A DNA stretch of 64,000 bases from Candidatus Nanosyncoccus sp. (GTDB lineage Bacteria > Patescibacteriota > Saccharimonadia > Saccharimonadales > Saccharimonadaceae). Under the pieces are notes generated by a model. The model had not been told where the DNA came from and searched no databases. It worked only from the letters and a program-made list of their open reading frames with translations. This document shows positions 1 to 64,000 of the stretch, one piece after another. A program made the translations under genes and the position numbers. The stretch lies in the NCBI GenBank assembly GCA_045603565.1, contig JAZUML010000003.1, forward strand, positions 13,818-77,817, given 5' to 3'. Every line of letters starts with the position of its first letter. Within the stretch, counting starts at the first letter, position 1.

Positions 1-216
1 TGCTATTATCCCACTAGGCTCAGGTATTACACCACCGACGGTCAATGCCACACCTATGAGATAAGAGGGAAAAACGACCTAGACCTCTTCTTCCATAAGC
101 TTTTGGAAGATTGGGACCGTCTAGTCCTACCCAATCCCGAGGACTACCTCGGATGCGGATACTACTATGACGACGTCGAAGTCTTAATAGTAGATTCGCT
201 CAACTGGATTGCGTAG
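1..216 (+). CDS. 3' part of a hypothetical protein (runs off the window start)
   Basis: Open frame from base 1 (CYYPTRLRYYTTDG...SLNWIA) to TAG at 214-216; no family recognised. Confidence 0.5.
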   Translation, partial: CYYPTRLRYYTTDGQCHTYEIRGKNDLDLFFHKLLEDWDRLVLPNPEDYLGCGYYYDDVEVLIVDSLNWIA

Positions 217-361
217 CTGTCTGTAGTGGAAATTGGGATGTGCATCGGTAAGGAGAGAAATGAGAATACCGATGAGAGAAAAGAGAATTTTAGTTTACAA
301 AGCAAAGCCAAATCTATGTAATGTAGCTAAAATCTGGTGTACATCCTTCTTTTCTGGGGAC

Positions 362-385
362 AGCCCGCCAAGCGGGCTTTTTCTT
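362..385 (+). terminator. Intrinsic terminator
   Basis: AGCCCGC-CAA-GCGGGCT stem followed by TTTTCTT. Confidence 0.75.
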
Positions 386-431
386 ACCCAAAATATGTTA
401 TTATAAGAATAAGCATAATGAGGAGAACAAA

Positions 432-1331
432 ATGGAACCAAGCGCAGAACAGGCGCCAGCCCCACAAGGCGAAGCTAATATTCAAACCCCAATCTCGCCA
501 GAGCCAATAGAGCCGGTAAAATCAAAAAACACCAAAACCCTTACCTGGATTTTTGGCATTTTAGCAGTCATCGCTCTCGTCGCCACCGGAGTTTTTGCCT
601 ACCTCTATTTCACAAGTCAACCCCAACCAACGCCAACCAGTGATACGCCAACCACTATAATCGAACCCACCGACGATGTTCAGGCATCATCTATCCCTAC
701 CGCAGCGGAAGTTGCACAACTCTTAGAAGACAAATATGATTTTAGTGCAGAAGAAAGATATTTCTGTATTGGAGCACGAGACATAGTCTGTGGCATTAAT
801 AATTTTGATACTGATAAAAAATTACAATTTATTATCGGACATGCACCAGAGACCTTATTTACTAATGAAAGATATGTTGATGTGTCGTACATAAGAAACA
901 TAAAATACGACGATTTAAATAAATTATATAACGACTATTTCGGTTCACTAGAGAATATCAATAAAGAAGATCACGACTTTGAAAATAGTTATTTGATTGG
1001 TATGAAATATCTATCAGAGAGTGACAGTTTTGATATTCAATTTAAAGACGGGCTCGGTGGGACTACAACCGTAAGTGTATTTAATAAAGTTGTGGAAACT
1101 AATGAGAGTGAGAATGGTTTTGTGGCAACTATTATATCAGTGACCATCAATAATGTCGTCAGTTCTACTGAGGAACCATTTTCAGGAAATTCGGTTGATG
1201 GGCAAAAGCTGTATCAGATGGGGATTCCGTCTGAAGATGTAGCTGAAATTCAAGAAAGTCTTTCTGCTTATCACTTTAATTTTCTTGAAGAGAACGGTGA
1301 GCATAAGTTAATTTCAATCGAAAAACTCTAG
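432..1331 (+). CDS. Hypothetical membrane-anchored secreted protein
   Basis: AGGAG RBS; Pro/Glu-rich N-terminus, one TM helix (WIFGILAVIALVATGVFAYLYF), Pro/Thr linker, acidic extracellular domain. Confidence 0.75.
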   Translation: MEPSAEQAPAPQGEANIQTPISPEPIEPVKSKNTKTLTWIFGILAVIALVATGVFAYLYFTSQPQPTPTSDTPTTIIEPTDDVQASSIPTAAEVAQLLEDKYDFSAEERYFCIGARDIVCGINNFDTDKKLQFIIGHAPETLFTNERYVDVSYIRNIKYDDLNKLYNDYFGSLENINKEDHDFENSYLIGMKYLSESDSFDIQFKDGLGGTTTVSVFNKVVETNESENGFVATIISVTINNVVSSTEEPFSGNSVDGQKLYQMGIPSEDVAEIQESLSAYHFNFLEENGEHKLISIEKL

Positions 1332-2464
1332 TCTTCAATCGATATTCTCGGGTAAATATTAAGGGAGTATGGGTCGGTCGGCTCTACGCCGGACTCAATC
1401 TCGAAATAGCACGCTGCGGATACCATCGCCCCGTTATCACCCGAGAGCGAAGGAGCAGGGAAATACGCATCGGGCAAGGCTTTTCTTAGTTCTTCGTTTG
1501 CGCTCACTCCACCAGCGACGACAATAGACTTCACGTCTGGATACATTTCGCACGCTTTATCTAGTTTTTCAATCAAAATCTCAACTGCAGTCTTTTGGAA
1601 CGATGCCGCAAAATCACAGACTTGCTGTTCGCTTAGCAGTTCTTTCAATTTATGCGACGGGTACGATATTGGCACTCCCACCTCTTTTTGTACAGCCCGA
1701 AGAACCGCAGTTTTTAGTCCGGAAAACGAAAAATCCAGCCCTTCTACCTTTGGGTGTGGTAATTTGTATTTCGCATCGTTACCTCCTAGAGCTGCTTTTG
1801 CAATCGATGGTCCTCCCGGATATGGCAACCCCAAAATTTTCGCCACCTTATCAAAGCACTCCCCTACCGCATCATCTCTTGTCGTCCCAATAATCTCAAA
1901 CTGATTGTGTTCCCGCATATACAAAATCTGTGTATGTCCCCCACTTACTACAAGTGCAAGTAGTGGAAATGATGGATGGCAATCAGAAATAACACTTTCG
2001 AGACCGTCCGCGACTAACGAGGAGCGGATTGAGCGAGCTCGCCCCGTAACGACGGGCGAGAGCGAGCGTGTCGAGGAAGTGTTGTTTTGATTGCCACCAC
2101 CAAGCCAATTTGCATACACATGCGATTTCAAATGATGCACCGCATATAGTGGTTTATTGTGTAAGATCGCCAGAGTCCTCGCCGTCAGTGTTCCAATCAA
2201 GAGGGAACCAAGTAACCCCGGCGCATGCGTCACCGCAATCGCGTCAATATCATCCCAACCACAACCCGCATCAGCCAAAGCCTTATCAATTACCGGCATC
2301 ATCGCCTCGAGATGACTCCTCGCTGCTACTTCAGGTATCACTCCCCCATATTCTGCAAAAATATCAATTTGGGAAACCACGACATTAGACAAAATCTCCG
2401 CCCCATTATCGACCACGGCCGCCGCTGTTTCGTCACAACTTGTCTCTATCCCCATAATCTTCAT
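1328..2464 (-). CDS. tsaD: tRNA N6-adenosine threonylcarbamoyltransferase TsaD, with a ~40-aa in-frame palindromic insertion
   Basis: GIETSCDETAAAV, GGVIPEVAARSH, HHLKSH metal motif, VSGGHT, DDAVGECFDK, FSFSGLKTA, DNGAMV. Confidence 0.96.
   Translation of the reverse strand: MKIMGIETSCDETAAAVVDNGAEILSNVVVSQIDIFAEYGGVIPEVAARSHLEAMMPVIDKALADAGCGWDDIDAIAVTHAPGLLGSLLIGTLTARTLAILHNKPLYAVHHLKSHVYANWLGGGNQNNTSSTRSLSPVVTGRARSIRSSLVADGLESVISDCHPSFPLLALVVSGGHTQILYMREHNQFEIIGTTRDDAVGECFDKVAKILGLPYPGGPSIAKAALGGNDAKYKLPHPKVEGLDFSFSGLKTAVLRAVQKEVGVPISYPSHKLKELLSEQQVCDFAASFQKTAVEILIEKLDKACEMYPDVKSIVVAGGVSANEELRKALPDAYFPAPSLSGDNGAMVSAACYFEIESGVEPTDPYSLNIYPRISIED
1977..2096. repeat. Family A palindromic element, in frame within tsaD (120 bp)
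   Basis: Arms 1977-2001 and 2071-2096 are imperfect inverted repeats; core 2007-2058 matches 23050-23101 at 42/52 nt ungapped. Confidence 0.9.
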
Positions 2465-2491
2465 AGCTTAATTATATCACAAAATGAATAA

Positions 2492-2923
2492 TTATTCATG
2501 ATGATATTTCCCGCCTCGGGCAATTTCTTGCGCACGATACGTCTGTTCGGTCACCAATAATCTAGCAATCATATGCGGAAAAACCAATCGCGAAAAGCTC
2601 CACACGAAATCAGCGCGTTTTCTTACTTCTTCAGAGAAACCATAAGCTCCTCCAATTAGAATCACCACTTCGCGTGAGTCCAAAAATACTTTTTCCAACC
2701 TCTTAGAATATTCATCTGATGATATATTTTCGCCTCTCTCGTCGCAACAGATTACATACTCTCGGTGTGAAAATGGCCAGTCTGCCAAAAACCGCATCAG
2801 CTTTTCTTCATCCATCAATTGCCACGTAATATCAAACGGTTTCCGTAGTCTTTTTTCATATTCCACACAGGCTTCTGTACACCATGCGGTACTTTTCTTT
2901 CCACCAGCTATTATCTTAATCAT
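2492..2923 (-). CDS. rlmH: 23S rRNA pseudouridine-1915 N3-methyltransferase RlmH
   Basis: SPOUT motifs CDERGENISS, ILIGGAYGFS, SFSRLVFPHMIARLLVTEQTYRAQEI..GGKYHH; start moved to MIKIIAGGK. Confidence 0.92.
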   Translation of the reverse strand: MIKIIAGGKKSTAWCTEACVEYEKRLRKPFDITWQLMDEEKLMRFLADWPFSHREYVICCDERGENISSDEYSKRLEKVFLDSREVVILIGGAYGFSEEVRKRADFVWSFSRLVFPHMIARLLVTEQTYRAQEIARGGKYHHE

Positions 2924-3018
2924 GCCAAAATTATACCACAAAAAAGGTAACCAAAATTCAGATAAAGAATAGGTAGCCATTCACAAAAAACCCAATCCGT
3001 GATAAAATCTATTCCAGT

Positions 3019-3093
3019 TGGGATGTCGCCAAGTGGTAAGGCAACGGGTTTTGGTCCCGTCATTCGCAGGTTCGAATCCTGCCATCCCAGCCA
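3019..3093 (+). tRNA. tRNA-Gln(TTG)
   Basis: Cloverleaf TGGGATG/CATCCCA, anticodon arm ACGGG-TT TTG GT-CCCGT, T-loop TTCGAAT, encoded CCA. Confidence 0.96.
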
Positions 3094-3154
3094 GAAAAGA
3101 AAATGAGAGAGTTTACTCTCTTATTTTGTTTTTTGCGGATGGCAAAGGATAGCC

Positions 3155-3173
3155 AATCCTGCCATCCCAGCCA
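3155..3173 (+). repeat. 19-bp direct duplication of the tRNA-Gln 3' end
   Basis: AATCCTGCCATCCCAGCCA identical to 3075-3093. Confidence 0.9.
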
Positions 3174-3206
3174 TTTTTGATTCCCCTTGTGTTTTTCCTA
3201 AAAGTG

Positions 3207-3215
3207 TGCTATAAT
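3207..3215 (+). promoter_or_regulatory. Extended -10 promoter (TGnTATAAT) of ftsK, leaderless geometry
   Basis: TGCTATAAT ends 7 nt before the ATG at 3223; no SD. Confidence 0.65.
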
Positions 3216-3222
3216 AAAAGGC

Positions 3223-5415
3223 ATGGCTACCAAAAAGCGAAAATCCACAAAAAAATCAACCAAACGAGCCAAAAAAGAAGCTCCTGTTGAACATGAGCTT
3301 CCCGGTGGTTTTTGGCGCCAAGTAATGGCGGTCGTCATGATCGCACTAGCCCTCTTTTTCGTTGTCACTTGGTTTGGCCAAGGTGGTTCAGTCTTAAATG
3401 CAGTTCACAAATTTATCCTTAGTGGCCTCGGTTTTGCAACTTATTTTATTCCTGCCCTTTTAGTCTATTTAGCTGTTCGAATTTTCCGCAGCGACGACAA
3501 TCGTGTAGCAGCGCCAGTTTACGTCGCTTCAATTTTAATGATTGTTTGGCTTTCAGGGATTGCTGCTATTTGGAAAGCTGGCGGCGTAGTCGGCGAATGG
3601 CTCAACTCTATTTTTACCAATTTTCTAAGCCAAGGCGTTGTCATTTTTATCTACATTGTTCTAATTTTTATCACCACCGCCTTTATTCTACAACTTTCGC
3701 CGGTTACATTTTTTAAGGGCACCAAAAACATTGCCAAACGCAACAAAAAACTTAGTGAAGAATCCACCAAAAAAGACAAAAAACTTGGCCAGCTCGAAAT
3801 CAAAGTTAATTCTGGTGTCAGCACATTAGAAACTTCACCCGCTACCCCCAAAAAGGCCACAGCAAAAACCGAGCCAGTCAAACCACAAGAAGAAAAAGCC
3901 CTGGTATCAGTCTCCGATCCGAACTGGAAAATGCCTAGCACCAACCTTCTTTCCAAAAAACAATCTCCAGCAGACGCCGGCAATATTCAACAAAATGCCT
4001 TCATTATCAAGAACACATTTGCCGAATTCGGCATCGATGTTGAGATGGAGGGCGCCAACGTTGGTCCGCGTGTCACTCAATATACTCTTCGCGCACCAGG
4101 CGGTGTCAATCTCGCCAAAATTGCAGCTCGCGACAAGGAGCTTGCCTACAAACTTTCAGCCACAAGCGTCCGCATCGAAGCGCCAATTCCTGGCACTCAA
4201 CTTATCGGCGTAGAGGTTCCAAACACTCGTTCTGCTTCTGTTCCGCTTCGTGGTATTATTGAATCCGAAGAATGGAAAAAATCCAACGGCCCACTTACCT
4301 TTGCTGTAGGTAAAGATATCTCCGGCAAACCTGTGGTTGCAGATCTTGCTGACATGCGCCATCTTCTCATTGCGGGTACCACCGGTTCTGGTAAATCCGT
4401 CATGACCAATACACTGATTATGTCATTGCTTTATCGTAATGCGCCTTCCGATATGCGTCTAATCATCGTCGATCCAAAACAGGTAGAAATGGTAGCATAC
4501 AACAACATCCCTCACCTCCTCACTCCGGTCATTACTGATACATCCAAAGCCCTATCTGCCATGAAATGGGCTGCCGGCGAAATGGATCGCCGCTACAAAT
4601 TAATGGCCGAAGAGCACGTCAAAAAAATCTCCGACTACAACAAAAAAATGGCCAAAAAAGCCTCCAGTGATGACAAACCAGAAGATTCCGACGAACAAAA
4701 CGGCAAAATGCCATATATCGTTATCGTTATTGATGAAATGTCTGACCTTATGATGCAGGCAGGCAAAGAGCTAGAGCCTCTTATCGTGCGTATCGCTCAA
4801 CTTGGTCGTGCCGCTGGTATGCACCTCGTACTAGCCACCCAGAAGCCAGTAGTTAAAGTCATCACCGGCCTCATCAAAGGAAACATCCCATCTCGTATCG
4901 CTTTCCGCGTCCTTACCTCTATGGAGTCGCGTATCATTTTAGATCTATCTGGCGCCGAAAAACTTCTCGGTCAAGGCGACATGTTGCTCTCTACCGAAGA
5001 AACTCAAAACGGCCCCGAACGTATCCAGGGCGCCTTTACACCAGACGAAGACATCGACAAAGTCACGTCTTTCTTGCGTGCTCAACGCCCACCGCAATAC
5101 AACGATGAAATACTCGCGCAACAAGTCGCTATCAAGGGTATGGGTGGTAGCGCCGGTTTAGACGGCATGGACGGGCTCGGTCGTAAGTTTGACCCCCAAG
5201 ACCCTCTAGTACGAAAAGCTGTCGAAATCTGTCTAAACAAAGGCAAATTCTCTACCTCATTACTTCAAACCTACCTTAGCAAATCCCACGGATTCGTCTC
5301 TGGCCTTGGCATCTGGCTTGAAGAAATCGGTGCCATCGGTCCAGCTAACGGCAACAAACCTCGCGAGTTACTTATTACATCTATGGAAGAGTTTGACGCA
5401 TTAGTCAACGTATGA
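3223..5415 (+). CDS. ftsK: DNA translocase FtsK/SpoIIIE
   Basis: N-terminal TM region; HLLIAGTTGSGKS Walker A, IVIDEMSDLM Walker B, RAAGMHLVLATQKP, GAEKLLGQGDML. Confidence 0.96.
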   Translation: MATKKRKSTKKSTKRAKKEAPVEHELPGGFWRQVMAVVMIALALFFVVTWFGQGGSVLNAVHKFILSGLGFATYFIPALLVYLAVRIFRSDDNRVAAPVYVASILMIVWLSGIAAIWKAGGVVGEWLNSIFTNFLSQGVVIFIYIVLIFITTAFILQLSPVTFFKGTKNIAKRNKKLSEESTKKDKKLGQLEIKVNSGVSTLETSPATPKKATAKTEPVKPQEEKALVSVSDPNWKMPSTNLLSKKQSPADAGNIQQNAFIIKNTFAEFGIDVEMEGANVGPRVTQYTLRAPGGVNLAKIAARDKELAYKLSATSVRIEAPIPGTQLIGVEVPNTRSASVPLRGIIESEEWKKSNGPLTFAVGKDISGKPVVADLADMRHLLIAGTTGSGKSVMTNTLIMSLLYRNAPSDMRLIIVDPKQVEMVAYNNIPHLLTPVITDTSKALSAMKWAAGEMDRRYKLMAEEHVKKISDYNKKMAKKASSDDKPEDSDEQNGKMPYIVIVIDEMSDLMMQAGKELEPLIVRIAQLGRAAGMHLVLATQKPVVKVITGLIKGNIPSRIAFRVLTSMESRIILDLSGAEKLLGQGDMLLSTEETQNGPERIQGAFTPDEDIDKVTSFLRAQRPPQYNDEILAQQVAIKGMGGSAGLDGMDGLGRKFDPQDPLVRKAVEICLNKGKFSTSLLQTYLSKSHGFVSGLGIWLEEIGAIGPANGNKPRELLITSMEEFDALVNV

Positions 5416-5429
5416 TAACATAAAACCAT

Positions 5430-6137
5430 ATGCAGGATGGGAGTGTCTCGCCACTAAAGGCTTTTTTCAGGAACAAATGGGTTCGAATCATTTTGATTAT
5501 TGATATTATCGCTTTTCTTGTTGTTATCGGTATCATCATTATGAATTCCACCAAAGTATCCACAATCAATTTCAATATTGCGCCAGTAGATGCTACTATT
5601 TCCGTCAACGGTAATACTAGCTACACCAATGGCCAATACGCTATTACGCCCGGCTCTTACGAGGTTGTAGTTTCTCATGAGGGTCTCGAAACCAAAACCT
5701 TCAATATTAATATAGAACCACACTATGTTGTTACCCTCACCACCTTCCTCAAAGGTACCGAAAACAGCTTTGGATTCTACGAACTTAACGCCAACTACGA
5801 ATCTTACGAAAAACTTAAAGCAATCGCCTCAAAAGACAACAATCTCACTACCGACCAAGACGCCTCCGCCGAGCAATTCATATCCGATTCTGAGCATAAA
5901 CTATCTATCGTAAACGTCCTCCCAATCAAGGGATATGTCTATGCGGATCCAAGCGTAGGCGCATCCACGGCTGGGTTTGCGATTCGTGACGGGAAAAGCC
6001 GAAGAGACTGCGAGAAAATTGCCTGTCTTCTAGTAAATTATTACGGAGAAGGTTACGAAGAGACAGTGGCAGAAAAAATAAAAGCAGCAGGGTACAACCC
6101 AGCAGATTATCAACTTCTCTACGAAAGGTACAAATAA
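5430..6137 (+). CDS. Membrane-anchored protein with a PEGA-like domain
   Basis: N-terminal TM helix then DATISVNG...ITPGSYEVVVSHEG PEGA-like strand pattern. Confidence 0.7.
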   Translation: MQDGSVSPLKAFFRNKWVRIILIIDIIAFLVVIGIIIMNSTKVSTINFNIAPVDATISVNGNTSYTNGQYAITPGSYEVVVSHEGLETKTFNINIEPHYVVTLTTFLKGTENSFGFYELNANYESYEKLKAIASKDNNLTTDQDASAEQFISDSEHKLSIVNVLPIKGYVYADPSVGASTAGFAIRDGKSRRDCEKIACLLVNYYGEGYEETVAEKIKAAGYNPADYQLLYERYK

Positions 6138-8554
6138 TGCGACGTACAATGCTTAAACCATTTGTCCAACCATTCATGATTTGCGCTTTCGCCTCATTGT
6201 CTTGTCTCTTTTTACTAAACTATCCTTGTTTTGCAAAGGATTTTTCTAGTAACGCAGCCCAAAAAATGCGCGGCATGACGCAACAAATGTTAGATTCTTT
6301 TTCGCAAAACTATATCGAAATCCACGATCCGACCGAATGTATAAGCACAGGAGGAGTCGGTTCAGATACTTGCTTTAAAGTAGACAGCAATATAGATGTA
6401 TATAGTTCATGGTATCCAGAAGGGTGTCTGAGTAATTGTATAAGCGGAAGTTATGCTCATAATGCGTATGACGACGCGAATCCCTTCCTTCGGGGCGATA
6501 CTCAAACCGACGGAGATTTCGGAGACATGCAATATATCTATGCAGAAAACTACGACATTGATTATGAAGTCTGGCCAACAAAATATACACCAAACGGAGG
6601 AAATAGCACACGAAAGTATTATTGGATAGTCTTACCTACCGAAGCGTATTCGAACGGGGCTGGAGAGACCTATGTTGCAACCTTCGAAAACCTGAGCGAA
6701 CCAGTTTATTTCATCACCTACGATACGCACCAATGCGGACATCAGAGTGAAGATTATTGTGGCCAAGCAAGCGCAAATCCAGATGGAGTCGAAATTGGTG
6801 ATCAATTTTTTGGGGCCTTCACGAATAACGGCGGAAATTACACAAAGGTAGCAGAAATTGCTGGTAAGCTAACGTCTTTTTGTCGAATTAATGGTAAGGG
6901 CGAAGTTACAGCAAGCGCAAACAGTAGTAACGGAACCGTGGTAGGCGGAGGCTCTTCCGAATCATCTGCTACGCCTCCATCCGGCGATGAAGTTACTTGG
7001 ATTGGAGATTCCTATTCTGTAGAAGCAAGATCGATTATCGGAGCAAAACTCTCAGGAATATCATTTGGTGGGACAGTAGAAACTTCAAGTTCATATATAC
7101 AATCAGACAAAGGTGTAAGCGATAGGTATGGTGGTGGGGACAGTAATCCCCCGGCCCTTACTATATTGAAAAGAATCGTAGATGAAGGTAATCTAAAACC
7201 GTATTTAGTAATGGCCGTAGGTACTAATGCCGGATGGACGGATGACGAAGTGAATCAGTTTAAAACCATCATATCTTCCAATCCAGACACCAAAGTAGTA
7301 TTCGTAACGGCAAAAGCCAAAGCCCATCTAGCATCCGACGATAATGGGACTAACCAGCGCCTCAAAGAATTAGCAGACAGCGACAATAATTATTTCCTAG
7401 CCGACTGGGCTGCTGTTTATGATGCTAGCTATTATGCCGAAAATGATACTCATCCGACCGCAAATGGTGGCTACGAAAAATGGGTCGACACAATTGTTAG
7501 CGCATTAACTAGCGCCGCTAGTAGCGACTGTTCAAGCGGTGAAGGAAACCAAACTATAGTGGACACCGCGCTTAAATTAGCCTGGGACGACAACAGTCAT
7601 TATAGTGTCACAAAACCAGAATTTGCAGAAGCTCAAGCAGAACTTGGCGACGTTGGATTAAATCCATTAGACTGTGGCATATATGTTTCGGCAGTAATAC
7701 GTTATGCAGGAATAGATCCAGATTACCCAAAAAGCTACACCATGAATTTACTAGAACATATGGCCTCCTCCGATTTATGGGAAGAAATCGACAACAATTA
7801 TAATGAAGATAATTTACAACCAGGAGACGTCTTCGTTAACCACAATTACGCTACTAATGGGGGTCACATCTTTATCTATCTAGGTGACGGAAGAATCGCT
7901 CAAGCTAACCTCAACACCTATACCGGCAAAGCTACAGAAAGTGACCTAGTATACTTCACTGATAGCAGAGGAGATTACAGGATTTTCCGTGCCAAAAACA
8001 ATTCCATTAAAAGCGACCTATGTAACTACTGCGCAGTAGAAGAGAGCAACACGACTGGGGATCCACTTTCGGACGACCAAGCCGATAAACTGGCCAACAA
8101 CTACAACAACAATACCGATAATTGGGATCAACGGGCGGGGAAAAACCTCTTTTGTCAGGGCGGAGAGTGCGCTTCCAAATATGCTAACTGTTCATTGTTC
8201 TCAGCATTTTTCGTAGAAATGTTTACCGATATAGGCGAAAACCAAAACTGGAGCGGTATGTATGGCGGCAATGTCGTCAATAAACTCAGCGAATATGGAT
8301 TTAGAACAGGAAGCGAACCAGAGGCTTTCTCCGTCTTTTCGTGCGGAGCTACGAATTGGGGACATACAGGTGTAGTAGTTAGGGTAGATGGAGACACCAT
8401 CACTACGGTAGAGGCAGGATACCCAAGCCAAATTGCACAAAGAAACATCAACTCCTTTAACACCTGCTCCTGGGGAGGTGGATCAACTATGTCATACGCG
8501 TATTTAAACGATAGATTAGATTATAGTAAACTAATGGATTTTATAAGTAAATAA
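6137..8554 (+). CDS. Secreted multidomain cell-wall hydrolase (SGNH + NlpC/P60 + CHAP)
   Basis: Signal peptide; GDSYS/GTN/DTHP SGNH blocks; LDCGIYVS...GDVFV...GHIFIY (NlpC/P60); NCSLF...WGHTGVV...TVEAG (CHAP). Confidence 0.75.
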   Translation: MRRTMLKPFVQPFMICAFASLSCLFLLNYPCFAKDFSSNAAQKMRGMTQQMLDSFSQNYIEIHDPTECISTGGVGSDTCFKVDSNIDVYSSWYPEGCLSNCISGSYAHNAYDDANPFLRGDTQTDGDFGDMQYIYAENYDIDYEVWPTKYTPNGGNSTRKYYWIVLPTEAYSNGAGETYVATFENLSEPVYFITYDTHQCGHQSEDYCGQASANPDGVEIGDQFFGAFTNNGGNYTKVAEIAGKLTSFCRINGKGEVTASANSSNGTVVGGGSSESSATPPSGDEVTWIGDSYSVEARSIIGAKLSGISFGGTVETSSSYIQSDKGVSDRYGGGDSNPPALTILKRIVDEGNLKPYLVMAVGTNAGWTDDEVNQFKTIISSNPDTKVVFVTAKAKAHLASDDNGTNQRLKELADSDNNYFLADWAAVYDASYYAENDTHPTANGGYEKWVDTIVSALTSAASSDCSSGEGNQTIVDTALKLAWDDNSHYSVTKPEFAEAQAELGDVGLNPLDCGIYVSAVIRYAGIDPDYPKSYTMNLLEHMASSDLWEEIDNNYNEDNLQPGDVFVNHNYATNGGHIFIYLGDGRIAQANLNTYTGKATESDLVYFTDSRGDYRIFRAKNNSIKSDLCNYCAVEESNTTGDPLSDDQADKLANNYNNNTDNWDQRAGKNLFCQGGECASKYANCSLFSAFFVEMFTDIGENQNWSGMYGGNVVNKLSEYGFRTGSEPEAFSVFSCGATNWGHTGVVVRVDGDTITTVEAGYPSQIAQRNINSFNTCSWGGGSTMSYAYLNDRLDYSKLMDFISK

Positions 8555-8556
8555 TT

Positions 8557-9309
8557 ATGGATAATCAGAATAAAAGCAACAAATCAATCTTACTAATAGC
8601 ATTTATTGTCTCTCAAATCATTATTCTTGCTATTATCATATCGATATATCTTCTAAATGTAAAAAGCGATGAAATTGGGCAAATGGAGACTGATAGGCAG
8701 CCCACCATTTCAATCCAAGACTTAGAAGCACGATTACCAGGCAACAAACACCAAGAAACCATAGAAATAGCATTAGCAAAAACCCTCGAACTTAATTCCG
8801 GAGAGTTTAATACAAGTGATGTAGTTGCAAATATACGCGAAGGCTCCCTCATTACGGTTGAATTCAAAGATATAGACGGAGTTTATTATAGCGCGGTAGT
8901 AGACATTCCAAATCTTCAACAATCTTACCAAATCTATTCATTCTACTCAGTTGGCGACAAGACTCCAGAAGGTCTTTCATATTCCACACAATACGTCTTG
9001 TGTTTAGACGATCATTCCGAAAAAATCTACAAAGACTTTAATTGCAGGGATTTATTCCCATCTGATACCCGAAGAACTATAGTATTCGACTATCTCAAAT
9101 ACTTCCAGTTTGATAGTTTTGGGGTATTTACGACTAAAAAAGCAGATTCTTCAACAATTTATATCGACGTCGACCCTACCATTGATCTCCCTTCAAGCGT
9201 TGAACAATCATATATCCAAGAAACAAAAGAGGCTGTTCGCTCGTTAGGGGTATCGCCGGAACTGTTTGAATATAAGATTAATAGACAAAGTAGTATCGTA
9301 GATTTGTAA
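8557..9309 (+). CDS. Hypothetical membrane-anchored protein
   Basis: Single N-terminal TM helix, 250 aa, co-oriented directly after the hydrolase. Confidence 0.7.
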   Translation: MDNQNKSNKSILLIAFIVSQIIILAIIISIYLLNVKSDEIGQMETDRQPTISIQDLEARLPGNKHQETIEIALAKTLELNSGEFNTSDVVANIREGSLITVEFKDIDGVYYSAVVDIPNLQQSYQIYSFYSVGDKTPEGLSYSTQYVLCLDDHSEKIYKDFNCRDLFPSDTRRTIVFDYLKYFQFDSFGVFTTKKADSSTIYIDVDPTIDLPSSVEQSYIQETKEAVRSLGVSPELFEYKINRQSSIVDL

Positions 9310-9361
9310 TCTCTTCCCAAATCCTCTAATCTGTGCTATAATAACCCCACAATATTAGCTC

Positions 9362-9411
9362 AGCAAACGAGTCAACCTCTCGATAGACCACGAGAAAGAA
9401 CGACGTTTGCT
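9362..9411 (+). promoter_or_regulatory. Structured 5' leader of rpsF (candidate S6:S18 autoregulatory leader)
   Basis: AGCAAAC/GTTTGCT outer stem and TCTCG/CGAGA inner stem between TGCTATAAT (~9334) and the GGAG RBS; S6:S18 leaders are known upstream of rpsF, match not verified. Confidence 0.4.
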
Positions 9412-9430
9412 TTAACCAAAGGAGTGTCTT

Positions 9431-9793
9431 ATGAAAGACTACGAACTCACAGTCTTGTTTCATCCTGATTTAGAGATGAATCTAGACCCTGCTCTCGAAA
9501 AGGTCAAAAGCCTCATCGAGACAAACAAAGGCAAAATCACAAAAGAAGAAAACGACGGCAAAAAACGCCTCGCCTATTCTATCAACAACCAAGAATTTGC
9601 CATTTATTACTATTTTGACCTTGAGCTACCAGCTACAGCCCCGGCCAAAATTTCGTCTAGCCTCAATATCAGCGACGAAGTAATACGCTATCTTTTAGTC
9701 CGCGTGGACGAAAGAAAAGCCAAATTAGCTGCCCGCAAAAAAGACAGCGAAAAAACAGAAGCTCAAGAATCTAAAGAAGAAAAAGGAGAATAA
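9431..9793 (+). CDS. rpsF: 30S ribosomal protein S6
   Basis: YELTVLFHPDL...GKKRLAYSI...VIRYLLV. Confidence 0.96.
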   Translation: MKDYELTVLFHPDLEMNLDPALEKVKSLIETNKGKITKEENDGKKRLAYSINNQEFAIYYYFDLELPATAPAKISSSLNISDEVIRYLLVRVDERKAKLAARKKDSEKTEAQESKEEKGE

Positions 9794-9795
9794 TC

Positions 9796-10248
9796 ATGCG
9801 CGGATTTTCAAAAGCCATCATTACTGGCAACCTTACTCGTGATCCAGAACTCAGAAATACTCCCAACGGCGCCTCTGTCTGTAGTTTTTCTGTAGCGGTT
9901 AATCGTGTCTATCGTGATTCGAATGGCGAGCAAAAAGAAGATGTATCATTTATCGACTGTTCTGCCTGGGGCAAACTTGGTGAAATGATTAGTCAATACG
10001 CCAAAAAAGGTTCTGGAGTCCTAGTCTCTGGTCGTCTTGACCAACGCAGCTGGGAAGACAAAACCACCGGTCAAAAACGTTCCCGTGTCGAAATCGTAGT
10101 CGAAGATTTCAACTTTACCGGTAGCGCCCGCGACAATGGTGGTTCCTCTAGCTTTGGTGCTAGCGATGTTACACCATCAGATAATGTCGAAAACATCCCC
10201 GATGACATCCCGGACGAAGAAATTGATTTAAGTGATGTCCCATTCTAA
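9796..10248 (+). CDS. ssb: Single-stranded DNA-binding protein
   Basis: GNLTRDPELR OB fold; acidic tail ending DVPF. Confidence 0.96.
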   Translation: MRGFSKAIITGNLTRDPELRNTPNGASVCSFSVAVNRVYRDSNGEQKEDVSFIDCSAWGKLGEMISQYAKKGSGVLVSGRLDQRSWEDKTTGQKRSRVEIVVEDFNFTGSARDNGGSSSFGASDVTPSDNVENIPDDIPDEEIDLSDVPF

Positions 10249-10276
10249 ATGGTAAAATTAAACGAAGGAGAATTTT

Positions 10277-10474
10277 ATGAAAAGGATAAAAAGCGATCCA
10301 GATTTATACTTTGATTATCGCGATGCAAAATCTTTGCAACGTTATTTGGATAGCTATGGCCGCATTGAGCCAATCGCCAAGACTGGCCTCTCTGCCAAAC
10401 AACAACGCCAACTAGCAGTTGCAGTCAAGCGTGCTCGTCACCTAGCATATTTACCATTTGTATCGAAAGGATAA
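10277..10474 (+). CDS. rpsR: 30S ribosomal protein S18
   Basis: FDYRD...GRI....[26 protein letters not shown]. Confidence 0.95.
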
Positions 10475-10481
10475 GGATAAA

Positions 10482-11042
10482 ATGTACGGACCAACAGATC
10501 TAAAGAAAAATACACTCATTACTTTAGACGGACAGCCGTATAAGGTGGTGGAATATTCTCAAAAAGTCATGGGCCGTGGCGGCTCGATTGTTAACGTCAA
10601 GGTCAAAAACTTAATCACCGGCGCACTTTTACCCAAAACATTCAAAGGGCAAGAAAAGATCGAACCCGCCGAGGTAACTACTCGCAAGGTTCAGTACCTT
10701 TACAAGGATGACGAAAAGTTTTATTTCATGAATCCAGAAAGTTTCGAACAATATGAACTTCCAGCCGATATGGTAGGCGAGTCCAAAGATTACATGAAAG
10801 ATGGAGACGAAATGGAAATCCAGTTCTATAATGGCACTCCAATTAATCTCGTACTACCAAAGAATCTTTGGCTCGAAGTAGTTTATACCGAGAATGCCGT
10901 AAAGGGCGATACTACGAGTTCTGTTATGAAAGACGCCAAACTTGAAACAGGCATCGTAATCAAAGTTCCTGCTTTTATCAAAGAAGGCGATATCGTATCA
11001 GTCGATACGGAGTCTGGTGCTTACCGTGAGCGTAAAAAATAG
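10482..11042 (+). CDS. efp: Elongation factor P (loop MGRGG)
   Basis: KVKNLITG, YLYKD, VKGDT, KVPAFIKEGDIVSVDTESGAYRER; start set at MYGPTDLKK. Confidence 0.94.
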   Translation: MYGPTDLKKNTLITLDGQPYKVVEYSQKVMGRGGSIVNVKVKNLITGALLPKTFKGQEKIEPAEVTTRKVQYLYKDDEKFYFMNPESFEQYELPADMVGESKDYMKDGDEMEIQFYNGTPINLVLPKNLWLEVVYTENAVKGDTTSSVMKDAKLETGIVIKVPAFIKEGDIVSVDTESGAYRERKK

Positions 11043-11679
11043 AGGGTATTACAAAATTGAAGGTGCAGCTCGCGCCTTCAATTTTGATTTCAAAAACAAA
11101 ATCGTATTAGACATCGGTTCATCTACTGGAGGTTTCACTCAATACGCCTTAGATCATGGCGCTAAAAAAGTCATCGCCATAGAAAAGGGAACCAAACAAA
11201 TGGCACCCTCACTCCGCCAAGACCCCCGTGTCGAACTTCACGAAAAAACCGACATCTTTGACGTAAAAACAACAGAACTGTCTTCTTCGGGACGCTCCTC
11301 GCGTCCATCTTCATGGGGCTCGTCGCTGAGTCCTCGTAGCGACTGCGGATTCCCCTCAGAAGACAATTCTGTTGTTTTTGATGTTATTGTAGCTGATGTT
11401 TCATTTACTAGTCTTACAAAAGTTTTAGCTCATACCAAGGCAAATTTAGCGAGCGAAGCCACTAAATTTCTCGTAATGTTAAAACCCCAGTTCGAGGCCA
11501 GGCCAGATCAACTCAACAAAGGCGTTATCAAAAACGAGTCAATTCGTCGCGACATTATCAAACAATTCGAACAATGGCTCAAAGATCACGATTTTGTCAT
11601 TATCAAAAAACGCGACAATCTCTTGAAAGGGAAGACCGGAAATCAGGAAAGATTTTATTATTTAACACTTGCAAAATAA
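11026..11679 (+). CDS. TlyA-family SAM methyltransferase lacking the S4 domain, with a ~35-aa palindromic insertion
   Basis: VLDIGSSTGGFT, DVSFTSL, MLKPQFEA, GKTGNQERF; start codon uncertain (GTG 11017 or 11026). Confidence 0.85.
   Translation: MSVKNRGYYKIEGAARAFNFDFKNKIVLDIGSSTGGFTQYALDHGAKKVIAIEKGTKQMAPSLRQDPRVELHEKTDIFDVKTTELSSSGRSSRPSSWGSSLSPRSDCGFPSEDNSVVFDVIVADVSFTSLTKVLAHTKANLASEATKFLVMLKPQFEARPDQLNKGVIKNESIRRDIIKQFEQWLKDHDFVIIKKRDNLLKGKTGNQERFYYLTLAK
11265..11379. repeat. Family A palindromic element, in frame within the tlyA-like gene
   Basis: 22-bp arms 11265-11286 and 11358-11379 (21/22 complementary); core CCATCTTCATGGGGCTCGTCGCTGAGTCC resembles the reverse complement of 23050-23101. 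Confidence 0.88.
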
Positions 11680-11697
11680 AAAGTTTAAGCTTATAAT
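11669..11697 (+). promoter_or_regulatory. Sigma70 promoter of the pil operon
   Basis: TTGCAA-17 bp-TATAAT, 6 nt before the pilM ATG. Confidence 0.7.
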
Positions 11698-11703
11698 AAA
11701 CTT

Positions 11704-12750
11704 ATGAACTTATTACATGGCGTGGGCGATTTCTTCTCTCTTGATATAGGGACGAACTCGATGCGATTAGTACAGCTTTCTGGTAGCGGCCAACGTGGTT
11801 GGGCTTTGCAAAAATTCGCATACGTGCCGATTGACCAAAGATTGACTCAAGACTCATCAGATTTAGGTAAAAAACGCTTCGGTGAGGCTATTTTGGGCGC
11901 CGTAGAACAAGCCGGCATCAAGACCAAAAACCTAGCCCTCGGTTTACCCGCCAGCAAGACCTTTACCTCAATTGTAGAGACCGAAACTTTACCAGACAAA
12001 GAGCTTCGCAAAGCCTTCAAATACGAGATGGACAAATATATTCCGATGTCGTCAAACGACGCCAAGGCTGACTATCTAATTCTCGGCCCCAGCCCTAACG
12101 ATCCCGCCAAGACCGAAGTTCTGGTTTCTTCAGTTGCTAAGGAATATGCCGAATCCGTCATGGAAATGATTGAAAAAACCGGACTCAATATTATCGCCAT
12201 GGAACCAGAACCACTCGCCATGGCACGCTCTCTAGCTATTCCAGGTGCTATCGACGCCACTATGATTGTAGACTTTGGTGAAAAATCCACCGATTTAGTT
12301 ATCGTTTACAAAGAACAACCGCGACTGGTTCGCTCAATTCCAGGTGGTTTCGAGGTCTTAATTCATGCTATCGCTAATGGCCTAAATGTGCGCGAAGACC
12401 AAGCCAGGCAATTTATCCTCAAGTTTGGTCTAGACGAAACTCAAGTAGAAGGCCAAGTCTTTAAGATTCTCAACACCCACCTAGATAATTTCGCTTCCGA
12501 ACTTGCCAAATCCATCCGTTTCTTCCAGACCAAGTACTTGGGTGGCAAAATCGGCGGTATCGTTCTTTCTGGCTATGCTGGTATTATTCCACTCTTCACT
12601 GAATTTATCGAAGCCAAGACCAATGTTCCGACCATGAAAGGCAACCCATGGCAACTAGTTCGCACCACCCAAGAGCAACAACAGGTCTTGATGAATGTCG
12701 CGAGCGAATTTGCTGTCGCGATTGGTTTGTCGGAAAGGAGTAACGATTAA
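11704..12750 (+). CDS. pilM: Type IV pilus assembly ATPase-like protein PilM
   Basis: SLDIGTNSMRLVQL, actin-like fold, IVDFGEKST, IVLSGYAG, FAVAIGLS. Confidence 0.92.
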   Translation: MNLLHGVGDFFSLDIGTNSMRLVQLSGSGQRGWALQKFAYVPIDQRLTQDSSDLGKKRFGEAILGAVEQAGIKTKNLALGLPASKTFTSIVETETLPDKELRKAFKYEMDKYIPMSSNDAKADYLILGPSPNDPAKTEVLVSSVAKEYAESVMEMIEKTGLNIIAMEPEPLAMARSLAIPGAIDATMIVDFGEKSTDLVIVYKEQPRLVRSIPGGFEVLIHAIANGLNVREDQARQFILKFGLDETQVEGQVFKILNTHLDNFASELAKSIRFFQTKYLGGKIGGIVLSGYAGIIPLFTEFIEAKTNVPTMKGNPWQLVRTTQEQQQVLMNVASEFAVAIGLSERSND

Positions 12751-13928
12751 TGGCGCGTGAAGTAAACCTTGTTCCAGATATCAAAGACGAGATGATCAAA
12801 GCGCTCAAGCTTCGCAATTTTATCTTCTTTATCTGCGCTGTTGTAGCGGCTGCTAGTATTGGCATTACAATTCTAGTCGCCTTAATCGCGGGTGGTCAAA
12901 AACTAGCTCTAGACAGCAAGAAAAACACCATCGATACCTTATCATCCAAACTCAACTCATTCAGCGATCTCAATGACTTTCTCACCTACAAAGACCAGCT
13001 TGGTAATATCGCTGCTCTAACTAGCAACAAGCAAGTGATGTCTAGAACTTTCGACATTCTTTCTGCCATTATTCCTACTGGAGCTGACACTATCACGCTC
13101 TCCGAATTAAGTGTCAGTCTTTCTGGAGATCAGCCTACTTTTACTTTTGATGCAATCGCGAATGCCGGCGAAGAACCTTATATCGATTATCGCGTTCTCG
13201 AATCATTCAAAAAGAGTATGAGCTTCTTGCGTTATGATTACGGTAACTATGTCGACAAAAATGGTTGGGTCATCCCAGCTTACTGCATGATCGAGCACGG
13301 AACTGACGGCGCCATCCTTAATGATTCTTCAAAGGGTACCTATGCCTACTGGACAATTAACGCTGAAGGTTGTAAACCTACCACAAGTGAAGGCTCTACT
13401 ACTTCCTCAGAAGAATACTCTACCGAAGATTACGAAGGTCAACAAGTCGTCCGAATTTGGCGCACTCCGCAATTCTCGGATTGGTACAAAGAGACCGAAC
13501 AATCGGGTCAACCATACATAAGTCTGACTGGACAAATTTCAAACGTTCCACATTTCGTGAGCTCCTGTATCACCTATACAGGCGACGCTAGCCAAGACAA
13601 ATCTAATCCAAAATGGACTTCCACAAATGAAAGCTGCTTATTGGTCCCAGCCGGGAGTGATGGCTTCAATATATCAAACTCTTCTAATGGTCGAAACAGT
13701 AACGAAGAATTGGTCTTAAGCTTTTCGGTAACAATTTCTTTGTCACCCGAAATCTTCTCGTTTAACAATCATCATGTGTTAGCTATCGCTCCGTCTGGCC
13801 GTCATAATGTCACTGACTCATATTCCCAGATTCAGTCTATGTTTGGAGAAAAAGCATCGGAATGCGCTGAAGACGACGAGGCATGTAATAACGCCACAAA
13901 TATACCAAACGAAGAGGAGGATGAGTAA
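12750..13928 (+). CDS. pilN: PilN-like alignment protein with a large periplasmic insertion
   Basis: EVNLVPD PilM-binding motif followed by a TM helix and coiled coil; position after pilM. Confidence 0.7.
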   Translation: MAREVNLVPDIKDEMIKALKLRNFIFFICAVVAAASIGITILVALIAGGQKLALDSKKNTIDTLSSKLNSFSDLNDFLTYKDQLGNIAALTSNKQVMSRTFDILSAIIPTGADTITLSELSVSLSGDQPTFTFDAIANAGEEPYIDYRVLESFKKSMSFLRYDYGNYVDKNGWVIPAYCMIEHGTDGAILNDSSKGTYAYWTINAEGCKPTTSEGSTTSSEEYSTEDYEGQQVVRIWRTPQFSDWYKETEQSGQPYISLTGQISNVPHFVSSCITYTGDASQDKSNPKWTSTNESCLLVPAGSDGFNISNSSNGRNSNEELVLSFSVTISLSPEIFSFNNHHVLAIAPSGRHNVTDSYSQIQSMFGEKASECAEDDEACNNATNIPNEEEDE

Positions 13929-14812
13929 TGGCCAAAGAAGTAGCAATCGGAAAACGTGCCAAAATCTCTGAGGCCCAGCAATACATGTTGCTTTCCGTGC
14001 TTGGTGCCGCCATCTTTCTAGGCGCAGCCATATCACTGGTTTCTCACTTTGTCCAGCAAATTGCTTTCAATGCCGAGATTATTGCCGCTGAAGAACAATC
14101 CATTGTCTCATATTCTGATGCAATCAAAGCCATTGGTATCTGCGAAAGTCCCAAAGGCAACATATACTCCGACGCAGAACTCAAGAAATGCGATCCAGAC
14201 TCCATCGAAACATCGCAAGTCCCAGGTACCCTAAGAGCAAACATTTTAGAGAATCTTGCCACCAACTCAGCACTAAATTCTGTACCAAAAGAAGGCAATT
14301 CTGAGTGTGTTGATACCGAGGGTAAACCCTATACCTACAAAGAATTAAATCAAATGTATAAAGACGCGATCGGCGCTGATGCTTTGCGCGCCGCCGCCAA
14401 CCGCATCAAAAACTGTTCCGCTCTTCGTATTATTCCAGATGCCTTACCAGCATTTCAAAACGAGGAAGCTTTGCTTTCTAGTTTGAACAAACTGTTTATT
14501 GTGTCCGAAGTAGAACCAAAACATTTTGGCGCCTCTGGATCTACTCAAAAATCCAGCTCAAAAACAACCGTTCATCCAGTAACTATTAGTTTTGGCTTTG
14601 ATAACGTTGATGCAAATACGGTTACTACAATCCTTCGCAACGTAGAGCGTTCGATTCGCGAATTCGACGTCCGAAGGATAAAACTAGAATATAAGAATAC
14701 AGGATCGGGTTTTAATTTTGACCTCTCCGCATCGGACGCCAGTGCTTATTATATGGATGCTTCAAAATTAAATGAAACCACAGTTACTATAGAACCGGAG
14801 GATAAAAAATGA
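13928..14812 (+). CDS. PilO-like alignment protein
   Basis: N-terminal TM, coiled coil, C-terminal ..LRNVERSIREFDV ferredoxin-like region; synteny. Confidence 0.6.
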   Translation: MAKEVAIGKRAKISEAQQYMLLSVLGAAIFLGAAISLVSHFVQQIAFNAEIIAAEEQSIVSYSDAIKAIGICESPKGNIYSDAELKKCDPDSIETSQVPGTLRANILENLATNSALNSVPKEGNSECVDTEGKPYTYKELNQMYKDAIGADALRAAANRIKNCSALRIIPDALPAFQNEEALLSSLNKLFIVSEVEPKHFGASGSTQKSSSKTTVHPVTISFGFDNVDANTVTTILRNVERSIREFDVRRIKLEYKNTGSGFNFDLSASDASAYYMDASKLNETTVTIEPEDKK

Positions 14813-15081
14813 AAACCGACCTCATCTCATCAATTGGAGTAGCTATCGCGGGAGCAGTTATTGCCTACTTTGTCTGCAACATGTTTATCGGTCCACTAGA
14901 GAGCTTCTCTTTCTCGGCCCTTGATTCTAGTTCCAAAATCAGCGCTGATGTCGAGCAGCCGAGCGTCGAAGTCTTTAATTACAAAGCCCTCAATCCCACC
15001 GTCGAAGTCTATGTTGGTAACTGTCAAGAATACGTTGACGGAGAATGCGTTGATGATACCAATCAGAATGGAGGACAGTAA
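14809..15081 (+). CDS. Small membrane protein in the pil operon
   Basis: ATGA overlap with the upstream gene; N-terminal hydrophobic helix. Confidence 0.7.
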   Translation: MKTDLISSIGVAIAGAVIAYFVCNMFIGPLESFSFSALDSSSKISADVEQPSVEVFNYKALNPTVEVYVGNCQEYVDGECVDDTNQNGGQ

Positions 15082-16847
15082 TGGCATTACTGACCAAAGA
15101 GGCCGAGAACAAAATCGTCAACCTCCTCTTGATGGAGGGCTTAGCTGACACCGAATTAGTTAACAAAATTCGTGAACAAGTCGAAGTAGAGAACAAGCCA
15201 ATCTTAGCCGAACTATTATCTCGCAATCTCATCAACAACGAAATGGTAGCACACGCTACCGCCGTCATTATTGGTGTACCATATGTTGAACTCAAAAACA
15301 TCACCTTAGACCAAGATACTCTTTCCAAGATTCCGGGCGACGCCTCATCTAGGGTGCTTGCCGTTCCGCTAGGAGAGAAAGACGGACTTCTTAATGTCGC
15401 AATGGTCGACGTAACCAACGTCCAAGCCACAGACTACATCTCAAATCTGGTTAATCAGCCGATCCGCGTCTGGATGTCTTCTGAGCGTGGTATTCGTGAC
15501 GCATTAGAGCAATATCACGGTGATTTTTCAAGCGTCAACGAAGCTGTCCGCGAAACTGATGAAGAAATCGCCGATCAAGAAGCCCGCTCCGATGTCAAAA
15601 CCATTGTCCAAGACTCGCCAATCTCAAAAGCCCTTACGACCATTTTAAGTTATGCTGCTAAGACTAAAGCTTCCGATATTCACATCGAGCCACTCGAAAA
15701 CTCGCTGATCATTCGTTGTCGTATTGATGGCGTATTGAGAAAAATCATGGAGCTTCCCAAGACTGTTGCCCCAGCACTCGTTTCTCGTATCAAAATTCTC
15801 TCCAGTCTCAAAATCGACGAGCACCGTATTCCGCAGGACGGTCAGTTTACTGTCTTAGTCGATGGTCAAGAAATCGACTTGCGTATCGCTACCTCACCAG
15901 TCACTTGGGGGGAACAAGTCGTTATTCGTCTTTTGGACAAAACTGGCGTCACTATGGAAGTCGAAAAAATGGGCATGAGCGGCCGCGCTCTAAGAGCTGT
16001 GCTAGACGGTATCAAAAAACCAAATGGCATGATTCTAACTTCTGGTCCTACCGGTTCTGGTAAGTCGACTACTCTCTACGCCTTAATTCAGCAAATCAAA
16101 TCCGAAGCTATTAATATTGTTACCCTCGAAGATCCGGTCGAGTACAAAATGGACGGCATTAATCAGATTCAAGTCAACGTTGATGCCGGCCTTACTTTTG
16201 CATCTGGTCTCCGCTCAATCTTGCGTCAAGACCCTGACGTAGTCATGGTGGGTGAGATTCGTGACTCCGAAACCGCAGGTTTGGCTGTACAGGCTGCCCT
16301 TACTGGTCACTTGGTCTTCTCGACCCTACACACCAACTCTGCTGCCGGTATTTTGCCTCGTCTTCTTGATATGGGTATCGAACCATTCCTTCTCGCCTCG
16401 ACTTTGAATGTCGTTATTGGTCAGCGCTTGGTTCGACGCACTACTGAAAAACGCGAAACTTACAAGTCTTCTGAACTCGAAACCGAAAGTATCAATGCTC
16501 TTGTGGGCGATTTATTGCCAGAAGACAAAGAATCCGTCGACAAAGTCAGTGAAGATTTGGGTTATCCTGGTTTACCCGTCAAAAACGATACCACTTATCT
16601 ATTATCTCGTGGTATGGATACCAAAGAAACTCCAGGTGGTTATTCTGGTCGTACCGGCTTGTACGAAACCATTATCGTGGACGAAGACATTCAAAAAATG
16701 ATTATTAATCATTCTACTGCCAATGAAATCATGCGACTAGCAAAAACCAAAGGGACTGTCACGATGCGTCAAGACGGCATCCTAAAAAGCCTATCTGGAT
16801 TAACAACATTAGAGGAGGTAAACCGCGTGGCCAGTGATTTGTCATAA
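15081..16847 (+). CDS. pilB: Type IV pilus extension ATPase PilB (GspE/PulE family)
   Basis: ASDIHIEP, SGPTGSGKSTT, TLEDPVE, LRQDPDVVMVGEIRD, GHLVFSTLHTN. Confidence 0.95.
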   Translation: MALLTKEAENKIVNLLLMEGLADTELVNKIREQVEVENKPILAELLSRNLINNEMVAHATAVIIGVPYVELKNITLDQDTLSKIPGDASSRVLAVPLGEKDGLLNVAMVDVTNVQATDYISNLVNQPIRVWMSSERGIRDALEQYHGDFSSVNEAVRETDEEIADQEARSDVKTIVQDSPISKALTTILSYAAKTKASDIHIEPLENSLIIRCRIDGVLRKIMELPKTVAPALVSRIKILSSLKIDEHRIPQDGQFTVLVDGQEIDLRIATSPVTWGEQVVIRLLDKTGVTMEVEKMGMSGRALRAVLDGIKKPNGMILTSGPTGSGKSTTLYALIQQIKSEAINIVTLEDPVEYKMDGINQIQVNVDAGLTFASGLRSILRQDPDVVMVGEIRDSETAGLAVQAALTGHLVFSTLHTNSAAGILPRLLDMGIEPFLLASTLNVVIGQRLVRRTTEKRETYKSSELETESINALVGDLLPEDKESVDKVSEDLGYPGLPVKNDTTYLLSRGMDTKETPGGYSGRTGLYETIIVDEDIQKMIINHSTANEIMRLAKTKGTVTMRQDGILKSLSGLTTLEEVNRVASDLS

Positions 16848-16852
16848 ACCTC

Positions 16853-17950
16853 GTGGCGAGAAAAAATATGGATAATACTACACAAGCTACTATACCAAAA
16901 ATCGAAACCTTGCTCGAGGAGTGTATTCGCCGCAAGGCTTCAGATTTGCACGTTCAATATGGTCTTCCTCCGATTCTACGTATCGACGGAGTACTTACAC
17001 CTATAGCCGGCACCGCTACCCTAAACGAAGAAATGCTAAAAAATATCATCTTTGCTACCCTAGACGAAGACCAACAAAAAATCCTCATGAAAGACAAAGA
17101 ATTTGATTACTCCTTTGCTTTTGGCGATATCGCGCGCTTTCGTGTAAACGCTTTTCATGAAAGAGGTAAACTAGCTGCCGCCTTCCGTTTGATTCCTAAT
17201 CAAATCCGTAGCATCAACGACCTCGGCATGCCAACCATCGTCGAATCCTTTGCAGAATTTCCACGCGGTTTAGTACTCGTGACGGGCCCTACTGGCTCTG
17301 GTAAATCTACCACCCTCGCTGCACTTGTCGACAAAATCAATCGTGAAAAATCTACTCACATTATCACTATCGAAGATCCAATCGAATTTACTCACAAATC
17401 TCAACGTTCTGTCATCGTGCAAAGGGAAGTGCATTACGATACTTTTAGCTTTGCCGCCGCATTGCGCTCGGTACTTCGTGAAGATCCCGACGTAGTATTA
17501 ATCGGTGAGATGCGCGACCTAGAAACCATCCAAGCTGCTATTACTATTGCTGAGACCGGCCACTTAGTGTTCGCTACCTTGCATACCAACTCCGCCGCTC
17601 AGTCTATCGACCGCATGATTGATGTTTTCCCAGCCCACCAGCAACCTCAGGTTCGTTCACAGTTGTCTAATATGCTGATGGCAGTATGCGCACAGCGACT
17701 TGTGCCAGCTATCGGTGGTGGCCGCGTAGTAGCTGCCGAAATCATGGTAGCTAATTCCGCTATTCGTTCGCTCATCCGCGAGGGCAAAACCCATCAAATT
17801 GACACCGCAATTCAGACGGGTGCCGAGCAAGGCATGCAGACTATGGACCGCACCCTAGCAAAACTCGTCCAGACCGGTGTAATCACCTACGATTCTGCCC
17901 GCGAATTTGCCGTCGATATCAACGAGCTAAACAGGTTAGTCAGAGGTTAA
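16853..17950 (+). CDS. pilT: Type IV pilus retraction ATPase PilT
   Basis: TGPTGSGKSTTLAA, TIEDPIE, LREDPDVVLIGEMRD, AIRSLIRE (AIRNLIRE motif), GMQTMD. Confidence 0.96.
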   Translation: MARKNMDNTTQATIPKIETLLEECIRRKASDLHVQYGLPPILRIDGVLTPIAGTATLNEEMLKNIIFATLDEDQQKILMKDKEFDYSFAFGDIARFRVNAFHERGKLAAAFRLIPNQIRSINDLGMPTIVESFAEFPRGLVLVTGPTGSGKSTTLAALVDKINREKSTHIITIEDPIEFTHKSQRSVIVQREVHYDTFSFAAALRSVLREDPDVVLIGEMRDLETIQAAITIAETGHLVFATLHTNSAAQSIDRMIDVFPAHQQPQVRSQLSNMLMAVCAQRLVPAIGGGRVVAAEIMVANSAIRSLIREGKTHQIDTAIQTGAEQGMQTMDRTLAKLVQTGVITYDSAREFAVDINELNRLVRG

Positions 17951-17951
17951 A

Positions 17952-19157
17952 ATGAGACGTTTTGCTTATAGAGTCAAAGAGAAAGAAACCGGCAAAATCA
18001 TCAAGGGTAATATTCAAGCCGAAAACGAAAAAACCGCAGGAAAACTCTTGGTAGAGCAAGGCTACATTCCGGAATCTATCACCGAAGAAGGAGAAGGCCT
18101 TTTTGGCGGCAAAGGACATGTCACTACCAAAGATCGCATTACCTTCACGCGCCAGCTTTCTACTCTTGTTGGTGCAGGGTTGCCACTCGCTACGAGCCTT
18201 CGTACTGTTTCCGAGCAGACCAGTGCCAAAGCCATGAAAACCATTGTCGAAGAAATCCTCGCCAGCGTAGAAGCCGGCAAGAGTCTCTACGAGTCGTTTG
18301 CTCAGTACCCAGATACCTTTAATGGTATCTATCTCGCCCTTATTCGTGCCGGCGAAACTTCCGGTACGCTAGATTTAGCCCTCAAGCGCCTAGCCGACCA
18401 AGAAGAAAAAGACGCCGCCCTTTTGTCCAAGATTCGTGGCGCCCTAGTCTATCCCGCAATTATTCTCGTAGTTATTATTGCCGTGCTTGCCTTCATGATG
18501 ATCATGGTGGTACCTCAAGTCAAAGGTCTCTACGAAGATATGGGCGAAGAACTCCCTGCTCTCACTCAGGCTCTTGTAAATATATCCGACTTCTTTGGCC
18601 AATTCTGGTGGCTTGTTATTATCATTGTTGGCATTATCGGTGCAGCTATTTGGTATGCAGTCAAAAAGACTCCAGCCGGCCGCAAGGTTGCCGACACTTT
18701 TAAGATTCGTGTCCCGTTATTCGGTGCTCTCTTCCGCAAACTTTACGTTTCACGCTTTGCACGTACTTGTGAGATGATGCTAGCGACCGGCGTCCCTATG
18801 CTTGATTCCGTCAAAATCGCCATCGATGCTACTAGCAACGTAATTGTAGAAGCAGAATTTAGCAAATCTCTTGAAACCATCAAAGGTGGCAAAGCCCTCT
18901 CCGAATCCATCAAAGACCTAAATTACATGCTGCCACTTGTACCACAGATGGCTTCCATTGGCGAAGAATCAGGTAAGATTGATGAAATGCTCGGCAAGGC
19001 CGCCCAGGTATACGAAAATGAGCTCGACGAGCAAGTCAACGCGATTTCTACTATGATTGAACCGATCTTGATGGTAATCATGGCCGGGCTTATCGGTGTA
19101 GTTGTAGGCGGTACTTTACTCCCGATTTACTCTCTTGTCAATTCCGTCGCCGTATAA
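17952..19157 (+). CDS. pilC: Type IV pilus platform protein PilC (GspF family)
   Basis: FTRQLSTLVGAGLPL, AGETSGTL, ALVYP, IGEESGKID, IEPIL. Confidence 0.95.
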   Translation: MRRFAYRVKEKETGKIIKGNIQAENEKTAGKLLVEQGYIPESITEEGEGLFGGKGHVTTKDRITFTRQLSTLVGAGLPLATSLRTVSEQTSAKAMKTIVEEILASVEAGKSLYESFAQYPDTFNGIYLALIRAGETSGTLDLALKRLADQEEKDAALLSKIRGALVYPAIILVVIIAVLAFMMIMVVPQVKGLYEDMGEELPALTQALVNISDFFGQFWWLVIIIVGIIGAAIWYAVKKTPAGRKVADTFKIRVPLFGALFRKLYVSRFARTCEMMLATGVPMLDSVKIAIDATSNVIVEAEFSKSLETIKGGKALSESIKDLNYMLPLVPQMASIGEESGKIDEMLGKAAQVYENELDEQVNAISTMIEPILMVIMAGLIGVVVGGTLLPIYSLVNSVAV

Positions 19158-19225
19158 AACTCTTGATTTTTTGGGAAAAATCATTTAATATAAACATAAG
19201 GATATAAATCTAGAAAGGATTATGT

Positions 19226-19855
19226 ATGGCTAAAGAAAATATCAACAATAAAAAAGGCTTCACCATCATCGAGGTCGTACTTGTGCTCGCTATCGCAGGT
19301 CTTATCTTCTTGATGGTCTTCGTCGCGCTCCCAGCGCTCCAGCGCTCACAGCGTGATACTGCTCGCCGTAACGATTTGGCTCGGGTAGATACCTCTTTGG
19401 TGCAATACCAAACCAACAACCAAGGCACAAACGGTGGCTCTAATTTGCCGTTCGATTCAGCAGTCTATTATGGTGCTGAAGATTTTGCAGCAGCATCGAA
19501 AACAATAAAAATTGGTGGTCAAGATGTGACGGCTGGTGGGCCATGCGGAGACCGCCCCACCACTAATAGCGGCGATACTAATGACATGGCATGTATCTTT
19601 ATTAGAGATTACATGAATACGGGCACCGCAGGCACCAACAAACAAAACGAGTTCCAAGATCCATCCGGTACATATTATGGTATGGAAATTGGTCAAGGTG
19701 CCTATTCCTACAGTGGAACAGACATGGATTTCGTTGTTCATGTGCGTACTGGTGCTAGATGCTCCGGTGAAGCAGCTATAGATGATACTCCTCGCCACTT
19801 CGCCATCATCTATCGCCTAGAAGGTGCTGGTACTTACTGTATCGACGATCAGTAA
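19226..19855 (+). CDS. Type IV pilin (class III signal peptide)
   Basis: KKG|FTIIEVVLVLAIAGLIFLMVFVALP; C-terminal Cys pair. Confidence 0.92.
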   Translation: MAKENINNKKGFTIIEVVLVLAIAGLIFLMVFVALPALQRSQRDTARRNDLARVDTSLVQYQTNNQGTNGGSNLPFDSAVYYGAEDFAAASKTIKIGGQDVTAGGPCGDRPTTNSGDTNDMACIFIRDYMNTGTAGTNKQNEFQDPSGTYYGMEIGQGAYSYSGTDMDFVVHVRTGARCSGEAAIDDTPRHFAIIYRLEGAGTYCIDDQ

Positions 19856-19866
19856 AAATAGCCTAC

Positions 19867-19897
19867 AAAAATTCCCCTCTAATGAGGGGAATTTTTT
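19867..19897. terminator. Bidirectional terminator between convergent pilins
   Basis: AAAAATTCCCCTC-TAAT-GAGGGGAATTTTTT. Confidence 0.85.
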
Positions 19898-19914
19898 TAT
19901 AAAGTATTTTTTAA

Positions 19915-20427
19915 TTACATATCATCACAAAATACACCAGACCCTTCAAGGCGGTACACAATTGCGATTTTACGTGGGTTCTCAGTCTTTACGGCATGTT
20001 CGCCGTCGCATCTCGCGCTAATCTCTATGTGCATGGTGTAATCCATCGCTGTACTAGTATATGTATATTGCTTTTTACTTTCTGTTAGCGTCTCTACGTT
20101 CAACTTGTACCTAGTTCCACTAGGATCATTAAAGTTCTCACCTAGATATGTCTTATAAAAACCCCGCCAAGTACCCGATGTGACGTTTCCGTTAGTATAT
20201 TCAACCGTTCCGGACCCAGTTGGTAGTCCTTGACGGTTATTAGTCATAAACTTCTTTATCGAATTCATCAATTGAGTTACGTCTTCTTTTCTTTGACTAT
20301 CACGTGCCAACCTCTGCATTGAGGGCAGAGCCACGAACACCATCAAAAAAATCAAGCCACCCACTGCAAGCACCAGTGATACCTCAATTATCGTAAAACC
20401 ATTCTGTTTATCACTTTTCTTTCGCAT
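19915..20427 (-). CDS. Second type IV pilin paralog
   Basis: QNG|FTIIEVSLVLAVGGLIFLMVFVALP; shares DPSGT and IVYRLEGSGVFC motifs with 19226-19855. Confidence 0.92.
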   Translation of the reverse strand: MRKKSDKQNGFTIIEVSLVLAVGGLIFLMVFVALPSMQRLARDSQRKEDVTQLMNSIKKFMTNNRQGLPTGSGTVEYTNGNVTSGTWRGFYKTYLGENFNDPSGTRYKLNVETLTESKKQYTYTSTAMDYTMHIEISARCDGEHAVKTENPRKIAIVYRLEGSGVFCDDM

Positions 20428-20494
20428 ATTACTCCTTATGCTTATTATAGATGATTCTCCATAAAAAACAAGTGCTCTGTGCTAAAATAAGATT

Positions 20495-21295
20495 ATGCAG
20501 ATAGCGTTTTTTGTCATGATGTTTATCCTCGGCGCTTGCTTTGGCTCATTTTTGTGCTGTCAAGCTCGCCGTCTCAAACTCAAAGAAACTCACCATCATT
20601 CACTAGGGAACCGCTCCATCTGTCTTAACTGCAAAGCCAAGCTCAAATGGTACGAAAATCTACCAATCATCTCTTGGCTTTTTTTGCGCGGCAAATGCCG
20701 CCACTGTGGCAAAAAAATTGGCCTCGCTGAGCTTCTGTCCGAGCTAGGTTTAGCACTTGCGTTTTTGACGCTTGCTACAACTATCGATATAACTTCGTCT
20801 AATATAATAGAATGGCTCATTTTTGCTTTCACGCTTGCGCTTACCTTAAGCCTGGGCTTTTTAGCTATTTATGATGGTATTTACGGCGAACTACCAGTTC
20901 CATTTCTTATCCTCTCCATCATTCTGGCCACCATTGTTTTGGGTCTCAAAGAGTGGCTTTGGCTATCTACTTCAGCCTTTTCCGTTCAATTTGTTTTAAA
21001 CCCTCTTTTCTCGGTCCTCATTCTAGCTGGATTGTATCTAACTTTATATTTAATATCCAAAGGCAAATGGGTCGGAGACGGTGATTGGCTACTGGGGTTA
21101 TCTATCGGCTTAGCTCTTGCCGATGCCTGGCTTGCCCTGATTACATTATTCCTCGCCAATCTTATCGCTTGTCTAGTAATGTTACCCAAAGTCAAAAAAT
21201 CCAAAAACAAGAGAATCTATTTTGGCCCATTTCTGGTAATTGCTTTTATTATTACCATATCTTTACCATCATGTGTTATAATAAGCTTATGGTAA
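20495..21295 (+). CDS. pilD: Prepilin peptidase PilD
   Basis: GACFGSFL, RSICLNC..LKWYENLPIISWLFLRGKCRHC zinc motif, GDGD, FGPFL. Confidence 0.93.
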   Translation: MQIAFFVMMFILGACFGSFLCCQARRLKLKETHHHSLGNRSICLNCKAKLKWYENLPIISWLFLRGKCRHCGKKIGLAELLSELGLALAFLTLATTIDITSSNIIEWLIFAFTLALTLSLGFLAIYDGIYGELPVPFLILSIILATIVLGLKEWLWLSTSAFSVQFVLNPLFSVLILAGLYLTLYLISKGKWVGDGDWLLGLSIGLALADAWLALITLFLANLIACLVMLPKVKKSKNKRIYFGPFLVIAFIITISLPSCVIISLW

Positions 21296-22062
21296 AAAAG
21301 GGTGATACTCTTATCGAAGTAGTGTTAGCTATCGGAATTTTTTCGATGATCGCCATTGCCGTAGTTGCCGTGATGAGTGGTGGTACTTCGAGTTCTCAAA
21401 CCGCCCTCGAGACTTCACTTGCTCGTAACGAAATTGATTCCCAAGCCGAATCGCTCAGGTTCATTCATAATTCTTATATTGCCGAAAAGAACTCTGCTAG
21501 CACCAAATACCAGGACTTGTGGGAGGCGATTACCGCTTCCGCCATCGAGGCCAGTGACGACGAAGGCACTCCGCAGGCCCCATCCGAAGAGTTTCTTCAA
21601 TTCGCCCCCGAATCATGTAGCGCACTCTACGAAAACGACGAAATAATGAACCACGCTTTTGCTATTGATTATGGTGCACTTGGTGATTATCTAAGTGCCA
21701 CCACCAGCGAAGGTGAGAACCCAGAGCTTACCCCATTCGTCAAAGCCAGAGATAATCTCGATAACGATTCAGGAAAACTTAAACCCGCTACAACTTATCC
21801 AAGATTAGTCTACACTATAAAAGATCAAATGAATAGTAATTCCAACAACTATACAGCCTATCTCAAAAGCCTTTATCAAGTTGAAGGCATTTTCATAGTT
21901 GGAGTCAAAGATGCCGGCAACACGAATATCGTTAATAAAAGCGCAAACACTTCTGCTTATTATGATTTCTATATTCGTACCTGTTGGTATGGCGCTAACG
22001 CCAACGAACCATCCACGATTTCAACCGTTATTCGCCTATACGACCCCAAAGCCATCGAATAA
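21289..22062 (+). CDS. Minor pilin (PilV-like)
   Basis: MVKKG|DTLIEVVLAIGIFSMIAIAV class III signal peptide; start moved from 21085 to 21289, behind TGTTATAAT. Confidence 0.8.
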   Translation: MVKKGDTLIEVVLAIGIFSMIAIAVVAVMSGGTSSSQTALETSLARNEIDSQAESLRFIHNSYIAEKNSASTKYQDLWEAITASAIEASDDEGTPQAPSEEFLQFAPESCSALYENDEIMNHAFAIDYGALGDYLSATTSEGENPELTPFVKARDNLDNDSGKLKPATTYPRLVYTIKDQMNSNSNNYTAYLKSLYQVEGIFIVGVKDAGNTNIVNKSANTSAYYDFYIRTCWYGANANEPSTISTVIRLYDPKAIE

Positions 22063-23001
22063 TTATTTTGTTTCCGAATGAAACTTCTCATGTATCTCTT
22101 TTAGATGCGCATCTGTCACGTGAGTATATATTTGTGTCGTAGAAATATCTGCATGCCCTAGCATCGATTGCACTGCACGAAGATCCGCACCATTCATCAA
22201 AAGATCAGTCGCAAAAGAATGTCGGAGTGTATGCGGAGAAACATGCTTGGTGATACCAGCCAATCTCGCATATTTTTCAACTATTCTTTCCACCGAACGC
22301 GCAGTAATTCGGCGATAATTTCCGGAAGTATCTACCGCCTGAGTGTTACGCGAATTATTCAAAAACAAAGCCGGCAGGGAATCACTTCGTGCGTCCAAAT
22401 AATCGCGTACGCGATCTGCTGCCGATTGGCTAATAAAAATCGGTCGATCCTTACTTCCTTTCCCCCTCACCATAAACTCACGTCGCTCTAGATTAATCGA
22501 ATCACGATTAAGTCCCACTAATTCTGAAACCCGCAACCCACCAGAGTACAATAGTTCGATAATCGCCCGATCTCTTAGTCCTGACTCGGTCGATAAATCT
22601 ATCTGTTCCAACATATCTTCCACTTCATCAAAATGCAAAAAAGATACCTGTTTTCGTATCACGTGCGGCAAATCCACGAGGGAAGGATCCAATGATTTAA
22701 TATCTCGTCTAGCTAAGTATTTCAAAAAACCGCGCAATGCAATCAGATGATAAGCTTGAGTAATGGTTTTTAAATCATCTTCGCCCTTCTCAGAACCATA
22801 ACGATTTAGCTTAATTCTATACTTTCTTAACAATTCTTTTGTAATATCAGACGGCTTCATCTCGTCTTTATTCAAAATTTCTAACGAAATCTCCACAAAT
22901 CTTTCCAAGTACAACCTGTAGTTTTCAATCGTCTTTTTACTTCTCCCCGCCTCTATCTCCAAATGCTCCAGAAAATCATTAATCAGATCATAAATATCCA
23001 T
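22063..23001 (-). CDS. XerC/XerD-family tyrosine recombinase
   Basis: RDRAIIELLYSGGLRVSEL, GKGSKDR, HTLRHSFATDLL, LGHADISTTQIY. Confidence 0.95.
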   Translation of the reverse strand: MDIYDLINDFLEHLEIEAGRSKKTIENYRLYLERFVEISLEILNKDEMKPSDITKELLRKYRIKLNRYGSEKGEDDLKTITQAYHLIALRGFLKYLARRDIKSLDPSLVDLPHVIRKQVSFLHFDEVEDMLEQIDLSTESGLRDRAIIELLYSGGLRVSELVGLNRDSINLERREFMVRGKGSKDRPIFISQSAADRVRDYLDARSDSLPALFLNNSRNTQAVDTSGNYRRITARSVERIVEKYARLAGITKHVSPHTLRHSFATDLLMNGADLRAVQSMLGHADISTTQIYTHVTDAHLKEIHEKFHSETK

Positions 23002-23017
23002 ATCTATATTATATCAG

Positions 23018-23140
23018 AAGAAAATTAGAATGTTACCTTCTCGGGGGCTTCCGCGACCAACGGGGAGCGGACTGAGCGACTGAGCCCCATAACGATGGGT
23101 GCGAAGTAGCATACCCCGAAAGGTATATTCTAATTTTCTT
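23018..23140. repeat. Family A palindromic element, intergenic between the divergent xer and ndk genes
   Basis: Arms 23018-23039 and 23120-23140; core homologous to the tsaD, tlyA and polA copies. Confidence 0.9.
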
Positions 23141-23170
23141 ATATGCTATAATTACAAAAAGGAGTTTTTT

Positions 23171-23686
23171 ATGGCAAAATCACAAGATTACATTCAACGC
23201 ACCTTAGTCGTACTAAAACCAGACACCGTTCAACGCGGTATCATCGGCGAAATTGTCCAACGTTTTGAGCGTGTTGGCCTTAAAATTGTTGGTATGAAGA
23301 TGGTTATGCCAGAAGAGAAGCTCTACCGTCAGCACTACGAAGATATCGGCCAAATGATTACCCGCCGCGGCGAAACCACTTTTCGCTACAATGTCGAATA
23401 TATGATGAGTGGCCCAGTTATCGCGATGGTCTTAGAGGGTGTCGAAGCTCAACCATTAGTCCGCAAAATTGTCGGCCCAACCGAGCCAAAATCCGCCGAA
23501 ATGGGCACCATCCGCGGCGATTATTCTCACATGAGCTTTGGTTATTCCGATGCTAAGGGCGTTGGCGTGCCAAATCTTGTCCACGCTTCTGGCTCCGTCG
23601 AAGAAGCCAAAAAAGAAATCGACCTCTGGTTTAATGCCAACGAACTCTACGACTACAGCGATTTACACGAAAAATACACAAGATAA
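23171..23686 (+). CDS. ndk: Nucleoside diphosphate kinase
   Basis: RTLVVLKPDTVQRG, SGPVIAMV, GTIRGDY, NLVHASGS; start after the AAGGAG RBS. Confidence 0.96.
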   Translation: MAKSQDYIQRTLVVLKPDTVQRGIIGEIVQRFERVGLKIVGMKMVMPEEKLYRQHYEDIGQMITRRGETTFRYNVEYMMSGPVIAMVLEGVEAQPLVRKIVGPTEPKSAEMGTIRGDYSHMSFGYSDAKGVGVPNLVHASGSVEEAKKEIDLWFNANELYDYSDLHEKYTR

Positions 23687-23713
23687 AGTCTTAAATTTAA
23701 TATAAGGCTCTAT

Positions 23714-24448
23714 CTATAATACTTTTTGTAGAAACTCTCGTACTCTCGGAGTTTTCGGGTGCTCAAAGAACTCTTCTGGCGTTCCTTCCTCGATAATTTT
23801 TCCCTTGTCGATGAACACGACTCTAGTCGCAATCTTTTTTGCAAAACTCATTTCGTGTGTCACAATCATAATAGTCATTCCACGGTCAGCTAATTCCTCA
23901 ATCAAATTCAACACATCCTCGATTGACTCCGGATCTAATGCTGAAGTTGGTTCGTCAAATAGCAATACTTCAGGGCTCAGCATCATTGCGCGGATAATCG
24001 CAATTCTTTGTTTTTGACCACCAGACAGGGAAGCAGGATAGGCCGAAGCTTTTCCAGGTAGCCCAATATGTCTCAAGAGCTCCATGGCTCGCTTTTCTGC
24101 CGCCTCTCGCTTCATCAGTTTCAGCTTTAGCGGCGCTAACGTCAAATTCTCCATCACAGTAAGATTATTAATCAGATTGAAATGCTGGAATACCATTCCT
24201 AGATTTCGTCTGATTCTACGAATATTTTTAGCGGTCACCACCTCGCCATTAAAGATTATCTCACCAGAAGTCGGTGTTTCCATCCAATTGATACAGCGCA
24301 GGAACGTAGATTTACCAGACCCCGAAGGCCCCAACACTACTACGCGTTCGCCTTCTTTTAATTCAAAATTAATACCGTTAAGTACTTTGTTTTTACCAAA
24401 CGACTTGTGTAAACTCTTTACTACTAAATCTGTATTTTTTTCTTCCAT
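23714..24448 (-). CDS. Polar amino-acid ABC transporter ATPase (GlnQ-like)
   Basis: GPSGSGKST, LSGGQKQR, FDEPTSALDPE, VTHEM. Confidence 0.93.
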   Translation of the reverse strand: MEEKNTDLVVKSLHKSFGKNKVLNGINFELKEGERVVVLGPSGSGKSTFLRCINWMETPTSGEIIFNGEVVTAKNIRRIRRNLGMVFQHFNLINNLTVMENLTLAPLKLKLMKREAAEKRAMELLRHIGLPGKASAYPASLSGGQKQRIAIIRAMMLSPEVLLFDEPTSALDPESIEDVLNLIEELADRGMTIMIVTHEMSFAKKIATRVVFIDKGKIIEEGTPEEFFEHPKTPRVREFLQKVL

Positions 24449-25153
24449 CTATTTCTCCGCCCTGAGGTCGCTACGCCTCAAATTCTTCTCAATTCGTTTC
24501 ACGATAAATGTGATCAAATAAATTGTCGCAAGATAGAACAGCGCCGCCACAAACATTGGTACTATATAGCTCGCCATGTTTTGCCCCGAACCAATATCTT
24601 TTGCCGCCATATTAAGGTCATACATCCCAACCATACTTACAATCGCGGTTTCCTTAATTACAGTAATTACTTCGTTGCCAAGGGCCGGAATGATATTCTT
24701 GATTGCTTGTGGCGCTACGATTTTTGAAAAAATCGTGAATCTAGAAAGCCCCAACGCCATACCAGCTTCTGTTTGGCCTGTGTCTACCGACAAAATGCCA
24801 CCACGCACCACCTCCGCTACATATGCCGCCGAATTCAAACCAAAGGCGATTATGGCAGTAATAATGCTCGGAAATCCCTTAAAGGCAAAAATCACAAAGA
24901 ACATAATAAATAGCTGCAACGCCATCGGAGTTCCACGAATCACCCCAACATAAACTCGGCAAATAAACTTCGGAATCACGAGCCATTTTGATTTTTTCGC
25001 TGTGTCAATTAGCGCAATAATCGTTCCCAAAAAGATGCCAAGCAGCAGAGCAAAATAGGCAATCTGAATAGTTAGCAAAAACCCATGTAGTAGGGAATCA
25101 AGGTATTCTGGCGTACTGAATAGTTCTCCAATTTTTTCAAAGAAATTACTCAT
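24449..25153 (-). CDS. Polar amino-acid ABC transporter permease
   Basis: IRGTPMALQL, AAYVAEVVRGGILSVDTGQTEAGMALG EAA loop, PQAIKNIIPALGNE. Confidence 0.93.
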   Translation of the reverse strand: MSNFFEKIGELFSTPEYLDSLLHGFLLTIQIAYFALLLGIFLGTIIALIDTAKKSKWLVIPKFICRVYVGVIRGTPMALQLFIMFFVIFAFKGFPSIITAIIAFGLNSAAYVAEVVRGGILSVDTGQTEAGMALGLSRFTIFSKIVAPQAIKNIIPALGNEVITVIKETAIVSMVGMYDLNMAAKDIGSGQNMASYIVPMFVAALFYLATIYLITFIVKRIEKNLRRSDLRAEK

Positions 25154-25997
25154 TCGTTAGCCCCATATATTTTAATACTAATCTATCAATCTCCGTCTGA
25201 CCGTTTTCATCTTCTATTAGCATTTCATTTAGTACTTCATTAAAGGCTTCTAGCAATTCGGTCTTATCCTTGTTCACGGCTATTGCGTAAGCCTCTTCTA
25301 CCGGATAGTCCTCTTCACGGGTTGGCCCAGAATAATATAACGGTAACGCGTCTAGTTCTGGATTCTTCTCAACAATATATTTCGCAGCGAGTTCATCCGC
25401 TATTGCAAAGTCAATCATGTGCGCCTTGATAGAATCTGCTGCTAATTGATGCGAATCGATTCCTTTGATTGTTGTATTAGTGCCAGACAGTACACCGTTT
25501 TCAATCTCATCTTCTACGAAAATGTATCCAGTACTACCGATTTGCGATCCCAACCTTGCGCCATCCAGAGCTTCCCACACTACATGATCATCGCGTAGTG
25601 ATGGTGGCAATTCGCGGTCAAAAATCACATATTGCACCGAATCGTAATACGGAACTGTGAAATCAACCTTTTCCGCCCTTGCTGGTGTAATAGTTAACCC
25701 CGCCGCACCGGCGTCTGCAATTCGTCCAGCCTCTACATTATCGATGATGACATCAAATTCAACATTTTTGATCTGTATTTTCTTATCCAACTTCTCTGCG
25801 ACTCTGTTTACTATTTCTATATCAACACCTACGATTTGTCGATTCTCATAAAACTCAAAAGGCGCAAAAAATGCATTCGTCTCAACTACATAATCATAAT
25901 CCGTCTCATCCTGAATAGTAAACCAAACGCTTACGCCCATCCCTGCCGTTACCAACAGAAATACAATTATAGCAATGGCGCGTTTAACCTTAACCAT
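25146..25997 (-). CDS. Amino-acid ABC transporter substrate-binding protein (family 3)
   Basis: FAPFEF...VGVDIEI, AGLTITPARAEKVDFTVPYY. Confidence 0.9.
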   Translation of the reverse strand: MVKVKRAIAIIVFLLVTAGMGVSVWFTIQDETDYDYVVETNAFFAPFEFYENRQIVGVDIEIVNRVAEKLDKKIQIKNVEFDVIIDNVEAGRIADAGAAGLTITPARAEKVDFTVPYYDSVQYVIFDRELPPSLRDDHVVWEALDGARLGSQIGSTGYIFVEDEIENGVLSGTNTTIKGIDSHQLAADSIKAHMIDFAIADELAAKYIVEKNPELDALPLYYSGPTREEDYPVEEAYAIAVNKDKTELLEAFNEVLNEMLIEDENGQTEIDRLVLKYMGLTNE

Positions 25998-26030
25998 AAT
26001 ATAATTATATCACACAAAAAATAAAAAAAA

Positions 26031-26106
26031 TGGTGACCCGGGTGCGATTTGAACGCACAACCTTCTCCTTAGGACGGAGCTGCTCTATCCATTGAGCTAC
26101 CAGGCC
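26031..26106 (-). tRNA. tRNA-Arg(CCT)
   Basis: GGCCTGG/CCGGGTC acceptor, GCTCAATGGATAGAGC D-arm, CTCC-GT CCT AA-GGAG, TTCAAAT, CCA. Confidence 0.9.
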
Positions 26107-26125
26107 AATATGTTATAATTATACC

Positions 26126-27163
26126 ATGAACCTATTGAAGAAGAAAGATACGAAGAAGACCGAACAAGAGAAGGTCGAAGAACGTCGCGAAGAAATTCTC
26201 GCTACCGGTCGCAAATTTAAATACCCCCTCCAATGGACCAAGCATCGCATCGTTATTAATACCATTCTAATTACATTTGTTGTTGTAGCTATGATGGTAA
26301 TTGGTGGTTGGCTAGCTTTATATCGTTTTGGCATGACTGATGAATTCCTTTTCCGCATCACCAAGATTTTCCCAGTTCCAGTCGCCAGCGTAAACTCCGA
26401 GAATGTTCCATTTTCGGACTATCTCATGCTCTACCGTAGCAGTATTACATCTATCGAGCGCCAATCTGGCACTCAGTTTGACGAAGAATCTATCGGTACT
26501 TTGCGTGCCGAATACAAGCGCGCCGCCTTGTCAGAAGCCGAAGAATACACTTATGCCGCGAATCTAGCCAAAGAATACGGTATCACGGTATCGCAAGAAG
26601 AGGTTACAAATGAATTCAATCGTCATCTTGCTGTTGGCGGTATCGAGCGGAGCGAAGAAGGTTTCATCAAAATCATTGAAGACAATTTTGGTCTCAACAA
26701 GAGCGAATACGAGCGCATGCTCTACCTCTCTCTTTTAAAAGCCAAAGTCGAAGAAAACATTGACAATACCGCCACCAAGACCGCTCAAGAAGTAGAATCT
26801 CTTTTAGCCGAAAACGACAACAATTATCAAGCCGTAGCCGAAGCCCTCGGCGAAAAGATCCAATACCAAGAAACTGGCGGTTTAGTCGATAATAAAAACA
26901 TTGATGGTGGTCGTGCCTCTGAAGCCATGAAACTAGAACCAGGCGAAAGTAGCGGCAAATTTATCTCCATGAATGGGGACGGGTATTATTTCGTTAAGCT
27001 TATCAAGAAAACCGACAACGAAGTTAATTTCGTTTCCATCAAGGTCCCATTTACTGAATTTGGTAAAAGATTTGAATCTCTAAAAGACGAAAACAAAATC
27101 GCTGAATATATCGAAATCAAAGACCCAAATCAAACTGAAGAAACGATTGAGCAACCAGAATAG
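26126..27163 (+). CDS. SurA N-terminal-domain / PrsA-like foldase
   Basis: TM anchor, PVASVNSENV, AKEYGITVSQEEV helical SurA-N pattern. Confidence 0.65.
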   Translation: MNLLKKKDTKKTEQEKVEERREEILATGRKFKYPLQWTKHRIVINTILITFVVVAMMVIGGWLALYRFGMTDEFLFRITKIFPVPVASVNSENVPFSDYLMLYRSSITSIERQSGTQFDEESIGTLRAEYKRAALSEAEEYTYAANLAKEYGITVSQEEVTNEFNRHLAVGGIERSEEGFIKIIEDNFGLNKSEYERMLYLSLLKAKVEENIDNTATKTAQEVESLLAENDNNYQAVAEALGEKIQYQETGGLVDNKNIDGGRASEAMKLEPGESSGKFISMNGDGYYFVKLIKKTDNEVNFVSIKVPFTEFGKRFESLKDENKIAEYIEIKDPNQTEETIEQPE

Positions 27164-27273
27164 AAATAGCGCGGTGCAAAGAGATTACTCTATTTCGCTA
27201 AATTATTTTTAAGCCTATCGTCGCCCCACCAATTCGTCTCGATTATATTAAAAAAAGAAGCCTCGAGAGCTTG

Positions 27274-27291
27274 TGGTGCGAGTACAGGGAG
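27274..27291 (-). repeat. 18-bp duplication of the tRNA-Gly 3' end (1 mismatch)
   Basis: TGGTGCGAGTACAGGGAG versus TGGTGCGGGTACAGGGAG at 27358-27375. Confidence 0.85.
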
Positions 27292-27357
27292 ATTGCCCTC
27301 CCTGGGCCCCACTCCCACAAACAAAAAATAAGAGCGAGCTCTCATTTTTTTATTTGC

Positions 27358-27432
27358 TGGTGCGGGTACAGGGAGTCGGACCCTGATCTCATCCTTGGGA
27401 AGGATACATAATAGCCGCTATACGATACCCGC
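27358..27432 (-). tRNA. tRNA-Gly(CCC)
   Basis: GCGGGTA/TACCCGC acceptor, ATCC-TT CCC AA-GGAT, T-arm CAGGG-TCCGACT-CCCTG, CCA. Confidence 0.92.
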
Positions 27433-27482
27433 AGCACCTATATTATATCACACCCCTTAGAATATGGTATAATAAATTTATT

Positions 27483-29150
27483 ATGCAAGAAATTAAAAAT
27501 CAGCTTAAAAATGTTATTCAAAATCTTTACGGTCTAAATTTTGATCCCGAACTCGCTCCTTCACCGGATAACATTAACGCCGATTATTCCACCAATGCTC
27601 CCTTGAAGCTTGCCAAAGAATTGCATAAATCCCCGATGGAAATTACAAGTGAGATGGAAGCATCTATATCTGATAAAGGGGGATTCGCTTCTGCCCCAGG
27701 TTTCCTAAATTTTATTATATCAGACGATTATTTAACAGACGGCATTGATAAATTATCTCAAGATTTCAATACTGCCATTACGTCGGACAAATTCAAAGGT
27801 AAAACTGTCATTTGTGAGTTCAGCGACCCTAACCCCTTCAAGGTCCTTCACGTCGGTCATCTATATACAAGCATAGTCGGCGATTCAATCTCTAGATTGT
27901 TTGAATATGCTGGCGCCAAAGTCATACGGGCTAACTTCGGTGGCGATGTTGGGCTTCATGTAGCCAAAACCATGTACGTCCTACGTCAAAAAAATCCCGC
28001 CAAGCTCACCATCGAAGACATCGCTAAGTGCTATATCGAAGGCACCGCTCTTTACGAAGATGACGAGAACGCAAAGCAAGAAATTACCGAGCTAAACAAA
28101 GAAATTTATAAAATTAATTCCGAAGACCTTCACGATTCCGATCTAGCCAAACTATACTGGCAAGGCAGGGAATTGTCCTACCAATACTTTGATAATTTTT
28201 ATAATTCAATTGGTGTCAAATTTGATAAATACTATCCAGAATCCACCGTCGCCGAGCTTGGCCTAGCAAAAGTCAAAGAACAGCTCAAAAACGGCGTTTA
28301 CGAATTAAGTAATGGTGCCATCATCTTTAACGGCGAAAAATTCGGCCTCCATACCCGTGTTTTTATTAATCAAGAAGGTGTTCCAACTTACGAGACCAAA
28401 GATGTTGGATTGATATTCACCAAATGGCAAGATTATCATTTTGATAAATCAGTTATTATCACCGGGTCTGAGCAGTTAGACTATATGAAAGTCGTTCTAA
28501 AGTCTATTGAGCAATATGCCCCAGAATTAGTCGCAAAAACTTCACACTTAACTCACGGCCTGGTCAAACTTCCTGGTAACGTCAAAATGTCATCCCGTAA
28601 AGGTAATTTCTTAAAAGCTGTCGATGTGTTAGATCTGGTTCGCAACGAACTAAAGAGCGAATACAACTCCACCGATGAGCTTGTCTCACTTGCTGCCACC
28701 AAGTATGCCTTCTTAAAATACAAAATGGGTGGAAATATTATCTTCGACCCCAAAGAATCCGTCAAAATGACCGGCAACTCCGGGCCTTACCTGCTATACT
28801 CCTGTGTCCGCGCCAAAAAAATCTTACAAAAATCTCCAAGCGAATCCAAGAACAAAGAGAATAAACTACCTAGCAAACAAGAATCCGTCCTAGATTCGCC
28901 AGAACGCATTTTAATGAAGAAACTCCTCGAATACCGCGCTATTTTAGAAGTTGCCGTGATCGAAATGGCCCCACACAAACTAGCGAATTATTTATATGAA
29001 TTAGCTCAGGAATTCTCAAGGTTCTACGAAAACTGTCCAGTAAATGGCAGCAGTCAAGAATCAGAGCGCCTTAAGCTAGTCAAAGTATATCTAGATACTA
29101 TGACCCATGGCTTAGCTATTCTCGGCATCAAAATCCCGGAGGAAATGTAA
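27483..29150 (+). CDS. argS: Arginine--tRNA ligase
   Basis: EFSDPNPFKVLHVGH (HIGH), GDVGLH, KMSSRKG, GNSGPYLLY, DALR domain. Confidence 0.96.
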   Translation: MQEIKNQLKNVIQNLYGLNFDPELAPSPDNINADYSTNAPLKLAKELHKSPMEITSEMEASISDKGGFASAPGFLNFIISDDYLTDGIDKLSQDFNTAITSDKFKGKTVICEFSDPNPFKVLHVGHLYTSIVGDSISRLFEYAGAKVIRANFGGDVGLHVAKTMYVLRQKNPAKLTIEDIAKCYIEGTALYEDDENAKQEITELNKEIYKINSEDLHDSDLAKLYWQGRELSYQYFDNFYNSIGVKFDKYYPESTVAELGLAKVKEQLKNGVYELSNGAIIFNGEKFGLHTRVFINQEGVPTYETKDVGLIFTKWQDYHFDKSVIITGSEQLDYMKVVLKSIEQYAPELVAKTSHLTHGLVKLPGNVKMSSRKGNFLKAVDVLDLVRNELKSEYNSTDELVSLAATKYAFLKYKMGGNIIFDPKESVKMTGNSGPYLLYSCVRAKKILQKSPSESKNKENKLPSKQESVLDSPERILMKKLLEYRAILEVAVIEMAPHKLANYLYELAQEFSRFYENCPVNGSSQESERLKLVKVYLDTMTHGLAILGIKIPEEM

Positions 29151-29674
29151 TGAAAAAAGCGACGCTACTCTGGGTGGATTTAGAAATGACCGGCCTAGAT
29201 CCAGCCAAGGATAGAATTCTCGAATTAGCCGCAATAGCGACAGATATAAAACTAAATCCGGTAGCAACTTACAAAGCCGTCATAAAAGTTGACGAAAAAC
29301 TAATCAAAACTCGGATGGTTGGCGACTTTTGGGAGAAAAACGCCAAATCACGCGACGCCCTCATATCGCAAAACCAAACCGGCAAACCTGTCGCGGAAGT
29401 CGAAAAAGAATTACTCGCCTTTGCTGATCAATATTTTGGCAAAACCATTTATCTAGCTGGCAATTCTATTCATCAAGACCGCAAATTTATTGAACGTGAA
29501 ATGCCAGACTTCAATCAAAAACTACACTATCGCATGCTAGACGTTTCGAGTTGGAAAATATACTTCGAGAATGCCCTGCACAAAAAATTTATCAAACCAG
29601 AAAATCACCGTGCATTAGATGATATTAATGGCTCAATTGAGGAGTTAAAATGGTACCTGACCTTTCTCAAATAG
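29150..29674 (+). CDS. orn: Oligoribonuclease
   Basis: WVDLEMTGLDP, LAGNSIHQDRKF, LHYRMLDVSS, HRALDDI. Confidence 0.95.
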   Translation: MKKATLLWVDLEMTGLDPAKDRILELAAIATDIKLNPVATYKAVIKVDEKLIKTRMVGDFWEKNAKSRDALISQNQTGKPVAEVEKELLAFADQYFGKTIYLAGNSIHQDRKFIEREMPDFNQKLHYRMLDVSSWKIYFENALHKKFIKPENHRALDDINGSIEELKWYLTFLK

Positions 29675-29937
29675 GCGGCATCGACAACTATTCAGAAAAA
29701 ACCGAAAAAGACCGCGTCTTATACCAAAAAAACGGCAAAGCATTTCTCGTCGTCAATAAACATACTATAGAAGTACGCTGCGACGAGAAACTTAGCCAAG
29801 TTCTAAAAGAAAAATACGAATCCGTCATGGAATCCCGATATTTTGGTCGCGGCGGCATTGAAATCGTCCCCACAGAACAATTAAGTCCTCAAGAGCTTGA
29901 GGACTTAATCAGGCTTAGCTACAATCTTACTTCTTAG
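29650..29937 (+). CDS. MmcQ/YjbR-like small protein
   Basis: GKAF..., VRCDEKLSQVLKEKY, LEDLIRLSYNL pattern. Confidence 0.6.
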   Translation: MVPDLSQIGGIDNYSEKTEKDRVLYQKNGKAFLVVNKHTIEVRCDEKLSQVLKEKYESVMESRYFGRGGIEIVPTEQLSPQELEDLIRLSYNLTS

Positions 29938-30319
29938 CTTCTTTTGCCGTCTTTTTCGCGTCTCGACGACGGTTTAAGCGGTTCATGCCTTTAATCACCA
30001 TAAAGATTACCCAGGCAATTACCAAGAATTGAACTACATTTTGGATGAAATTGCCATATGCAATTACCGCCTCATCGCCTGTACCAAAGAAGTTTGGTAT
30101 ACGAAGCGATAAATTCGTAAAATCTACGCCACCTAGAATTAGCCCCACGATCGGCATCACGATATCATTAACCAGGGAATTAACAATCGTAGTAAATGCA
30201 CCACCTACTGCCACACCTACAGCAAGATCAATCATCGAGCCGCGATTTATAAATTCAATGAATTCTTCTTTGATGCCTTTTTTGTCTTCTAGTTTTTGCA
30301 ATTCTTCAGATTTTGCCAT
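29927..30319 (-). CDS. mscL: Large-conductance mechanosensitive channel
   Basis: EFIEFINRGSMIDLAVGVAVGGAFTTIVNSLVNDIVMP, YGNFIQ. Confidence 0.96.
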   Translation of the reverse strand: MAKSEELQKLEDKKGIKEEFIEFINRGSMIDLAVGVAVGGAFTTIVNSLVNDIVMPIVGLILGGVDFTNLSLRIPNFFGTGDEAVIAYGNFIQNVVQFLVIAWVIFMVIKGMNRLNRRRDAKKTAKEAKK

Positions 30320-30333
30320 CTTAATCCTTTCCT

Positions 30334-30948
30334 TTATTTGGTTTCTGAAAAATTATTAAAATTATCATATAAATTTTTCAGGCTATCATAAGATGTTGAG
30401 AGGATGCTTTTTAAAGCATCATCTTTGCTAGAATTAATCAACTTAGCCTCTTCTGTCATTAGCATCGATGTTTCGTAAGACATCTTGTGCGCGTAAACCC
30501 GGTCTAGAACTCCGTTAATCTTCGCCTCAAACAATTCGTTTGATAATTCCTCTTGGTTCCCCGCCGCCGCATCCTTGAGTTTTTTATCAACGTCCTTCTC
30601 CTTAAACTCATATTTAGCAGTGACAAAATCAGTCAATTTACTATTAGTATCAGAAATCACGCTATTGAGCGAAGCGCTACTAGATCGCAAGCTCGAAGAT
30701 TTTACATTTGGTTGATACTCTTCGATTACGCTTGAGGTATTATCAAGGTGTAGTTTCAGAGCAAAACTGAGATTTTTCTCGCCACCCTTGTTCCCATTTA
30801 CGAGCGCACCAATAATTATGATAATAATTAAAGCTACTAAACCAATCGCTCCCACCAAGAAAAACTTTGATGATAGAATCCCTTTTTTCTGCTTCTGTGC
30901 CGGCCGATTATTCGCCGAGATTTGATTAAGATAATCCTGCCCTTCCAT
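30334..30948 (-). CDS. Hypothetical membrane-anchored helical protein
   Basis: Single TM helix, 204 aa, divergent from dnaG. Confidence 0.7.
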   Translation of the reverse strand: MEGQDYLNQISANNRPAQKQKKGILSSKFFLVGAIGLVALIIIIIIGALVNGNKGGEKNLSFALKLHLDNTSSVIEEYQPNVKSSSLRSSSASLNSVISDTNSKLTDFVTAKYEFKEKDVDKKLKDAAAGNQEELSNELFEAKINGVLDRVYAHKMSYETSMLMTEEAKLINSSKDDALKSILSTSYDSLKNLYDNFNNFSETK

Positions 30949-30966
30949 ATGCTATAATTATACCAT

Positions 30967-32604
30967 ATGAACGACGCGAAGGAGGAAATAAAATCCCGAC
31001 TCGCGGTGGAGGATGTCGTCGGGCAGTATATCGAATTAAAGCGTGCCGGCCGCAATCTTAAGGGCCGTTCGCCTTGGGGTGTCGACAAAACTCCAAGCTT
31101 TATGGTTTCTCCCGAAAAGGGCATCTGGCATGACTTTTCAGCAAACAAAGGCGGCGACATTTTTACTTTTGTGATGGAAGTAGAGGGAATTAGTTTCAAA
31201 GAAGCGATGGAAAAACTCGCAAATCAAGCCGGAGTTGACCTCAGTAAGTATCATGGTGGTGACGCTACAGTTTCCAAAAAGAAAGCTCGCGCGAAAGAGG
31301 CCTTAGCGCTAGCCACTAAATATTATCAAGCCTGTCTCGTACGCAACAAAAAAATCTGTGAGTACGTTTTTTACCAAAGAAATCTCAATCGCAAAACCGT
31401 CCAAGAATTCAAGATTGGCTATGCGCCAGAAAGCGGCAAAGCACTAGTCGATGTTCTCACCAAACATGGTTATGACGTCGCTGAGCTCGAGACCGCTGGT
31501 CTCCTTAATCGTTTCAAAAGTGATTTATTCCGCGGTCGCATGACAGTGCCATTTATTGATACTACTGGTAACGTAATTGGTTTTACCGCGCGTATTATTG
31601 GAAAAGGTGAACCCAAATATCTCAACACGCCCGAAACTTTATTGTTCAACAAATCAAAATTTATTTTTGGGCTATTTCAGGCCAAAGAATCTATTCGCCG
31701 CAGCGGCTTCGTGGTTATCGTGGAGGGAAACATGGACGTAATATCTTCGCATCAAGCAGGCGTCAAAGAAGCCGTTGCAACTTCTGGCACTGCCATGACC
31801 GAGCAACATCTCAAAGCTCTCTCCAAGCTTACTTCTGATATTCGCCTCGCCTATGACGGCGACGAAGCTGGGGTCAAAGCTACCGAACGCGCTATCATGA
31901 TGGCCGGTGATCTCGGTATCGATCTTACTGTTATATCAGATTATCATGGCGCCAAAGATCCAGACGAGCTTATTCAAAAGGACCCCAAACTTTGGCAAGA
32001 AGCCGTAGCAAAAAGCATTCCAGCCGTAGATTGGCTCCTTCAAAAATACGAAGAAAACCTAAACCTAAATACTGCGCCCGGCAAACGTAAATATTCTGAT
32101 ATTGCTCTCAAACTTCTAAGTTATATTACCGATGAAATCGAGCGAGCAAGCTACGAAGAAAAGATTGCCAACAAACTAGATGTCGAAGTTGAAATCTTAC
32201 GCGAAAAGGGCGAACGGCTGAACAAAAAATTAGCTCAAGCCCCCAAAAAATACCTAAAAAAACCAAAAACCGCCGCAAAAAACAGTCATCTCAAAAAGCT
32301 CGAAGATAGCCTACTTGCACTAAAACTATTTGGCGGCGTCACTAAAACCAAAATACCCCTCGAGCCTCCACAAGACGAAACTCGCCTTTCGGAATTAGAA
32401 TTAGTTTTCAGTCGCGAACACGAAAAAATCAAAAATCTTGACTTAGAAAAAGAAGCCTCCGAACTACTCGCACGCTACAATCGGGAATTAAACAAGCAAA
32501 AAATCAAAGAACTCAATCAAAAACTAGCTGAACTTAGCGAAGATGATACAGAATACGAAAAAATCCTTAAAAAGATCGTGGATATACAAAGCGCTGAAGG
32601 GTGA
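30967..32604 (+). CDS. dnaG: DNA primase
   Basis: Zn-finger-like KTPSF, DLFRGRMTVP, PKYLNTPET, IVEGNMDV, YDGDEAG, KDPDE Toprim motifs. Confidence 0.96.
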   Translation: MNDAKEEIKSRLAVEDVVGQYIELKRAGRNLKGRSPWGVDKTPSFMVSPEKGIWHDFSANKGGDIFTFVMEVEGISFKEAMEKLANQAGVDLSKYHGGDATVSKKKARAKEALALATKYYQACLVRNKKICEYVFYQRNLNRKTVQEFKIGYAPESGKALVDVLTKHGYDVAELETAGLLNRFKSDLFRGRMTVPFIDTTGNVIGFTARIIGKGEPKYLNTPETLLFNKSKFIFGLFQAKESIRRSGFVVIVEGNMDVISSHQAGVKEAVATSGTAMTEQHLKALSKLTSDIRLAYDGDEAGVKATERAIMMAGDLGIDLTVISDYHGAKDPDELIQKDPKLWQEAVAKSIPAVDWLLQKYEENLNLNTAPGKRKYSDIALKLLSYITDEIERASYEEKIANKLDVEVEILREKGERLNKKLAQAPKKYLKKPKTAAKNSHLKKLEDSLLALKLFGGVTKTKIPLEPPQDETRLSELELVFSREHEKIKNLDLEKEASELLARYNRELNKQKIKELNQKLAELSEDDTEYEKILKKIVDIQSAEG

Positions 32605-32646
32605 TGCATTTGCTTTTTTTCTATTTATGACATATAATAAACGCTA

Positions 32647-33624
32647 ATGAGCGCGAAAAAAGACGATCAAATTTTGACTGCGAAGGACCTAACTCTTGAA
32701 ATCGATGAACCAGAGACGCACGATTTAGAGAATGAAGAAGAGCTCTCCGATGAGGAGCTTGCTATTACTGCCGAAAATGTAGATTCTTTTGCAGACGATT
32801 CAGTTAGACTATATCTTCGCGAAATCGGTAAGATTCCTCTTTTGACTCCAGAGGAGGAGGCCGAGCTAGCCCAAAAAATCGTCAAAGGTGACAAAAAAGC
32901 CAAAGACAAAATGGTCGAATCAAACATGCGTCTTGTGGTTTCTATTGCAAAGCGTTATGGTGGCCGAGGTCTAGATTTTCTAGATTTAATTCAAGAAGGA
33001 AATACTGGTTTGCTGCGCGCCGTCGAAAAATTCGACCCCGACAAAGGCTTCAAGTTTTCTACTTATGCCACCTGGTGGGTGCGTCAGGCGATCACTCGCG
33101 CTATCGCCGATCAAGCCCGCACGATTCGTATTCCGGTTCACATGGTTGAGACTATCAACAAGGTTCTTCGTACTACTCGTAAACTCACCTCCGAATTAAA
33201 CCGTGAACCTACCAACGAAGAAATCGCCAAAGCCCTAGACATGGAGCCCGAAAAAGTCGACTACGTTATGCGTATCAAGCAAGATATTGCCTCGCTAGAT
33301 GCTTCCGTAGGACGTGATGGCGACGACGAAGATTCTGTATTAGGTGATTTTGTCGAAGACGAAGAGCGTGACTCTCCAGAAGATTCCGCTGCGAACCAAA
33401 TCTTAAAAGAGCAATTGTCCGAAATAATTGCCACTTTGACAGATAGGGAACAAAAGATTATCCGCCTACGTTTTGGCATCGGTGGCGGCCGCCCACACAC
33501 TCTAGAAGAGGTCGGCAACGAATTCGACGTCACGCGTGAGCGCATTCGTCAGATTGAGGCCAAAGCTCTCAGTAAGCTTCGCAAAAACAAAGAAACCCGC
33601 AAACTACACGAATATTTAAAATAG
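32647..33624 (+). CDS. rpoD: Primary sigma factor RpoD/SigA
   Basis: [70 protein letters not shown]. Confidence 0.97.
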
Positions 33625-33634
33625 GAGGCACCAA

Positions 33635-34006
33635 GTGAAGAAAATTATCGCATTATTAGCAATCATCACAATGAGCTTGTCTAGCATTAGCGCTCATGCA
33701 CTAAGCATGGTTCAAACAAGTCAATTTGGTGCAGTGGAAACAGCTATATTGAATGACTGCGGCAGCAAAGACGGCGGCGAAGGTGTAATTTGTATCATTA
33801 ATCTTGTTGTAAACATCTTGTCCGTCGGCGTTGGCATCTTGGGTGTCGTGGCTATTTCCGTAGTCGGCGTCCAATACCTTACCGCCGGAGACAGTGAAGA
33901 AAAAGTGCGCACTGCTAAGCGTCGATTATTCGAGATCGTGATTGGCCTTGCCGCCTACGCCGTAATCTATGCCTTATTACAATGGCTCTTACCAGGCTTC
34001 GGATGA
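33635..34006 (+). CDS. VirB2/TrbC-like (T4SS pilin family) protein
   Basis: GGAGG RBS + GTG; signal peptide; two hydrophobic helices around GVQYLTAGDSEEKVRTAK. Confidence 0.75.
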   Translation: MKKIIALLAIITMSLSSISAHALSMVQTSQFGAVETAILNDCGSKDGGEGVICIINLVVNILSVGVGILGVVAISVVGVQYLTAGDSEEKVRTAKRRLFEIVIGLAAYAVIYALLQWLLPGFG

Positions 34007-34983
34007 GACGCTTACTAATTATTTATAATCCTCGCTCGTCTCGTTTTTCTGATGTTAAAGACGAGGTCCTTAGTCGTCTAACGGAGCTAAAAGGCTACAT
34101 GGTTGGAAAATATGAAGTCGCTAACACCGATGTTGACGACAATGCTAAAAAGCTTGCCAAAATCCTCAAAAACGACGATCTAGTAGTTGCTGCAGGGGGT
34201 GACGCCACGGCCGTCATTGCTGCTAACGCAATCCTGCAGTCGGACAAAAACATCACTCTCGCCGTTCTCCCGTATGGTAACTTCAACGACCTCTCTCGTA
34301 CTCTCGGAACGGAAACTTTAGAAGATGTCGTTACATGGACGGGTGGCGTCGCTGGGGGGACCCCCGCCGCACGCAGCCGTGAGGCGAGTACGGCGGGGGA
34401 AACTGCGACGACAGGACTCGTCCAGAAACTATATCCTCTCGAAATATACATTGATGATAAGTTTTTCCGTTACGCTACTTGTTATGTCACCATCGGTATG
34501 ACCGCCGAGGCCGTTGAATTATTCGATAAACCTAAAGTCAGGAAAAAGCTCAAAACTTCCTCGGGTCGCTCCTTCGGCTCATATCTAAGTCTTGCGGGTT
34601 GGTATTTCAAGAACCGTCATCGCAAAACATTTTTGCCCGAGTTCAAGCTCAATGGCGAATTGCAGCACCGCAAAACGTCCGACTACGCTGCTGTCAACGG
34701 TAGCTCAATGGCTCGTGTTATGAAAGGTGGCGATGACTATCAGAATCCCACAGTCTTTCGTAGCGAAACCGACCGCTTGACTAGTTTTTGGCGTTTAGTA
34801 AAACTACTAACGAAAAGCATACTCTCTCGAATTCCAGGCTCAGAAACCAAAGGCGACATTTTGGAATTCATAAGACCATCCACCGTCGAATTACAAGCTG
34901 AAGGCGAGTATACGACTTTTGAGAACATTAATAAAATTGAAATCAAGAAAGGCAAAAAATGTCTGAAGGTAGTCAAGAAATAG
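34003..34983 (+). CDS. Diacylglycerol/lipid kinase family protein with a ~30-aa palindromic insertion
   Basis: IIYNPRSS, AAGGDATA, LPYGNFNDLSRTLG, EGE C-terminal motif; ATGA overlap with the upstream gene. Confidence 0.85.
   Translation: MRRLLIIYNPRSSRFSDVKDEVLSRLTELKGYMVGKYEVANTDVDDNAKKLAKILKNDDLVVAAGGDATAVIAANAILQSDKNITLAVLPYGNFNDLSRTLGTETLEDVVTWTGGVAGGTPAARSREASTAGETATTGLVQKLYPLEIYIDDKFFRYATCYVTIGMTAEAVELFDKPKVRKKLKTSSGRSFGSYLSLAGWYFKNRHRKTFLPEFKLNGELQHRKTSDYAAVNGSSMARVMKGGDDYQNPTVFRSETDRLTSFWRLVKLLTKSILSRIPGSETKGDILEFIRPSTVELQAEGEYTTFENINKIEIKKGKKCLKVVKK
34333..34427. repeat. Family B palindromic element, in frame within the lipid kinase gene
   Basis: ACATGGACGGGTGGCG...CAGGACTCGTCCAGAA; ends match 45887-45974. 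Confidence 0.88.
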
Positions 34984-35768
34984 AGCAAATCGTTAAATAT
35001 ATGAAGTCGCATTGGCCGTCCAATGTTAAACCAGAATGGCAAGTCGGTCTCGCCGAATATCCTGGCATCCTCAAAAAGGCATTAGCAGATTTAACCATGG
35101 CTGCGACTAAAAATTACCATCTCATCCGCATAGCAGGCGTCTCTGGTTCTGGTAAAACCACTCAGATTTTACCCGCCGTTGAAGCGTATTGCGAAAAAAA
35201 CAATTTCGAGCCAATTCTAATGGCTGCACGTCGTTTTGTAGAGTATCATCCGCACTTTGAAGAAATCAAAGAATACTATGGTGAAGAGAACTTACGCAAA
35301 AACACTGACGAATTCTGTACTATTATGCTATTCTTAACGCTTTCTGCATTGATGAAAGATGGTTACGACATTGTTTTAGACGTCACCTTATTAGACCCAG
35401 AAATGGAAGCAATTTTACTCAAAATGGTCAAAACAGAAAACTACAAGTTCTTAATTCTCATGATTGCCGTTTCACCTACCGTCACTGAAAAATACCTTAG
35501 CGGTCGTGCTTGGCGCCATTCTAAAGCCACTGAACAAGAATTTATCCGAGCCACATCCGAGGCCCTAGCCTTTTATGCCGAAAACACACCTGATACACAC
35601 ATCATTATCTGGAGCGTCTATGACAAACCGCCAGTTTACGACGGTCCAATCAAAGATTGTATCGATATATTTAGCGACTATTCAAATAGGGAAGCACTAC
35701 CAAAATCTGATGACGACGAGCGCCGCGACGCTAAAATCGATTATCTTACCAAATTAGAGTTGATTTAG
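34959..35768 (+). CDS. Zeta-toxin-family P-loop kinase
   Basis: IAGVSGSGKTT Walker A, FVEYHPHFEEI, DIVLDVTL. Confidence 0.65.
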   Translation: MSEGSQEIEQIVKYMKSHWPSNVKPEWQVGLAEYPGILKKALADLTMAATKNYHLIRIAGVSGSGKTTQILPAVEAYCEKNNFEPILMAARRFVEYHPHFEEIKEYYGEENLRKNTDEFCTIMLFLTLSALMKDGYDIVLDVTLLDPEMEAILLKMVKTENYKFLILMIAVSPTVTEKYLSGRAWRHSKATEQEFIRATSEALAFYAENTPDTHIIIWSVYDKPPVYDGPIKDCIDIFSDYSNREALPKSDDDERRDAKIDYLTKLELI

Positions 35769-36566
35769 ATTAATTTCCGGAAAATGCGCCCTAATGTGTT
35801 CGGCGTAGCCATTATCGATATTTTTCCAAGCCTCTTTCATTCTATCAATATTATCTAACTTATCAAATTGTGCCAGAAAAGCCGTTTCAAAATCGTCTGG
35901 TACCGGCCTCGACAGCATTCTCGCTACATCCATCTCTGGATTTCCAGTTCCGGCAAAACAAAAGTCAATCACACCAATCACTTTGTTATTTTTGTCTAAC
36001 AGGATATTCCCAAGATTCAAATCACCATGTACTAGTTTTTTGAGTTCTGTTTCTTTGATAAAACTATGATCCGCATCGATGTGTTTGTCGTAATGCTCAT
36101 AATCTAATTCGTGTAAAAACTCGCTCAAGGGGAATTGAACTTCTTTTGGTGCACCACTAAGATCAATGCCAGACAACTCTTTGATGAACTTTGCCGTATC
36201 ATAAGCAACCCCCAGTAGCGCCGTATGCGACAAGTGATAAATTCTATCACCCAAAGTGTATCCTTCAATTTTTTGATGCAAAGAAAACGGACGTCCGTCT
36301 TTGTCATAGCAAAGCTTCATTTGTGGCGTATAATAACTAGTTTTTCCGTCTACAAAACTACAAACTGCAGCATCTTTTACAATCATTTTTGACCAAAAAG
36401 GATTTCGCGGAAATCTAAAAAAATACGCGCCATCATCTGTCGTCACTTCAATTACGATATTTGTCCACCCAGTCAAAATATGCTTAGTTTTCTCAATTTT
36501 CTTCTCTGGCAAAGTTTCTGCAATAATCAAATCAAGATTGTCAGAGGTAGTGAAATAATTCGCCAT
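35754..36566 (-). CDS. Aminoglycoside phosphotransferase/choline kinase-family protein
   Basis: GWTNIV, FRFPR, LVHGDLNLGNILL, GVIDF. Confidence 0.85.
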   Translation of the reverse strand: MANYFTTSDNLDLIIAETLPEKKIEKTKHILTGWTNIVIEVTTDDGAYFFRFPRNPFWSKMIVKDAAVCSFVDGKTSYYTPQMKLCYDKDGRPFSLHQKIEGYTLGDRIYHLSHTALLGVAYDTAKFIKELSGIDLSGAPKEVQFPLSEFLHELDYEHYDKHIDADHSFIKETELKKLVHGDLNLGNILLDKNNKVIGVIDFCFAGTGNPEMDVARMLSRPVPDDFETAFLAQFDKLDNIDRMKEAWKNIDNGYAEHIRAHFPEINLNQL

Positions 36567-36595
36567 AACCTATTATACCATGCTATAATAAAGCT

Positions 36596-37162
36596 ATGGA
36601 GAATATCAAGATACTCGCAATTGTTGGTATGTCTGGCTCCGGCAAATCTGTCGCAGTTGATTATCTCACCGAAAAAGGTTATCCCAAAGTTTATTTCGGC
36701 GGCATGATTTACAAAGAAATGGAAAAGCGCGGTATCGAACGCACCGAAGATGGCGAATCTGAGAAGAAATTCCGTGAAGAAATACGCGAAAAAGAAGGCA
36801 AAGACTGGGTAGTAAAGCAAGCCATCGCCGAGACTAAGGATTTAATTAGCGCTGGCCAAAAACACATCATTCTTGACGGTGTTTATTCCTGGACCGAATA
36901 CAAAACTTTAAAACACGAATTCCCCAAAGCACTAACATTTATCGCAATCGTAGTCGACAAAAAACTCCGCTACGATAGAGTAGCCGACCGTCCGGGTCGC
37001 GCTTTTGATGCTGCTGCTATCCGTGAGCGCGATCGTAGCGAAATTGAAAACCTCGAAAAAGGCGGTCCTATCGCCGCCGCTGATTATTATATTTTAAACA
37101 ACGGCACAGTCCCAGAATTACACGAAAGATTAAATCAAATATTAAAGGAGATAGAGTTTTGA
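36596..37162 (+). CDS. Dephospho-CoA kinase-like P-loop protein (archaeal-type/AAA family)
   Basis: VGMSGSGKS, ILDGVYSWTEY, IRERDRSEI, ADYYILNNGT. Confidence 0.75.
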   Translation: MENIKILAIVGMSGSGKSVAVDYLTEKGYPKVYFGGMIYKEMEKRGIERTEDGESEKKFREEIREKEGKDWVVKQAIAETKDLISAGQKHIILDGVYSWTEYKTLKHEFPKALTFIAIVVDKKLRYDRVADRPGRAFDAAAIRERDRSEIENLEKGGPIAAADYYILNNGTVPELHERLNQILKEIEF

Positions 37163-37596
37163 CAAGCATAGATAACATATCAAATGTAGCATACAAAAAA
37201 GGCAACCTCATGCGATATACTCTCTGGGCTCTTGCTGCAGTTTGTATCGGCACGCTAATTTATACTTTTATCAACACTATGAGTGGCGATGTCTCTGCCT
37301 CCGTTCCAGAAGGATACCGTTTTTCCGTTACTGATAATTATACCGAGGGAAGTAATATTCGGACAATTTATTATGTTTACGATGATAGGATTATGGTCGA
37401 AGACGAAAGCATAGACAACAACAACGTCAATCGCGCGATTTTGGTGTACGACAACATCAATACAACGCCGCTAGCGTATGATGATGAAACCATCGAACTG
37501 TGTGAATTGGGTGATTGTAGCGAAAAACCCAGAATTCTCGCCACCATTAAATCGCTAATCTCGCGCAAAATTGGCCGCGAATACATAGGTTTTTAG
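37159..37596 (+). CDS. Hypothetical membrane-anchored protein
   Basis: TM helix near the N-terminus; fills the gap before polA; start uncertain. Confidence 0.6.
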   Translation: MTSIDNISNVAYKKGNLMRYTLWALAAVCIGTLIYTFINTMSGDVSASVPEGYRFSVTDNYTEGSNIRTIYYVYDDRIMVEDESIDNNNVNRAILVYDNINTTPLAYDDETIELCELGDCSEKPRILATIKSLISRKIGREYIGF

Positions 37597-40050
37597 ATGA
37601 AAAAGCTGGTCTTAATTGACGGAAAATCGGTTTTTTACCGAGGTTATTATGCAATGGGCGCACTCAGCCTTCCAGACGGTACGCCGACCGGCGGAGTATA
37701 TGGTTTTGCCGCTATCGCCATGGAAATCGTCAAAAAAATCAATCCCACCAAAATAGTTGTGGCTTGGGACTCCAAAACTTCTACCTCCAAACGCCGCGCA
37801 ATTTATCCGGAGTATAAAGCCGGTCGCGTTAAGCCAGGCGAAGATTTTTATGCCCAAATCCCACTTTTAAAGGAACTAATTCAAGATTTAGGTTGGAGTT
37901 TTGTTGAAATTGATGATTATGAAGCCGATGATATTATTGGCACGCTTTCAAAACAAGCCGACGAGACCTTAGATCAAAACGGCAAATGTGAGTACGAAAC
38001 ATTTATTATTTCTTCCGATCTCGATATGCTCCAAATAGTAGATAGCAACACCCATATGTGGCGCATCCTCAAGGGGTTTACTAACATTGAACAAATAAAT
38101 GTTCCAGAAATCGAAGCCAAATACGGCATCAAAAAGTCTCAATTCTTAGACCTCAAAGCCCTGAAGGGCGATTCGTCCGACAACATCCCCGGCGTACCCG
38201 GTATTGGCGAAAAAACCGCCGCCAAGCTTTTGAATGAATACAAAGATTTAGACGGTATATATCATAATATAGATAAAATTACCGGTTCAACCAAAGCCAA
38301 ACTCGAAGCAGGCGTCGCCTCCGCCCTCATGTCCAAAACTTTAGCTCAAATCATGTTTGACGCTCCTGTCTACCTAAACGACATCCCCGACTTCATATTC
38401 GACCGCGACCGCATCATTGCTGGCTTGAAAAAACTCCAATTCAACTCTCTCATCCGCAAAACTAGTCAAGAGGGCAAAGAAGCTGCAATTTCGAGGGGAT
38501 CCGGAGCCTGGCAAGGCGAGGACGAGCGCGTCGCCCCCGTGGCGACCGCCCCCCGGGACGCGGACGACCTCTGGTCGACGGGTGGCGACGACGCGCCCCG
38601 AGAAAGTGCTGATTCTTTGCCTGTCGATACTATTATTGATTGGAACATCAAATCTCTGATGCATCACGACGGAAAAATCGCTTCCGAAATCCTGCACGGC
38701 AAAAACTATTGGGATCTCGGCCAAGCAGAATTCTTACTCAATCCTCTCGAACGTGGACAATCAGATTTATATGACCCTATGGATTTTAAAACTGCTTATC
38801 AGGTTCAGCACAGGGAACTAAACAAGCTCCCTAGACTATATAATATATACAAAGAATTTGATTTGCCCCTAATTCCGATTCTTTACAAAATGGAAAAGCA
38901 GGGCATGTTAATCGACCGAGAATATTTCAAAAACCTCCAAGTCGAATACACCAAAGAAGTCGCCGCGCTTGAGCAGGATATTCAAAAACTCGCCGATACA
39001 GAATTCAACGTCAATTCTCCGATTCAGCTTTCCGAAGTGCTATTTTCCAAGCTCGAACTCCCAACCAAGGGCATCAAAAAGACCACTCGTGGCTATTCTA
39101 CTGGAGCAAAAGAGTTAGACAAACTCAAAGACCTCCATCCTATTATTGCCAAAATTATCGAATACCGCGAAGCGGCTAAGCTTCTTAACACTTATATCAT
39201 CCCAATTCCAGGCCTTGCGGGCGAAGACGGTCGTATCCACACCACTTTTACCCAAAATGTTACCGCTACTGGGCGCTTAAGTTCCAAAGATCCTAACCTC
39301 CAAAACATTCCAGTTCGTACCGACGAAGGCAAACGCATTCGTACTGGCTTCATTGCACCAGAGGGCAAAGTTTTGGTCTCGGCTGACTATTCTCAATTTG
39401 AGCTCCGTCTTGCCGCGATTCTGTCTGGTGATCAAGCCCTAATCGATGATTTCAATCACGACGTGGATATCCACACCAAGACCGCTTCAGAAGCCTTCAA
39501 AGTCCCGATGGACAAAGTCACCAAAGCCCAAAGACGCGCCGCCAAAGTCATTAATTTTGGTATTCTTTATGGCATGAGTGTCAAAGGTCTTTCTGACGCC
39601 GCCAAAATGCCAATTTATGAAGCAAAACGATTCATTGATAATTATTTTGAACTTCGCGCCCCAATCAAACAAAAACTGGAAAGCATCCTAAAACAGGCTA
39701 GGGAAGAAGGCTTTGTCGAAACTTTCTATGGTCGCCGTCGCCCTACACCAGACGTCAAATCCAGCAATTTCTTGATTCGCCAAGCCGCTGAGCGCGCCGC
39801 TCAAAATATGCCAATTCAGGGCACTGAAGCCGACTTAATGAAACGCGCTATGATCAAGGTCGATCAAAAGCTTCCCGAGGGCGCTAATCTCGTTATGCAA
39901 GTGCACGATTCTTTAATTGTTGAATGCGATAAATCTCAAGCCAAAGCAGTCGCTAAGATTTTGAAGACCGAAATGGAGTCTGTTGCCCCCGAGCTAGATA
40001 TCAAACTCGCCGTCGAAATCTCCACCGGTCAAAACTGGGGCGAACTCTAA
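37597..40050 (+). CDS. polA: DNA polymerase I with a ~50-aa palindromic insertion in the interdomain linker
   Basis: LIDGKSVFYRGYY, YEADDIIGT, GDSSDNIPGVPGIGEKT, TGRLSSKDPNLQNIP, DYSQFELR, NFGILYG, QVHDSL. Confidence 0.97.
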   Translation: MKKLVLIDGKSVFYRGYYAMGALSLPDGTPTGGVYGFAAIAMEIVKKINPTKIVVAWDSKTSTSKRRAIYPEYKAGRVKPGEDFYAQIPLLKELIQDLGWSFVEIDDYEADDIIGTLSKQADETLDQNGKCEYETFIISSDLDMLQIVDSNTHMWRILKGFTNIEQINVPEIEAKYGIKKSQFLDLKALKGDSSDNIPGVPGIGEKTAAKLLNEYKDLDGIYHNIDKITGSTKAKLEAGVASALMSKTLAQIMFDAPVYLNDIPDFIFDRDRIIAGLKKLQFNSLIRKTSQEGKEAAISRGSGAWQGEDERVAPVATAPRDADDLWSTGGDDAPRESADSLPVDTIIDWNIKSLMHHDGKIASEILHGKNYWDLGQAEFLLNPLERGQSDLYDPMDFKTAYQVQHRELNKLPRLYNIYKEFDLPLIPILYKMEKQGMLIDREYFKNLQVEYTKEVAALEQDIQKLADTEFNVNSPIQLSEVLFSKLELPTKGIKKTTRGYSTGAKELDKLKDLHPIIAKIIEYREAAKLLNTYIIPIPGLAGEDGRIHTTFTQNVTATGRLSSKDPNLQNIPVRTDEGKRIRTGFIAPEGKVLVSADYSQFELRLAAILSGDQALIDDFNHDVDIHTKTASEAFKVPMDKVTKAQRRAAKVINFGILYGMSVKGLSDAAKMPIYEAKRFIDNYFELRAPIKQKLESILKQAREEGFVETFYGRRRPTPDVKSSNFLIRQAAERAAQNMPIQGTEADLMKRAMIKVDQKLPEGANLVMQVHDSLIVECDKSQAKAVAKILKTEMESVAPELDIKLAVEISTGQNWGEL
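38473..38621. repeat. Family A palindromic element with an expanded central hairpin, in frame within polA
   Basis: 26-bp arms 38473-38498 and 38596-38621; GC-rich core TCGAGGGGATCCG...CGAGGACGAGCG resembles the tlyA copy. Confidence 0.82.
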
Positions 40051-40129
40051 ACTTATCAGATTTCTTTACAAGTTGAAGCCCTGGCGTTATTATTAGTATG
40101 TGTGTTGTGCACATACTGAAAGGGAAAAT

Positions 40130-41104
40130 ATGGATAAAAGTATAGAGATCTACAAAATTCATGAAGGCGAAATTGTTTTTCGCGTCGATGCAGACAAAGA
40201 GACCATTTGGACTACACAGGAACAACTTTCAAATCTTTTTGGTGTAGATCGTACCGTGATTGGTCGTCATTTGCGCAATATTTTTCGCGACGGAGAATTA
40301 GACGAAAATTCAGTATGTGCAAAAATTGCACATACTGCCACAGACGGCAAAACTTATCAGGTCAAAATGTACAATCTCGACGCCATTATCTCTGTTGGTT
40401 ATCGTGTCAACTCCAAAAAGGCCACCGATTTTCGTATTTGGGCTACCAAAGTTCTCCACCATTATGTTATTGACGGCGTTTCGGTTAACGAGCGTCGTTT
40501 AAAAGAACTCGATGCCAAAAAACTCCACGAAATCGAAGGCGCCCTCGGTATTGTCAAGCGCCTTGTTGCCTCTTCCGATCTTTCCGCTGATGAAGCTGGC
40601 GGCGTGCTAGAAGTTATCACTAAGTACGGCCCGAGTTTTAAGGCCCTTAAAGAATACGACGAAGGCCACATCTCTTTTGCAAAAGGGAAGAAGGCCACCA
40701 AAATCATTTCCAAAGACGACGGAATTAACATTATTAAAGAACTCAAAAAATCCGTCAAAGGCGACGACTTATTTGGCAAGCCGCGTGGCGAAGCCTTTGA
40801 ATCGTCACTCAGTGCCATCACTCAGACTTTCGATGGTAAGGATGTTTACCCCTCCATTTCCGAAAAAGCTGCCAACCTCCTCTATCTTATCATCAAAGAT
40901 CACCCCTTTTATGATGGCAACAAACGCATTGGCGCTCTGCTTTTTGTAGTCTTTCTCACTATCAACGACTATCACCTCACCAAAAATGGCGAAACCAAAA
41001 TTTCCGACCGCGCTCTCACCGCCCTCGCCCTCTTAATTGCCGAATCAAATCCCAAAGAAAAAGGGCTACTAATAGCCCTCATCTGTAAACTTTTGGAAAA
41101 TTAA
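40130..41104 (+). CDS. RhuM-family DNA-binding domain fused to a Fic/Doc domain
   Basis: YNLDAIISVGYRVNSKKATDFRIWAT (RhuM); HPFYDGNKRIG (Fic motif); start set at MDKSIE. Confidence 0.88.
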   Translation: MDKSIEIYKIHEGEIVFRVDADKETIWTTQEQLSNLFGVDRTVIGRHLRNIFRDGELDENSVCAKIAHTATDGKTYQVKMYNLDAIISVGYRVNSKKATDFRIWATKVLHHYVIDGVSVNERRLKELDAKKLHEIEGALGIVKRLVASSDLSADEAGGVLEVITKYGPSFKALKEYDEGHISFAKGKKATKIISKDDGINIIKELKKSVKGDDLFGKPRGEAFESSLSAITQTFDGKDVYPSISEKAANLLYLIIKDHPFYDGNKRIGALLFVVFLTINDYHLTKNGETKISDRALTALALLIAESNPKEKGLLIALICKLLEN

Positions 41105-41538
41105 CGCACGTAAGCGATATTATGCTCCATCGCCTGAGTCTCGAGCGCCACCAATCTTTCAGCATCATCAATAGATGAATTTACACAGTGTTTCACTCGA
41201 GCCTTCTCCTCGGCCTTCTTAGCATCATTCCAGCGATCCAAAGTACCTACCAAATAGCCAGTAATTCGGCGCAACCTCTCGAATTTACCTTCGTCAAAAT
41301 AATCAGCATATTGATCGAAATATTCTCTCGCGGCGTCCTCACCCACCTTATCATTAATTAATTTCATTCCGGCCTCTACCAGGCAGGAAACATGCATCGT
41401 TTCATATTGGTCAAATTCAGCCAAAGCTTCCTTTGCTTCTTTTTCTGTTACCTTTGCGTACCTTCCGAGCGACTTCAAGAATCTTTTCATGTCAAAATTC
41501 GCCACCTCATTTTGATTCCGATATAATATTTTCTTCAT
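41101..41538 (-). CDS. Miniature NrdD-related protein: ATP-cone-like domain + glycyl-radical C-terminal peptide
   Basis: ERLRRITGYLVGTLDRWNDAKKAEEKARVKH resembles the NrdD C-terminus (RVCGYL...RVKH); only 145 aa. Confidence 0.75.
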   Translation of the reverse strand: MKKILYRNQNEVANFDMKRFLKSLGRYAKVTEKEAKEALAEFDQYETMHVSCLVEAGMKLINDKVGEDAAREYFDQYADYFDEGKFERLRRITGYLVGTLDRWNDAKKAEEKARVKHCVNSSIDDAERLVALETQAMEHNIAYVR

Positions 41539-41625
41539 GACTTTCCTTTCTCGGCAATTGGTTGATTATAGTATAGTATTTTGGCCGATTTTTAATTTTA
41601 TAAGCATTACCTGAAATTATTGTAA

Positions 41626-41674
41626 TCCCTATATATAGCGTTTGTCAAGACTTTTTTGACACTAAATATGGTGT
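41626..41674. promoter_or_regulatory. Tandem NrdR-box-like operators
   Basis: TCCCTATATATAGCGT (41626-41641) and ACACTAAATATGGTGT (41659-41674) fit acaCwAtATaTwGtgt, 33 bp apart, upstream of the NrdD-like gene. Confidence 0.7.
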
Positions 41675-41724
41675 TTTTCCACAATTTCGCATTTTAAGAG
41701 GAAGCCATATGATAAAATAAAAAC

Positions 41725-42579
41725 ATGCCAGAGTTGCCAGAAGTTGAAACCATTCGTCGTGGGCTAAATAATTTTATTGTTCAAAAGAAAATCAAAAAAA
41801 TCGACATTCTTTGCGAAAAATCGTTCATCGGCGAACCGAAAATCGGCACAATTACAAACATTCGCCGTTTCGGCAAAGCCCTAATTTTAGACTTAGACAA
41901 TGATTATTCATTCATGATTCATCTCCGCATGACGGGGCAACTAATTTTTGATGGCAAAGAGCGCTACGCCGCCGGTCATCCGAGTGATAATTTTGTAGCA
42001 AAACTACCCAACAAACAGACCAGGGTAATTATAGAGCTAGAAAATGGCAAACTGTATTTTAACGACCAAAGAAAATTTGGCTTCATCAAAAGTCTCAAAA
42101 CCGATCAAGTAGGCAACGATTCTTTTATCAAAAAACTAGCCAAAGAGCCCTGGCAAATGACTGTAGAAGAATTCCACGAAAAACTTCAGCGCCATTCCAA
42201 ATCTCCAATCAAAGCTGTTGTCTTGGATCAAACTATCATTTGTGGCCTAGGCAACATTTATGCGGACGAAGCGTTATTTGCCGCCAAGATTCATCCCGAG
42301 ACTAAAGCCGGCAATCTTAGTCAAGCCGAGGCAAACAAGCTTCTTCTCGCCGCTCGTGACGTCATGCAAAAATCTATCGATTCCGGCGGCTCCACCATGA
42401 AAGACTACGTCAAAGCCGATGGCACCAAAGGTGATTATTTAGAAAAATTCGCTCAAGTCTTTAGAAGAGAGCATCAGCCTTGTCCACGATGCGGTCATGA
42501 AATCATCAAAATCAAGGTCGCCGGCCGCGGCACTCATATTTGCCCATGTTGTCAAAAACAGGAGGCCACCCATGATTAA
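41725..42579 (+). CDS. mutM: Formamidopyrimidine-DNA glycosylase
   Basis: MPELPEVETI, HLRMTGQ, DQRKFG, GLGNIYADEALF, CPRCG...CPCCQ zinc finger. Confidence 0.97.
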   Translation: MPELPEVETIRRGLNNFIVQKKIKKIDILCEKSFIGEPKIGTITNIRRFGKALILDLDNDYSFMIHLRMTGQLIFDGKERYAAGHPSDNFVAKLPNKQTRVIIELENGKLYFNDQRKFGFIKSLKTDQVGNDSFIKKLAKEPWQMTVEEFHEKLQRHSKSPIKAVVLDQTIICGLGNIYADEALFAAKIHPETKAGNLSQAEANKLLLAARDVMQKSIDSGGSTMKDYVKADGTKGDYLEKFAQVFRREHQPCPRCGHEIIKIKVAGRGTHICPCCQKQEATHD

Positions 42580-43177
42580 GATTTTTTATGGCGATAATCG
42601 CATCGCCGCAAAGCAGGCTATTGATAAATTCTTGGGCCCAAACTATGAAATCGTTGAAGGGAAAGAACTCTCTCCAAATGATTTACCCAGTCTTTTGCTT
42701 GGACAGTCACTTTTTGCTAGTCAGCGCAATATTCTTATCAGAGACATCTCCGACAACAAAGCAGTTTTTGAAAAAATTTCAGATTATCTAAATTCGCCTC
42801 ACAATATTGTTATTTTCGAAATCAAACTCGACAAGCGCTCAAGCGCTTACAAAACCCTCAAAAACCAAGTCGAAATCAAGGAATTTACTTTGCCAAAAGA
42901 CCCAAACTTAGGCTTAGTATTTGATATTTACAAAACCGCCAAAATCGACGGCAAAAAAGCAATCCAAATACTCGCCAAAATCAAACCCCAACAAGACCCC
43001 ATGATGTTTTTTGGTCTTATGGCTTCTCAGGCCATCAAAGATTTCACCAAAAAACAGGGAACCAAAGAAAAGAAAGCTCTCAAAGAGCTTTCTAAACTTG
43101 ATCAAGAATTAAAATCTTCTAAGCTGTCTTCTTGGCTTTTGATTGAGTCGTTTTTGTTGCGGCTTTCTTCGTTGTAG
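42572..43177 (+). CDS. holA: DNA polymerase III delta subunit-like protein (shortened)
   Basis: IFYGDN N-terminus, GQSLFASQRNILI, LSKLDQELKSS C-terminus; start at ATG 42572 after GGAGG. Confidence 0.6.
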   Translation: MIKIFYGDNRIAAKQAIDKFLGPNYEIVEGKELSPNDLPSLLLGQSLFASQRNILIRDISDNKAVFEKISDYLNSPHNIVIFEIKLDKRSSAYKTLKNQVEIKEFTLPKDPNLGLVFDIYKTAKIDGKKAIQILAKIKPQQDPMMFFGLMASQAIKDFTKKQGTKEKKALKELSKLDQELKSSKLSSWLLIESFLLRLSSL

Positions 43178-43520
43178 TTTTTGCAACAGGTTTTTTCTCG
43201 ACTGGCTTTTTAGCCACAGTAGCCTTCTTAGCGGTAGTCTTTGCTGCGGTCTTTTTTGCGGCTTTTGCCACTAATTTCACTCCAGCTGCTTTTGCGATAA
43301 CGTGTAATTTGGCCTTACGACGCGCAGCGGTGTTTTTCTTCAGCAAATCCTTTTTCACAGCCTTATCATATTCAGATTGAGCCTTTGCTAGAGTTTCTGC
43401 AGTTGGTTTAGCTTTAAAAGCCTTTACGGCAGCTTTGATATCTTTCTTAATTTGTACATTATGCTCAGTTCTTTTGGTAGCTTGACGAGCAGCCTTCTTG
43501 GCAGATTTAATAATTGGCAT
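43119..43520 (-). CDS. rpsT: 30S ribosomal protein S20 with a Lys/Ala/Thr-rich C-terminal tail
   Basis: MPIIKSAKKAARQ...N...K, DKAVKK..L.KNTAARRKAKL. Confidence 0.92.
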   Translation of the reverse strand: MPIIKSAKKAARQATKRTEHNVQIKKDIKAAVKAFKAKPTAETLAKAQSEYDKAVKKDLLKKNTAARRKAKLHVIAKAAGVKLVAKAAKKTAAKTTAKKATVAKKPVEKKPVAKTTTKKAATKTTQSKAKKTA

Positions 43521-43675
43521 TTTCTTCCTATATAGTTAAAAATTAATGAATTTTCACTATTATAACTCTTTTATCTCAAAAAGTAAAGAGTATTTATCTA
43601 TAATCACTCTGGTATTTTCTCTTGATTTTTTTAAAAGCTTATGTTAACATTAACGTATAACACGTAAGGAAGCTC

Positions 43676-45436
43676 ATGCCTGAAGAAAAGAAAACCAATA
43701 CTCCCCAAAAACCTGCTACCGACGATGCGCCTAAAGCACCAGAAACTACAGAGGCGCCAGTTGATGTTGTTTCTGAAGTCACCAGTAAAATCAATGACTC
43801 TCATAATGTTTTGATTGCTTTATCTAGTGATCCATCTGTTGATGAGATGTCTACTGCTATTGGTCTTTCACTTTATTTAGACAAATTAGGCAAACGCACC
43901 ACCGCGATTTATTCCGGTAATACCCCAAATGCTCTCGAATTTCTAAAGCCCGAAGAGACCTTTGAGACCAACGTTGGTTCCTTACAAGATTTCATCGTCG
44001 CCCTAAACAAAGACAAAGCCGACCACCTGAGGTACAAATTAGATGGGGATTTCGTCAAAATATATATCACCCCTTATCACTCTCGTATCGTCAAAGACGA
44101 CCTTGAATTCTCCTATGGTGATTACAACGTAGATTTGGTTTTAGCTCTCAACGTTGCTAACGGTATTGATTTAGATTCCGCCCTGCGCGAGCACGGTCGC
44201 ATCATGCACGACGCTACTATCATCAATATTACCACTGGCAATCCTGGCAAACTAGGCGAAATAGAGTGGACTGACAAGAGCGCCAGCTCCGTCGCCGAGA
44301 TGATTTCCAAATTACTATACACGATGGGCGCTAGCGTTCCAATCGAAAAAGACGAAGCCACCGCATTTCTTACCGGTATTGTTGCAGCCACTAATCGTTT
44401 TTCAAATGCCAAAACTACCTCAGAATGTATGGAGCTTGCCTCTAGATTAATGGAGTCGGGCGCCAATCAACAGCTTATTTCTAAAAACATTACCCCAGAC
44501 GTCGAAGACAAATTCTTTGGCCCTAGTCGAGGTAACGCTCTACGCATTGAAAGCGAAAAAGCCAGCAATGAAGACCCAACCAACCTCGACATCGAACACG
44601 ACGAAGAGGATGCAAAAGAAGCCAAAAAAGCTGAAAAAGCCCCCGAAAAAGTAGATCCACTACTAGCCGACCTCAAAGCGGCCGAAGCTAGCTTGTCTCA
44701 GGCTGGCGCCGAGACTGTGCCAGAAGCCGGGGATTCTCCCGTAGATATCGACAATCAAGATGCTCTCGGTACCTCTACCGAGCAACCAGCGGAGCCTGTC
44801 GAAATCGCAGAGCCAGTAGCTTCTACGAAATTTACCGAACCAGAAGAAGAATCAACCGAAAGCCCAGCAGAATCAACAGAAGAAACAGTGGAAGAAGAAC
44901 CCAAAGAAGAAACCGAACCATCCATAGAGCCATCGGAGGGAACTGAACTATCTGGATCAATAGAATCACCCGAACCATCTATCGAAACTGGTTCTATCGA
45001 ATCAGCCCAACCCGAGAAGGTAATTCAACCCCCAGCAGACCTTAGCGCAAATCTCTCTGCCGGTGATGATACCAATAAATATGGACAAATGCTAGAAGAC
45101 GCGCTAAAAAGCGCCGGTATTTCTGACGCGCCAGCCTCAGGCCCTAATCCAGCCGCTATGAATGCTCCAAGCGTACCTGCAAACCCAGAAATTAACGGTG
45201 TTCCGTCAATCAATTATATGCCAATGCCAGGCGAGGAGGTCTTACCTCCACCGCCAGCTCCACCAATTGCTCCAATGGGTCAAATGGCGCCCACTGGGCC
45301 AATGACTCCGATTACTCCAGCAGCGCCTATGACGCTCCCCGCCCCAGAGCCACTCGGCAGTCAGCCAGCCATGCAAGATCAGGTTTATGGTCCTCAATCA
45401 TCAGATCCAGGCGCTTTCAAAATCCCTGGCATGTAG
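43676..45436 (+). CDS. Degenerate DHH-phosphoesterase-like domain + long acidic/Pro-rich disordered tail
   Basis: NVLIALSSDPSVDEMSTAIGL, ASSVAEMI, ATAFLTGIVAATNRFS follow the DHH layout but the catalytic motifs are altered. Confidence 0.65.
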   Translation: MPEEKKTNTPQKPATDDAPKAPETTEAPVDVVSEVTSKINDSHNVLIALSSDPSVDEMSTAIGLSLYLDKLGKRTTAIYSGNTPNALEFLKPEETFETNVGSLQDFIVALNKDKADHLRYKLDGDFVKIYITPYHSRIVKDDLEFSYGDYNVDLVLALNVANGIDLDSALREHGRIMHDATIINITTGNPGKLGEIEWTDKSASSVAEMISKLLYTMGASVPIEKDEATAFLTGIVAATNRFSNAKTTSECMELASRLMESGANQQLISKNITPDVEDKFFGPSRGNALRIESEKASNEDPTNLDIEHDEEDAKEAKKAEKAPEKVDPLLADLKAAEASLSQAGAETVPEAGDSPVDIDNQDALGTSTEQPAEPVEIAEPVASTKFTEPEEESTESPAESTEETVEEEPKEETEPSIEPSEGTELSGSIESPEPSIETGSIESAQPEKVIQPPADLSANLSAGDDTNKYGQMLEDALKSAGISDAPASGPNPAAMNAPSVPANPEINGVPSINYMPMPGEEVLPPPPAPPIAPMGQMAPTGPMTPITPAAPMTLPAPEPLGSQPAMQDQVYGPQSSDPGAFKIPGM

Positions 45437-45477
45437 CCCTTGCTTTTCTCTAAAAAGTACGTTATAATAACAATGCT

Positions 45478-45554
45478 GGAATCGTAGCTCAGTTGGTTAG
45501 AGCGCTGCCCTGTCACGGCAGAGGTCGCGAGTTCGAGTCTCGTCGGTTCCGCCA
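45478..45554 (+). tRNA. tRNA-Asp(GTC)
   Basis: GGAATCG/CGGTTCC acceptor, CTGCC-CT GTC AC-GGCAG, TTCGAGT, CCA. Confidence 0.96.
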
Positions 45555-45596
45555 TTGAAAATAAAATAGACCCAAAGGGTCTAATTTTATTTTCAA
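45555..45596 (+). terminator. Long hairpin after tRNA-Asp (probable terminator)
   Basis: TTGAAAATAAAATAGACCC-AAA-GGGTCTAATTTTATTTTCAA. Confidence 0.7.
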
Positions 45597-45658
45597 CAGA
45601 CGAAACCAACGAGTCGTACTTGTTTTTTTCTAATACTCGTGGTATAATACCTCCCAAT

Positions 45659-45877
45659 ATGGCAATAAAAGTTACAAGAAAAGATCAGGGTGAGGCAAAC
45701 GAGAATATTATTCGTCGTTTCAACCGCAAAGTCCTTCAGAGCGGCATGATGCCTTTAAAGAAGTCGCAGATGCGTTTTAGTAAGCCTATTTCTAAGCGTG
45801 AGCGCCGCCTTAAAGCTATTATCCGCGAAGCCCGCAAGGCCGAAAAAACCGAGCGCATCAAACTAGGACTTAAATAA
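45659..45877 (+). CDS. rpsU: 30S ribosomal protein S21
   Basis: IKVTRKD..E..ENIIRRFNRKV...RF.KP.SKRERR; start after TGGTATAAT. Confidence 0.8.
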   Translation: MAIKVTRKDQGEANENIIRRFNRKVLQSGMMPLKKSQMRFSKPISKRERRLKAIIREARKAEKTERIKLGLK

Positions 45878-45886
45878 AATATATCT

Positions 45887-45974
45887 ACATGGACGGGTGG
45901 CGGACATGGAGGGGGTCCCCCCAAATTGTTACCAATTTTGGGGGAGGAGAATGTCCGCCAGGACCCGTCCAGAA
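45887..45974. repeat. Family B palindromic element, intergenic rpsU-adk
   Basis: TGGACGGGT/ACCCGTCCA and GGCGGACAT/ATGTCCGCC perfect stems; ends match 34333-34427. Confidence 0.88.
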
Positions 45975-46006
45975 TATGATATAATTTCCTTAAAGGAGAT
46001 TTTTTT

Positions 46007-46600
46007 ATGATTATATTATTTGGTTTAGCAGGTTCAGGTAAAGGAACACAGGGGAAGGCTCTATCCGAACTTTTCGGCTGGCGTTGGCTTTCGGTTGGCG
46101 ATGTTATTCGTCAAACCGGCGAATTCAAAGAACTTACCGACAAAGGTGAGCTAATCCCAGACGAAAAAGTAATCGAATTAATGGATAAGCAGATCAACAA
46201 AGCCGAAGCAGAAGGTTTTGATGTGATATTAGATGGCTATCCTCGTAATCAGGCTCAAGCCAAATATATCGTAGATCATATGCCAGAAAAGATCGACGGC
46301 GCTCTAATTCTTGAAGTCCCAAAAGAAGAACTAATCGAACGTTTGGCGTTGCGCGGTCGCGATGACGATAAAGAACGAGCCAGCATCGAACGTCGATTCG
46401 ACATCTTTGAACAAAATATTAGTTCAATTTTACCTCTGTTAGAGTCCAAAAACATTCCTATTGAACGCGTAGATGGCGTCGGCACAGTAGAAGCTGTAAC
46501 CGACCGTCTAGTAGAAGTTGTTCAAAAAATCTGCCCGAATGCTACAATTCAAAACGACGATGTCAATGGTGGAGAAATCGAGAAAAGTTATGGTGAATAA
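46007..46600 (+). CDS. adk: Adenylate kinase (short LID)
   Basis: GLAGSGKGTQ, SVGDVIR, GELIPDE, LDGYPRN, RGRDDD. Confidence 0.94.
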   Translation: MIILFGLAGSGKGTQGKALSELFGWRWLSVGDVIRQTGEFKELTDKGELIPDEKVIELMDKQINKAEAEGFDVILDGYPRNQAQAKYIVDHMPEKIDGALILEVPKEELIERLALRGRDDDKERASIERRFDIFEQNISSILPLLESKNIPIERVDGVGTVEAVTDRLVEVVQKICPNATIQNDDVNGGEIEKSYGE

Positions 46601-47372
46601 AGATACCGCCGACACCAAGACTTTGCAATCCAAGATCACTGCCATGCGCGAAGGCGGCAAAATCATGGGCAATCTTTTAAAAGACCTCGAAAACTATGTC
46701 AAGCCCGGCATGACAGGGAAGGAAATTGACGCTTGGGTCCGCCAGGAAATCGTTAAACGTGGCGCCACCGTAGCGTACGATGATTTAAAAGAGAAATTTC
46801 CAGGAGCAATCTGTATTTCCATTAATGACGAATTGGTTCACGGCGCCCCTAAGGATGAACCCCTAGAAGAGGGCGACAAAGCTTCTTTTGACCTCGTCAT
46901 CGGTTATAAAGGCTACTATACTGACTCCGCTTTTACAATGATAGTTGGCGAAAAAGGCTCACCAGCCGTTAAAAAAATGATTAATATTACCAAAGAATCT
47001 CTCTGGGCCGGCATTGAGCAAGTTAGGCCCGGCGCCCATATCGGCGATATTGGCCACGCCGTCGAAACAGTCCTAAGAAAAGGTCATCTCGGCGTAATAG
47101 AAAACTACATCGGCCACGGCATCGGCAAAGAAATGCACGAACCGCCCGAAGTCCCCAATTATGGCAAAAAAGGTCACGGCTACAAACTAGTTGAAGGCGA
47201 TACTATTTGCATCGAACCAATGTCTTGTCTTGGTAAACCCGCTAATTACGTAGACAAAGATGACAACTGGAGCGTCAAAATGAAAGACGGCTCCATCGGC
47301 TGTCACTGCGAACACACCATTCTCGTCACCAAAGACGGTTACGAAGTGCTAACACTAGCAGATGGCGAGTAA
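46590..47372 (+). CDS. map: Methionine aminopeptidase type I
   Basis: CISINDELVHG, D..YYTDSAFT, GHGIG..MHEPP, IEPM, HCEHTI. Confidence 0.96.
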   Translation: MVNKDTADTKTLQSKITAMREGGKIMGNLLKDLENYVKPGMTGKEIDAWVRQEIVKRGATVAYDDLKEKFPGAICISINDELVHGAPKDEPLEEGDKASFDLVIGYKGYYTDSAFTMIVGEKGSPAVKKMINITKESLWAGIEQVRPGAHIGDIGHAVETVLRKGHLGVIENYIGHGIGKEMHEPPEVPNYGKKGHGYKLVEGDTICIEPMSCLGKPANYVDKDDNWSVKMKDGSIGCHCEHTILVTKDGYEVLTLADGE

Positions 47373-47462
47373 GAATTCCTAAGATGTCCTGCGGGACATA
47401 AAGACTTGGCCCGAGTGACCCGGAACGTGCCCGAAGGGCACGCTTGGAATTCTTACTCGCCA
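47363..47462. repeat. Family C palindromic element overlapping the map stop codon
   Basis: Perfect 17-bp inverted repeat TGGCGAGTAAGAATTCC/GGAATTCTTACTCGCCA enclosing two small hairpins. Confidence 0.85.
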
Positions 47463-47487
47463 ACACAAAATGTGTTATAATTAACTC

Positions 47488-48720
47488 ATGGATAACGATA
47501 AACGTTTTGTCACAGGCCTTGACGTCGGAACAGAAAACGTCCGCGCCGTCATCGCCACTGTCTCAAAGGGCGGGGAAGTATCAATTGTTGGCTATAACGA
47601 AGGCAAGTCTGCCGGTATGCGCAAGGGCATTCCTGCCAACCTTACTGGCCCAGCCGAAGCTATCGACCGCATGCTTGGCGACGCTGAGCGCATGGGCGGT
47701 TACGATGTACGAAGCGCTTACGTTTCTATCAATGGTTCTACTGTTATTTCTACTCATACCGAAGGCATGATTGCTGTTGGCGCCGTCGAACACGAAATTG
47801 ACGACGAAGACTTAAATCGCGTCGAAGATGTTGCCGTGACCGGTCGCATCCCGGCCAATCGCGATGTTTTGGATGTGATACCGTTAGAATATGCTCTAGA
47901 CGGCCAAGGTGGGATTAAGGACCCGCTCGGCATGGCTGGCGCCAGGCTCGAAATGCGCGCCTGTGTAATATCTGCCCTTACACCAAATTGCGAAAACTTA
48001 AAACGCGCCACTATGACTGCCGATGTCAAAGCCGAGAGATTAGTCCCTAGCGTCGTCGCTGCCGCAAAAGCTGTCTTGAATGAACGTCAAAAAGAAAACG
48101 GCGTTGCCGTAGTTGACCTCGGCGCCGCTACTACTTCAGTAGCAGTTTACGAAGAGGGCGATTTACAATACGTTGGCGTAGTGCCAGCTGGTTCCAATAA
48201 CGTCACTAATGATCTTGCAATCGTTCTTGCTATCGAGCCAGAACTCGCCGAAGAGATTAAGACGCGATTTATAACAGGAGATTTTGATCACGAAAAAAGT
48301 GTCGCTATTAAAGTAGGGAAGAACAATGAACGTACCTTTGATCGCAAAGAAGTTGAAGAAGTTGTAAAAGCTCGTCTAGAAGAAATTTTCTCCGAAATTC
48401 GCAAGAAATTGAAGACTGCTAAATATGATCAACGCCTACCGGAGGGAATTATTCTCACTGGAGGTGGTGCCAAGATGCGCGACATTGAAATATTCGCCAA
48501 AAAAGCCCTCGAAGCCGCCGTCAAAGTCGGCATACCATCTGGTCTTAACGGCGTCGCTGAAGCTATCGAAAAGCCCGAATTTGCTACCGCCGTTGGACTC
48601 GCTTTGTTTGCTGCAGAAGAAAGTCAATATTCTGCACCAGTTTCCAAAAAATCCGCAAAATCCAAAAAGTCCGCCAAAACCTCTGGTGGATTCCTCAAAA
48701 AAATCTTCTCAAAATTCTAA
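47488..48720 (+). CDS. ftsA: Cell division protein FtsA
   Basis: GLDVGTENV, SAGMRKG, VDLGAATT, AEEIK, ILTGGGAKM, FATAVGL. Confidence 0.96.
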   Translation: MDNDKRFVTGLDVGTENVRAVIATVSKGGEVSIVGYNEGKSAGMRKGIPANLTGPAEAIDRMLGDAERMGGYDVRSAYVSINGSTVISTHTEGMIAVGAVEHEIDDEDLNRVEDVAVTGRIPANRDVLDVIPLEYALDGQGGIKDPLGMAGARLEMRACVISALTPNCENLKRATMTADVKAERLVPSVVAAAKAVLNERQKENGVAVVDLGAATTSVAVYEEGDLQYVGVVPAGSNNVTNDLAIVLAIEPELAEEIKTRFITGDFDHEKSVAIKVGKNNERTFDRKEVEEVVKARLEEIFSEIRKKLKTAKYDQRLPEGIILTGGGAKMRDIEIFAKKALEAAVKVGIPSGLNGVAEAIEKPEFATAVGLALFAAEESQYSAPVSKKSAKSKKSAKTSGGFLKKIFSKF

Positions 48721-48833
48721 AAAACGCTTGTGTTTTTACTTCTGTTGAGTTATAATTTTAATAGAGTGTAGAGTTAAACAAAAAGATATCAATTTTAAGG
48801 GTTGTACATATCAAAAAAGGCTAAATTCAAATA

Positions 48834-51800
48834 ATGTTAAAATTTTTGGGAGACAAAAATAGAATTGTTGACGCAACTTCATTTTGTGCGTCTATTTTTA
48901 GTTCTCTCTGTTTTGTATTAGCTTCTAGTTTATTCGTCGTGATTCTTTCTTTGATTAGTTCCTTATTGTTTAACTCTTCCAATGTCTCCGCTTACACCGC
49001 CTCTCTCTCCACTTCCGGCACAGTTACTACTAATGTCACTCCTAATACAGAAGGAGATAAAAGTATTAGTATTAATCAAGATTCAGTCAATGTCATCACG
49101 GACTGTAGAGCAGGTTATAACCTCACTATCTCTTCATCTGTTACTGACAGAAACCTATATAAAGACGGTAATAGTGCTAATAATACATCAGGGCAATACT
49201 TCACTCCAGTTAATGGTACAGCACAACTAAACAACACTACTAACCAATATGGCTATTCCTTAACAGCTAATACAGAATCAGGTGTATTTACTCCTCTTCC
49301 TCTTCCTTCTGCTCCTACCTTTATTAAGACTCCATCACAAACCGCCAGTGAGTCAGATATTGATGATGATATCTCAGTCTACTATGGTGTATCTACTGCT
49401 AATACTGTAAGTCCAGGCTTATATAAGATGCCAAACAATGGCTATGTCCTTTATCAGCTTACACTAGATGATAGCTGTAGATCCTATACGGTAGCCTTTA
49501 ATGCTAATGGTGGTACTGGCACTATGACTAACCAAGACGTTACTGTAGACCAAGCTATTAACATAAAAGCCAACTCCTTTACTGCTCCAGCAAGGGGTCA
49601 ATCCTACCAAAACGCAGATGGCAACACTATACCAGCTATAGCAGACAAGATGTGGGCCTTCTGGGGCTGGAACACTGAAGTAGATGGCTCTGGTGACTGG
49701 TATAAAGACAGAGAATCTGTCACTAACCTCGCTAATGATGGTGATACTATTACCTTCTATGCCCAATGGAAACAAGCTACCCTAGCAGATCTTACCGCGT
49801 CTACTCCAGGACAAAACAAAACTATAGACCACAATACTATGCAAGATATGAGCAGTGCTACTTGTTGGAACTCAGACAAGTTCACTGCCATCGGTACTCC
49901 ATATGGCCAAGCTACTTTAGTAGACACTAGAGATGGTAACACTAGAACCTATACTGTAGCTAGACTTCCAGATGGCTATTGTTGGATGACTCAAAACCTT
50001 AACTTGGGTACCTCCACTCCTATCACCCTTACTTCAAACGACACAGACCTAGAAGAAGGTACCACCTTTACTTTACCTGCTTCTGATCCAAATGATTTTG
50101 CTACCAGTTCTGGTAGCGCCAACGTAAACAAAGCTACCGTCCTAAACGATATGACCATCCCAGATTATACCGTAAATGGCACCACTTATTCCGGCAAAGT
50201 CACTGGCTACTATTCCTATGCTGCTGCCACAGCAGATACGAGTACATATAGTAAATCTAGTGCTACTGAAGTAACTACTTCTATTTGTCCTAAGAACTGG
50301 GATCTTCCTACTAATACCCAATACTACGATTTAAGAACTAAAGGTAGCATTGCAACCTATAATAACACAACGGCAAGCTACGAGGGTAAAAACGCCGGCA
50401 ATGAACCATATTACTTCATTTATGGCGGCTATCGTAGGGCTGCTGGTAGCGAAGTAAACACAACAAACTTTTACAATCCAACTACTTATGGTTACCTTTG
50501 GACAGCGAATAACTACGGCTCTTCTTCTGGTCGCGGTACATACGTATATTCTAGTGGATTATATAATAGCTCTGCTGGAACGACCTATAGTAAGTATTAT
50601 GGTTTAGGGGTGAGATGCATATCCAATATGGATGAAGTTATGGCCAAGATTACCTTTGTAAACACTGAAACCGGCGAAACGCAAACTCAAATAATTGGTC
50701 TAATCGGTGAAAATAATACGATAACATTGCAACAACATCCCGCTATTTGGACTAAGTCTAATTATAGTATTGCTGGTTGGGATACTAATGATGCTGGAAC
50801 TAATGTAGTCTATACTAAGGGACAATCTGTTACTTTATCAGACGACATCACTTTATACACTGTTTGGAAACCAGCTTACAATATCCAATATGACGGGAAT
50901 GGGGCAGACGAGGGTGTAATGACCAACGTAAAACACACTAGTACTTTTGAAGGGGACACCTTTGATCTTTTTGCTAGTAATTACAGTAAAGCAAACTACG
51001 GCTTTGTTGGTTGGTCTTTTGATCAGAATGCGCAACCAGGTGGCTCATCCAGAATTTATGGTCCGAATGAAACTATTATTGCTCCAGCAGCATCTATGCC
51101 AGGAGAAACTAAAACCCTCTATGCTGTATGGATTCAATCTGCCGGTAATCTCCAAGATTGGAACGGCTGCTCTAATATGAACATAGGAGACGTAACAGCC
51201 TTAAAAGATACACGAGATAATCAGGTTTATACCGTAGGCAAACTAGCCGATGGAAACTGCTGGATGACGGAAAACTTGAGATTAAATAATACCGCTATTG
51301 GTAACTCTGATGCTTCATTGGCGCAAGGTTATGGTGGAGTATTTGCGGGGTTAGCCGATCCAGAAGGGACTTCAAGTTTTTATAGCGCTACTACGCCAAA
51401 TAGCCTTTATACGGTTGATGATTCTTCTACGACGCTTAATATAATTGTTGGCAGTAATCTGGGTTATCGTTTTCCGCGTTACGACAATACTAATACTGAT
51501 TCTAGAGACACAAATCCAAGTATAGATGATGATCGTGCCATTGCTACATCTGCACATGTTGCGGGACTTACTTCTGCTATTTATTCTTATGGTAATTATT
51601 ATACTTGGGCTGCCGCTAAAGCCAACACAGAAGATTTAGCCACTAGCGCCGTATCTGAGGCTGCAAATACCTCTATTTGCCCATCTGGTTGGAAACTTCC
51701 ATATGGCGGTAGTTCTAACAATAGTAATGCCAGTGGTGGCTTTTATTATTTGAGTGCACAATTGGGTGCTACTGCGTCAAATGTAACGAGTGCTCGGATT

Positions 51801-54728
51801 TGGCGTGGTTATCCAAATAACTTTGTTTATGCTGGACAGAAAGGATCGGGTTTAAATTCTCAGCGTGGTACGGGTGGGTATTATTTATCGGCTAGTAGCT
51901 ACAATGATGGTAATCCCTATTCTATGTATATTGGTCCACAGACTATTATTCGAAATGAGACAAGTAATAAATATTATGGTAAACCAATTAGATGTCTTGC
52001 AGAAGATGGTCTAGGAGTAAAGTTGATGCTTAATGATGGTACTAATAGGGTGGGTGGTCGTGTATATGGTAAAGCTGGCTCTACGGTAACTCTCCCAAAT
52101 ATTAATAGAAAAGAAGGATATTATCTTGCGGGTTGGAATACAGCTGCAGACGGAAGCGGTACGCAATACACTAGTTCTTATACCTTTAGCCCTTCTGCTA
52201 CGACTGGTATTACACTTTACGCACAATTAGTCGTAACTGATTGTCCTGCCGGAAAAATTTGTTACGATACTAATGGTAATAATGTAGAGGGCACGATGGG
52301 GCAGCAGACAATATCTAATACTGATACTTCTGTTACTTTAATGCCTTCTAATTTCTCTAGATCTGGTTACGGCTTTGCGGGTTGGAATACTAAGGCTGAT
52401 GGTACTGGTATAAGTTATGGTCCAAACGAAACTATAGAATTCTCGGCCGGAGCTTTTCAGTTTGGTGGGCTGAAATTATATGCTATGTGGGTGCAATCCG
52501 CAGGTAATCTTCAAAGTTGGGGCGAATGCAACAATTTAGCTGTTGGTGCTGTAACTGCGTTGACTGATCAACGGGATAATCAAACATATACCGTGGCTAG
52601 ACTAGCTGATGGCAAATGTTGGATGGTAGAAAACCTAAGACTAGAGGCGAATAATTCTGGCAATAGTAATTATGCTCAGGGGTTTGGTGGAGTATTCTCG
52701 GGTTTAGCAACAGCTGAACCTGATACTAATTTTGATAACTCTACTACTTCAAATAGTAAGTATAGTGATTCTAATATTACTGGTAGTTATCAAGCTTATC
52801 GTTTCCCGCGTTACAATAATGTAAACACTCAGTCTAGAGCTAGCAGTCCAACTAGTGCTAATGCGAGTATTTTTAGTTATGGCAATTATTATTCTTGGGC
52901 TGCTGCTAGAGCTAACACTGAGCATTTGATAAACGATGTTACTTTGGATACTGTCAATACGTCTATTTGTCCAGCTGGCTGGCGTTTGCCTAATGGTACT
53001 AATTTTGGCGATTACAGTATGCTTAGCAATAGTTTGGGGGGTTACAAAGATGTTAGTGGTGCGGCTCAGGCTATGAATTCTTCTACTATTCCTACTGGGG
53101 CTGAAATGTCTAAGGTCTTAAGAAGCTTCCCGAATAACTTTCTTTATTCTGGCGGTATAGGTGGAACTGGAAGCTCAGGTTCGCTTGTTGGGCGTGGTTA
53201 CATGGGGAGTTATTGGACCTCAACTTCCTCTACTGTCACTGCTGATTACTTTAATATCGGTGGAAATACGAGTGGTGATTTAGTTGTTCGTCCCAATGCG
53301 AGTAGTGGTGCATATGTTTATAGCTCGAAGTATAACGGCTATTTGGTTCGTTGCGTGGCTGATCAATCTAATACTGGATCTACGAGAATAACCTTCAATA
53401 AGAACAACTCATCTGCTACAGGTTCCATGAGTGTTCAGACTATTAATGCGGGAACATCAACTGCTCTTACGACTAATGGTTTCAGTAGCTCTGGGTATGT
53501 ATTCAATGGTTGGAATACTAAGGCAGATGGGAGTGGTATAAGCTATGCCGATGAAGGAGCATATTATGCTATTGCGGGCAATGAAACCAATAATGCAACG
53601 TTATATGCTCAATGGGATCAATTAGTTACAATTACATTTAGTTTGGACAGTAATACCACTGGTATTAACTTTGATGGGACAACATATACTAATGGGCAAA
53701 CTACACAAGCTATAGTAGGAAAAGAATATACTATAATTAGCATGTTTAATACTAAATATGGTGTTAATAGTTGGAGTGCTACAGCTGGTACGATTGCCAA
53801 TAATACTTATAACACTACTACTTATACTCCTACAGAAAGTAGTGCCACTATTTCGGTCACTGCTAAAGAAGCTACGGTCAGTATTAGTTCTCTCACTAAT
53901 CCTTCTACTCCAGTCTCCAGTAACTGTAAGAATGAAGCAGTAGTACCAGAGCTAGTCTATGATCCACGCGATAATGAAGCTTACTATGTAGCTAGACTTT
54001 GTGATGGCAAATACTGGATGCTAGATAATTTAAGATTAGACTTAACTAATTCTACAGTTATAAATAATCTAACTTCTAGTAATACTAATGCTACTGCAAC
54101 GCAGCTTGACTACTTGAAGAATGGTGGTGGTACCGCTACGGATCAATATCCTACGGCTGGATTAACTGGTTCAGGATGGGTTAGTAGTTATTATTATTCT
54201 GTTCCACAGATAAACAATAATTTTAAAGACATAATTGCTCCGGTTGTTTATGGCGTGGGCTCTAGCAAGCTTGGCATATATTATAATTATTGTGCTGCTT
54301 CTGCTGGCTCTTACTGTTGGGGTAATCGTACGGACTCTATTGGCTCTCCAACTACCGATCCAAGACCTAGTTCTTATCGTGATATAGAAGGTGATATTTG
54401 CCCGGCTGGATGGCGTTTGCCTACCGGCGGGGCTAATGATGGTTCTGACTATAGATATTTATATTCGGTTTATAATGGATCTATTGCAGGTCAAAATGTT
54501 GCGATGCGTAATGCGTTGTCTTGGTTATTATCTGGCAATATAAGTAATGATAGTAGTTCGCTGAGTGATATTGGTGAACTTGGTGTGCGCGGTCGATTCC
54601 AGTCATCTTCTTGGGGTAGTCAAGATAATATGTTTACTCGAACATATAATAGTTCTAGTAATAACGGAAGTTTTTCAGATACTTCTTTGAGTCGTACCAC
54701 GAGAGTTCCTATTAGATGTGTGCGATGA
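48834..54728 (+). CDS. Giant (1964 aa) surface protein with four FISUMP (Fib_succ_major) domains and Listeria-Bacteroides-type repeats
   Basis: Four D.RD...Y.V..L.DG.CWM..NL ... ICP.GW.LP ... RC blocks; repeated F.GWNT.ADG.G..Y ... LYA.W units; N-terminal hydrophobic anchor. Confidence 0.85.
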   Translation: MLKFLGDKNRIVDATSFCASIFSSLCFVLASSLFVVILSLISSLLFNSSNVSAYTASLSTSGTVTTNVTPNTEGDKSISINQDSVNVITDCRAGYNLTISSSVTDRNLYKDGNSANNTSGQYFTPVNGTAQLNNTTNQYGYSLTANTESGVFTPLPLPSAPTFIKTPSQTASESDIDDDISVYYGVSTANTVSPGLYKMPNNGYVLYQLTLDDSCRSYTVAFNANGGTGTMTNQDVTVDQAINIKANSFTAPARGQSYQNADGNTIPAIADKMWAFWGWNTEVDGSGDWYKDRESVTNLANDGDTITFYAQWKQATLADLTASTPGQNKTIDHNTMQDMSSATCWNSDKFTAIGTPYGQATLVDTRDGNTRTYTVARLPDGYCWMTQNLNLGTSTPITLTSNDTDLEEGTTFTLPASDPNDFATSSGSANVNKATVLNDMTIPDYTVNGTTYSGKVTGYYSYAAATADTSTYSKSSATEVTTSICPKNWDLPTNTQYYDLRTKGSIATYNNTTASYEGKNAGNEPYYFIYGGYRRAAGSEVNTTNFYNPTTYGYLWTANNYGSSSGRGTYVYSSGLYNSSAGTTYSKYYGLGVRCISNMDEVMAKITFVNTETGETQTQIIGLIGENNTITLQQHPAIWTKSNYSIAGWDTNDAGTNVVYTKGQSVTLSDDITLYTVWKPAYNIQYDGNGADEGVMTNVKHTSTFEGDTFDLFASNYSKANYGFVGWSFDQNAQPGGSSRIYGPNETIIAPAASMPGETKTLYAVWIQSAGNLQDWNGCSNMNIGDVTALKDTRDNQVYTVGKLADGNCWMTENLRLNNTAIGNSDASLAQGYGGVFAGLADPEGTSSFYSATTPNSLYTVDDSSTTLNIIVGSNLGYRFPRYDNTNTDSRDTNPSIDDDRAIATSAHVAGLTSAIYSYGNYYTWAAAKANTEDLATSAVSEAANTSICPSGWKLPYGGSSNNSNASGGFYYLSAQLGATASNVTSARIWRGYPNNFVYAGQKGSGLNSQRGTGGYYLSASSYNDGNPYSMYIGPQTIIRNETSNKYYGKPIRCLAEDGLGVKLMLNDGTNRVGGRVYGKAGSTVTLPNINRKEGYYLAGWNTAADGSGTQYTSSYTFSPSATTGITLYAQLVVTDCPAGKICYDTNGNNVEGTMGQQTISNTDTSVTLMPSNFSRSGYGFAGWNTKADGTGISYGPNETIEFSAGAFQFGGLKLYAMWVQSAGNLQSWGECNNLAVGAVTALTDQRDNQTYTVARLADGKCWMVENLRLEANNSGNSNYAQGFGGVFSGLATAEPDTNFDNSTTSNSKYSDSNITGSYQAYRFPRYNNVNTQSRASSPTSANASIFSYGNYYSWAAARANTEHLINDVTLDTVNTSICPAGWRLPNGTNFGDYSMLSNSLGGYKDVSGAAQAMNSSTIPTGAEMSKVLRSFPNNFLYSGGIGGTGSSGSLVGRGYMGSYWTSTSSTVTADYFNIGGNTSGDLVVRPNASSGAYVYSSKYNGYLVRCVADQSNTGSTRITFNKNNSSATGSMSVQTINAGTSTALTTNGFSSSGYVFNGWNTKADGSGISYADEGAYYAIAGNETNNATLYAQWDQLVTITFSLDSNTTGINFDGTTYTNGQTTQAIVGKEYTIISMFNTKYGVNSWSATAGTIANNTYNTTTYTPTESSATISVTAKEATVSISSLTNPSTPVSSNCKNEAVVPELVYDPRDNEAYYVARLCDGKYWMLDNLRLDLTNSTVINNLTSSNTNATATQLDYLKNGGGTATDQYPTAGLTGSGWVSSYYYSVPQINNNFKDIIAPVVYGVGSSKLGIYYNYCAASAGSYCWGNRTDSIGSPTTDPRPSSYRDIEGDICPAGWRLPTGGANDGSDYRYLYSVYNGSIAGQNVAMRNALSWLLSGNISNDSSSLSDIGELGVRGRFQSSSWGSQDNMFTRTYNSSSNNGSFSDTSLSRTTRVPIRCVR

Positions 54729-54780
54729 GCGACCAGTGTAAAGGTGTGGAGGATCATGATAGTATGCTATAATAAAAGGT

Positions 54781-55209
54781 ATGAAGATTCTTTGGACTGA
54801 TGGCAGTGCATCGCCAAATCCGGGGCCGGGGGGATTTGCAGTGATTGAAGTAAATGATGGCGTGGGGCAACCAGTGGCTTTGGGGCGCGAGAAAGATACG
54901 ACGAATATTCGGATGGAAGGTTCGGCGATGATTGCAGCGATTAAATATGCTGACGCAGAAGGTTGTGAAATCCATTCCGATTCGGAATTTTGGATTAATG
55001 TGCTTACGAAATGGGCGCTGGGGTGGCAAGCGAATGGTTGGAAAAAATCGAAAGGTGAGATAAAAAATCTAGATCTGGTGCAAGAATTATATGAGTTATA
55101 TTGTAAATATCCGGTGAAATTGGTGTGGGAAAAAGGTCACGATGGAATAGAGTTTAACGAAATGGCAGACGAGTGGGCCAATAAGGCGCGCGAAGGTGCG
55201 GAATTGTAG
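54781..55209 (+). CDS. rnhA: Ribonuclease HI
   Basis: WTDGSASPNPGPGG, TTNIRME, SDSEF, KNLDL, KGH.G..FNEMADEWA. Confidence 0.95.
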   Translation: MKILWTDGSASPNPGPGGFAVIEVNDGVGQPVALGREKDTTNIRMEGSAMIAAIKYADAEGCEIHSDSEFWINVLTKWALGWQANGWKKSKGEIKNLDLVQELYELYCKYPVKLVWEKGHDGIEFNEMADEWANKAREGAEL

Positions 55210-55292
55210 TTTGCGATAAAACTTGCGTTTTTTCAAGTCTTTTGCTATAATAGGGATACTGTTTTGAATACTTGTAATAAAAAAGGAATTTT

Positions 55293-57425
55293 ATGAATTT
55301 AAAAGAAGAAGAGCGTCGTGCCCGGCTCTTAAAATCTAGGGCAGAAAGATTACCAGATATTAAGAAGCAATTTGAAGAGGCACAGAATCGGAATTTTAAT
55401 TCGAACTTTCAGCCTGGTGGTAAAGATGAAAAGTTGGTGAAAAAACCTAAGACTACCAAGGCGACTAAGGCCAAGAAGGCTACTGCGAAAGCAGCGCCTT
55501 TAACGGCGAAGGACAAGGCGAGACAAGAAGCCGAACAGCGCAAGGTAAATCTGTCTGTATCTGTCAAAAAAGGCGACATGGTGCACCACCAAAGAATGTT
55601 GTCGCAAGACGTGAATGCGCAAGCTACTCAACATATTATTGGAATTCCAGTCAATAAGTCGAAATACAATGGTTATAATGGCGAGCAGGTAACCAATGCG
55701 AAGATTAAGCAGGCTCGTCCTGATCCGGATGCGGTAAGAATTATTCCGATTGGCGGACTTGGTGAATTTGGTATTGGTAAAAACATGACGATTTTTGAGT
55801 ATAAGTCCGAAATAATTGTCGTAGATATGGGTGTGTTGTTTGCGGGCGAGGATTACCCTGGCGTTAATTATATGATTCCGGATATTAAATACTTGGAAGA
55901 CAATCGTGATAAAGTGAAGGCGATTTTGTTTTCGCACGCACATCTAGATCATATTGGAGCGTGTCGTCATCTTTTGCCAAAATTTGGACCGCTAGTTCCG
56001 ATTTATGGAACTGATTTTACGATTGGAATGATTAAGAAACAAATGTCCGAATTAGAAGAAGAGCCGGATTTGAATTATCAAGTGGTGGATCCGCTGAAGC
56101 ACGAAAAGTTCCAGGTGAGTGAGCATTTTTCGGTAGAGTTTATTCATACTTTACATTCGATTCCGGGAAATACTGCAATAGTGCTGCGTACCCCGAATGG
56201 CGTGATTTATCTTTCGGGTGACTGGCGTCACGAGGAAAATCCGATGGGTGTACAGACGGATTACGAAAGAATTGATGAAATTGTGGCAAAAGAGGGGATC
56301 GACTTGATGCTCAACGAATCTACTAATATTGATTCGCCAGGGCGTCACCCACATTCAGAATATGATATTGGCGAAAACATGGGTAAAGTGATGGACCATT
56401 ATGTGAATGGCCGGGTGATTATTTCGTGTTTCTCGTCGCAGATTGCGAGAATTGAGTTAGTCCTGAAGGAAGCGGCGAAGCGTGGTCGCAAGGTAGCGTT
56501 TAGTGGATTTTCGATGATAAACAACTTGGAAGTGGCACTTCGCGCGCGAGCGATTAAGGTGCCAAAAGATACAATTGTAAAAATGGAAGATATTATTAAA
56601 CTTCCAGACGAGAAAGTTTGTATTGTTTGTACGGGCTCGCAAGGTGAGTTAAACGCGGTCCTCAGTCGGATGATTAGTGGCGCGCATAAATATATCAAGA
56701 TTAAGTCCACCGACACGATAGTATTTTCGTCTAATCCGATTCCTGGTAACGAGCCGCATGTGGTGTCGACAGTGGACGGACTTTTGCGCGAAGGTGCGCA
56801 GGTGATTCAAAACGGTAAAACGCACCTTACTAATATTGGGCCACTTCATTTGTCGGGTCACGCATACTATGAGGATCATGTGGAATTTGTAACTAGGCTA
56901 CATCCGACTAACTATTTGCCATATCACGGTGAGTTTTATATGTTGGAACATAACGCAGAGATGGCGGAGAACGTGCTTGGTATTCCGCACGACAATATTC
57001 TAGTGGCGGATGACGGCGATGTGGTGGAATTTACAAAAGACAAGAAAATCCGCAAGGCTGGGAGAATTCAGGTAGGGAATAAACTTTATGATGATGCGGA
57101 TCAGCAAGTTCATGAAGCTGTGATCAAAGACCGGATTCATATTTCGCGTGAAGGAATATTTGTGATAATTTTGACTTTGAATAAAAAGACTGGGCATTTG
57201 ATGAAGACACCAGATATTGTGTCGCGGGCGTTTATTTATCTAGATAATTCGGAAGAGTTGATTGGCAAGATTCGACATTATCTGCGACAAAAGACTGATA
57301 AATCGATTTCGACCGACCCGGAAATGAAGGTATTAAAAGAAGAAATCAAAGAAGACATTACACATATTTTGTTTGATGCGACTGGCCATACGCCAATTGT
57401 AATTCCGGTGATAAATAAGGTATAA
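55293..57425 (+). CDS. rnj: Ribonuclease J with a ~145-aa N-terminal extension
   Basis: IIPIGGLGEFGIGKN, SHAHLDHIGA, HSIPG, CTGSQGE, PIPGNE, HLSGHA, PYHGE. Confidence 0.96.
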   Translation: MNLKEEERRARLLKSRAERLPDIKKQFEEAQNRNFNSNFQPGGKDEKLVKKPKTTKATKAKKATAKAAPLTAKDKARQEAEQRKVNLSVSVKKGDMVHHQRMLSQDVNAQATQHIIGIPVNKSKYNGYNGEQVTNAKIKQARPDPDAVRIIPIGGLGEFGIGKNMTIFEYKSEIIVVDMGVLFAGEDYPGVNYMIPDIKYLEDNRDKVKAILFSHAHLDHIGACRHLLPKFGPLVPIYGTDFTIGMIKKQMSELEEEPDLNYQVVDPLKHEKFQVSEHFSVEFIHTLHSIPGNTAIVLRTPNGVIYLSGDWRHEENPMGVQTDYERIDEIVAKEGIDLMLNESTNIDSPGRHPHSEYDIGENMGKVMDHYVNGRVIISCFSSQIARIELVLKEAAKRGRKVAFSGFSMINNLEVALRARAIKVPKDTIVKMEDIIKLPDEKVCIVCTGSQGELNAVLSRMISGAHKYIKIKSTDTIVFSSNPIPGNEPHVVSTVDGLLREGAQVIQNGKTHLTNIGPLHLSGHAYYEDHVEFVTRLHPTNYLPYHGEFYMLEHNAEMAENVLGIPHDNILVADDGDVVEFTKDKKIRKAGRIQVGNKLYDDADQQVHEAVIKDRIHISREGIFVIILTLNKKTGHLMKTPDIVSRAFIYLDNSEELIGKIRHYLRQKTDKSISTDPEMKVLKEEIKEDITHILFDATGHTPIVIPVINKV

Positions 57426-57433
57426 TAATATAT

Positions 57434-58195
57434 ATGTACGACGTAATAGTTGTGGGGGCAGGAATTGCAGGTTTGACCGCGGGGATTTATGTGGTGCGAG
57501 CTGGGAAAAAAGTATTAGTGTTAGAGTCTGGTGCGATTGGTGGACAAATTATTACCGCGCCGAGATTGGAAAATTGGCCAGGAGGATTTGGTGTTTCTGG
57601 TGCAGATTTGATGAAAGATATTCACAAGCAAGCTACCGAACTTGGAGTGAAAGTAGAATATGAAGAAGTAGAAAAAATCGAAAAAAAGGATGACAGTTTT
57701 TTGGTGACGACGGATGACGGCGAGTATACTTCGTATGCCGTGATATTGGCAACTGGCACGGTACCGAGAGAACTAAGCGAGAAGCAGACGAAGGATGCAG
57801 GAAAAAGAGCGATTTCTTATTGCGCGACTTGTGATGGAGCTTTGTATAAAGGAAAACCCGTAGTGGTAGTGGGCAGTGGGGATACGGCCAAGCAAGAAAT
57901 GGACTATTTGGAGAATATTGCTTCTCGTGTTTACCATATTCACCACGACGATCCCATTCCGGAAGAGGCGGTGGCGGTATTTGTAGCGATTGGACGGATT
58001 CCTGCGACGAAGAATTTTTCTGATTTGGTCGAATTAGATCAAAACGGTTATATTATTGCTGGAGAAGATTGTAAAACTTCTTGTCCGGGTGTGTTTGTGG
58101 CAGGAGATTGCCGGACGAAATTAGTGAAACAGCTAGTGACAGCAGCTTCTGATGGTGCGGTAGCAGCTAAGGCCGCTATTGACTATCTGAAATAA
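57434..58195 (+). CDS. trxB: Thioredoxin reductase-like flavoprotein, internally shortened (253 aa)
   Basis: GAGIAG FAD motif, SYCATCDG redox CxxC, VFVAGD, QLVTAASDGAVAA. Confidence 0.85.
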   Translation: MYDVIVVGAGIAGLTAGIYVVRAGKKVLVLESGAIGGQIITAPRLENWPGGFGVSGADLMKDIHKQATELGVKVEYEEVEKIEKKDDSFLVTTDDGEYTSYAVILATGTVPRELSEKQTKDAGKRAISYCATCDGALYKGKPVVVVGSGDTAKQEMDYLENIASRVYHIHHDDPIPEEAVAVFVAIGRIPATKNFSDLVELDQNGYIIAGEDCKTSCPGVFVAGDCRTKLVKQLVTAASDGAVAAKAAIDYLK

Positions 58196-58260
58196 ATATG
58201 TGATAATAAAGGTAGCTATTTGTTTTGTAGGTACCTTAATTCGTTTGAAAGGGGGTAAAA

Positions 58261-58383
58261 ATGGGCGAGAAACTAAAAAGAGTCGCAATAGGCTCTTTTG
58301 CGATAATTGGTGTAGTGACAGTAGCGACGACAATGATGCTGTTCGCTATGGTGGTTATGCCAGAATATGTGAGGTATAGTTAG
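58261..58383 (+). CDS. Small (40 aa) single-TM peptide
   Basis: GGGGG RBS; MGEKLKRVAIGSFAIIGVVTVATTMMLFAMVVMPEYVRYS*; followed by a terminator; below the ORF track cutoff. Confidence 0.5.
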   Translation: MGEKLKRVAIGSFAIIGVVTVATTMMLFAMVVMPEYVRYS

Positions 58384-58397
58384 GAGCAAATAGCATG

Positions 58398-58421
58398 AGC
58401 GGGGTTAAAATACCCCGCTTT
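58398..58421 (+). terminator. Intrinsic terminator
   Basis: AGCGGGGT-TAAAAT-ACCCCGCT-TT. Confidence 0.65.
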
Positions 58422-58448
58422 GCCATATCTGTGATATAATAATAGCGT

Positions 58449-58533
58449 GCCCGAGTGGCGGAATTGGTATACGCGTTCGACTTAAAATCGAATGGAGAAA
58501 TCCATATGGGTTCAAGTCCCATCTCGGGCACCA
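58449..58533 (+). tRNA. tRNA-Leu(TAA)
   Basis: GCCCGAG/CTCGGGC acceptor, TTCGA-CT TAA AA-TCGAA, long variable arm, TTCAAGT, CCA. Confidence 0.96.
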
Positions 58534-58576
58534 TGCATCTGAAGATGCATGAAAAAGTAGGACGTTGTTCTGCGAA

Positions 58577-58598
58577 TCAAGTCCCATCTCGGGCACCA
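58577..58598 (+). repeat. 22-bp direct duplication of the tRNA-Leu 3' end
   Basis: TCAAGTCCCATCTCGGGCACCA identical to 58512-58533. Confidence 0.92.
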
Positions 58599-58607
58599 CT
58601 GAATTTG

Positions 58608-59963
58608 ATGAGTTATATTGCGATTGATCTTAAGTCTTTTTATGCTTCCGTAGAATGCGTGGAGCGAGGGTTGGACCCTTTGACTGCGAAATTGGTAGTG
58701 GCGGATGAGTCGCGAACTGATAAAACAATTTGTTTGGCAGTTTCGCCGGCCTTGAAAGCTCTTGGTATTCCTGGGCGCGCAAGGTTATACGAGGTGAAGC
58801 AAAAAGCAAAGGATTTTATTATCGCTCCGCCGAGAATGGCTTATTATATTAGCTATAGTACACGTATATATAATATATATCTTCGTTATATTGCCGAAGA
58901 AGACATGCATGTTTATTCGATTGACGAAGTTTTTATTGATGCAACGCCGTATTTAAAAAACTATAAAATGACAGCTAGGGAATTAGCAATAAAAATAATA
59001 AAAGAGGTTTTGGCTGAGACTGGCGTGACGGCCACAGTGGGAATTGGAACGAATTTGTATCTTGCGAAGGTGGCGATGGATATTGTGGCAAAACACGAAG
59101 AGCCGGATGAGGACGGAGTGCGTATTGCTGAGCTAGACGAGATGAGCTACCGACAAAAACTGTGGGAGCACAAGCCGTTGACGGATTTTTGGCGTGTGGG
59201 TAAAGGCTATGCGAGGAGATTAAAAAGCGCAGGGCTAAATACGATGGGCGATATTGCGCTTTGTTCGGAGCATGATGAAGACTATTTATATAAAATGTTT
59301 GGTGTAAATGCGGAACTTTTGATTGACCACGCGTGGGGATGGGAGCCGTGTGAAATAGCTGACATCCGAAAATATCGACCAAAAAGTAATTCGTTTTCGT
59401 CTGGGCAAGTTTTGAAGGAGCCGTATAGTTTTGAAAAGGCACGTACGGTGGCAAGGGAAATGGCGGAAGAGGTGGGCTTGTCGCTACTTAGGAAGGGCTT
59501 AGTAACAGAGCAGGTGGTTTTGACGGTGGGCTATGATAAGGCTAGTTTAGTTAATTATAGTGGCGAAACAAAAGCGGACTTTTATGGTAGGACAGTGCCA
59601 AAGCCTGCCCATGGTACTCATAATTTGCGCGAATATAGCGCTTCGACTGAGGAAATATCGCGAGCAGTGGCGGATTTGTTTGAAAGAATAGTTGATCCGA
59701 AGCTATTGGTGCGTAGAATCAATATTGACGTAAATCACGTCATAAGAGAAGAAGATGCGGCAAAAATTCCGAGACAACTTGATTTGTTTGTAGATTTGAA
59801 TAAGCCAAAAAATCAGAAATTAAAAAAAGAGAAACGTGCGAACGAGGCAATTATTGCGATAAAAAGACGATACGGTAAGAATGCAATTTTGAAGGGAATA
59901 AATTTTGAAGAGGGAGCGACGGGGCGAGAGCGTAATACGCAAATCGGAGGACACCGAGGATGA
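58608..59963 (+). CDS. Y-family DNA polymerase (UmuC/DinB-like)
   Basis: IAIDLKSFYASVEC, YSIDEVFID, GIGTNLYLAK, FWRVGKG, IKRRYGKNAILKG; start moved out of the tRNA to ATG 58608. Confidence 0.93.
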   Translation: MSYIAIDLKSFYASVECVERGLDPLTAKLVVADESRTDKTICLAVSPALKALGIPGRARLYEVKQKAKDFIIAPPRMAYYISYSTRIYNIYLRYIAEEDMHVYSIDEVFIDATPYLKNYKMTARELAIKIIKEVLAETGVTATVGIGTNLYLAKVAMDIVAKHEEPDEDGVRIAELDEMSYRQKLWEHKPLTDFWRVGKGYARRLKSAGLNTMGDIALCSEHDEDYLYKMFGVNAELLIDHAWGWEPCEIADIRKYRPKSNSFSSGQVLKEPYSFEKARTVAREMAEEVGLSLLRKGLVTEQVVLTVGYDKASLVNYSGETKADFYGRTVPKPAHGTHNLREYSASTEEISRAVADLFERIVDPKLLVRRINIDVNHVIREEDAAKIPRQLDLFVDLNKPKNQKLKKEKRANEAIIAIKRRYGKNAILKGINFEEGATGRERNTQIGGHRG

Positions 59964-60163
59964 AAAAATACGATGAGATTAAAAATCACCCGCACTATGA
60001 GCCAAAAAACCATCCAAGGATGTCTCGCGAGATGAGGGCAGCGCAATTTGCACCATATGCGGCTTTAACCGGTTATGCAGAGGCAATAAAAAAGACGGCA
60101 AAATTTGCCGAAATGAGGAAAGCCCCCGGTGCGCGCATTGTGCGCGGAACCGAGGGCTTGTAG
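59960..60163 (+). CDS. YolD-like accessory protein, apparently truncated
   Basis: HPRMSREMRAAQFAPYAALTGY motif typical of small genes downstream of umuC; the C-terminus is read through a GC hairpin. Confidence 0.6.
   Translation: MKKYDEIKNHPHYEPKNHPRMSREMRAAQFAPYAALTGYAEAIKKTAKFAEMRKAPGARIVRGTEGL
60119..60159. terminator. GC-rich hairpin, probable terminator of the convergent gene
   Basis: AAGCCC..CGGT..CGCGCA/TGCGCG..ACCG..GGGCTT. Confidence 0.55.
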
Positions 60164-60177
60164 TCACCTCCTAATTG

Positions 60178-60924
60178 TTAGATGAATTTCGGTAACGAGT
60201 CGAACTTCGCTTTTAGCTCTGGATCGAGGACTCCTCTACCGTCGCGAAGTGATGGGGCGTAGATGTTTTTGCATGTCAGGAATCCGGCGAGGTTCAACTC
60301 GTTTAGAATCCACGAGCCTCGCGCGAGATAGGTCTTGCCATCCAGATAGACGAACGCGACCAGGACCTTGTTTGTGCAGTAATGTCCGAGCTTTTCGCGG
60401 CCGGTCTCGTTTAGAATACCGACTGATTGAAGAGCTGGATAGTACGTAGACTCTATGCCATTCACTTGAATTCGCATACCTTTTTCGGGAACTTGCAGGC
60501 ACTTGCTGAGCGCACGATCGCTGATCTCACGGATGTGATGAGCGGCGCAATATGCGCGGCACTCTTTTTCGAACGCTTGTTCGTACGACTTCTGTGCGGC
60601 TGCGCGAAGCTTAGCCCATTTGTCGGCTTGCTCGAACGGTAGATCGCCATTAGAGCAGGGGACGTAGAACCATTCTTTGGTGAAGCCGGCATCTTCGAGG
60701 GTCTCTTCGGTCTCGTGCGTGTAAGGAGTGACGAAGAACTGGTTGTCGCAAATGTATGCGATGGTAGAGTTGTTCGTCGCGTAGACGGAACGACCATTGA
60801 ACTCGCCGATTGCTTCTGACATGTCGAGAGCTCCGATCCTATTGCCCTGATGAGGCCAGATGACCTTAGTACCCTCCTTGATCAGGATGCTGTTGCTTTT
60901 GAGCTCTTGCAGTGCTTCCTTCAT
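60178..60924 (-). CDS. Hypothetical protein, visibly higher GC, with an internal two-domain repeat
   Basis: AAGGAG RBS before MKEALQELK; IAYICDNQFFV...AGF...YVP..NG and VAFVYLDGKTY...AGF...YAP..DG halves. Confidence 0.7.
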   Translation of the reverse strand: MKEALQELKSNSILIKEGTKVIWPHQGNRIGALDMSEAIGEFNGRSVYATNNSTIAYICDNQFFVTPYTHETEETLEDAGFTKEWFYVPCSNGDLPFEQADKWAKLRAAAQKSYEQAFEKECRAYCAAHHIREISDRALSKCLQVPEKGMRIQVNGIESTYYPALQSVGILNETGREKLGHYCTNKVLVAFVYLDGKTYLARGSWILNELNLAGFLTCKNIYAPSLRDGRGVLDPELKAKFDSLPKFI

Positions 60925-61094
60925 TTGCTTCTCCTTTGCTTTTGGTGAAGGATGGTTGCGGCGTATTCCGCAACTCAGTCTAACCACTTTTATGATTAGG
61001 CTGAGTTGCAGAATATTAGGGGTGACTGTTAAGGTGCTGTGTATTTATATTATATCACGCTTGTGATATTTTGTCAATAGTGTATAATAGAGGT

Positions 61095-61916
61095 GTGAAT
61101 ATAATGTATTGTGGCGATAAAGGTATTAACAGGGGGGTTTTGGTATCGATTTTGTCGATTTTGAAGCATAACAGGGGTGTTTTACATTTTTATATTTTGA
61201 CGATTAATTACGAGAATACAGAGGCGTTTACTGAGAAGTCTGCGAAATTTTTGGATGAATTAGTGAAAAAAACTAATCCGAAGAGTTTTGTGAAACTAAT
61301 TGACGCTTCGGAAGTGTTTACGGCGAATTTGCCGTCTAAAAATATGAAATCGTATTTTACGCCCTGTTCGATGCTCCGGCTTTATGCAGATAAGGTGCCG
61401 GAAATTGCGGCTTTAGATAGGGTGTTGTATTTAGATTACGATGTGATGTGTCGGGGAGATTTGACGGAGTTTTATAATACGAATATGGAAGGAGTTGAGG
61501 CGGCGGGAGTATTGGATATTTATGGAAAGAATTTTTATCATTACCATGGTTTGTTCAAGTTTGATTATATGAACTCGGGAGTGATGTTGTTTAATATGGA
61601 AGAATGTCTAGAGACGGGAATGTTTGAAAAGGCCGTGACTCTATGTGCTAAAAGGTGGATGATGCTAGCGGATCAGGCGGCGCTGAACAAGAGTATTAGT
61701 GAACGGAAATTGATGCCGAGAAAGTATAATGAACAAGGAGAGAGACCTAGGGAAGATACGGTTTTACATCATTTCAGTAATAATTTTAAGTTTTGGCCGT
61801 TTTTCCATGTGCAAAAAGTGAAGCCATTTGAGATTGAGAAAATACATACTGTTTTAAAAATTACGGAATACGACGATATTTTGAATGAATACCGTAGACT
61901 AAAAAGTAATTTATAG
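61095..61916 (+). CDS. Glycosyltransferase family 8
   Basis: SILSILKH, MLRLY, VLYLDYD (DxD), YMNSGVML, ADQAALN; start likely GTG 61095. Confidence 0.9.
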   Translation: MNIMYCGDKGINRGVLVSILSILKHNRGVLHFYILTINYENTEAFTEKSAKFLDELVKKTNPKSFVKLIDASEVFTANLPSKNMKSYFTPCSMLRLYADKVPEIAALDRVLYLDYDVMCRGDLTEFYNTNMEGVEAAGVLDIYGKNFYHYHGLFKFDYMNSGVMLFNMEECLETGMFEKAVTLCAKRWMMLADQAALNKSISERKLMPRKYNEQGERPREDTVLHHFSNNFKFWPFFHVQKVKPFEIEKIHTVLKITEYDDILNEYRRLKSNL

Positions 61917-61992
61917 CATGAAATATCCTTTTTCGGACACGCTCGAGGGCGCTCGCCCAGGCTTATGGTCCTCAAAAGGATAATTCATGCTA
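61914..61992. repeat. Short family A-like palindromic element between GT8 and the acyltransferase
   Basis: 19-bp arms TAGCATGAAATATCCTTTT/AAAAGGATAATTCATGCTA; inner ends GACACGCTCG...GGTCCTCAAAAG match the tsaD copy (GACACGCTCG...GGTCTCGAAAG). Confidence 0.7.
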
Positions 61993-62002
61993 TTATATAT
62001 TT

Positions 62003-62836
62003 ATGGCGCAGGCGGAATTGTTTCAAAAAGATATACCGAAGGATGAACGGGTTTTTTATTATGAATCGGAAGAGGATGACCCGATTAAAACTGATGAGCA
62101 AGTAAAGAAAGTGGAAGTCGGGTTGCCGGAAGGTTATGAATTTATTCCGAAGCATTGGTGGACGAGGGTGTGGTCGGCGATTTTATTTCGATTGTTTTGG
62201 ATTTTTGGACAGTGGTACGAAAGACACTATTGGCAGGCGAATTTTTATGGACGCGAAAAATTGAAAGAAGCGCAGGGAAAGGGATATGTGATTTATGCAA
62301 ATCACACCAATCCGTTTCATGATGTATTTGGACCGGCGGTGGCAGCGGATAGGCGGATTTTTACAATTATTAGCCCGGTGAATTTGAAGGTACCCGGGAT
62401 TGGTAAGTTTTTGCCTTTGATTGGCGGAATGCCACTTGGGAAAACTAAGGAAGAAAAAGCGGCTTTTCATGAGGCAATCGACAAAAGATTGGCGCAAAAA
62501 AAGTGCGTGGTGATTTATCCGGAAGCGCATGTGTGGCCGTATGCAACGAATATTCGTAAATTTCCGGCAGGAGATAAGTCATTTAAATATGCTACGAGAA
62601 ATAACTTGCCGATTTTTACGATGACTACAACTTATCACAAGAGAAATAATAAGAAACATGGTGATTTACCGCGGATGGAAGTGTATTTGGATGGGCCGTT
62701 TTTCCCTGATGCTGATAAGACCGAGGAAGAAAACCGCGCAATTTTAGCAAAAAAAGCTTATGATTCTATGGTAAAATATAGCAAGAAAAGTACTTACGAA
62801 TACTTTAAATATATCAAGAAATCAGATAAGAAATAG
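62003..62836 (+). CDS. Lysophospholipid/glycerol acyltransferase (PlsC/LPLAT family)
   Basis: ANHTNPFHD (HxxxxD), IYPEAH, F.YA..NNLPI. Confidence 0.85.
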   Translation: MAQAELFQKDIPKDERVFYYESEEDDPIKTDEQVKKVEVGLPEGYEFIPKHWWTRVWSAILFRLFWIFGQWYERHYWQANFYGREKLKEAQGKGYVIYANHTNPFHDVFGPAVAADRRIFTIISPVNLKVPGIGKFLPLIGGMPLGKTKEEKAAFHEAIDKRLAQKKCVVIYPEAHVWPYATNIRKFPAGDKSFKYATRNNLPIFTMTTTYHKRNNKKHGDLPRMEVYLDGPFFPDADKTEEENRAILAKKAYDSMVKYSKKSTYEYFKYIKKSDKK

Positions 62837-63817
62837 ATGAGTATATTCAATACGGGGATGAATCCCTTCAAAAAAACTAAAGTCGTGCCGATTTTTTATA
62901 CGATTACGGATGACTATGCTAAATATGCAGCGGCGTCGATTCATTCTTTGATGAAGCATGCGGACCCAAAGCGGCATTATAGAGTGATTATCATGTATGA
63001 TCGATTGAGTTTGCCGAATCGATGGCGGCTGCGCAATATGGTGACAAAGAATGTGGCGATTGAATTTAGCAAAATGAAATATAATCTCTACATGCAGATA
63101 ATTGTGCGATACTGCGCAAAGCGTTCTGGGTCGGGAGATTTCTTTGCAAGAGCGGTTTATTACTATCGTTCTTTTATTGCGAGGTTATTTCCTCAGTACG
63201 ATAAGGGAATATATGTAGATAGTGATACGATTTTGATGGGAGATATTGGGGAATTATACGACATAGATTTAGGTGAAAAGGTGATTGCGGCACGCGTAGA
63301 TCCGAAGGTGGCGATGGTGCCAGAGTTCGTAAGCTACGTGGAGAATGCGCTAGATATCCCAGCTAAGGAATATGTAAACTCTGGTGTATTGTTGATGGAT
63401 CTTAAAAAATTACGCAAATTACATTATATTACAAGGATGACGGATATGATCCGTGAATACGATGCGGATTTGGTGGCGCCAGATCAAGATTATTTGAATG
63501 TAATTTTGAAGGGTAAAATAATGAAACTTGGCAAGGAGTGGAATTTGCAGCCAGAGGGTGAAGAACCAAAAGGTGCCAAATTACTTCATTTTAATTTGTC
63601 GAAAAAACCGTGGTTTCATGATGACGTAAACTCGGGAGAATTGTTTTGGGAAGCAGCGCGGGGAACTGGATTTTATGGTGACTTGATGCGCGGAAAAGAG
63701 CGATATACTCTGGATGATGAGCGAGTAAATGATTTACAAATTAAGGCTCTGGTAGAGAAAGCAGCAAAACTTGCCGAGGTTAAAGAGCCAGTGATAAAAA
63801 TTGTTGAGAAGCAATAG
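62837..63817 (+). CDS. Glycosyltransferase family 8
   Basis: YAKYAAASIHSL, YYRSFI, YVDSD, YVNSGVLL, PDQDYLN, LHFNLSKKPW. Confidence 0.92.
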   Translation: MSIFNTGMNPFKKTKVVPIFYTITDDYAKYAAASIHSLMKHADPKRHYRVIIMYDRLSLPNRWRLRNMVTKNVAIEFSKMKYNLYMQIIVRYCAKRSGSGDFFARAVYYYRSFIARLFPQYDKGIYVDSDTILMGDIGELYDIDLGEKVIAARVDPKVAMVPEFVSYVENALDIPAKEYVNSGVLLMDLKKLRKLHYITRMTDMIREYDADLVAPDQDYLNVILKGKIMKLGKEWNLQPEGEEPKGAKLLHFNLSKKPWFHDDVNSGELFWEAARGTGFYGDLMRGKERYTLDDERVNDLQIKALVEKAAKLAEVKEPVIKIVEKQ

Positions 63818-63830
63818 ATTCTTTAGTTAA

Positions 63831-63862
63831 ATAAAAATCCCAGACTTGGTGCTGGGTTTTAT
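63831..63862. terminator. Bidirectional terminator between GT8 and tRNA-Cys
   Basis: ATAAAAATCCCAG...CTGGGTTTTAT. Confidence 0.65.
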
Positions 63863-63864
63863 GA

Positions 63865-63938
63865 TGGAGGCGCCTACCGGAATTGAACCGGTGTACGCGG
63901 TTTTGCAGACCGCTGCGTAACCACTCCGCCAAAGCGCC
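63865..63938 (-). tRNA. tRNA-Cys(GCA)
   Basis: GGCGCTT/AGGCGCC acceptor, GCGGT-CT GCA AA-ACCGC, TTCAATT, CCA. Confidence 0.96.
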
Positions 63939-64000
63939 CCATATATTTATTATATCACAATATTAAAACTGCATTAAGATGATGCCACAAACTACAAGGA

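Follow-up and report, generated by a model that had tools for sequence, protein, structure and literature searches.

A GC-rich palindromic segment interrupts tsaD in a Nanosyncoccus-like Saccharibacterium of the ruminant gut, and related segments recur elsewhere in the window, that is, the whole 64,000-nucleotide stretch of DNA analysed here. The question raised by this locus is what such segments are, and how they can reside inside essential genes. Our answer, which we consider probable, is that they belong to a superfamily of small palindromic mobile DNA elements, non-autonomous and as yet undescribed, in gut Saccharibacteria (Nanosyncoccus and relatives). From the sequences, the inserts are best read as DNA resembling Rickettsia palindromic elements (RPEs) that would be translated as passenger loops.

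Hairpin elements of the window

A previous sequence-only reading had described five related palindromic elements, here called family A, and all five were found where it had placed them. Together with a nested module and two further hairpin elements, they are:

1977..2096, minus strand: family A element in tsaD (host gene 1328-2464, minus strand)
11265..11379, plus strand: family A element in an FtsJ/TlyA-like methyltransferase gene (11017-11679)
23018..23140, minus strand: family A element, intergenic between two divergent genes, one for a XerC/D-like recombinase (22063-23001, minus strand), the other ndk (23171-23686)
34319..34426, no strand assigned: related hairpin element of a different family (B), in frame within a DAGK_cat gene (33982-34983)
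38473..38621, minus strand: family A element (subfamily A2) in the polA (37597-40050) linker between the 5'-3' exonuclease and polymerase domains
38545..38577, minus strand: 33-nt two-hairpin mini-module nested within the polA element, at its apical loop (CCCGT^CGCCACGGG)
47363..47462, no strand assigned: related hairpin element of yet another family (D; inverted repeat I2), intergenic between an M24 peptidase gene and ftsA
61904..62002, plus strand: short family A relative with the core TTCGGACACGCTCGAGGGCGCTCGCCCAGGCTTATGGTCCTCA, in the spacer that separates the genes for a GT8 glycosyltransferase and an acyltransferase

The locations proposed for the five elements held, although the limits of the short copy are better set at 61904-62002. 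Similarly, the spans of 115 nt (tlyA) and 149 nt (polA) describe the extent of the hairpin correctly, but not the size of the insert, which relative to empty alleles is a multiple of three. Every family A copy of the window is a long imperfect inverted repeat, predicted to fold as a long hairpin with a three-way junction, and both strands fold better than shuffled sequences (z -3.7 to -9.0).

A covariance model was trained on 16 copies, including three from the window (tsaD, tlyA, and the copy at 23 kb), and replaced an inverted-repeat finder and a blastn library, which were both too insensitive. With filters off, the three trained copies were recovered at 59-87 bits. The five family A copies were the sole significant matches of the model in the window, the next match having E=0.05.

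The tsaD element consists of outer arms (~1977-1998 and 2077-2096) and a GC-rich core (~1997-2078). It scored 86.5 bits, with folding energies of -50 and -63 kcal/mol (z -5.4 and -9.0). It preserves the frame and encodes the peptide GNQNNTSS...ESVISDCH; as previously described, the sequence NQNNTSSTRSLSPVVTGRARSIRSSLVADGLESVISDCH directly follows the HHLKSH motif of TsaD. The insert, of 39 residues, has no counterpart in solved structures, query residues 122-162 falling between chain residues 121 and 124 of 8iey. In strain L001 (~95% identical), a different hairpin family occupies this tsaD site. The similarity of the tsaD core to the intergenic core was reproduced (42 of 52 positions identical, gap-free; shuffles gave a mean of 14.7 and a maximum of 26), as was the compensatory change in the central hairpin, CCCGT-AACG-ACGGG at 2043 versus CCCAT-AACG-ATGGG at 23086.

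The tlyA element (59 bits) has arms at 11265-11285 and 11358-11379, a core at ~11283-11361, and forms inverted repeat I3 (arms of 27 nt, 89% complementarity). The intergenic element at 23018-23140 (core ~23038-23123; 72.5 bits; z -7.8 and -6.6) has orthologous copies in the ndk/xer spacer of L260 and L261. The polA element, which was outside the training set, scored 28 bits with filters off and 55 bits with default filters, and is read in the orientation opposite to that of the tsaD and tlyA copies. It is kept in L081, and the polA linker is a hot spot among orthologs; L101 and L104 have short alleles. The short element at 61904-62002, likewise untrained, takes up its whole spacer, contains inverted repeat I1 (arms of 35 nt, 80% complementary), and scored 24.4 bits over 61923-61983 with filters off; its core TTCGGACACGCTCGAGGGCGCTCGCCCAGGCTTATGGTCCTCA recurs as a tsaD insert in L007, L009, and L018.

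The other families make use of the same places. The peptide family of the family B element is also found at a P-type ATPase hot spot (L020, L026, L031, L055). The family D element (fold z about -8) belongs to the family that supplies the tsaD insert of L001, L015, L070, and L075 and the TlyA insert of L115, L131, and L135. At least five unrelated hairpin families reuse the same insertion loops. Reuse of loops by several unrelated families, and the nesting of a mini-module in loops, are additions to the sequence-only reading.

Copies, hosts and alleles in related genomes

All genomes compared were MAGs, and the sample comprised ~3.3 Mb of related, partial genomes. The scan with a covariance model that had been proposed earlier returned 68, 36, 112, and 21 further copies over successive rounds, which reduce to 207 unique further copies in ~51 site clusters; these hundreds of additional copies come nearly all from Saccharibacteria. 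None of the GC-rich non-TM7 genomes with pattern hits matched the model, and four pattern hits in the IMG/VR phage set yielded only one weak match (22.7 bits). The locus turned up in no RNA run, and Logan contigs from four low-depth DNA runs showed either the element or the L001-type allele in related strains. A metagenome scan yielded contigs without habitat labels, which added little. The family was taken to be undescribed, in line with the searched literature, which holds no description of it, and with Rfam, which gave nothing at the element coordinates even at E≤5, tRNAs alone reaching the gathering score.

Sixty-six of the 72 copies first typed (~92%) lie inside long stop-free ORFs. Among the hosts are TsaD, the TlyA-like protein, PolA, a P-type ATPase, a DAG-kinase-like protein, a prepilin peptidase, and the aminoacyl-tRNA synthetases ArgRS and IleRS. 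The claim that intragenic copies keep the frame and avoid stops applies to 66/66 of the copies first typed, in both orientations relative to the host gene (30 same, 36 opposite) and in several reading frames; the ORFs are open and in frame in 80/80 TsaD and 80/80 TlyA sequences.

The genic copies occupy loops or linkers that also occur empty. At the tsaD site, 44 of 81 orthologs are without an insert, as in N. alces (NWLTGESPIFPLLA), and many TlyA orthologs read TDIFDF(x3-5)PDVIVADVSF; empty alleles are known for further hosts as well. Because of the inserts, saccharibacterial proteins such as TsaD, PolA, aminoacyl-tRNA synthetases, and P-type ATPases differ by 30-70 residues in length, which touches annotation and orthology calls as well as phylogenomic alignments and the prediction of structures. 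Since the intragenic copies are in frame and free of stops, read-through translation is favoured over splicing. The four frame-preserving insertions of the window, formerly given a chance of 1/81, reflect a survivorship filter and are silent on the mechanism of insertion. Predicted junction peptides would span, for instance, NWLGGGNQNNTSSTR or VISDCHPSFPLLALVVSGGHTQ.

Stems extend into conserved host codons in L001 (CCTAGCTT of PSFP), L234, L005, and the tlyA copy of the window. For family A, no clean filled/empty pair was present among the near-identical genomes compared, and we therefore infer where exactly the junctions lie and how new stems originate.

Core exchange and competing explanations

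A whole copy measures 100-150 nt and is T- or Y-shaped: a core of ~80 nt with two internal hairpins and sharp ends (5'-TTCTCGG...CCTCGAA-3') sits at the apex of an AT-rich, site-specific stem of 15-30 bp. Cores that are 99-100% identical occur at unrelated loci and between species, while the flanking 15-25 bp stems are wholly different. Three such loci are found in one genome (UBA1235: L224 at 232, L224 at 1417, and L226 at 7063), and identical sharp-ended cores on unrelated stems also occur across seven species. What spreads or is swapped is the core, and in part the identical cores could stem from gene conversion instead of transposition. Strong purifying selection was considered as the cause of cross-species core identity and rejected because cores at orthologous sites are just ~65% identical, a value below that of their coding flanks.

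Mobility of the whole hairpin with later divergence of the stems fails as a general rule, because identical cores occupy unrelated, imperfect stems. The whole hairpin does sometimes move, and a core-only model is incomplete, because the arm type GCGAGAATACCCGTCGTT is common to ~6 non-orthologous sites. The same arm type weakens the idea that the entire outer stem is built in situ by snap-back copying, which was retained for the outermost few base pairs only.

The cores also invert in place. The tlyA copy of the window (11265-11379) is the reverse complement of the conspecific copy L106 10249-10363 (95.7%), and the flanks of the two align forward; among orthologous copy pairs, 89 are flipped and 395 share the same orientation. 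The site of the mini-module is invariant, being CCCGT^CG or CGGT^CG of a hairpin loop. The module was found at the loop position equivalent to that in polA in L024, L032, L077, L096, L113, L133, and L177, and in the loop of the second hairpin in L097. The site-specific AT-rich outer arms, the exchangeable core, and the in-place flips had not been part of the sequence-only reading.

Taken as mobile DNA, the element would work at the DNA level, probably as a single-stranded or cruciform hairpin whose apices may serve as entry points for new cores and for the 33-nt mini-module. Stem growth and the upkeep of pairing could proceed by intrastrand template switching or arm-to-arm conversion, in which host flank would be copied, and recombination between the arms would lead to inversion. 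Insertions presumably survive only at sites where read-through yields a tolerated surface loop.

No direct target-site duplication was seen at the window copies, and identical-core copies are flanked by inverted repeats. Two sub-terminal hairpins, together with the lack of direct target duplications, make a DDE transposase less likely than a putative single-strand enzyme that recognises hairpins (HUH/Y1-like or tyrosine-recombinase-like). The cognate transposase suggested earlier did not turn up: tblastn with IS200, IS608, and RAYT queries gave no match at E≤0.01 in 3.3 Mb, a weak negative, given approximate query sequences and incomplete genomes. Likewise, a search of the ~3.3 Mb of partial genomes for element ends spaced 0.3-5 kb apart, as in an autonomous partner, gave no credible composite and was uninformative. 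A bolder version of the mobile-DNA reading, which we regard as tentative and rather unlikely, invokes a new chemistry of hairpin-apex transposition, in which the ~80-nt core and, independently, the 33-nt mini-module would enter or swap at existing loops. Snap-back copying of host flank would found and lengthen the stem and give rise to nested, flipping, T-shaped palindromes in essential genes, and its signature would be an inverted, not direct, target duplication made by a hairpin-specific enzyme.

A rival explanation invokes host processes only, with no transposition at all. Replication and repair would then make and homogenise the palindromes, and natural transformation and recombination would carry cores between species. 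The concerted evolution of the arms and the stems running into host codons fit this explanation, as does the patchy identity between strains (88-97%), which indicates frequent recombination; moreover, template switching is an accepted way for coding palindromes to arise (PMC6649704). Conversion requires flanking homology, however, and the bounds of identity are fixed (TCTCGG...CCTCGA) in unrelated stems without mosaic tracts. Empty alleles offer no palindrome to convert, and new sites in unrelated genes as well as the site-specific nesting of the 33-nt module demand an insertion step. We give host processes by themselves a small chance.

Somewhat less probable still is a domesticated function at the DNA level, for instance as a recombinase or Xer-type binding site, an uptake or recombination signal, or a landmark of replication or segregation; conservation between species would then be a sign of function. 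Preserved pairing and a core identity of 99-100% between species whose proteins are ~75% identical would suit such a role, and one copy lies immediately upstream of the XerC/D-like gene in three species. Orthologous sites, on the other hand, hold other subfamilies or nothing, and the highly variable presence of copies and their decay through internal deletion (L137, L061, L038, L039) are typical of selfish DNA. The idea that the element is functionally tied to its Xer-like neighbour was demoted to a lead, because the adjacency reflects an intergenic copy that is orthologous among three species, and two others lack it.

The pairing statistics bear on whether the structure acts as RNA. Paired cells amounted to 94.7%, compared with 70.9% after shuffling, and double changes to 518, compared with 163; G-U pairs are nearly lacking and no commoner than A-C. 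Functional structured RNAs in mRNA (intron-like, RNase III-processed, ribozyme, or regulatory stem), from which the peptide would never be made, would account for the strong covariation of all helices and the very stable predicted fold on each strand, and the elements at 61904-62002 and 47363-47462, in spacers of co-directional genes, could be terminators or stabilisers. Pairing is nevertheless almost purely Watson-Crick and strand-symmetric, as DNA predicts; excision needs neither frame nor avoidance of stops, yet all intragenic copies first typed are in frame; one site hosts both orientations, strains differing by flips; and Rfam offers no match. We consider an RNA function improbable.

Ordinary lineage-specific protein loops (expansion segments) under protein-level selection, with an incidental palindrome, would explain the surface loops and linkers of conserved enzymes and the in-frame translation throughout, but are contradicted by the tests run and hardly credible, given one nucleotide element in unrelated proteins and intergenic DNA, its reading in several frames and both orientations, common empty alleles, and substitutions that are flat across codon positions in the cores (60/74/79) versus 167/73/591 in the flanks. 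The hairpin pairing is kept through Watson-Crick covariation, and the encoded peptide drifts freely.

Comparison with known systems

As mobile palindromic DNA, the elements share with MITEs (Correia, ERIC, RUP, Nezha, Coxiella QMITEs; PMC10969869, PMC2229807) that they are small, non-autonomous, multi-copy hairpins with terminal inverted repeats, and some MITE copies form in-frame fusions (PMC10969869, PMC2229807). In classical MITEs the terminal inverted repeats are conserved across the family, target sites carry direct duplications, and a parent IS can be recognised (PMC10969869, PMC2229807), whereas the present elements have inverted flanks and site-specific long arms, and no parent IS turned up in the ~3.3 Mb sampled. 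The family-wide terminal repeat is confined to the 7-nt imperfect core ends (TTCTCGG/CCTCGAA), and the long arms vary between copies with identical cores.

PATEs derived from IS200/IS605 and the REP/BIME-RAYT system, which use HUH single-strand transposition (PMC3733652), appear to resemble the present elements in having two sub-terminal imperfect hairpins and no target duplication. They also insert beside a short specific single-stranded sequence, and structure outweighs sequence (PMC3733652). Core and mini-module have two hairpins apiece; the mini-module is preceded by C(C/G)GT in every case, and for the core a fixed target motif did not emerge. REPs differ in being extragenic, 20-40 nt long, and headed by GTAG or CGTC, in contrast to elements of 100-150 nt that are ~92% intragenic, and no Y1 or RAYT gene was found here in 3.3 Mb with the IS200, IS608, and RAYT queries.

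The coding palindromes of Nematomorpha mitochondria (PMC6649704) are likewise long inverted repeats in translated genes with complementary arms kept, for which template switching has been proposed. There, both arms code for conserved residues of the host protein and no mobile core is shared (PMC6649704), whereas in Saccharibacteria the arms and the core are inserted sequence free of amino-acid constraint, with a core common to the family. The ITRs of AAV (parvovirus) are GC-rich T-shaped hairpins of ~125-145 nt with a stem, two small internal palindromes, and flip/flop. This resemblance is one of shape only, the present elements being chromosomal and internal, without a Rep gene or replicon, and arm-arm recombination is the simpler account of flipping. 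Exchangeable cores, flip-flop, and loop-targeted nesting offer a tractable system for hairpin-directed DNA mobility and palindrome maintenance, for which ruminant metagenomes supply a large natural collection of alleles, whether filled, empty, or flipped.

The closest parallel is with RPEs, in-frame palindromic repeats in Rickettsia genes (Ogata et al. 2000, Science 290:347, summarised in PMC10969869 and PMC6649704). The analogy was drawn in the sequence-only reading and survives each refutation test that was run. Both systems comprise several families of palindromic repeats of ~100-150 bp in the reduced genome of a host-dependent bacterium, preserve the frame in many unrelated housekeeping genes, also occur in intergenic DNA, and place the peptide at tolerated surface sites; a transposase is not known for either, and copies decay with time. 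The multi-copy stable hairpins lie in frame and stop-free in many genes at sites that are empty in orthologs, as in RPEs, but in Saccharibacteria and not in Rickettsiales. We file them as RPE-like, and not as RPEs; they are set apart by taxon, the unrelated phylum Patescibacteria, and by architecture, and sequence kinship with RPEs is not expected. They have a GC-rich core in an AT-rich genome, sharp ends, and unrelated site-specific stems; they flip in place, nest a mini-module, and share a loop among at least five families. Furthermore, RPEs are described as encoding a conserved peptide, whereas the present elements use both orientations and several frames. If our reading is correct, Rickettsia would no longer be the sole well-documented bacterial example of selfish palindromic DNA residing routinely inside essential genes; this would be just the second, in a different phylum (Candidate Phyla Radiation) with likewise tiny genomes and a host-dependent lifestyle, a parallel that suggests a general link between genome reduction and the tolerance of such elements.

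Palindromic elements of the window and their relatives

Re-reading of the window confirmed the five family A elements at the positions proposed in the sequence-only reading:
1977-2096, in tsaD
11265-11379, in the TlyA-like methyltransferase gene
23018-23140, intergenic
38473-38621, in polA
61904-62002, intergenic (better delimited so than by the 61914-61992 first given)

Two additional hairpin elements belong to other families:
34319-34426, in frame in the DAGK_cat ORF 33982-34983, GC 0.82
47363-47462, intergenic, between an M24 peptidase gene and ftsA, arms of 33 nt, 82% complementary

Every family A element is a long imperfect inverted repeat, with AT-rich outer arms of 20–35 nt (80–89% complementary; inverted repeats I1, I3, I5, and I7) enclosing a GC-rich centre, the core. 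On both strands, the predicted fold was a three-way junction that carries two inner hairpins and is closed by a long stem; it was far more stable than dinucleotide shuffles (z −3.7 to −9.0). The ungapped identity of 42/52 between the tsaD and intergenic cores was reproduced (shuffles: mean 14.7, maximum 26), and the compensatory change CCCGT/ACGGG versus CCCAT/ATGGG was present in the cores compared.

The alignment comprised 16 copies, three of them window elements and 13 of them tsaD inserts of relatives. RNAalifold revealed a shared structure with compensatory changes at 16 of 20 pairs. With filters off, a covariance model based on this alignment matched exactly the five elements in the window, which bears out their grouping as one family; the untrained copies in polA (28 bits; 55 with default filters) and at 61923-61983 (24 bits) were recovered. 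The best further match in the window had E=0.05, covariance-model E-values being rough. A weak match at 56206-56243 (CTTTCGGGTGACTGGCGTCACGAGGAAAA; 15 bits, E 0.05) in ORF 55293-57425 may be a decayed remnant or a chance match. The GC-rich hairpin at 60106-60173 (AAAGCCCCCGG...CCGAGGGCTT), between convergent ORFs, had no family A match and looks like a terminator. Downstream of ftsA lies a very large ORF (48834-54728, 1964 aa).

Homologs of TsaD, PolA, and the TlyA-like protein assigned the window to Candidatus Nanosyncoccus-like Saccharibacteria (TM7 group G3) known from gut MAGs of sheep, goat, yak, buffalo, and deer; all sequences compared were MAGs. One of them, SGB_7183 (loci L001, L081, and L106), was 88–97% identical to the window at the DNA level and thus represents the same or a sister species. 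The identity depended on the segment (window 1-22000 and 32400-49900), which suggests that co-resident strains often recombine. Locus L081 (strain ~95% identical) carries a 109-nt insertion (13189-13297) that is absent at window ~45616, downstream of tRNA-Asp (45478-45554). It differs in kind, having a perfect AT-rich palindrome at its centre and junctions that show TCG microhomology.

The genome scan proposed earlier yielded many more copies, mostly in Saccharibacteria. Successive sets of fetched loci contained 68, 36, 112, and 21 further model copies; 207 unique copies in ~51 host-site clusters were counted in ~3.3 Mb, at densities that are biased because loci were picked around hot spots or by pattern. 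When 185,579 species genomes were scanned with a pattern, the hits were again mainly in Saccharibacteria. Approximately 20 pattern matches in GC-rich Actinomycetota, Myxococcota, and similar taxa are attributed to chance, since the model matched none of them; a single 'Nomurabacteria' MAG scored 36.8 bits. Pattern and model scans of IMG/VR gave no convincing family A copy, Rfam had no match at the elements even at E≤5, and no paper in the literature searched linked Saccharibacteria or Patescibacteria to palindromic elements or MITEs.

Insertions in housekeeping genes and empty alleles

Of the 72 copies typed first, 66 lay in frame within long stop-free ORFs, the two orientations accounting for 30 and 36. 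The hosts were housekeeping proteins: TsaD, the FtsJ/TlyA-like methyltransferase, PolA, a P-type ATPase, ArgRS, IleRS, a DAG-kinase-like protein, and prepilin peptidase. Frame use was non-random, as one open frame was unused in all 30 same-orientation copies, which are non-independent because they occupy only ~16 sites.

Empty alleles, sought as a check on the insertion claim, were found for four sites. In an alignment of 81 TsaD sequences with four insertion hot spots, the window site directly after HHLKSHVYANWL was filled in 37 and empty in 44 (e.g., N. alces, NWLTGESPIFPLLA), and at least five unrelated peptide/DNA families occupied it. TsaD residues 122-162 are pure insertion, placed between chain residues 121 and 124 of solved structures. 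The other three hot spots (loci L001–L080) span alignment columns 132-156, 277-324, and 431-493; depending on the species, tsaD is 335 to 449 codons long. The same filled/empty pattern was observed for the TlyA-like gene (many TDIFDF(x3-5)PDVIVADVSF alleles), the PolA linker, and the P-type ATPase site; empty alleles of the TlyA-like gene and the ATPase site contained no palindrome.

The family of 34319-34426 also fills the ATPase hot spot in L020, L026, L031, and L055, and the DAGK site itself holds a family A copy in L086. Members of the family of 47363-47462 (a fourth family, termed D) are inserted in tsaD in L001, L015, L070, and L075, and in the TlyA-like gene in L115 (N. alces), L131, and L135. 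Family A hot spots in TlyA (L129, L139, L141), the ATPase (L034, L071), and the PolA linker (L082) are also used by a larger hairpin family of over 200 nt, whose encoded peptide contains ...PETYIPDG...ADFPG...YDVE(D/G)E....

At the same tsaD codon, the window holds family A and L001 holds family D with different arms. Because flank identity drops from ~95% on the 5' side to 88% on the 3' side, allele replacement by recombination is as likely as fresh transposition.

Exchange and flipping of cores, and a nested module

Many cores of non-orthologous copies were 99–100% identical over ~80 nt, beginning and ending at the same bases, 5'-(T)TCTCGG ... CCTCGA(A)-3', while the surrounding arms of 15–25 bp were wholly different, each pair being imperfectly self-complementary. 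Such cores occurred in different arms at three loci of a UBA1235 genome and at seven loci in seven species. At orthologous sites across species, cores were only ~65% identical, below their coding flanks, and stems ~53%. From these comparisons, the core is read as the exchangeable unit, with sites repeatedly re-used. Whole hairpins can also move, as the arm type GCGAGAATACCCGTCGTT is common to approximately six non-orthologous sites. In these copies, the palindrome runs 3–5 site-specific base pairs past the shared arm. Several copies have conserved host codons as their outermost paired bases (CCTAGCTT, part of PSFP, in L001; AVV in L234; VK in L005; and KT in window tlyA). Stems would grow by intrastrand template switching that copies host flank, a process discussed for coding palindromes (PMC6649704).

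Between the TlyA-like genes of the window and conspecific L106, arms and flanks were the same and the core was inverted: the reverse complement of 11265-11379 matched L106 10249-10363 at 95.7%, and the encoded peptide changed from SSGRSSRPSSWGSSLSPRSDCGFPS to YEGNPQSLRGLSDEPHEDGREERPK. The inversion was also found in L107 and L123; overall, 89 orthologous pairs were flipped versus 395 unflipped, in at least eight site clusters. Recombination or template switching between arms could account for core flipping and concerted evolution of arms. The occurrence of both orientations relative to the host gene, as first described, therefore does not call for independent insertions.

Eight elements from different subfamilies, the window polA copy among them (module at 38545-38577), contain a 33-nt insert consisting of two mini-hairpins (TTGCCTTCGGCAA-TTCGCGTCCCAAGGGGCGAG, plus a CGACC...GGTCG variant). 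This module interrupts the apical loop of their first inner hairpin, exactly at CCCGT^CGYYACGGG; once it lies in the second hairpin's loop, at CGGT^CGTAAC. Decayed copies include L137 and L061, which have internal deletions but keep the core ends on both sides, the half elements L039 and L132, and the coreless stems L038 and L125.

Constraint, mechanism, and comparison with known systems

In orthologous pairs, substitutions at codon positions 1/2/3 numbered 167/73/591 in flanking coding DNA and 60/74/79 in cores. In a set of 112 copies, the share of paired structure cells was 94.7%, versus 70.9% in shuffles and at most 58% with partners slid; double changes numbered 518 versus 163. Pairs were almost solely Watson-Crick (e.g., CG 51, GC 51, GU 1 at one pair), and G-U was no more frequent than A-C in the 16-copy alignment. 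By these substitution and pairing patterns, the nucleic acid is constrained and the protein is not. The strand symmetry of pairing and the use of both orientations favour a palindrome at the DNA level over a strand-specific RNA.

The best reading of the sequences is selfish, non-autonomous palindromic DNA acting as a hairpin. Insertions would survive only when in frame and stop-free, in tolerant loops; how new stems arise and by what chemistry insertion proceeds is inferred. Excision of the element from RNA is disfavoured by universal frame keeping and stop avoidance, by strand-symmetric pairing, and by core flipping. Conversion alone, with no transposition, is likewise disfavoured, given the sharp invariant core ends within unrelated stems, the site-specific nesting of the 33-nt module, and empty alleles devoid of a palindrome. 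An ordinary protein loop is excluded by intergenic copies, multiple host genes, and the flat codon-position profile.

A search for a cognate HUH/RAYT or IS200/IS605 transposase had been suggested; queries with IS200, IS608, and RAYT sequences found no homolog in the sampled ~3.3 Mb of incomplete genomes, and no composite element was seen there. The 23018-23140 copy lies 17 nt from the start of a XerC/D-like recombinase gene (22063-23001, minus strand; Phage_integrase and SAM_1 domains). Copies also occupy the ndk/xer spacer of L260 and L261, and L168 and L171, with another upstream neighbour of xer, have none. This adjacency is a lead, not evidence.

The elements lack the direct target duplication of MITEs, and differ from REPs in both location and size, REPs being extragenic and small. 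Their geometry resembles that of IS200/IS605-type hairpin elements, here with no Y1 enzyme detected in the sampled loci. The T-shape and flip/flop are common to AAV ITRs, in form only. Compared by description rather than sequence, family A elements work like Rickettsia palindromic elements; the proposed analogous system in Patescibacteria holds as an analogy and not as membership, since phylum and anatomy differ.

Follow-up and report, generated by a model that had tools for sequence, protein, structure and literature searches.

What is a second copy of a tRNA 3' end doing directly behind its own gene, together with an antisense copy of the same segment? This question is raised by tRNA-Gln(TTG) in a stretch of 64,000 nucleotides (called the window in what follows) from Candidatus Nanosyncoccus (Saccharibacteria) of the ruminant gut. 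The tRNA-Gln gene was located at 3019-3093 of the forward strand, with its CCA encoded (ARAGORN; 64.9 bits with the Rfam tRNA model). The final 19 nt of the tRNA (segment S, AATCCTGCCATCCCAGCCA, 3075-3093) extend from the last three T-loop bases through CCA. Downstream, on the same strand, a terminator scan and folding revealed a terminator-like hairpin with a 12-bp stem and the loop TTTA (t, 3100-3134; arms AAAATGAGAGAG-TTTA-CTCTCTTATTTT at 3100-3127, then a T-run to 3134). It is followed by an inverted copy of the 3' strands of the T-stem and the acceptor stem (S', TGCGGATGGCAAAGGAT, 3134-3150; defined by sequence and pairing), by the loop AGCCA (3151-3155) and by an exact 19-nt direct copy of the tRNA 3' end including GCCA (3155-3173), after which TTTTT follows. 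A sequence-only reading of this DNA had reported the hairpin, the antisense copy and the exact repeat, and all three were present at these positions. The region 3094-3173 is a single "tRNA-end module" composed of t, the inverted copy S' and the direct copy S.

The hairpin has A- and T-tracts, and GTTTTTT lies directly after 3127. The hairpin at 3100-3127 contains G+C and is immediately followed by the T-run, as in intrinsic terminators; the two together are terminator-like and are predicted from the sequence to form one. S' consists of the 5' acceptor strand TG(C)GGATG, then the 5' strand of the T-stem GCA(AA)GG, then AT, with one inserted base in the acceptor part and two in the T-stem part; the stretch GGATGGCAAAGGAT (3137-3150) is complementary to ATCC-TGCCATCC apart from a bulged AA of 2 nt. 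Seen from the terminator loop, S' is a mirror image of the tRNA-Gln 3' end: to the left of the hairpin stands ATCCTGCCATCC-CAGCCA-GAAAAG..., and the right side, when reverse-complemented, gives ATCC(TT)TGCCATCC-GC-AAAAAAC.... S, t and S' thus form one long palindrome (3074-3153) with the hairpin at its apex, and the module has the order S - t - S' - loop - S. A lenient Rfam scan of the palindrome returned generic long-hairpin matches only.

Recurrence of an exact 19-mer within 100 nt has a chance expectation of approximately 4e-10. No other 11-mer of tRNA-Gln recurred anywhere in the 64 kb, and there was no distant copy. The exactness of the repeats and the recurrence of this layout in more than 100 independent assemblies ruled out chance and assembly artefact.

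In folding, S' (3134-3150) and the downstream S formed a 14-bp minihelix resembling an acceptor stem plus T-arm, with exactly GCCA left unpaired (z-scores against shuffled controls: -6.3 for 3094-3180 and -3.8 for the minihelix, 3134-3173). Folding of the pre-tRNA, which the sequence-only reading had suggested as a check, gave two near-isoenergetic structures of 3019-3180, the native fold (tRNA, terminator and minihelix; -62.9 kcal/mol) and an alternative, the minimum free energy fold (-66.3 kcal/mol), which differ by approximately 3.4 kcal/mol in nearest-neighbour estimates that ignore tRNA tertiary structure and co-transcriptional folding. In the alternative the long S-t-S' hairpin forms, the tRNA's own 3' end pairs with S' and the tRNA body closes on the downstream copy. 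A switch between pairing with the tRNA and pairing with the decoy copy, as had been proposed, is accordingly plausible only in silico.

The window harbours six tRNA genes (ARAGORN), all with an encoded CCA, and no RNA family other than tRNA was detected in it with Rfam. The layout had been claimed for four of the six, and this is right if tRNA-Asp is counted as a partial case. The module of tRNA-Gly(CCC) lies on the reverse strand (27274-27351; sequence and folding) and is built like the Gln module, with a terminator (27323-27351), an acceptor-like segment GGGAGTGGGG (27307-27316), a T-stem-like segment CAGGGAG (27298-27304), a loop (27292-27297) and the copy CTCCCTGTACTCGCACCA (27274-27291), within which 17 nt correspond to the tRNA with one mismatch. 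Its hairpin is CAGGGAG-GGCAAT-CTCCCTG, and the paired segments are GUGGG:CCCGC and CAGGGAG:CUCCCUG, with an ACCA tail. Behind tRNA-Leu(TAA) the module (58534-58598, forward strand; compared with the type C modules described below) comprises a hairpin (58534-58549), a degenerate S' TAGGAC(G)TTG (58558-58567), a linker TTCTGCGAA(T) (58568-58576) that resembles the type C linker TTCTTCGAAT, and an exact 22-nt copy of the tRNA 3' end (58577-58598). The direct copies claimed for Gly and Leu were therefore present, but the antisense part at Leu is weak (7-8 of 10 positions pair, with one bulge). The tRNA-Asp trailer (45555-45616, forward strand; sequence and folding) has the form S-t-S', with a long palindromic terminator (45555-45596) and the inverted copy (45599-45616), which corresponds to tRNA positions ~56-73 in reverse complement, apart from two substitutions and a 2-nt deletion; a second sense copy is absent behind tRNA-Asp. 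Behind tRNA-Arg and tRNA-Cys in the window there were no copies in either orientation.

Next, we analysed two sets of 80 loci from relatives, around ftsK and around the SurA-like gene (26126-27163 in the window). Modules stood behind tRNA-Gln, tRNA-Arg and tRNA-Gly in 20-50% of cases in these ~160 Nanosyncoccus loci, as single units or as tandem runs of at most five. Copies of the tRNA-Gln 3' end were found within a few hundred bases downstream in approximately half of ~50 loci, in runs of 1-4; tRNA-Arg(CCT) had modules in 33 of 75 loci, with tandem runs of up to five, and tRNA-Gly(CCC) in 12 of 59, with the same module as in the window. CCA is encoded by every tRNA in the data set. The copies begin at T-loop position 3, or with the final 1-3 T-loop bases, and run to CCA. 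The same terminator is repeated after the copy (S-t-S'-l-S-t) at six loci (L037, L041, L043, L104, L106 and L112), a repeat that the Gln module of the window lacks after its third copy. There were tandem arrays of identical units (L010, L041 and L100) and tandem arrays of differing module types, one of which (L008) carries a promoter and a 101-aa ORF. This ORF, with its own promoter, is the only cargo in any module; it is an orphan and had no match in Pfam.

Four architectures were distinguished, A to D, each common to several tRNAs (Gln, Arg, Gly, Leu, Asn and others). Type A, the type of the window (78-81 nt; behind Gln and Gly), combines a terminator of the GAGAGCTTGCTCTC family with the minihelix. 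Type B (61-81 nt) has the reverse-complemented T-loop region, a 3-bp apical stem with a loop of 3-5 nt and, on the sense strand that follows, G as the second T-loop base (GGTGCGA...). Type C (60-78 nt) adds the linker TTCTTCGAAT to the type B design, and type D (147-190 nt) has the same design with a structured insert of ~95 nt after GGTTCGA. Type B also occurs behind Arg(CCG), Asn and Gly(GCC), in modules obtained from a genome scan with the 15-mer GGACCTTCGGTGCGA; the matches of that scan were mostly chance ones in high-GC genomes. The type D modules of Gln, Arg and Gly can be aligned with one another. Their predicted fold is a cloverleaf-like four-way junction closed by S':S, and 26 of the 45 predicted pairs show compensatory changes (seven sequences). 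The module of the window is the core-less miniature (type A) of a clade-wide family whose full-size form is type D. The window also holds other long palindromes with locus-specific arms; for one of them (23018-23140), the intergenic region of the sole usable relative was too divergent to align. BLAST revealed no homology between the type D cores and the other GC-rich palindromic elements of the window.

In all architectures found in the relatives, both arms of the module match the resident tRNA. The type B arms are tRNA-specific and perfect in 30 of 32 distinct hairpins; the apical stem co-varies (ACC/GGT 25 times, ATC/GAT five times, ACT/AGT twice), and a purine lies opposite a fixed G, a mismatch at a constant position, in 31 of the 32. 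At Gly, the T-stem pairs track the tRNA allele (CAGGG/CCCTG, GAGGG/CCCTC and TGGGG/CCCCA). At Gln, the S' of the window has GGATGG, which fits the allele CCATCC, and relatives have GACCGG:CCGGTC; where the acceptor allele is CGGTCCA, their S' is TG(C)GACCGG. The part of type A that does not derive from the tRNA was 73-93% identical between most of the genomes in which the fourfold sites of ftsK are saturated (25-53% identity), and only 52-67% identical in comparisons with the window or L042, the two most divergent members. The pattern of type A similarity is incongruent with ftsK identity. Type A is conserved above saturated synonymous sites, indicating purifying selection, horizontal spread, or both. 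There was no strand bias of G-U wobble pairs in the relatives (119 vs. 126 pairs), and arm mismatches there were mostly purine-purine. Nothing therefore marks the structure as RNA rather than as a DNA palindrome.

Differences between strains were frequent. In the closest genome (L001/L082; neighbouring protein 100% identical), a 1.45-kb gene replaces the Gln module, and the Gly module has a different terminator core and is otherwise identical. Contigs of related strains from four metagenomes had the form of L001. Differences of presence and absence were bounded exactly at CCA (L004 vs. L010 and L012 vs. L019). At L039 and L146, S' fits the resident tRNA allele and the displaced copy bears another allele. 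Moreover, the 5' and 3' acceptor strands of the L039 tRNA agree with each other and both differ from the displaced copy, so that homologous replacement fits better than a crossover in the T-loop; such a replacement would have taken in the tRNA and the left portion of the module. The modules thus combine conservation above neutral expectation with rapid gain and loss.

The sequence-only reading had linked the locus to the tyrT repeats of Escherichia coli, and the likeness went deeper than it had stated. RtT (RF00391) denotes the 178-bp tyrT repeats of E. coli, with the genes rttR and tpr. The RtT of E. coli is transcribed with the tRNA and processed. The repeats have been known since the late 1970s and, to our knowledge, have no accepted origin or function. 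In the tyrV/tyrT trailer of E. coli K-12 the layout is the same as in the Nanosyncoccus modules, and RF00391 matches all four units. Each unit reads GGGGAAGGAT-GAG-AAGC...GGTTCGAC; a hairpin region of ~85 nt comes next, and AATCCTTCCCCCACCACCA last. In tRNA-Tyr, ATCCTTCCCC is the segment to which GGGGAAGGAT is antisense, and the curated consensus structure in Rfam closes on this antisense:sense helix (GgGaaGG:CCuuCcC). The RtT consensus motif GGAUGAGAAcC..GGUuCGA was also found in Gln type D as GGAUGAGAACC-GUA-GGUUCGA and, among the Nanosyncoccus modules, occurs only in the Gln type D modules of sister genomes. RF00391 gave no match on the window, either at its gathering threshold (45 bits) or at E<=10, and none on the type D loci; homology to RtT therefore rests on the layout and on the short shared motif. 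The mode of action of rtT has been stated as unknown (10.1101/2024.07.17.603846). In the searchable literature no description of RtT-like units outside enterobacteria was found.

One genome per species was then scanned across phyla with GATGAGAACC-N2-5-GGTTCGA, which gave at least 120 loci, with ~280 matches expected by chance. Among the matches listed, 105 of 140 lay downstream of a same-strand tRNA, mostly 30-70 nt away, and in 69 of these 105 the last 14 nt of the tRNA were copied within 260 nt. The ten bases before GAT were antisense to the resident tRNA in the units among the matches listed, whose hosts belonged to Alpha-, Beta- and Gammaproteobacteria, Bacteroidota, Verrucomicrobiota, Gemmatimonadota, Patescibacteria and others. 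The tRNAs concerned, again among the matches listed, covered ~13 amino-acid specificities, with 20 anticodons in the 55 units analysed in detail. Tandem arrays were common, the same terminator came again after the copy in 30 of the 55 units among the matches listed, and the wobble-type mismatches in the units among these matches were 35 G.T vs. 45 A.C, again without a strand bias. RF00391 scored, among the matches listed, only on gammaproteobacterial units (tRNA-Lys in Serratia and tRNA-Gln in three MAGs). The set was selected by the motif, and consequently no argument for conservation of the motif is drawn from it. A hammerhead-like reading of GAUGAG..CGAA was rejected (misfit at C3/U4; A14 fits a minority of units, mainly in Bacteroidota), and the Rfam ribozyme models gave no match.

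The reading that we favour, and to which we give about an even chance, is that the module is a miniature RtT-like element which arose by fold-back (direct-inverted-direct) duplication and is kept for its hairpin. The direct-inverted-direct order, with junctions at short palindromes, is present in the sequence and supported by the minimum free energy fold. Two successive events of fold-back copying in DNA would have made it, at the terminator hairpin and then at the T-arm region, and their product, direct-inverted-direct, would be a miniature tandem inversion duplication. The sequence-only reading had suggested the same inverted-duplication process that it invoked for the element arms. Such a process agrees with the anatomy, the antisense copy being a mirror image of the tRNA end about the terminator loop. 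The S-t-S' trailer of tRNA-Asp may represent the first, two-copy stage of the fold-back, and the units with a terminator again after the copy (S-t-S'-l-S-t) its unmodified product. Recombination between the direct repeats of tRNA ends could then amplify, delete and shuffle units, and units may reach other strains when DNA that has been taken up recombines homologously, the tRNA and its S copy (the last 19-22 nt of the tRNA) serving as built-in homology arms. Since a unit flanked by the tRNA and a 19-22 nt copy carries such arms, spread needs no recombinase. The genes at ~12-20 kb of the window, read by eye, look like a putative type IV pilus/competence set. Fold-back does not explain the homology, across tRNAs, of the type D cores and of the type C linker, so some transfer between loci is required.

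Why the modules persist is the least certain step. The S':S helix is probably under selection, most likely at the RNA level. Each module starts with a strong intrinsic terminator, and S'-S would therefore be transcribed only by read-through. In such read-through transcripts the spare 3' end may be locked into a minihelix ending in NCCA, which the tRNA 3'-end machinery would trim as it does the rtT RNA in E. coli; the spare end might also rival the genuine 3' end in pairing with the tRNA body. Selection on RNA is favoured by the RtT precedent, by the covariation of the multi-hairpin type D structure and by a minihelix with an exact NCCA overhang, whereas the terminator upstream of every unit and the absence of a G-U strand bias are neutral or speak against it. 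The metatranscriptome contigs matched the conserved tRNA portion only and came from other organisms.

Three other explanations were weighed against this account. The modules could be att scars or mini-cassettes of tRNA-integrating elements that insert in the T-loop region, the element bringing a new tRNA 3' end and a terminator and displacing the old 3' end downstream; S' would be a core-type arm and the recombinase would act in trans, as in CIMEs, IMEX/Xer elements and integron cassettes. We consider this unlikely. The direct repeats are indeed a 3' segment of the tRNA that starts in a tRNA loop, and the identity blocks run from the T-loop to CCA, as in classical tRNA att sites; the exact CCA boundaries between strains, the tandem arrays of mixed module types (one with a promoter and the 101-aa ORF), the fit of S' to the resident allele next to a displaced copy with another allele (L146 and L039), and a module similarity incongruent with host phylogeny all agree with it. 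A Pfam search of ten ORFs of the window even revealed a recombinase, although only one, of the Xer type of tyrosine recombinases (22063-23001). However, a tblastn search with this protein against the 161 related loci returned its orthologues only, and neither an integrase gene nor a remnant of one, nor a full-size element, prophage or island, was found beside these loci or between the copies; the ORFs downstream of tRNA-Gln in the relatives belong to housekeeping or unrelated genes. The repeats enclosed no element of more than 0.5 kb in the relatives, MAG contigs with flanks of 2.5-3 kb from which bigger elements would escape detection. A viral scan for the tRNA-Gln end ATCCTGCCGGTCCAGCCA gave one chance match in a coding region, and no phage or viral contig had the site as attP. 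Furthermore, units of 60-80 bp are too short for circularisation, the acceptor strands of L039 could be produced by homologous replacement but not by a crossover in the T-loop, mirroring of the acceptor strand and CCA about a terminator is not required of a core-type site, and the single cargo ORF is an orphan. The sequence-only reading had doubted an ordinary island, and the scar of one is excluded because ~160 related loci have no integrase, prophage or island between the copies. It had also named what would speak against it, full islands in relatives and antisense segments that are not conserved; the islands were absent from these loci, and the antisense segment is conserved and co-varies with the tRNA allele.

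The direct-inverted-direct order with its junctions at natural hairpins, together with the tandem arrays of identical units (L010, L041 and L100), the fast turnover between strains, the absence of a wobble bias and the other long palindromes with locus-specific arms in the window, would also be expected if the modules were a functionless by-product of mutation, neutral junk left by replication snap-back at two hairpins and by unequal crossing-over. This is quite unlikely, in our view. Module conservation is far above that of saturated synonymous sites, type B has its perfect arms (30 of 32), co-varying apical stems and fixed mismatch, 26 pairs of the type D structure show compensatory changes, the layout is found again in other phyla, and neutral direct repeats 60-80 nt apart should vanish quickly. 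Very unlikely is a role of the trailer as a switch of pre-tRNA processing, in which S' toggles between the tRNA 3' end and the decoy, or as a decoy attB against phage. The two folds of 3019-3180 within ~3.4 kcal/mol, one of them with the tRNA's own 3' end paired to S', would suit a switch, but the energies come from a nearest-neighbour model that lacks tertiary structure and co-transcriptional folding, and the terminator lies upstream of S'. As for the decoy, the att-decoy function that had been suggested is unsupported, because none of the collections searched yielded an integrating element that uses these sites and that a decoy would counter.

For the question of the tyrT repeats, four points matter. 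The layout of inverted plus direct tRNA ends is present in minimal, core-less form in a tiny CPR genome; it stands behind many different tRNAs, with arms that follow the resident allele, and related units occur in many phyla. The concrete generating mechanism that its anatomy suggests is fold-back duplication, at the terminator and at the T-arm. The modules are small, comparable versions of the old tyrT puzzle and are open to deletion and 3'-end mapping. For genome annotation, the orphan tRNA 3' ends of such modules are no evidence of past prophage integration. Tentatively, as something possible rather than probable, RtT might be just the first to have been named in a pan-bacterial superfamily of elements templated by tRNAs. 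These would copy the 3' end of the host tRNA both ways by fold-back, thereby re-tailor themselves to any tRNA in front of them, move from one tRNA locus or genome to another, and function as RNAs (a minihelix or cloverleaf that ends in a genuine tRNA 3' end) in tRNA 3'-end surveillance or stress signalling; the modules of Saccharibacteria would be its minimal working version.

Elements that integrate at tRNA genes leave copies of tRNA 3' ends downstream, accumulate in tandem and vary most nearest to the tRNA (10.1101/2020.12.28.424599; PMC9897764). The modules share with att scars, CIMEs and tycheposon islands the downstream 3'-end copies and the tandem accumulation beside the tRNA. They differ in repeats only 43-170 nt apart, in having no integrase and no cargo bar one orphan ORF, and in the inverted copy that mirrors the tRNA end before each repeat; no matching element was found in the collections searched.

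The Roth laboratory reportedly described tandem inversion duplication in Salmonella, a direct-inverted-direct triplication by snap-back at short palindromes. The order S-t-S'-l-S(-t) with junctions at natural hairpins is common to both, as are later asymmetric deletions that trim the palindromic junctions. By contrast, the modules are tens of bases long, where those duplications span kilobases. They also arise repeatedly at one kind of locus and have stayed conserved over long evolutionary distances, as unstable duplication intermediates would not be expected to do.

The t-elements of plant mitochondria and mascRNA are tRNA-like minihelices that are recognised by RNase P/Z and define the ends of neighbouring RNAs. 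The modules resemble them in having hairpins similar to an acceptor stem and T-arm that end in NCCA beside other transcripts; they differ in their position upstream of the ftsK promoter and in giving no hint of a role in defining mRNA ends.

The closest likeness in layout is to RtT. Like the modules of the window, RtT directly follows a tRNA gene in the same orientation and terminates in a copy of that tRNA's 3' end, CCA included (19 nt in RtT; the Asp trailer is the exception), and its 5' antisense segment closes a helix on the copy of the T-stem 3' and acceptor strands, leaving the ...NCCA tail free. It occurs in tandem copies, as do the modules of the relatives. In contrast to RtT, the modules of the window have no internal core, with loops of 5-6 nt instead of ~85-95 nt, are 60-80 nt long instead of 130-178 nt, start with an intrinsic terminator, stand behind several different tRNAs in one small CPR genome and contain no tpr-like ORF. 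Membership in RF00391 is not claimed for them; judged by their sequence, they look like a core-less miniature of the RtT class.

At the site of the 77-nt Gln module of the window (3094-3179), the closest genome harbours a stretch of 1454 nt (L001 1459-2912). It encodes an acidic, low-complexity protein of 484 aa, and no tRNA-end repeat was present at its far side. This form of the Gln site, located at exactly the same position as the module, was also found in four metagenomes. The orientation of the tRNA-Gln gene was variable too. In the window (2492-3222), as in a minority of relatives, tRNA-Gln is oriented towards ftsK; this arrangement was observed in about a dozen of approximately 50 loci (including L001-L003, L012, L042, L048, L051, L060 and L069-L075). 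In most relatives the gene is reversed and faces rlmH (comparison of the window with L004-L080). The existence of opposite orientations between the same two genes indicates that the tRNA cassette was inverted in place in part of the group.

The Gly module was compared with that of a near-identical strain (L082), in which the module flanks are approximately 99% identical to those of the window. The difference (window 27323-27351) was confined to the terminator hairpin core of about 30 nt (GAGAGCTCGCTCT in the window vs. AACCATTTATGGTT in L082), and the A- and T-tracts flanking this core were unchanged.

In the five-copy tRNA-Gln array of a related genome, one unit (L008 2190-2660, minus strand) contains a 101-aa ORF equipped with a promoter and a ribosome-binding site, which was noted in this unit only. 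The ORF lacked Pfam domains, and no homologues were found beyond the cluster to which it belongs. In the window, a Y-family (ImpB/MucB/SamB) DNA polymerase gene identified by Pfam (58611-59963) begins 13 nt past the tRNA-Leu end copy; two ORFs 3' of it (67 and 269 aa) were without Pfam matches. Pfam also revealed RhuM-family and Fic/DOC domains in the ORF at 40100-41104, possibly a toxin-type or phage-related gene.

Palindromic elements of approximately 100-125 nt, with a GC-rich core and inverted arms of 23-35 nt that vary between copies, were located at 11265-11379 (inside an open reading frame), 23018-23140, 47363-47462 (the upstream ORF terminates at a stop codon within the left arm) and 61904-62002; the element at 60964-61015 was also counted with this set. 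A 30-nt segment of the core at 11265 recurs, with 87% identity and in the opposite orientation, in the core at 23018. These elements could have arisen by the fold-back duplication proposed for the tRNA-end modules, or they may constitute a MITE-like family.

The RtT repeat described behind E. coli tyrT (RF00391) has the layout of the large modules. In a Serratia sp. tRNA-Lys gene cluster (L346 5450-7330), at least nine RtT units are interleaved with the tRNA genes and every one of them exceeds the Rfam threshold, demonstrating that RF00391 extends beyond tRNA-Tyr.

Follow-up and report, generated by a model that had tools for sequence, protein, structure and literature searches.

The 64,000 nucleotides analysed here, termed the window, are AT-rich (about 40-47% GC), and protein matches point to Candidatus Saccharibacteria of ruminant and other animal guts as their source. 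The window contains five to six GC-rich cores, each of which is closed by a near-perfect, AT-rich inverted repeat of 19-33 bp (Table 1). In element E2, which is situated in the gene of an FtsJ/TlyA-like methyltransferase, the arms AAAAACAACAGAACTGTCTTCT and AGAAGACAATTCTGTTGTTTTT flank a GC-rich core of 71 nt. Since the sequence GA-GGGG...CCCC-GA of this core is readable on the minus strand, the minus strand is the well-folding “pattern” strand at E2. The reading frames of tsaD, the tlyA-like gene and polA run uninterrupted through their elements.

Table 1. Coordinates of the elements in the window, their host and neighbouring genes, and the contrast family.
Feature	Position	Strand	Remarks
tsaD, host gene of E1	1328..2464	-	Pfam
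E1, in tsaD	1977..2096	+	arms 1977-1999 and 2075-2096; core 2000-2074, GA..GA on plus strand
Host gene of E2, FtsJ/TlyA-like methyltransferase	11017..11679	+	ORF open across the element
E2 left arm	11265..11286	+	outer 13 nt, AAAAACAACAGAA, resemble host codons (KTKE) of the empty tlyA allele
E2 core, 71 nt	11287..11357	-	GA-GGGG...CCCC-GA readable on minus strand
E2 right arm	11358..11379	+	inverted copy of left arm, 21/22 paired
xer, neighbour of E3	22063..23001	-	Pfam
E3, intergenic, xer/ndk	23018..23140	+	GA of left junction replaced by TC, giving Watson-Crick pairs
Contrast family, copy 1	34332..34427	+	GC-rich palindrome, conserved ends TGGACGGGT...ACYCGTCCA; in frame in DAGK-like ORF
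E4, in frame in polA linker	38473..38621	+	20-nt arms; larger 109-nt core; junction GA-GGGG...CCCC-GA as elsewhere
Contrast family, copy 2	45886..45975	+	conserved ends; intergenic
E6, between map and ftsA	47363..47462	+	other core family of like architecture; 33-nt locus-specific arms
E5, intergenic	61914..61994	-	19-nt arms; short 41-nt core, GA-GGAC...GTCC-GA on minus strand

The original prediction described copies closed by long, near-perfect inverted repeats, and this was confirmed at all five loci that it quoted (the tlyA arms pair at 21 of 22 positions). The arms that it gave for tsaD, xer-ndk, polA and 61914 were found in place, its gene names agree with Pfam, and the arm at 61914 indeed begins at the TAG of the upstream gene (ORF 61071..61916). 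E6 was absent from its list. With loose criteria (17-nt arms, at most two mismatches and a spacer of 25-110, the true arms being far longer), five inverted-repeat loci are recovered from the window versus 0-2 from shuffled sequences. Folding relative to shuffles reaches z values of -7 to -9 in five of the six elements and of about -4 in the polA element. The cores of E1, E2 (reverse-complemented) and E3 share 65-68% identity (z 3.1-4.4), whereas the polA core is larger and related in part only, and the short core at 61914 is weakly related and has mainly the arm-GA-helix...helix-GA-arm junction in common with the others. The “conserved core” of the original prediction thus applies to three, arguably four, of its five copies.

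A second family with conserved ends, which in their longer form read acaTGGACGGGT...ACYCGTCCAgaa, is present in the same window, so that conserved-end and variable-arm elements coexist. Other features of the window include a giant ORF of 1964 aa (48834-54728) with Listeria-Bacteroides repeat domains and internal repeats (D1, D3, D8) ~1.3 kb apart, and a zeta-toxin-like kinase gene (34959-35768) and a RhuM/Fic-domain gene (40100-41104) situated amid housekeeping genes. The motif CATAnnTTAATTATATCAC, which recurs beside tRNA genes and gene starts (2462-2491, 25995-26024, 63940-63969), looks like a shared promoter.

Core anatomy, distribution and coding context

A scan with a degenerate pattern made from the most conserved hairpin yielded at least 118 loci, nearly all in Saccharibacteria/Nanosyncoccus MAGs from animal guts; the sources of the matches listed include cattle, sheep, goat, buffalo and deer. 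Among these matches, a closing stem is present in 109 of 122 analysable copies. The element is composed, in order, of an arm ending in YTTY, a GA dinucleotide, one strand of a 3-4 bp helix, hairpin 1, hairpin 2, the helix partner, a second GA, and an arm starting with RAAR. The core measures 71-77 nt, and the commonest arm length is 19-24 nt. The 3-4 bp helix covaries (GGGG/CCCC, GACC/GGTC, GACA/TGTC and others), as does the variable stem of hairpin 1, the loop of which is GACG or AACG. Hairpin 2 is nearly invariant and reads GAGCCCCGT-RAMG-ACGGGCGCGA. The two GA dinucleotides are opposed as a tandem G.A/A.G pair. We also note that the TC found in place of GA at the E3 junction (23041-23042) removes this tandem pair, as if the palindrome had been “perfected”. 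At the Rfam gathering threshold only tRNAs were detected, and searches with E1 and E3 at E-values up to 10 gave nothing credible. Viral contigs scanned with the core pattern contained no element, the three hits in high-GC phage contigs being due to chance. For Saccharibacteria or Patescibacteria, literature searches turned up no account of these elements.

Among the matches listed, 97 of the 109 stemmed copies (58 site groups) are situated inside a stop-free host ORF, defined as one with at least 25 open codons to each side of the element. Relative to the host gene, 65 copies are in sense and 32 in antisense orientation. Five of the six frames are in use; no copy uses the sixth, in which the hairpin 2 loop supplies a TAA or TGA codon. 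The in-frame copies and the avoidance of the stop-bearing frame suggest that the elements are translated and that insertions are filtered by selection. An intron, an intein or translational bypass was rejected, since every one of these insertions keeps the reading frame without a stop and none uses the stop-bearing frame.

Certain protein loops are entered time and again. In TlyA, the loop between HEKTDIF and PDVIVADVSF is either empty or occupied by elements with different arms; empty orthologues measure 183-190 aa and filled ones 216-224 aa, and the loop is always the same. The TsaD loop between YANWL and FPLL spans 6-8 aa when empty, and at least four core families occupy it across lineages. 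In L129 (610-1716), the nearest relative of the TsaD of the window (92% amino acid identity), a core of the E6 family (peptide TTCPAGTFRATRAKSSCPSE) takes the place of the E1-type core. This comparison points to replacement of one element by another at a single site. The polA site is filled in L007, L047, L085, L102 and L116 as well, with other arms. Upstream of the “empty” tsaD allele of L127, a DarT/NADAR (DarG-like) toxin-antitoxin pair is found (1-822).

The tlyA-like ORF of the window harbours a further hairpin just past the efp stop codon (11052-11086). Its 15-bp stem (CAAAATTGAAGGTGC, 5-nt loop, GCGCCTTCAATTTTG) encodes the conserved peptide YKIEGAARAFNF. L001, L002 and L004 have the same stem DNA and differ in the loop alone, although synonymous sites elsewhere are strongly diverged. 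This hairpin may be a conserved terminator or attenuator inside the coding sequence.

Origin of the arms

Comparison of copies with identical 61-nt cores (three in L081 and those of L095, L067, L050, L114 and L008) reveals that their arms share only about TTC beside the core, and where near-identical cores occupy different sites, the arms agree over only about 3-6 nt. Arm identity is 0.44 for near-identical cores versus 0.33 for random pairs. In a junction-anchored logo of 44 sites, ~1 bit per position is observed at positions 1-3, a weak signal at 4-6 and 12-14, and approximately none beyond 15. The inner 3-6 nt are biased toward YTTY on one side and RAAR on the other, and positions 12-13 are A-rich. 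A weak arm pattern, RGAATA...CTYTTC, is observed in the subfamily with 75-nt cores. In the window, the outer arms are no more similar to each other than shuffled arms are (z -1.2 to 2.0). The earlier description of the arms as unrelated was slightly overstated, since the innermost nucleotides are conserved. The weak shared pattern suggests that the inner arm reflects either a target preference or carry-over from the donor copy.

The palindrome borders match controls in how the lengths of their longest direct repeats are distributed. Since no target duplication beyond controls was found, two apparent cases were judged to be coincidental or local: TTTGAYGT, which encodes FDV...FDV, next to E2, and TAGAAAC/TTGAAAC in L002. 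The differing arms on identical cores, the position-limited logo and the absence of direct duplication at the borders argue against ordinary diverged terminal repeats. As far as these alignments tell, the mobile unit is the structured core of 71-77 nt, bounded by GA...GA.

Comparison with empty alleles, which the original prediction had proposed as a check, indicates that one arm often resembles host sequence. At tlyA, the empty allele (L004/L005) reads GT-AAAAACAAAAGAA-CCTGAT, and the allele of the window reads GT-AAAAACAACAGAA-CTGTCTTCT(core)AGAAGACAATTCTGTTGTTTTT-GATGTT. The segments AAAAACAACAGAA and AAAAACAAAAGAA are identical at 12 of 13 nt, which suggests that the outer 13 nt of the left arm are host codons and that the right arm is their inverted copy. 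At tsaD, the empty loops read LSIPDRPTF or LKTDNCPQF. Their length is that of the E. coli TsaD loop, and the empty state would therefore be ancestral. The arm segment ATTTCTGATTGCC (ISDC) of the window resembles the host loops GATAATTGCCC and ATTCCTGATCGTCC of the empty alleles. At both sites the short ancestral loop covers the outer 8-14 nt of the arm only; the inner 7-15 nt may represent donor-arm carry-over or a degenerate terminal repeat. In the case of LeuRS, the empty allele of L117 reads CAAGAGGCCTCTACAGCCTCTAAT at the place of the right arm GAAGATGGCTTTACAGCTTCCAAT of the filled L031, with 18 matches in 24 over the full arm (z=5.8). The insertion adds 96 nt net, the combined length of the core and a single arm, and the arm differs from the empty allele by 21-25%, under the 35% at fourfold sites.

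Across 32 filled/empty pairs, the model that fits best is the presence of one arm in 22, of both arms in 7 and of neither in 3. Similarity to the retained arm exceeds that of shuffles in about 13 of the 32, and one arm resembles the empty allele at z>=2 in 15 of 34 pairs, where ~1.5 would be expected by chance. One arm is thus probably host DNA, and the other its inverted copy. These counts, together with empty alleles of about one arm-length, favour the proposal of an inverted copy of one target flank, which is the best-supported origin of the arms; the original interpretation as a whole is partly supported. Very close relatives do not occur among the pairs, the best of which differs at 35% of fourfold sites; an empty allele could therefore be a secondary loss that left one arm behind.

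On balance, we lean toward the view that these elements are non-autonomous mobile DNA modules of animal-gut Saccharibacteria, in which the core alone is transferred and the closing stem is made from the target at each insertion. With one arm pre-existing and the other copied, each insertion would add one core and roughly one arm (mode 19-24 nt) and would leave no direct duplication.

Two palindromes deserve mention here. At the LeuRS C-terminal site of L086, the palindrome extends over ~45 nt, into the codons for the conserved NLCF and RHKTIK on the two sides, which suggests that the arms were extended outward where synonymous or tolerated changes permit. A coreless 23-bp palindrome with a 6-nt loop (60964-61015) at the 5' end of ORF 60178..60987 could be an operator, or arms that remain without a core.

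The pairing between the arms appears to be maintained as such, as had been proposed in the original prediction. Over 648 positions in same-site arms of different species, 420 are unchanged, 111 are changed on one side, 83 are compensatory with the Watson-Crick pair kept, and 34 are changed on two sides without a pair. Judged from these pairs, which are phylogenetically non-independent, compensation is far above independent drift. Selection on pairing, hairpin-templated conversion or re-creation of the arms at re-insertion may be its cause. The same 83 compensatory versus 111 one-sided changes would also fit ordinary MITE- or RPE-like elements with terminal repeats of their own, which diverged fast at each locus and were kept paired by concerted evolution (hairpin-templated correction) or selection. 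The conserved inner arm positions, the weak RGAATA box of one subfamily, and the agreement of the window and L128 arms at 20 of 21 nt, including the part that is not host-like, point in the same direction. This explanation is nevertheless unlikely, because identical cores elsewhere carry unrelated arms from about position 5 outward, direct target duplication is absent at the borders, and the empty alleles keep about one arm-length that resembles an arm, with the LeuRS gain corresponding to core plus one arm.

Flipping, replication and the mode of transfer

The core can be found in either direction between the same arms. In L001, the tlyA-like protein of which is 83% identical to that of the window, the arms are the same and the core is reverse-complemented; the element is 97% identical after the flip. 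Contigs of metagenomes X2 and X3 link position 11277 to 11366 on opposite strands, and those of X1 and X4 are in the orientation of the window. With the host gene as reference, the two cores point in opposite directions in 10 of 44 same-site pairs.

When copies at one site are compared between species, the median difference is 7% in the core and 28% in the arms, against 58% at fourfold sites. Insertion followed by simple decay would not lead one to expect such similar cores. L068 and L104 have identical, mutually flipped cores at a fourfold difference of 64%. Ectopic gene conversion was rejected as the cause of this conservation, since identity is 88% between the tsaD core of the window and that of L128, against 68% for E1 and E3 within one genome. 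Two explanations remain, namely selection in place, or loss and re-insertion at few sites faster than species diverge. Scattered empty alleles among filled ones, several core subfamilies per site and the flips fit rapid loss and re-insertion.

The two strands of the element are not equivalent. The better fold is that of 5'-GAG...GCCCCGTAACGACGGG...CGA in 75 of 81 copies, and G.T mismatches exceed A.C mismatches in the arms by 39:20 on the core strand versus 30:26 on the mRNA-sense strand. The well-folding strand coincides with the strand of negative GC skew in 77 copies versus 20 (p=5e-9), or 41 site groups versus 12 (p=8e-5), and this bias is equal for sense (45:12) and antisense (24:6) copies. 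In the window, E1, E3, E4 and E5 obey the rule and E2 is the exception. Because the orientation follows GC skew whichever way the gene points, it appears to be tied to replication rather than transcription, with leading and lagging strands assigned by the usual GC-skew rule; this favours a DNA process coupled to replication over RNA processing. The bias may also arise because one replication template tolerates the strongly folding strand better than the other does. By the usual rule, the minimum of cumulative GC skew marks the replication origin. The skew of the window turns from negative to positive at ~46000-50000, where the cumulative minimum is situated; no dnaA is nearby, and the genes on both sides are mostly on the plus strand.

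The mechanism that we consider most likely for transfer of the core alone with a target-made stem is the following. The transferred unit would be the core of 71-77 nt, which consists of GA, a short covarying helix, two capped hairpins, the helix partner and GA. A nascent strand at the fork would switch template onto a core exposed as single strand, through a short YTTY/RAAR microhomology where arm and core meet, and copy it. The folded core would then return the 3' end to the same nascent strand, on which snap-back synthesis would reverse-copy ~20 nt of host flank before the strand rejoins its own template. The AT-rich stem would in this way be built at each insertion from one arm of pre-existing target and its inverted copy. 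Only insertions that are in frame and stop-free in permissive protein loops would survive, after which the core may flip between the arms while arm complementarity is kept. Mutation by template switching, through which inverted repeats are lengthened or made perfect, is well established (PMC7202029, PMC3820800). More tentatively, and with the balance leaning somewhat against it, the elements may embody a new mode of DNA mobility, in which a ~73-nt core without terminal repeats of its own makes a 20-bp stem by inverted target duplication during a replication-coupled template switch, and re-invades few essential-gene sites so often that cores stay near-identical across synonymous-saturated species. 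Our literature searches found this insertion signature described for no other bacterial repeat.

For the transfer step, an HUH-type enzyme at the junctions is a serious alternative. In its full form, this explanation has a trans-acting enzyme of the HUH/Y1 type, similar to IS200/IS605 TnpA or to RAYT, cut at both GA junctions and transfer the core as single-stranded DNA (“peel and paste”), the arms arising later by palindrome extension in replication. The absence of conserved terminal repeats and of target duplication, the structured ends, the junction preference and the replication-biased orientation are typical of single-strand transposition of the IS200/IS605 type (PMC5027513, PMC6006769). 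The 64-kb window, however, contains no HUH/Y1 transposase gene that we could find, and tblastn of ~1 Mb of related loci with IS200 TnpA and RAYT queries, a weak test on a small sample, gave no match. Very young copies with identical cores already have full arms of 19-20 nt, and the folding strand lies on the C-rich strand, which may or may not be the active one for a comparison with the orientation of IS608. We regard this explanation as improbable in its full form.

Much less probable is an RNA-level role in which selection sees base pairing alone, such as that of a stability element or RNase III processing site in the mRNA. The RNase III-type stem, which the original prediction gave as an example, is not supported. 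The arms and core helices do co-vary, conservation of the element far exceeds that of synonymous sites, and one RNA-seq contig bears a core plus arms (RNA runs X25-X28, with sparse coverage of the window). Against this, the elements occur in both orientations (65:32) and are read in five of six frames, the excess of G.T mismatches tracks the core strand rather than the mRNA strand, the orientation tracks GC skew whatever the gene direction, and there is no Rfam match. Cleavage of tsaD, polA or leuS mRNA would presumably also be costly. Entry of the core into the loops of host-gene inverted repeats already present, with both arms pre-existing, is very improbable: some empty alleles are weakly palindromic (AATTATT-GAT-AATAATT in mnmA of L067) and the model is best in 7 of 32 pairs, but these seven have long empty intervals, most empty alleles hold one arm-length only, and the tsaD (6-8 aa) and tlyA (4-5 aa) loops are too short for two 22-nt arms.

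If the arms are made from the target, inverted target duplication with neither terminal repeats nor direct duplication would be a signature that standard repeat and MITE finders miss, and the spread of a selfish repeat would be linked to replication template switching. Ultra-small CPR genomes, generally seen as streamlined, would then tolerate dozens of insertions of 30-40 aa in essential enzymes such as TsaD, PolA, LeuRS, MnmA and TlyA. The repeated entry of several core families into the same loops provides a natural experiment on protein-loop permissiveness. The elements also matter in practice. Metagenome (DNA) contigs end inside them and core depth is well above that of the flanks; the elements thus break metagenome assemblies, and they inflate apparent protein divergence.

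Relation to known repeat families

Rickettsia palindromic elements (RPEs) share several features with the present elements. They are short, palindromic, non-autonomous repeats of a reduced-genome, host-dependent bacterium, located in frame in unrelated housekeeping genes and translated as extra loops. The consensus of RPE families runs along the whole element, stems included. This is in contrast to the elements described here, in which the core alone is shared and the stem is locus-specific, and in which a GC-rich core in an AT-rich genome flips and follows GC skew. The host phylum is also different, here Candidatus Saccharibacteria, and the two are probably unrelated in sequence. Translated-through insertion in frame, as described for RPEs (PMC10969869), is present here in the 97 of 109 copies that lie in stop-free ORFs.

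MITEs such as Correia, ERIC and Nezha are likewise short, multi-copy, hairpin-forming and non-autonomous. MITEs possess family-wide terminal inverted repeats and direct target-site duplications, whereas neither conserved terminal repeats nor target duplication was found here. IS200/IS605 elements and the REP/REPIN-RAYT system resemble the present elements in their lack of classical terminal repeats and target duplications, their DNA hairpins, their short target preference and their fork-related orientation (PMC5027513, PMC6006769). Of these traits, a replication-biased orientation (77:20 with respect to GC skew) and the absence of terminal repeats and target duplication are observed here, and no transposase was found in the 64-kb window or, by tblastn, in ~1 Mb of related loci. 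REPs are extragenic and have conserved palindromes. The copies described here are, in contrast, mainly intragenic, and their closing palindrome is not conserved. We know of no IS200/IS605 or REP/RAYT element that derives a stem from its target site.

Mitochondrial GC clusters, double-hairpin elements and repetitive hairpin-forming elements resemble the present family as GC-rich hairpin modules in AT-rich reduced genomes, which are sometimes located in coding or rRNA regions. The double-hairpin elements of Allomyces lack flanking duplications (PMC4478555, PMC2800124), and the GC clusters of yeast have AG/ACT target duplications (PMC4478555). The differences are that their stems are conserved within the family and that the host is an organelle. 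In quasipalindrome template-switch mutagenesis, one arm of an inverted repeat is replicated from the other, which offers a mechanism for lengthening or perfecting such repeats (PMC7202029, PMC3820800). The process is known from existing inverted repeats, where it causes point mutations or changes in short tracts. To our knowledge, it has not been implicated in the spread of a repeat family or in the creation of 20-nt arms.

By the features that define those families, terminal repeats and target duplication in the case of MITEs, the elements are neither MITEs nor REPs. As hairpin repeats placed in frame in a reduced genome, they behave like mitochondrial GC clusters or RPEs, and there is a substantial chance that the way in which their arms are made is a new mechanism.

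Follow-up and report, generated by a model that had tools for sequence, protein, structure and literature searches.

Behind the tRNA-Gly(CCC) gene of this Candidatus Nanosyncoccus sp. stand a hairpin and then a nearly perfect second copy of the end of the tRNA itself, and the question raised by this locus is what such a copy is and how it came to be there. The stretch of DNA that was analysed, hereafter the window, is 64,000 nucleotides long and belongs to a genome (G000) of 757 kb in 15 contigs which is 99% complete. A sequence-only reading had described the tRNA-Gly trailer as CCA, a hairpin, CAGGGAG, a loop and a 17/18 copy of the tRNA end, on the plan of the tRNA-Gln trailer, and had proposed from the hairpin common to both that a mobile cassette targets tRNA 3' ends. 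Our analysis bears out this architecture, and the Gln trailer does follow the same plan.

The locus occupies positions 27250-27432 of the minus strand. The tRNA-Gly(CCC) gene, with its CCA encoded, was called at 27358-27432 (ARAGORN; Rfam RF00005, 52.4 bits) and its 3' end reads CTCCCTGTACCCGCACCA on that strand. After a 6-nt spacer comes hairpin 1 (27323-27351, minus strand; sequence and fold), a perfect A/T-flanked stem, AAAAAAATGAGAGC-TC-GCTCTTATTTTTT, which has the terminator-like form A7-TGAGAGC-TC-GCTCTTA-T6. It is followed by GTTT, GTGGGAGTGGGGCC, CAGGGAG, GGCAAT, CTCCCTG, TACTCGC and ACCA, ending at 27274. The conserved box GGAGTGGGGCC (27305-27315, minus) is nearly invariant in the twelve-species Gly alignment described below, and its GTGGG (27312-27308) pairs with CTCGC (27282-27278) in a 5-bp acceptor-like helix (helix 2). 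Within it the fold gives a T-arm-like hairpin (27285-27304, minus) made of CAGGGAG (27304-27298), the loop GGCAAT (27297-27292) and CTCCCTG (27291-27285). The echo proper, CTCCCTGTACTCGCACCA (27274-27291, minus), is a 17/18 copy of tRNA positions 59-76 including ACCA, and its sole difference, a C>T, preserves a G.U pair in helix 2. A second short hairpin, AAGCT-CTCGA-GGCTT, then leads into CTTTTTTT with its T7 run (27250-27272, minus) and by its sequence is likely to be the terminator of read-through transcripts.

By arithmetic, about 3e-7 matches of 17/18 or better would be expected by chance within 400 nt, and the local alignment of the Gly echo gives z = 8.6 against shuffles. For the 118-nt trailer the folding energy is -43 kcal/mol (z = -4.1), which none of 200 shuffles equalled. 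A simple terminator scanner made no call in 27100-27520, hairpin 1 going uncalled because of its 2-nt loop and few G-C pairs; a T6 run stands behind its stem and a T-run is kept in all 12 species. No Rfam family was found for the module, in the window at the gathering threshold or in 27200-27450 at E <= 10. ARAGORN and RF00005 recognised six true tRNAs only in the window and called no cloverleaf at the module, which retains only the acceptor-like and T-like helices of the tRNA fold. A 7-bp acceptor helix in the tRNA register was also considered for the module and rejected, since it is 62% paired among the species aligned and the 5-bp helix which replaced it is 98% paired.

Two sister modules are present in the window. 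That behind tRNA-Gln(TTG) (3094-3173, plus strand; sequence, fold z = -6.2) has a hairpin at 3100-3127, a minihelix from 3137 to 3173 and an exact 19-nt echo at 3155-3173, and AAAATGAGAG...CTCTTATTTT is common to its hairpin and to hairpin 1 of Gly. The other, beyond the cases listed in the sequence-only reading, follows tRNA-Leu(TAA) (58449-58533). It is a module of the F1 family (58534-58598, plus; sequence), with a small hairpin, AAAAAG, a stem with the loop GTTCTGCGAAT and an exact 22-nt echo at 58577-58598. Nine nucleotides past this echo lies the ATG of an ORF encoding a Y-family DNA polymerase (Pfam IMS and IMS_C; 58577-59960 region), and the gap leaves no room for a promoter, so that transcription of the polymerase gene probably starts at the tRNA promoter and passes through the module.

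Two other places in the window deserve mention. The tRNA-Asp trailer (45555-45630) has a long A/T-flanked terminator hairpin and then ACGAAACCAACGAGTC, which to the eye resembles part of tRNA-Asp, its T-stem and acceptor 3' strand, copied in antisense; there is no direct echo, and the resemblance was not significant in our scan. At 47363-47462 there is a palindromic element with 33-nt arms, 82% complementary, whose sequence includes the final codons and the stop of the gene upstream; host sequence is thereby duplicated in inverted form, which recalls the tRNA-specific stems of the echo modules.

If hairpin 1 were a generic terminator, it should occur widely and without regard to tRNAs. The core A[AT][AG]AGAG..CTCT[TC]AT was found three times in 757 kb, directly behind tRNA-Gln(TTG), tRNA-Gly(CCC) and tRNA-Arg(TCG), all of them echo-bearing, so that the hairpin noticed in two trailers is shared and homologous and has a third copy. 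With the 96-nt Gly module as query, homologues were obtained in 35 of 150 congeners, and at all retrieved loci where the hairpin pattern was re-found it lies 3-17 nt behind a tRNA (Gly CCC, Gly TCC, Arg TCG and Thr GGT), with a single exception 77 nt behind and past an earlier echo. This restriction to tRNA trailers argues against a generic terminator. The alternative that we are dealing with chance similarity, or with an ordinary intrinsic terminator that happens to stand behind two tRNAs, can draw on the A-tract, stem and T-tract of hairpin 1, which are like those of a bidirectional terminator, and on its occurrence without an echo too; with the distribution given above and with echo statistics that exclude chance, and for the echo already refute the explanation, it has practically nothing left to recommend it.

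The hairpin and the echo are separable, for in the congeners G071 and G043 the hairpin stands behind tRNA-Gly without echo or minihelix and with a promoter-like TATAAT directly after it. The suggestion that the hairpin is itself the mobile part therefore failed, and judging by these sequences hairpin 1 is most simply a terminator family of the tRNA's own.

The other element, the echo, proved to be a genome-wide feature. Each of the 48 tRNAs was compared with its own flanks, the upstream flank serving as control. An exact copy of 19-29 nt of the tRNA's own T-loop-to-CCA segment was found 41-114 nt downstream of 12 of the 48, and Gly CCC and Lys CTT reach 17/18 downstream; the best match in the upstream control never exceeded 15/18. 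By gapped alignment and shuffles, and with a match to an adjacent tRNA-Pro excluded, 15 tRNAs have z > 8 and three more are borderline, so about one third of the tRNA genes carry echo modules. The start of the echo falls inside the T-arm or slightly ahead of it, at tRNA position 58 (19 nt, the extent of the Gln, Arg and Glu echoes), 56 (21 nt), 55 (22 nt) or, where the T-arm is copied whole, 48 (29 nt); in Gly CCC it is 59, and CCA is always the exact end. Elsewhere in the genome no distant copies of the tRNA 3'-terminal 15-mers were found, and a statistical scan of the trailers for the tRNA end in antisense, hampered by arms of insufficient length, was significant in 2 of 48.

Tandem arrangements occur as well. 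Behind tRNA-Gln(CTG) (G000:C4:13366-13519) there are two identical 65-nt F1 units and 24 nt of a third; at the corresponding place in a close Nanosyncoccus relative (locus L123) the first unit is a different one. In addition, decayed echoes were observed at Leu GAG and Lys CTT of this genome and in the congeners G116 and G148, which indicates that not all echoes are under selection.

The modules fall into several families. F1 has a small hairpin, AAAAAG and a stem with the loop GTTCTTCGAAT and lies behind Asn, Leu TAA, Gln CTG and the decayed Leu GAG; F2 (Gly TCC, Ser CGA) is a terminator followed by a stem with the loop GACCTTCGGTG; and F3 (Gln TTG, Gly CCC, Arg TCG, Arg GCG) is the A/T-flanked hairpin followed by a minihelix. 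F4, found behind Trp and in relatives behind Thr and His, consists of TTGGGAAC and a copy of the whole T-arm, while in F5 (Glu CTC) a GC-rich core of 36 nt interrupts the T-arm copy between positions 57 and 58. Behind Lys CTT, Glu TTC and Val CAC there is a longer type. All families share a last hairpin whose 3' arm repeats the T-loop/T-stem segment of the tRNA itself and whose 5' arm is complementary to that segment; the 5' arm consequently varies from tRNA to tRNA.

We also observed a 20-nt motif, GCGTCCCAAG(G/T)GGCAAACGG, in the tRNA-Pro(CGG) module and just past the tRNA-Thr(CGT) echo (G000:C3:96758 and C15:13827). One congener (L271) has the same motif in a tRNA-His module, and in another (L279) a partial one, CGTCCCAAGGGG, lies behind the tRNA-Ser(CGA) echo.

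Outside the window, at G000:C3:86695-86810 (minus strand), a full-length tandem pseudo-tRNA-Glu(TTC) stands directly upstream of the live gene. It is truncated at the 3' end, and between positions 57 and 58 its T-loop contains the 36-nt GC-rich F5 core, which along 51 nt is 98% identical to the Glu(CTC) module of contig C13. Such a gene would be expected if the modules were neutral relics of tandem tRNA-gene duplication which have lost the D and anticodon arms and whose 3' end is kept by gene conversion only. The Trp echo, which spans the whole T-arm and has the terminator repeated too, the F5 modules, which copy the tRNA from the variable region on, and the decayed echoes speak in the same sense. 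This explanation does not predict one foreign loop behind 22 tRNAs, the very uniform size (spacers of 41-65 nt) and orientation of the modules, or the compensatory changes in hairpin 1 and in the left arm of the module that are described below, and we consider it quite improbable.

The foreign loop is that of F1. A scan of prokaryote genomes, one for each species, with the pattern TCGTTCTTCGAATCGA-N15-CCA gave 93 matches, against about 4 expected by chance (arithmetic). Eighty-four of them come from records titled Candidatus Saccharibacteria or Nanosyncoccus, mostly MAGs from the ruminant gut, with two titled 'bacterium', and nine are clearly outside the group, including four orthologous Tsukamurella sites. 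All 84 Saccharibacteria matches lie in a tRNA trailer. Among the 77 with a called tRNA the 22-nt echo is identical to the upstream tRNA in 65 and has at most two mismatches in 71, and the matches span 22 anticodons. The four variable stem positions are paired in 78% of cases, compared with 65% for shuffled partners (at most 73% in 1000 shuffles), and here A.C exceeds G.U by 13 to 4, which tells against the explanation favoured below. The proximal parts of the F1 modules differ widely among loci. A phage attP origin of F1 was tried and rejected: the 42 viral-contig matches to the F1 16-mer are about what chance gives (an estimate), and none adjoins a tRNA.

Conserved loops such as TTCTTCGAAT behind 22 tRNAs are hard to obtain by local duplication alone and look like the spread of an element. 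The modules could thus be selfish miniature insertion elements, comparable to MITEs or RPEs, which enter the T-loop or 3' end of a tRNA, leave the tRNA intact by duplicating their target, are mobilised in trans and have a structure that serves mobility. In keeping with this, the F1 core is shared by so many trailers, F2 and F3 also lie behind several tRNAs each, modules are present or absent at syntenic loci, two families stand in tandem at Glu CTC of the congener G001, the F5 core sits inside the T-loop of the pseudo-tRNA-Glu(TTC), and other palindromic families with site-specific stems exist in the genome. By the yardstick of MITEs the cores and loops recur and the loci are polymorphic, yet the modules differ over their full length and each stem is specific to its tRNA. 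In each case the left arm of the hairpin, the stem partner of the echo, fits the local tRNA; target duplication cannot supply such an arm, and a simple copy-paste cassette would not change it in this way. Moreover, no copies lie away from tRNA trailers, the viral-contig F1 copies never adjoin a tRNA, the proximal parts of F1 vary by locus, the modules of Arg TCG, Arg GCG and Gly last over several species with compensatory change, and neither a Y1 transposase (Y1_Tnp), nor a reverse transcriptase (RVT_1), nor a dedicated integrase was found in this 99%-complete genome, in a search that covered Y1 transposases, reverse transcriptases and tyrosine recombinases. We regard insertion elements as an unlikely explanation, if one to be taken seriously.

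Part of the mobile cassette proposal holds nevertheless. Polymorphism of loci, swaps of family at the same tRNA and the occurrence of F1 behind 22 tRNA species are what one would expect if something spreads to the 3' ends of tRNAs; a mobilising enzyme is the part for which we found no candidate among the enzymes covered.

The structural evidence comes mainly from the Gly module. One module from each of twelve species entered an alignment of 88 columns; five of the modules follow Gly CCC and seven follow Gly TCC. In a three-helix model, which leaves ACCA free and consists of hairpin 1, a T-like helix of 7 bp and the acceptor-like helix of 5 bp, GTGGG/CCCGC, 96% of cells are paired, and both-sided changes occur in 12 of the 24 pairs, a number that none of 500 shuffles reaches; slid controls are at most 63% paired. 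Compensatory changes affect 6 of 12 pairs of hairpin 1 (97% of cells paired) and 5 of 7 pairs of the T-like helix (93%), while the acceptor-like helix has one compensatory pair, an A-U/G-U/G-C switch. The T-like helix follows the T-stem of each species' tRNA (CAGGGAG/CTCCCTG, GAGGGAG/CTCCCTC, GAGAGAA/TTCTCTC, and so on). Since G.U outnumbers A.C by 21 to 4 in this alignment, folding of the sense strand, that is, of RNA, appears to be favoured.

Compensatory conservation over 12 species points to a structural constraint rather than to pure selfish mobility. Part of the covariation in the T-stem could be inherited from the tRNA by conversion and not independently selected. In the closest module, that of G112, the 5' strand has a complementary A and the echo a C; this could mean that the pair was A-U in an ancestor and that the local tRNA later converted the echo of G112. 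The hairpin subtypes are not sorted by isoacceptor, which indicates that modules moved between the two Gly loci.

Turnover among relatives is rapid. Five other Saccharibacteria genomes with 31-37 tRNAs each were sampled, three of the same genus (G001, G004, G007) and two of other families of the order (G027, G039). Echoes were found behind 7/31 tRNAs in G001, 5/35 in G004, 4/33 in G007, 6/37 in G027 and at least 5/32 in G039, compared with 15/48 in the genome of the window, and the tRNAs that carry them are not the same set from genome to genome. At Gln TTG the family is F3 in G000, F2 in G001 and, in another species, F1; at Glu CTC it is F5 in G000, F2 in G004, and in G001 F5 with F1 after it. 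Tandem modules were also found at Gly GCC of G007 and at several F1 loci. At the syntenic tRNA-Gly(CCC) locus, flanked by argS on one side and a SurA-like gene on the other, the module is absent in at least 8 congeners and present in G112, G117, G131 and G125. These comparisons are made at species level, where intergenic DNA is too diverged for insertion boundaries to be aligned. The modules of Arg TCG, Arg GCG and Gly persist over several species.

At two loci, L265 and L266 (in G115 and G102), the argS-side flank is like that of the Gly(CCC) locus of G000, and the gene found there is of the tRNA-Gly(TCC) type with a Gly module. From the sequence, tRNA gene and module may have been replaced together.

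Echo and tRNA do not always agree. In G017 the T-arm of the live tRNA-Gly differs and the echo retains the T-arm typical of the genus, so that echoes can be older or foreign alleles; the Gly echo of G000 is identical (18/18) to the 3' end of the live tRNA-Gly(CCC) of G049. Both facts would suit attL/attR scars, left where an integrase (Campbell) integration into the T-loop supplied a new 3' end, displaced the old one and later lost its genes, as would the extent of the echo from T-loop to CCA, which resembles the T-loop-class att identity blocks reportedly described by Williams in 2002. Against scars stand the mere 41-114 nt between the repeats in 15 of 15 cases, the lack of distant third copies and of viral attP-like copies, and the single tyrosine recombinase of the genome, which is Xer-like and located about 4.3 kb away. 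The search for a gene islet bounded by an echo likewise ended in rejection, as the 1.5 kb of extra DNA behind the tRNA-Gly of G004 has no echo at its far end. We therefore hold integration scars to be very improbable.

Older or foreign echo alleles are also a prediction of recombination at the 3' third of the tRNA. Saccharibacteria are naturally competent and integrate incoming DNA by homologous recombination (PMC10633639), from which we infer that natural competence would offer a route of exchange, anchored on conserved tRNA sequence, that needs no recombinase of the element's own.

On the RNA side, the F1 modules of Asn and Gln(CTG) have a T-run terminator only after the echo, and some modules (Leu TAA, Asn, Gln CTG) are, by inference from their layout, co-transcribed with their tRNA. 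The Gly minihelix may be transcribed rarely, as hairpin 1 has the form of an intrinsic terminator. A type-A RNase P RNA is present in the genome. CCA is encoded in all 48 tRNA genes, as in all sampled tRNA genes of the genus, and a CCA-adding enzyme of the PolyA_pol family was not found in G000 or in 39 of 40 relatives of the order, in a search that was positive for 10 of 10 bacterial controls. As such an enzyme was recognised in almost none of the genomes searched, damaged CCA ends of tRNAs are presumably beyond repair in this clade; we found no literature on the loss of this enzyme in Saccharibacteria or CPR. A link between this loss and the echoes was considered and dropped, because G039 has the enzyme together with its echoes and no correlation is visible (n = 1).

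Taking these data together, the explanation that we favour, with about even confidence, is that these are structurally constrained trailer modules similar to the RtT repeats of E. coli, born by recombination, transcribed with the tRNA and processed as a minihelix. Each resembles the upper half of the adjacent tRNA in reduced form, with a T-arm-like hairpin and, in the family of the Gly module, a short acceptor-like helix, and it usually stands after a terminator-like hairpin. At the DNA level, modules would be born and reshuffled by recombination or partial duplication at the 3' third of the tRNA; the 19-29 nt of identity would permit unequal crossing-over, giving tandem arrays, loss and exchange between loci and species, and gene conversion would in places keep the echo in step with its tRNA. 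Template switching within quasi-palindromes is a possible shortcut by which loops could reach new tRNAs with a matching left arm. At the RNA level, one transcript would contain tRNA and module, reading through hairpin 1 at those loci that have it, and the module would fold into a minihelix with a free ACCA tail. RNase P might then act at its 5' side and trimming to CCA at its 3' side, as for E. coli rtT RNA, and selection would act on the fold and not on the loop sequence, leaving compensatory changes.

A bolder idea, which we consider improbable, is that the modules encode mini-tRNAs of a new class, transcribed onward from the tRNA promoter, cut by RNase P and trimmed to CCA, whose acceptor/T-arm minihelices would serve as decoys or regulators of proteins which bind tRNA 3' ends, with E. 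coli rtT RNA as a lone member of the class. In Saccharibacteria these proteins would be 3' exonucleases, synthetases, EF-Tu or tRNA-targeting toxins. Apart from any such role, annotation can confuse echoes with att sites, tRNA pseudogenes or terminators, and much of the local recombination in reduced genomes may be driven by the modules. Culture and transformation of Saccharibacteria are now possible (PMC10633639), which makes the question tractable by deletion and RNA mapping.

The literature searched gave us no account of modules like these for Saccharibacteria or CPR, and those of Saccharibacteria appear to be undescribed there. Several known systems can be compared with them. In the displaced tRNA 3' fragments (attR) of tRNA-integrated islands and prophages, of which examples have been reviewed (PMC9897764), there is likewise a direct repeat from T-loop to tRNA end, and an older or foreign allele in the echo, as in at least one relative here (G017); the Saccharibacteria modules have a structured spacer of 41-114 nt between the repeats in place of a kb-scale element or integrase. 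Rickettsia RPE, REP/BIME and MITEs are also short, gene-less, hairpin-forming, patchy and of many families, and the 36-nt core within tRNA T-loops in G000 recalls them. The echo modules differ in standing strictly at tRNA 3' ends, in their tRNA-derived stems and in that no transposase partner was found. In the rrn operons of E. coli, sRNA genes lie between dual terminators and are made by read-through (PMC8144298). The Gly locus, with hairpin 1, minihelix and a second T-run hairpin, is by analogy alike in layout only, since rrn sRNAs are not copies of the 3' end of the upstream gene.

The closest comparison is with the RtT repeats of E. coli tyrT and tyrV (RF00391). In E. coli K-12 tyrV three 178-bp units follow, each ending in the exact 19 nt AATCCTTCCCCCACCACCA of tRNA-Tyr, with rttR and tpr annotated there. 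These repeats have been known since about 1980 and, to our knowledge, no function or origin has been accepted for them; rtT RNA is handled by the enzymes that process tRNA ends. In both systems the unit lies directly behind the tRNA gene on the same strand, it ends with the last 19 nt of the tRNA from T-loop position 58 (here in the Gln, Arg and Glu echoes), and tandem arrays with a partial last unit occur, as at Gln(CTG). The units described here are 62-133 nt long instead of 178 bp, mostly single and of several unrelated sequence families, they have no tpr-like ORF, and they lie behind about a third of the tRNAs where RtT lies behind one operon. RF00391 gave no match in the window at the gathering threshold or in 27200-27450 at E <= 10, so that the modules are RtT-like in design and outside the RF00391 family. 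In this genome, then, the RtT design is present genome-wide, in several independent families, with compensatory evolution and rapid turnover among congeners, and this makes it tractable by comparative genomics.
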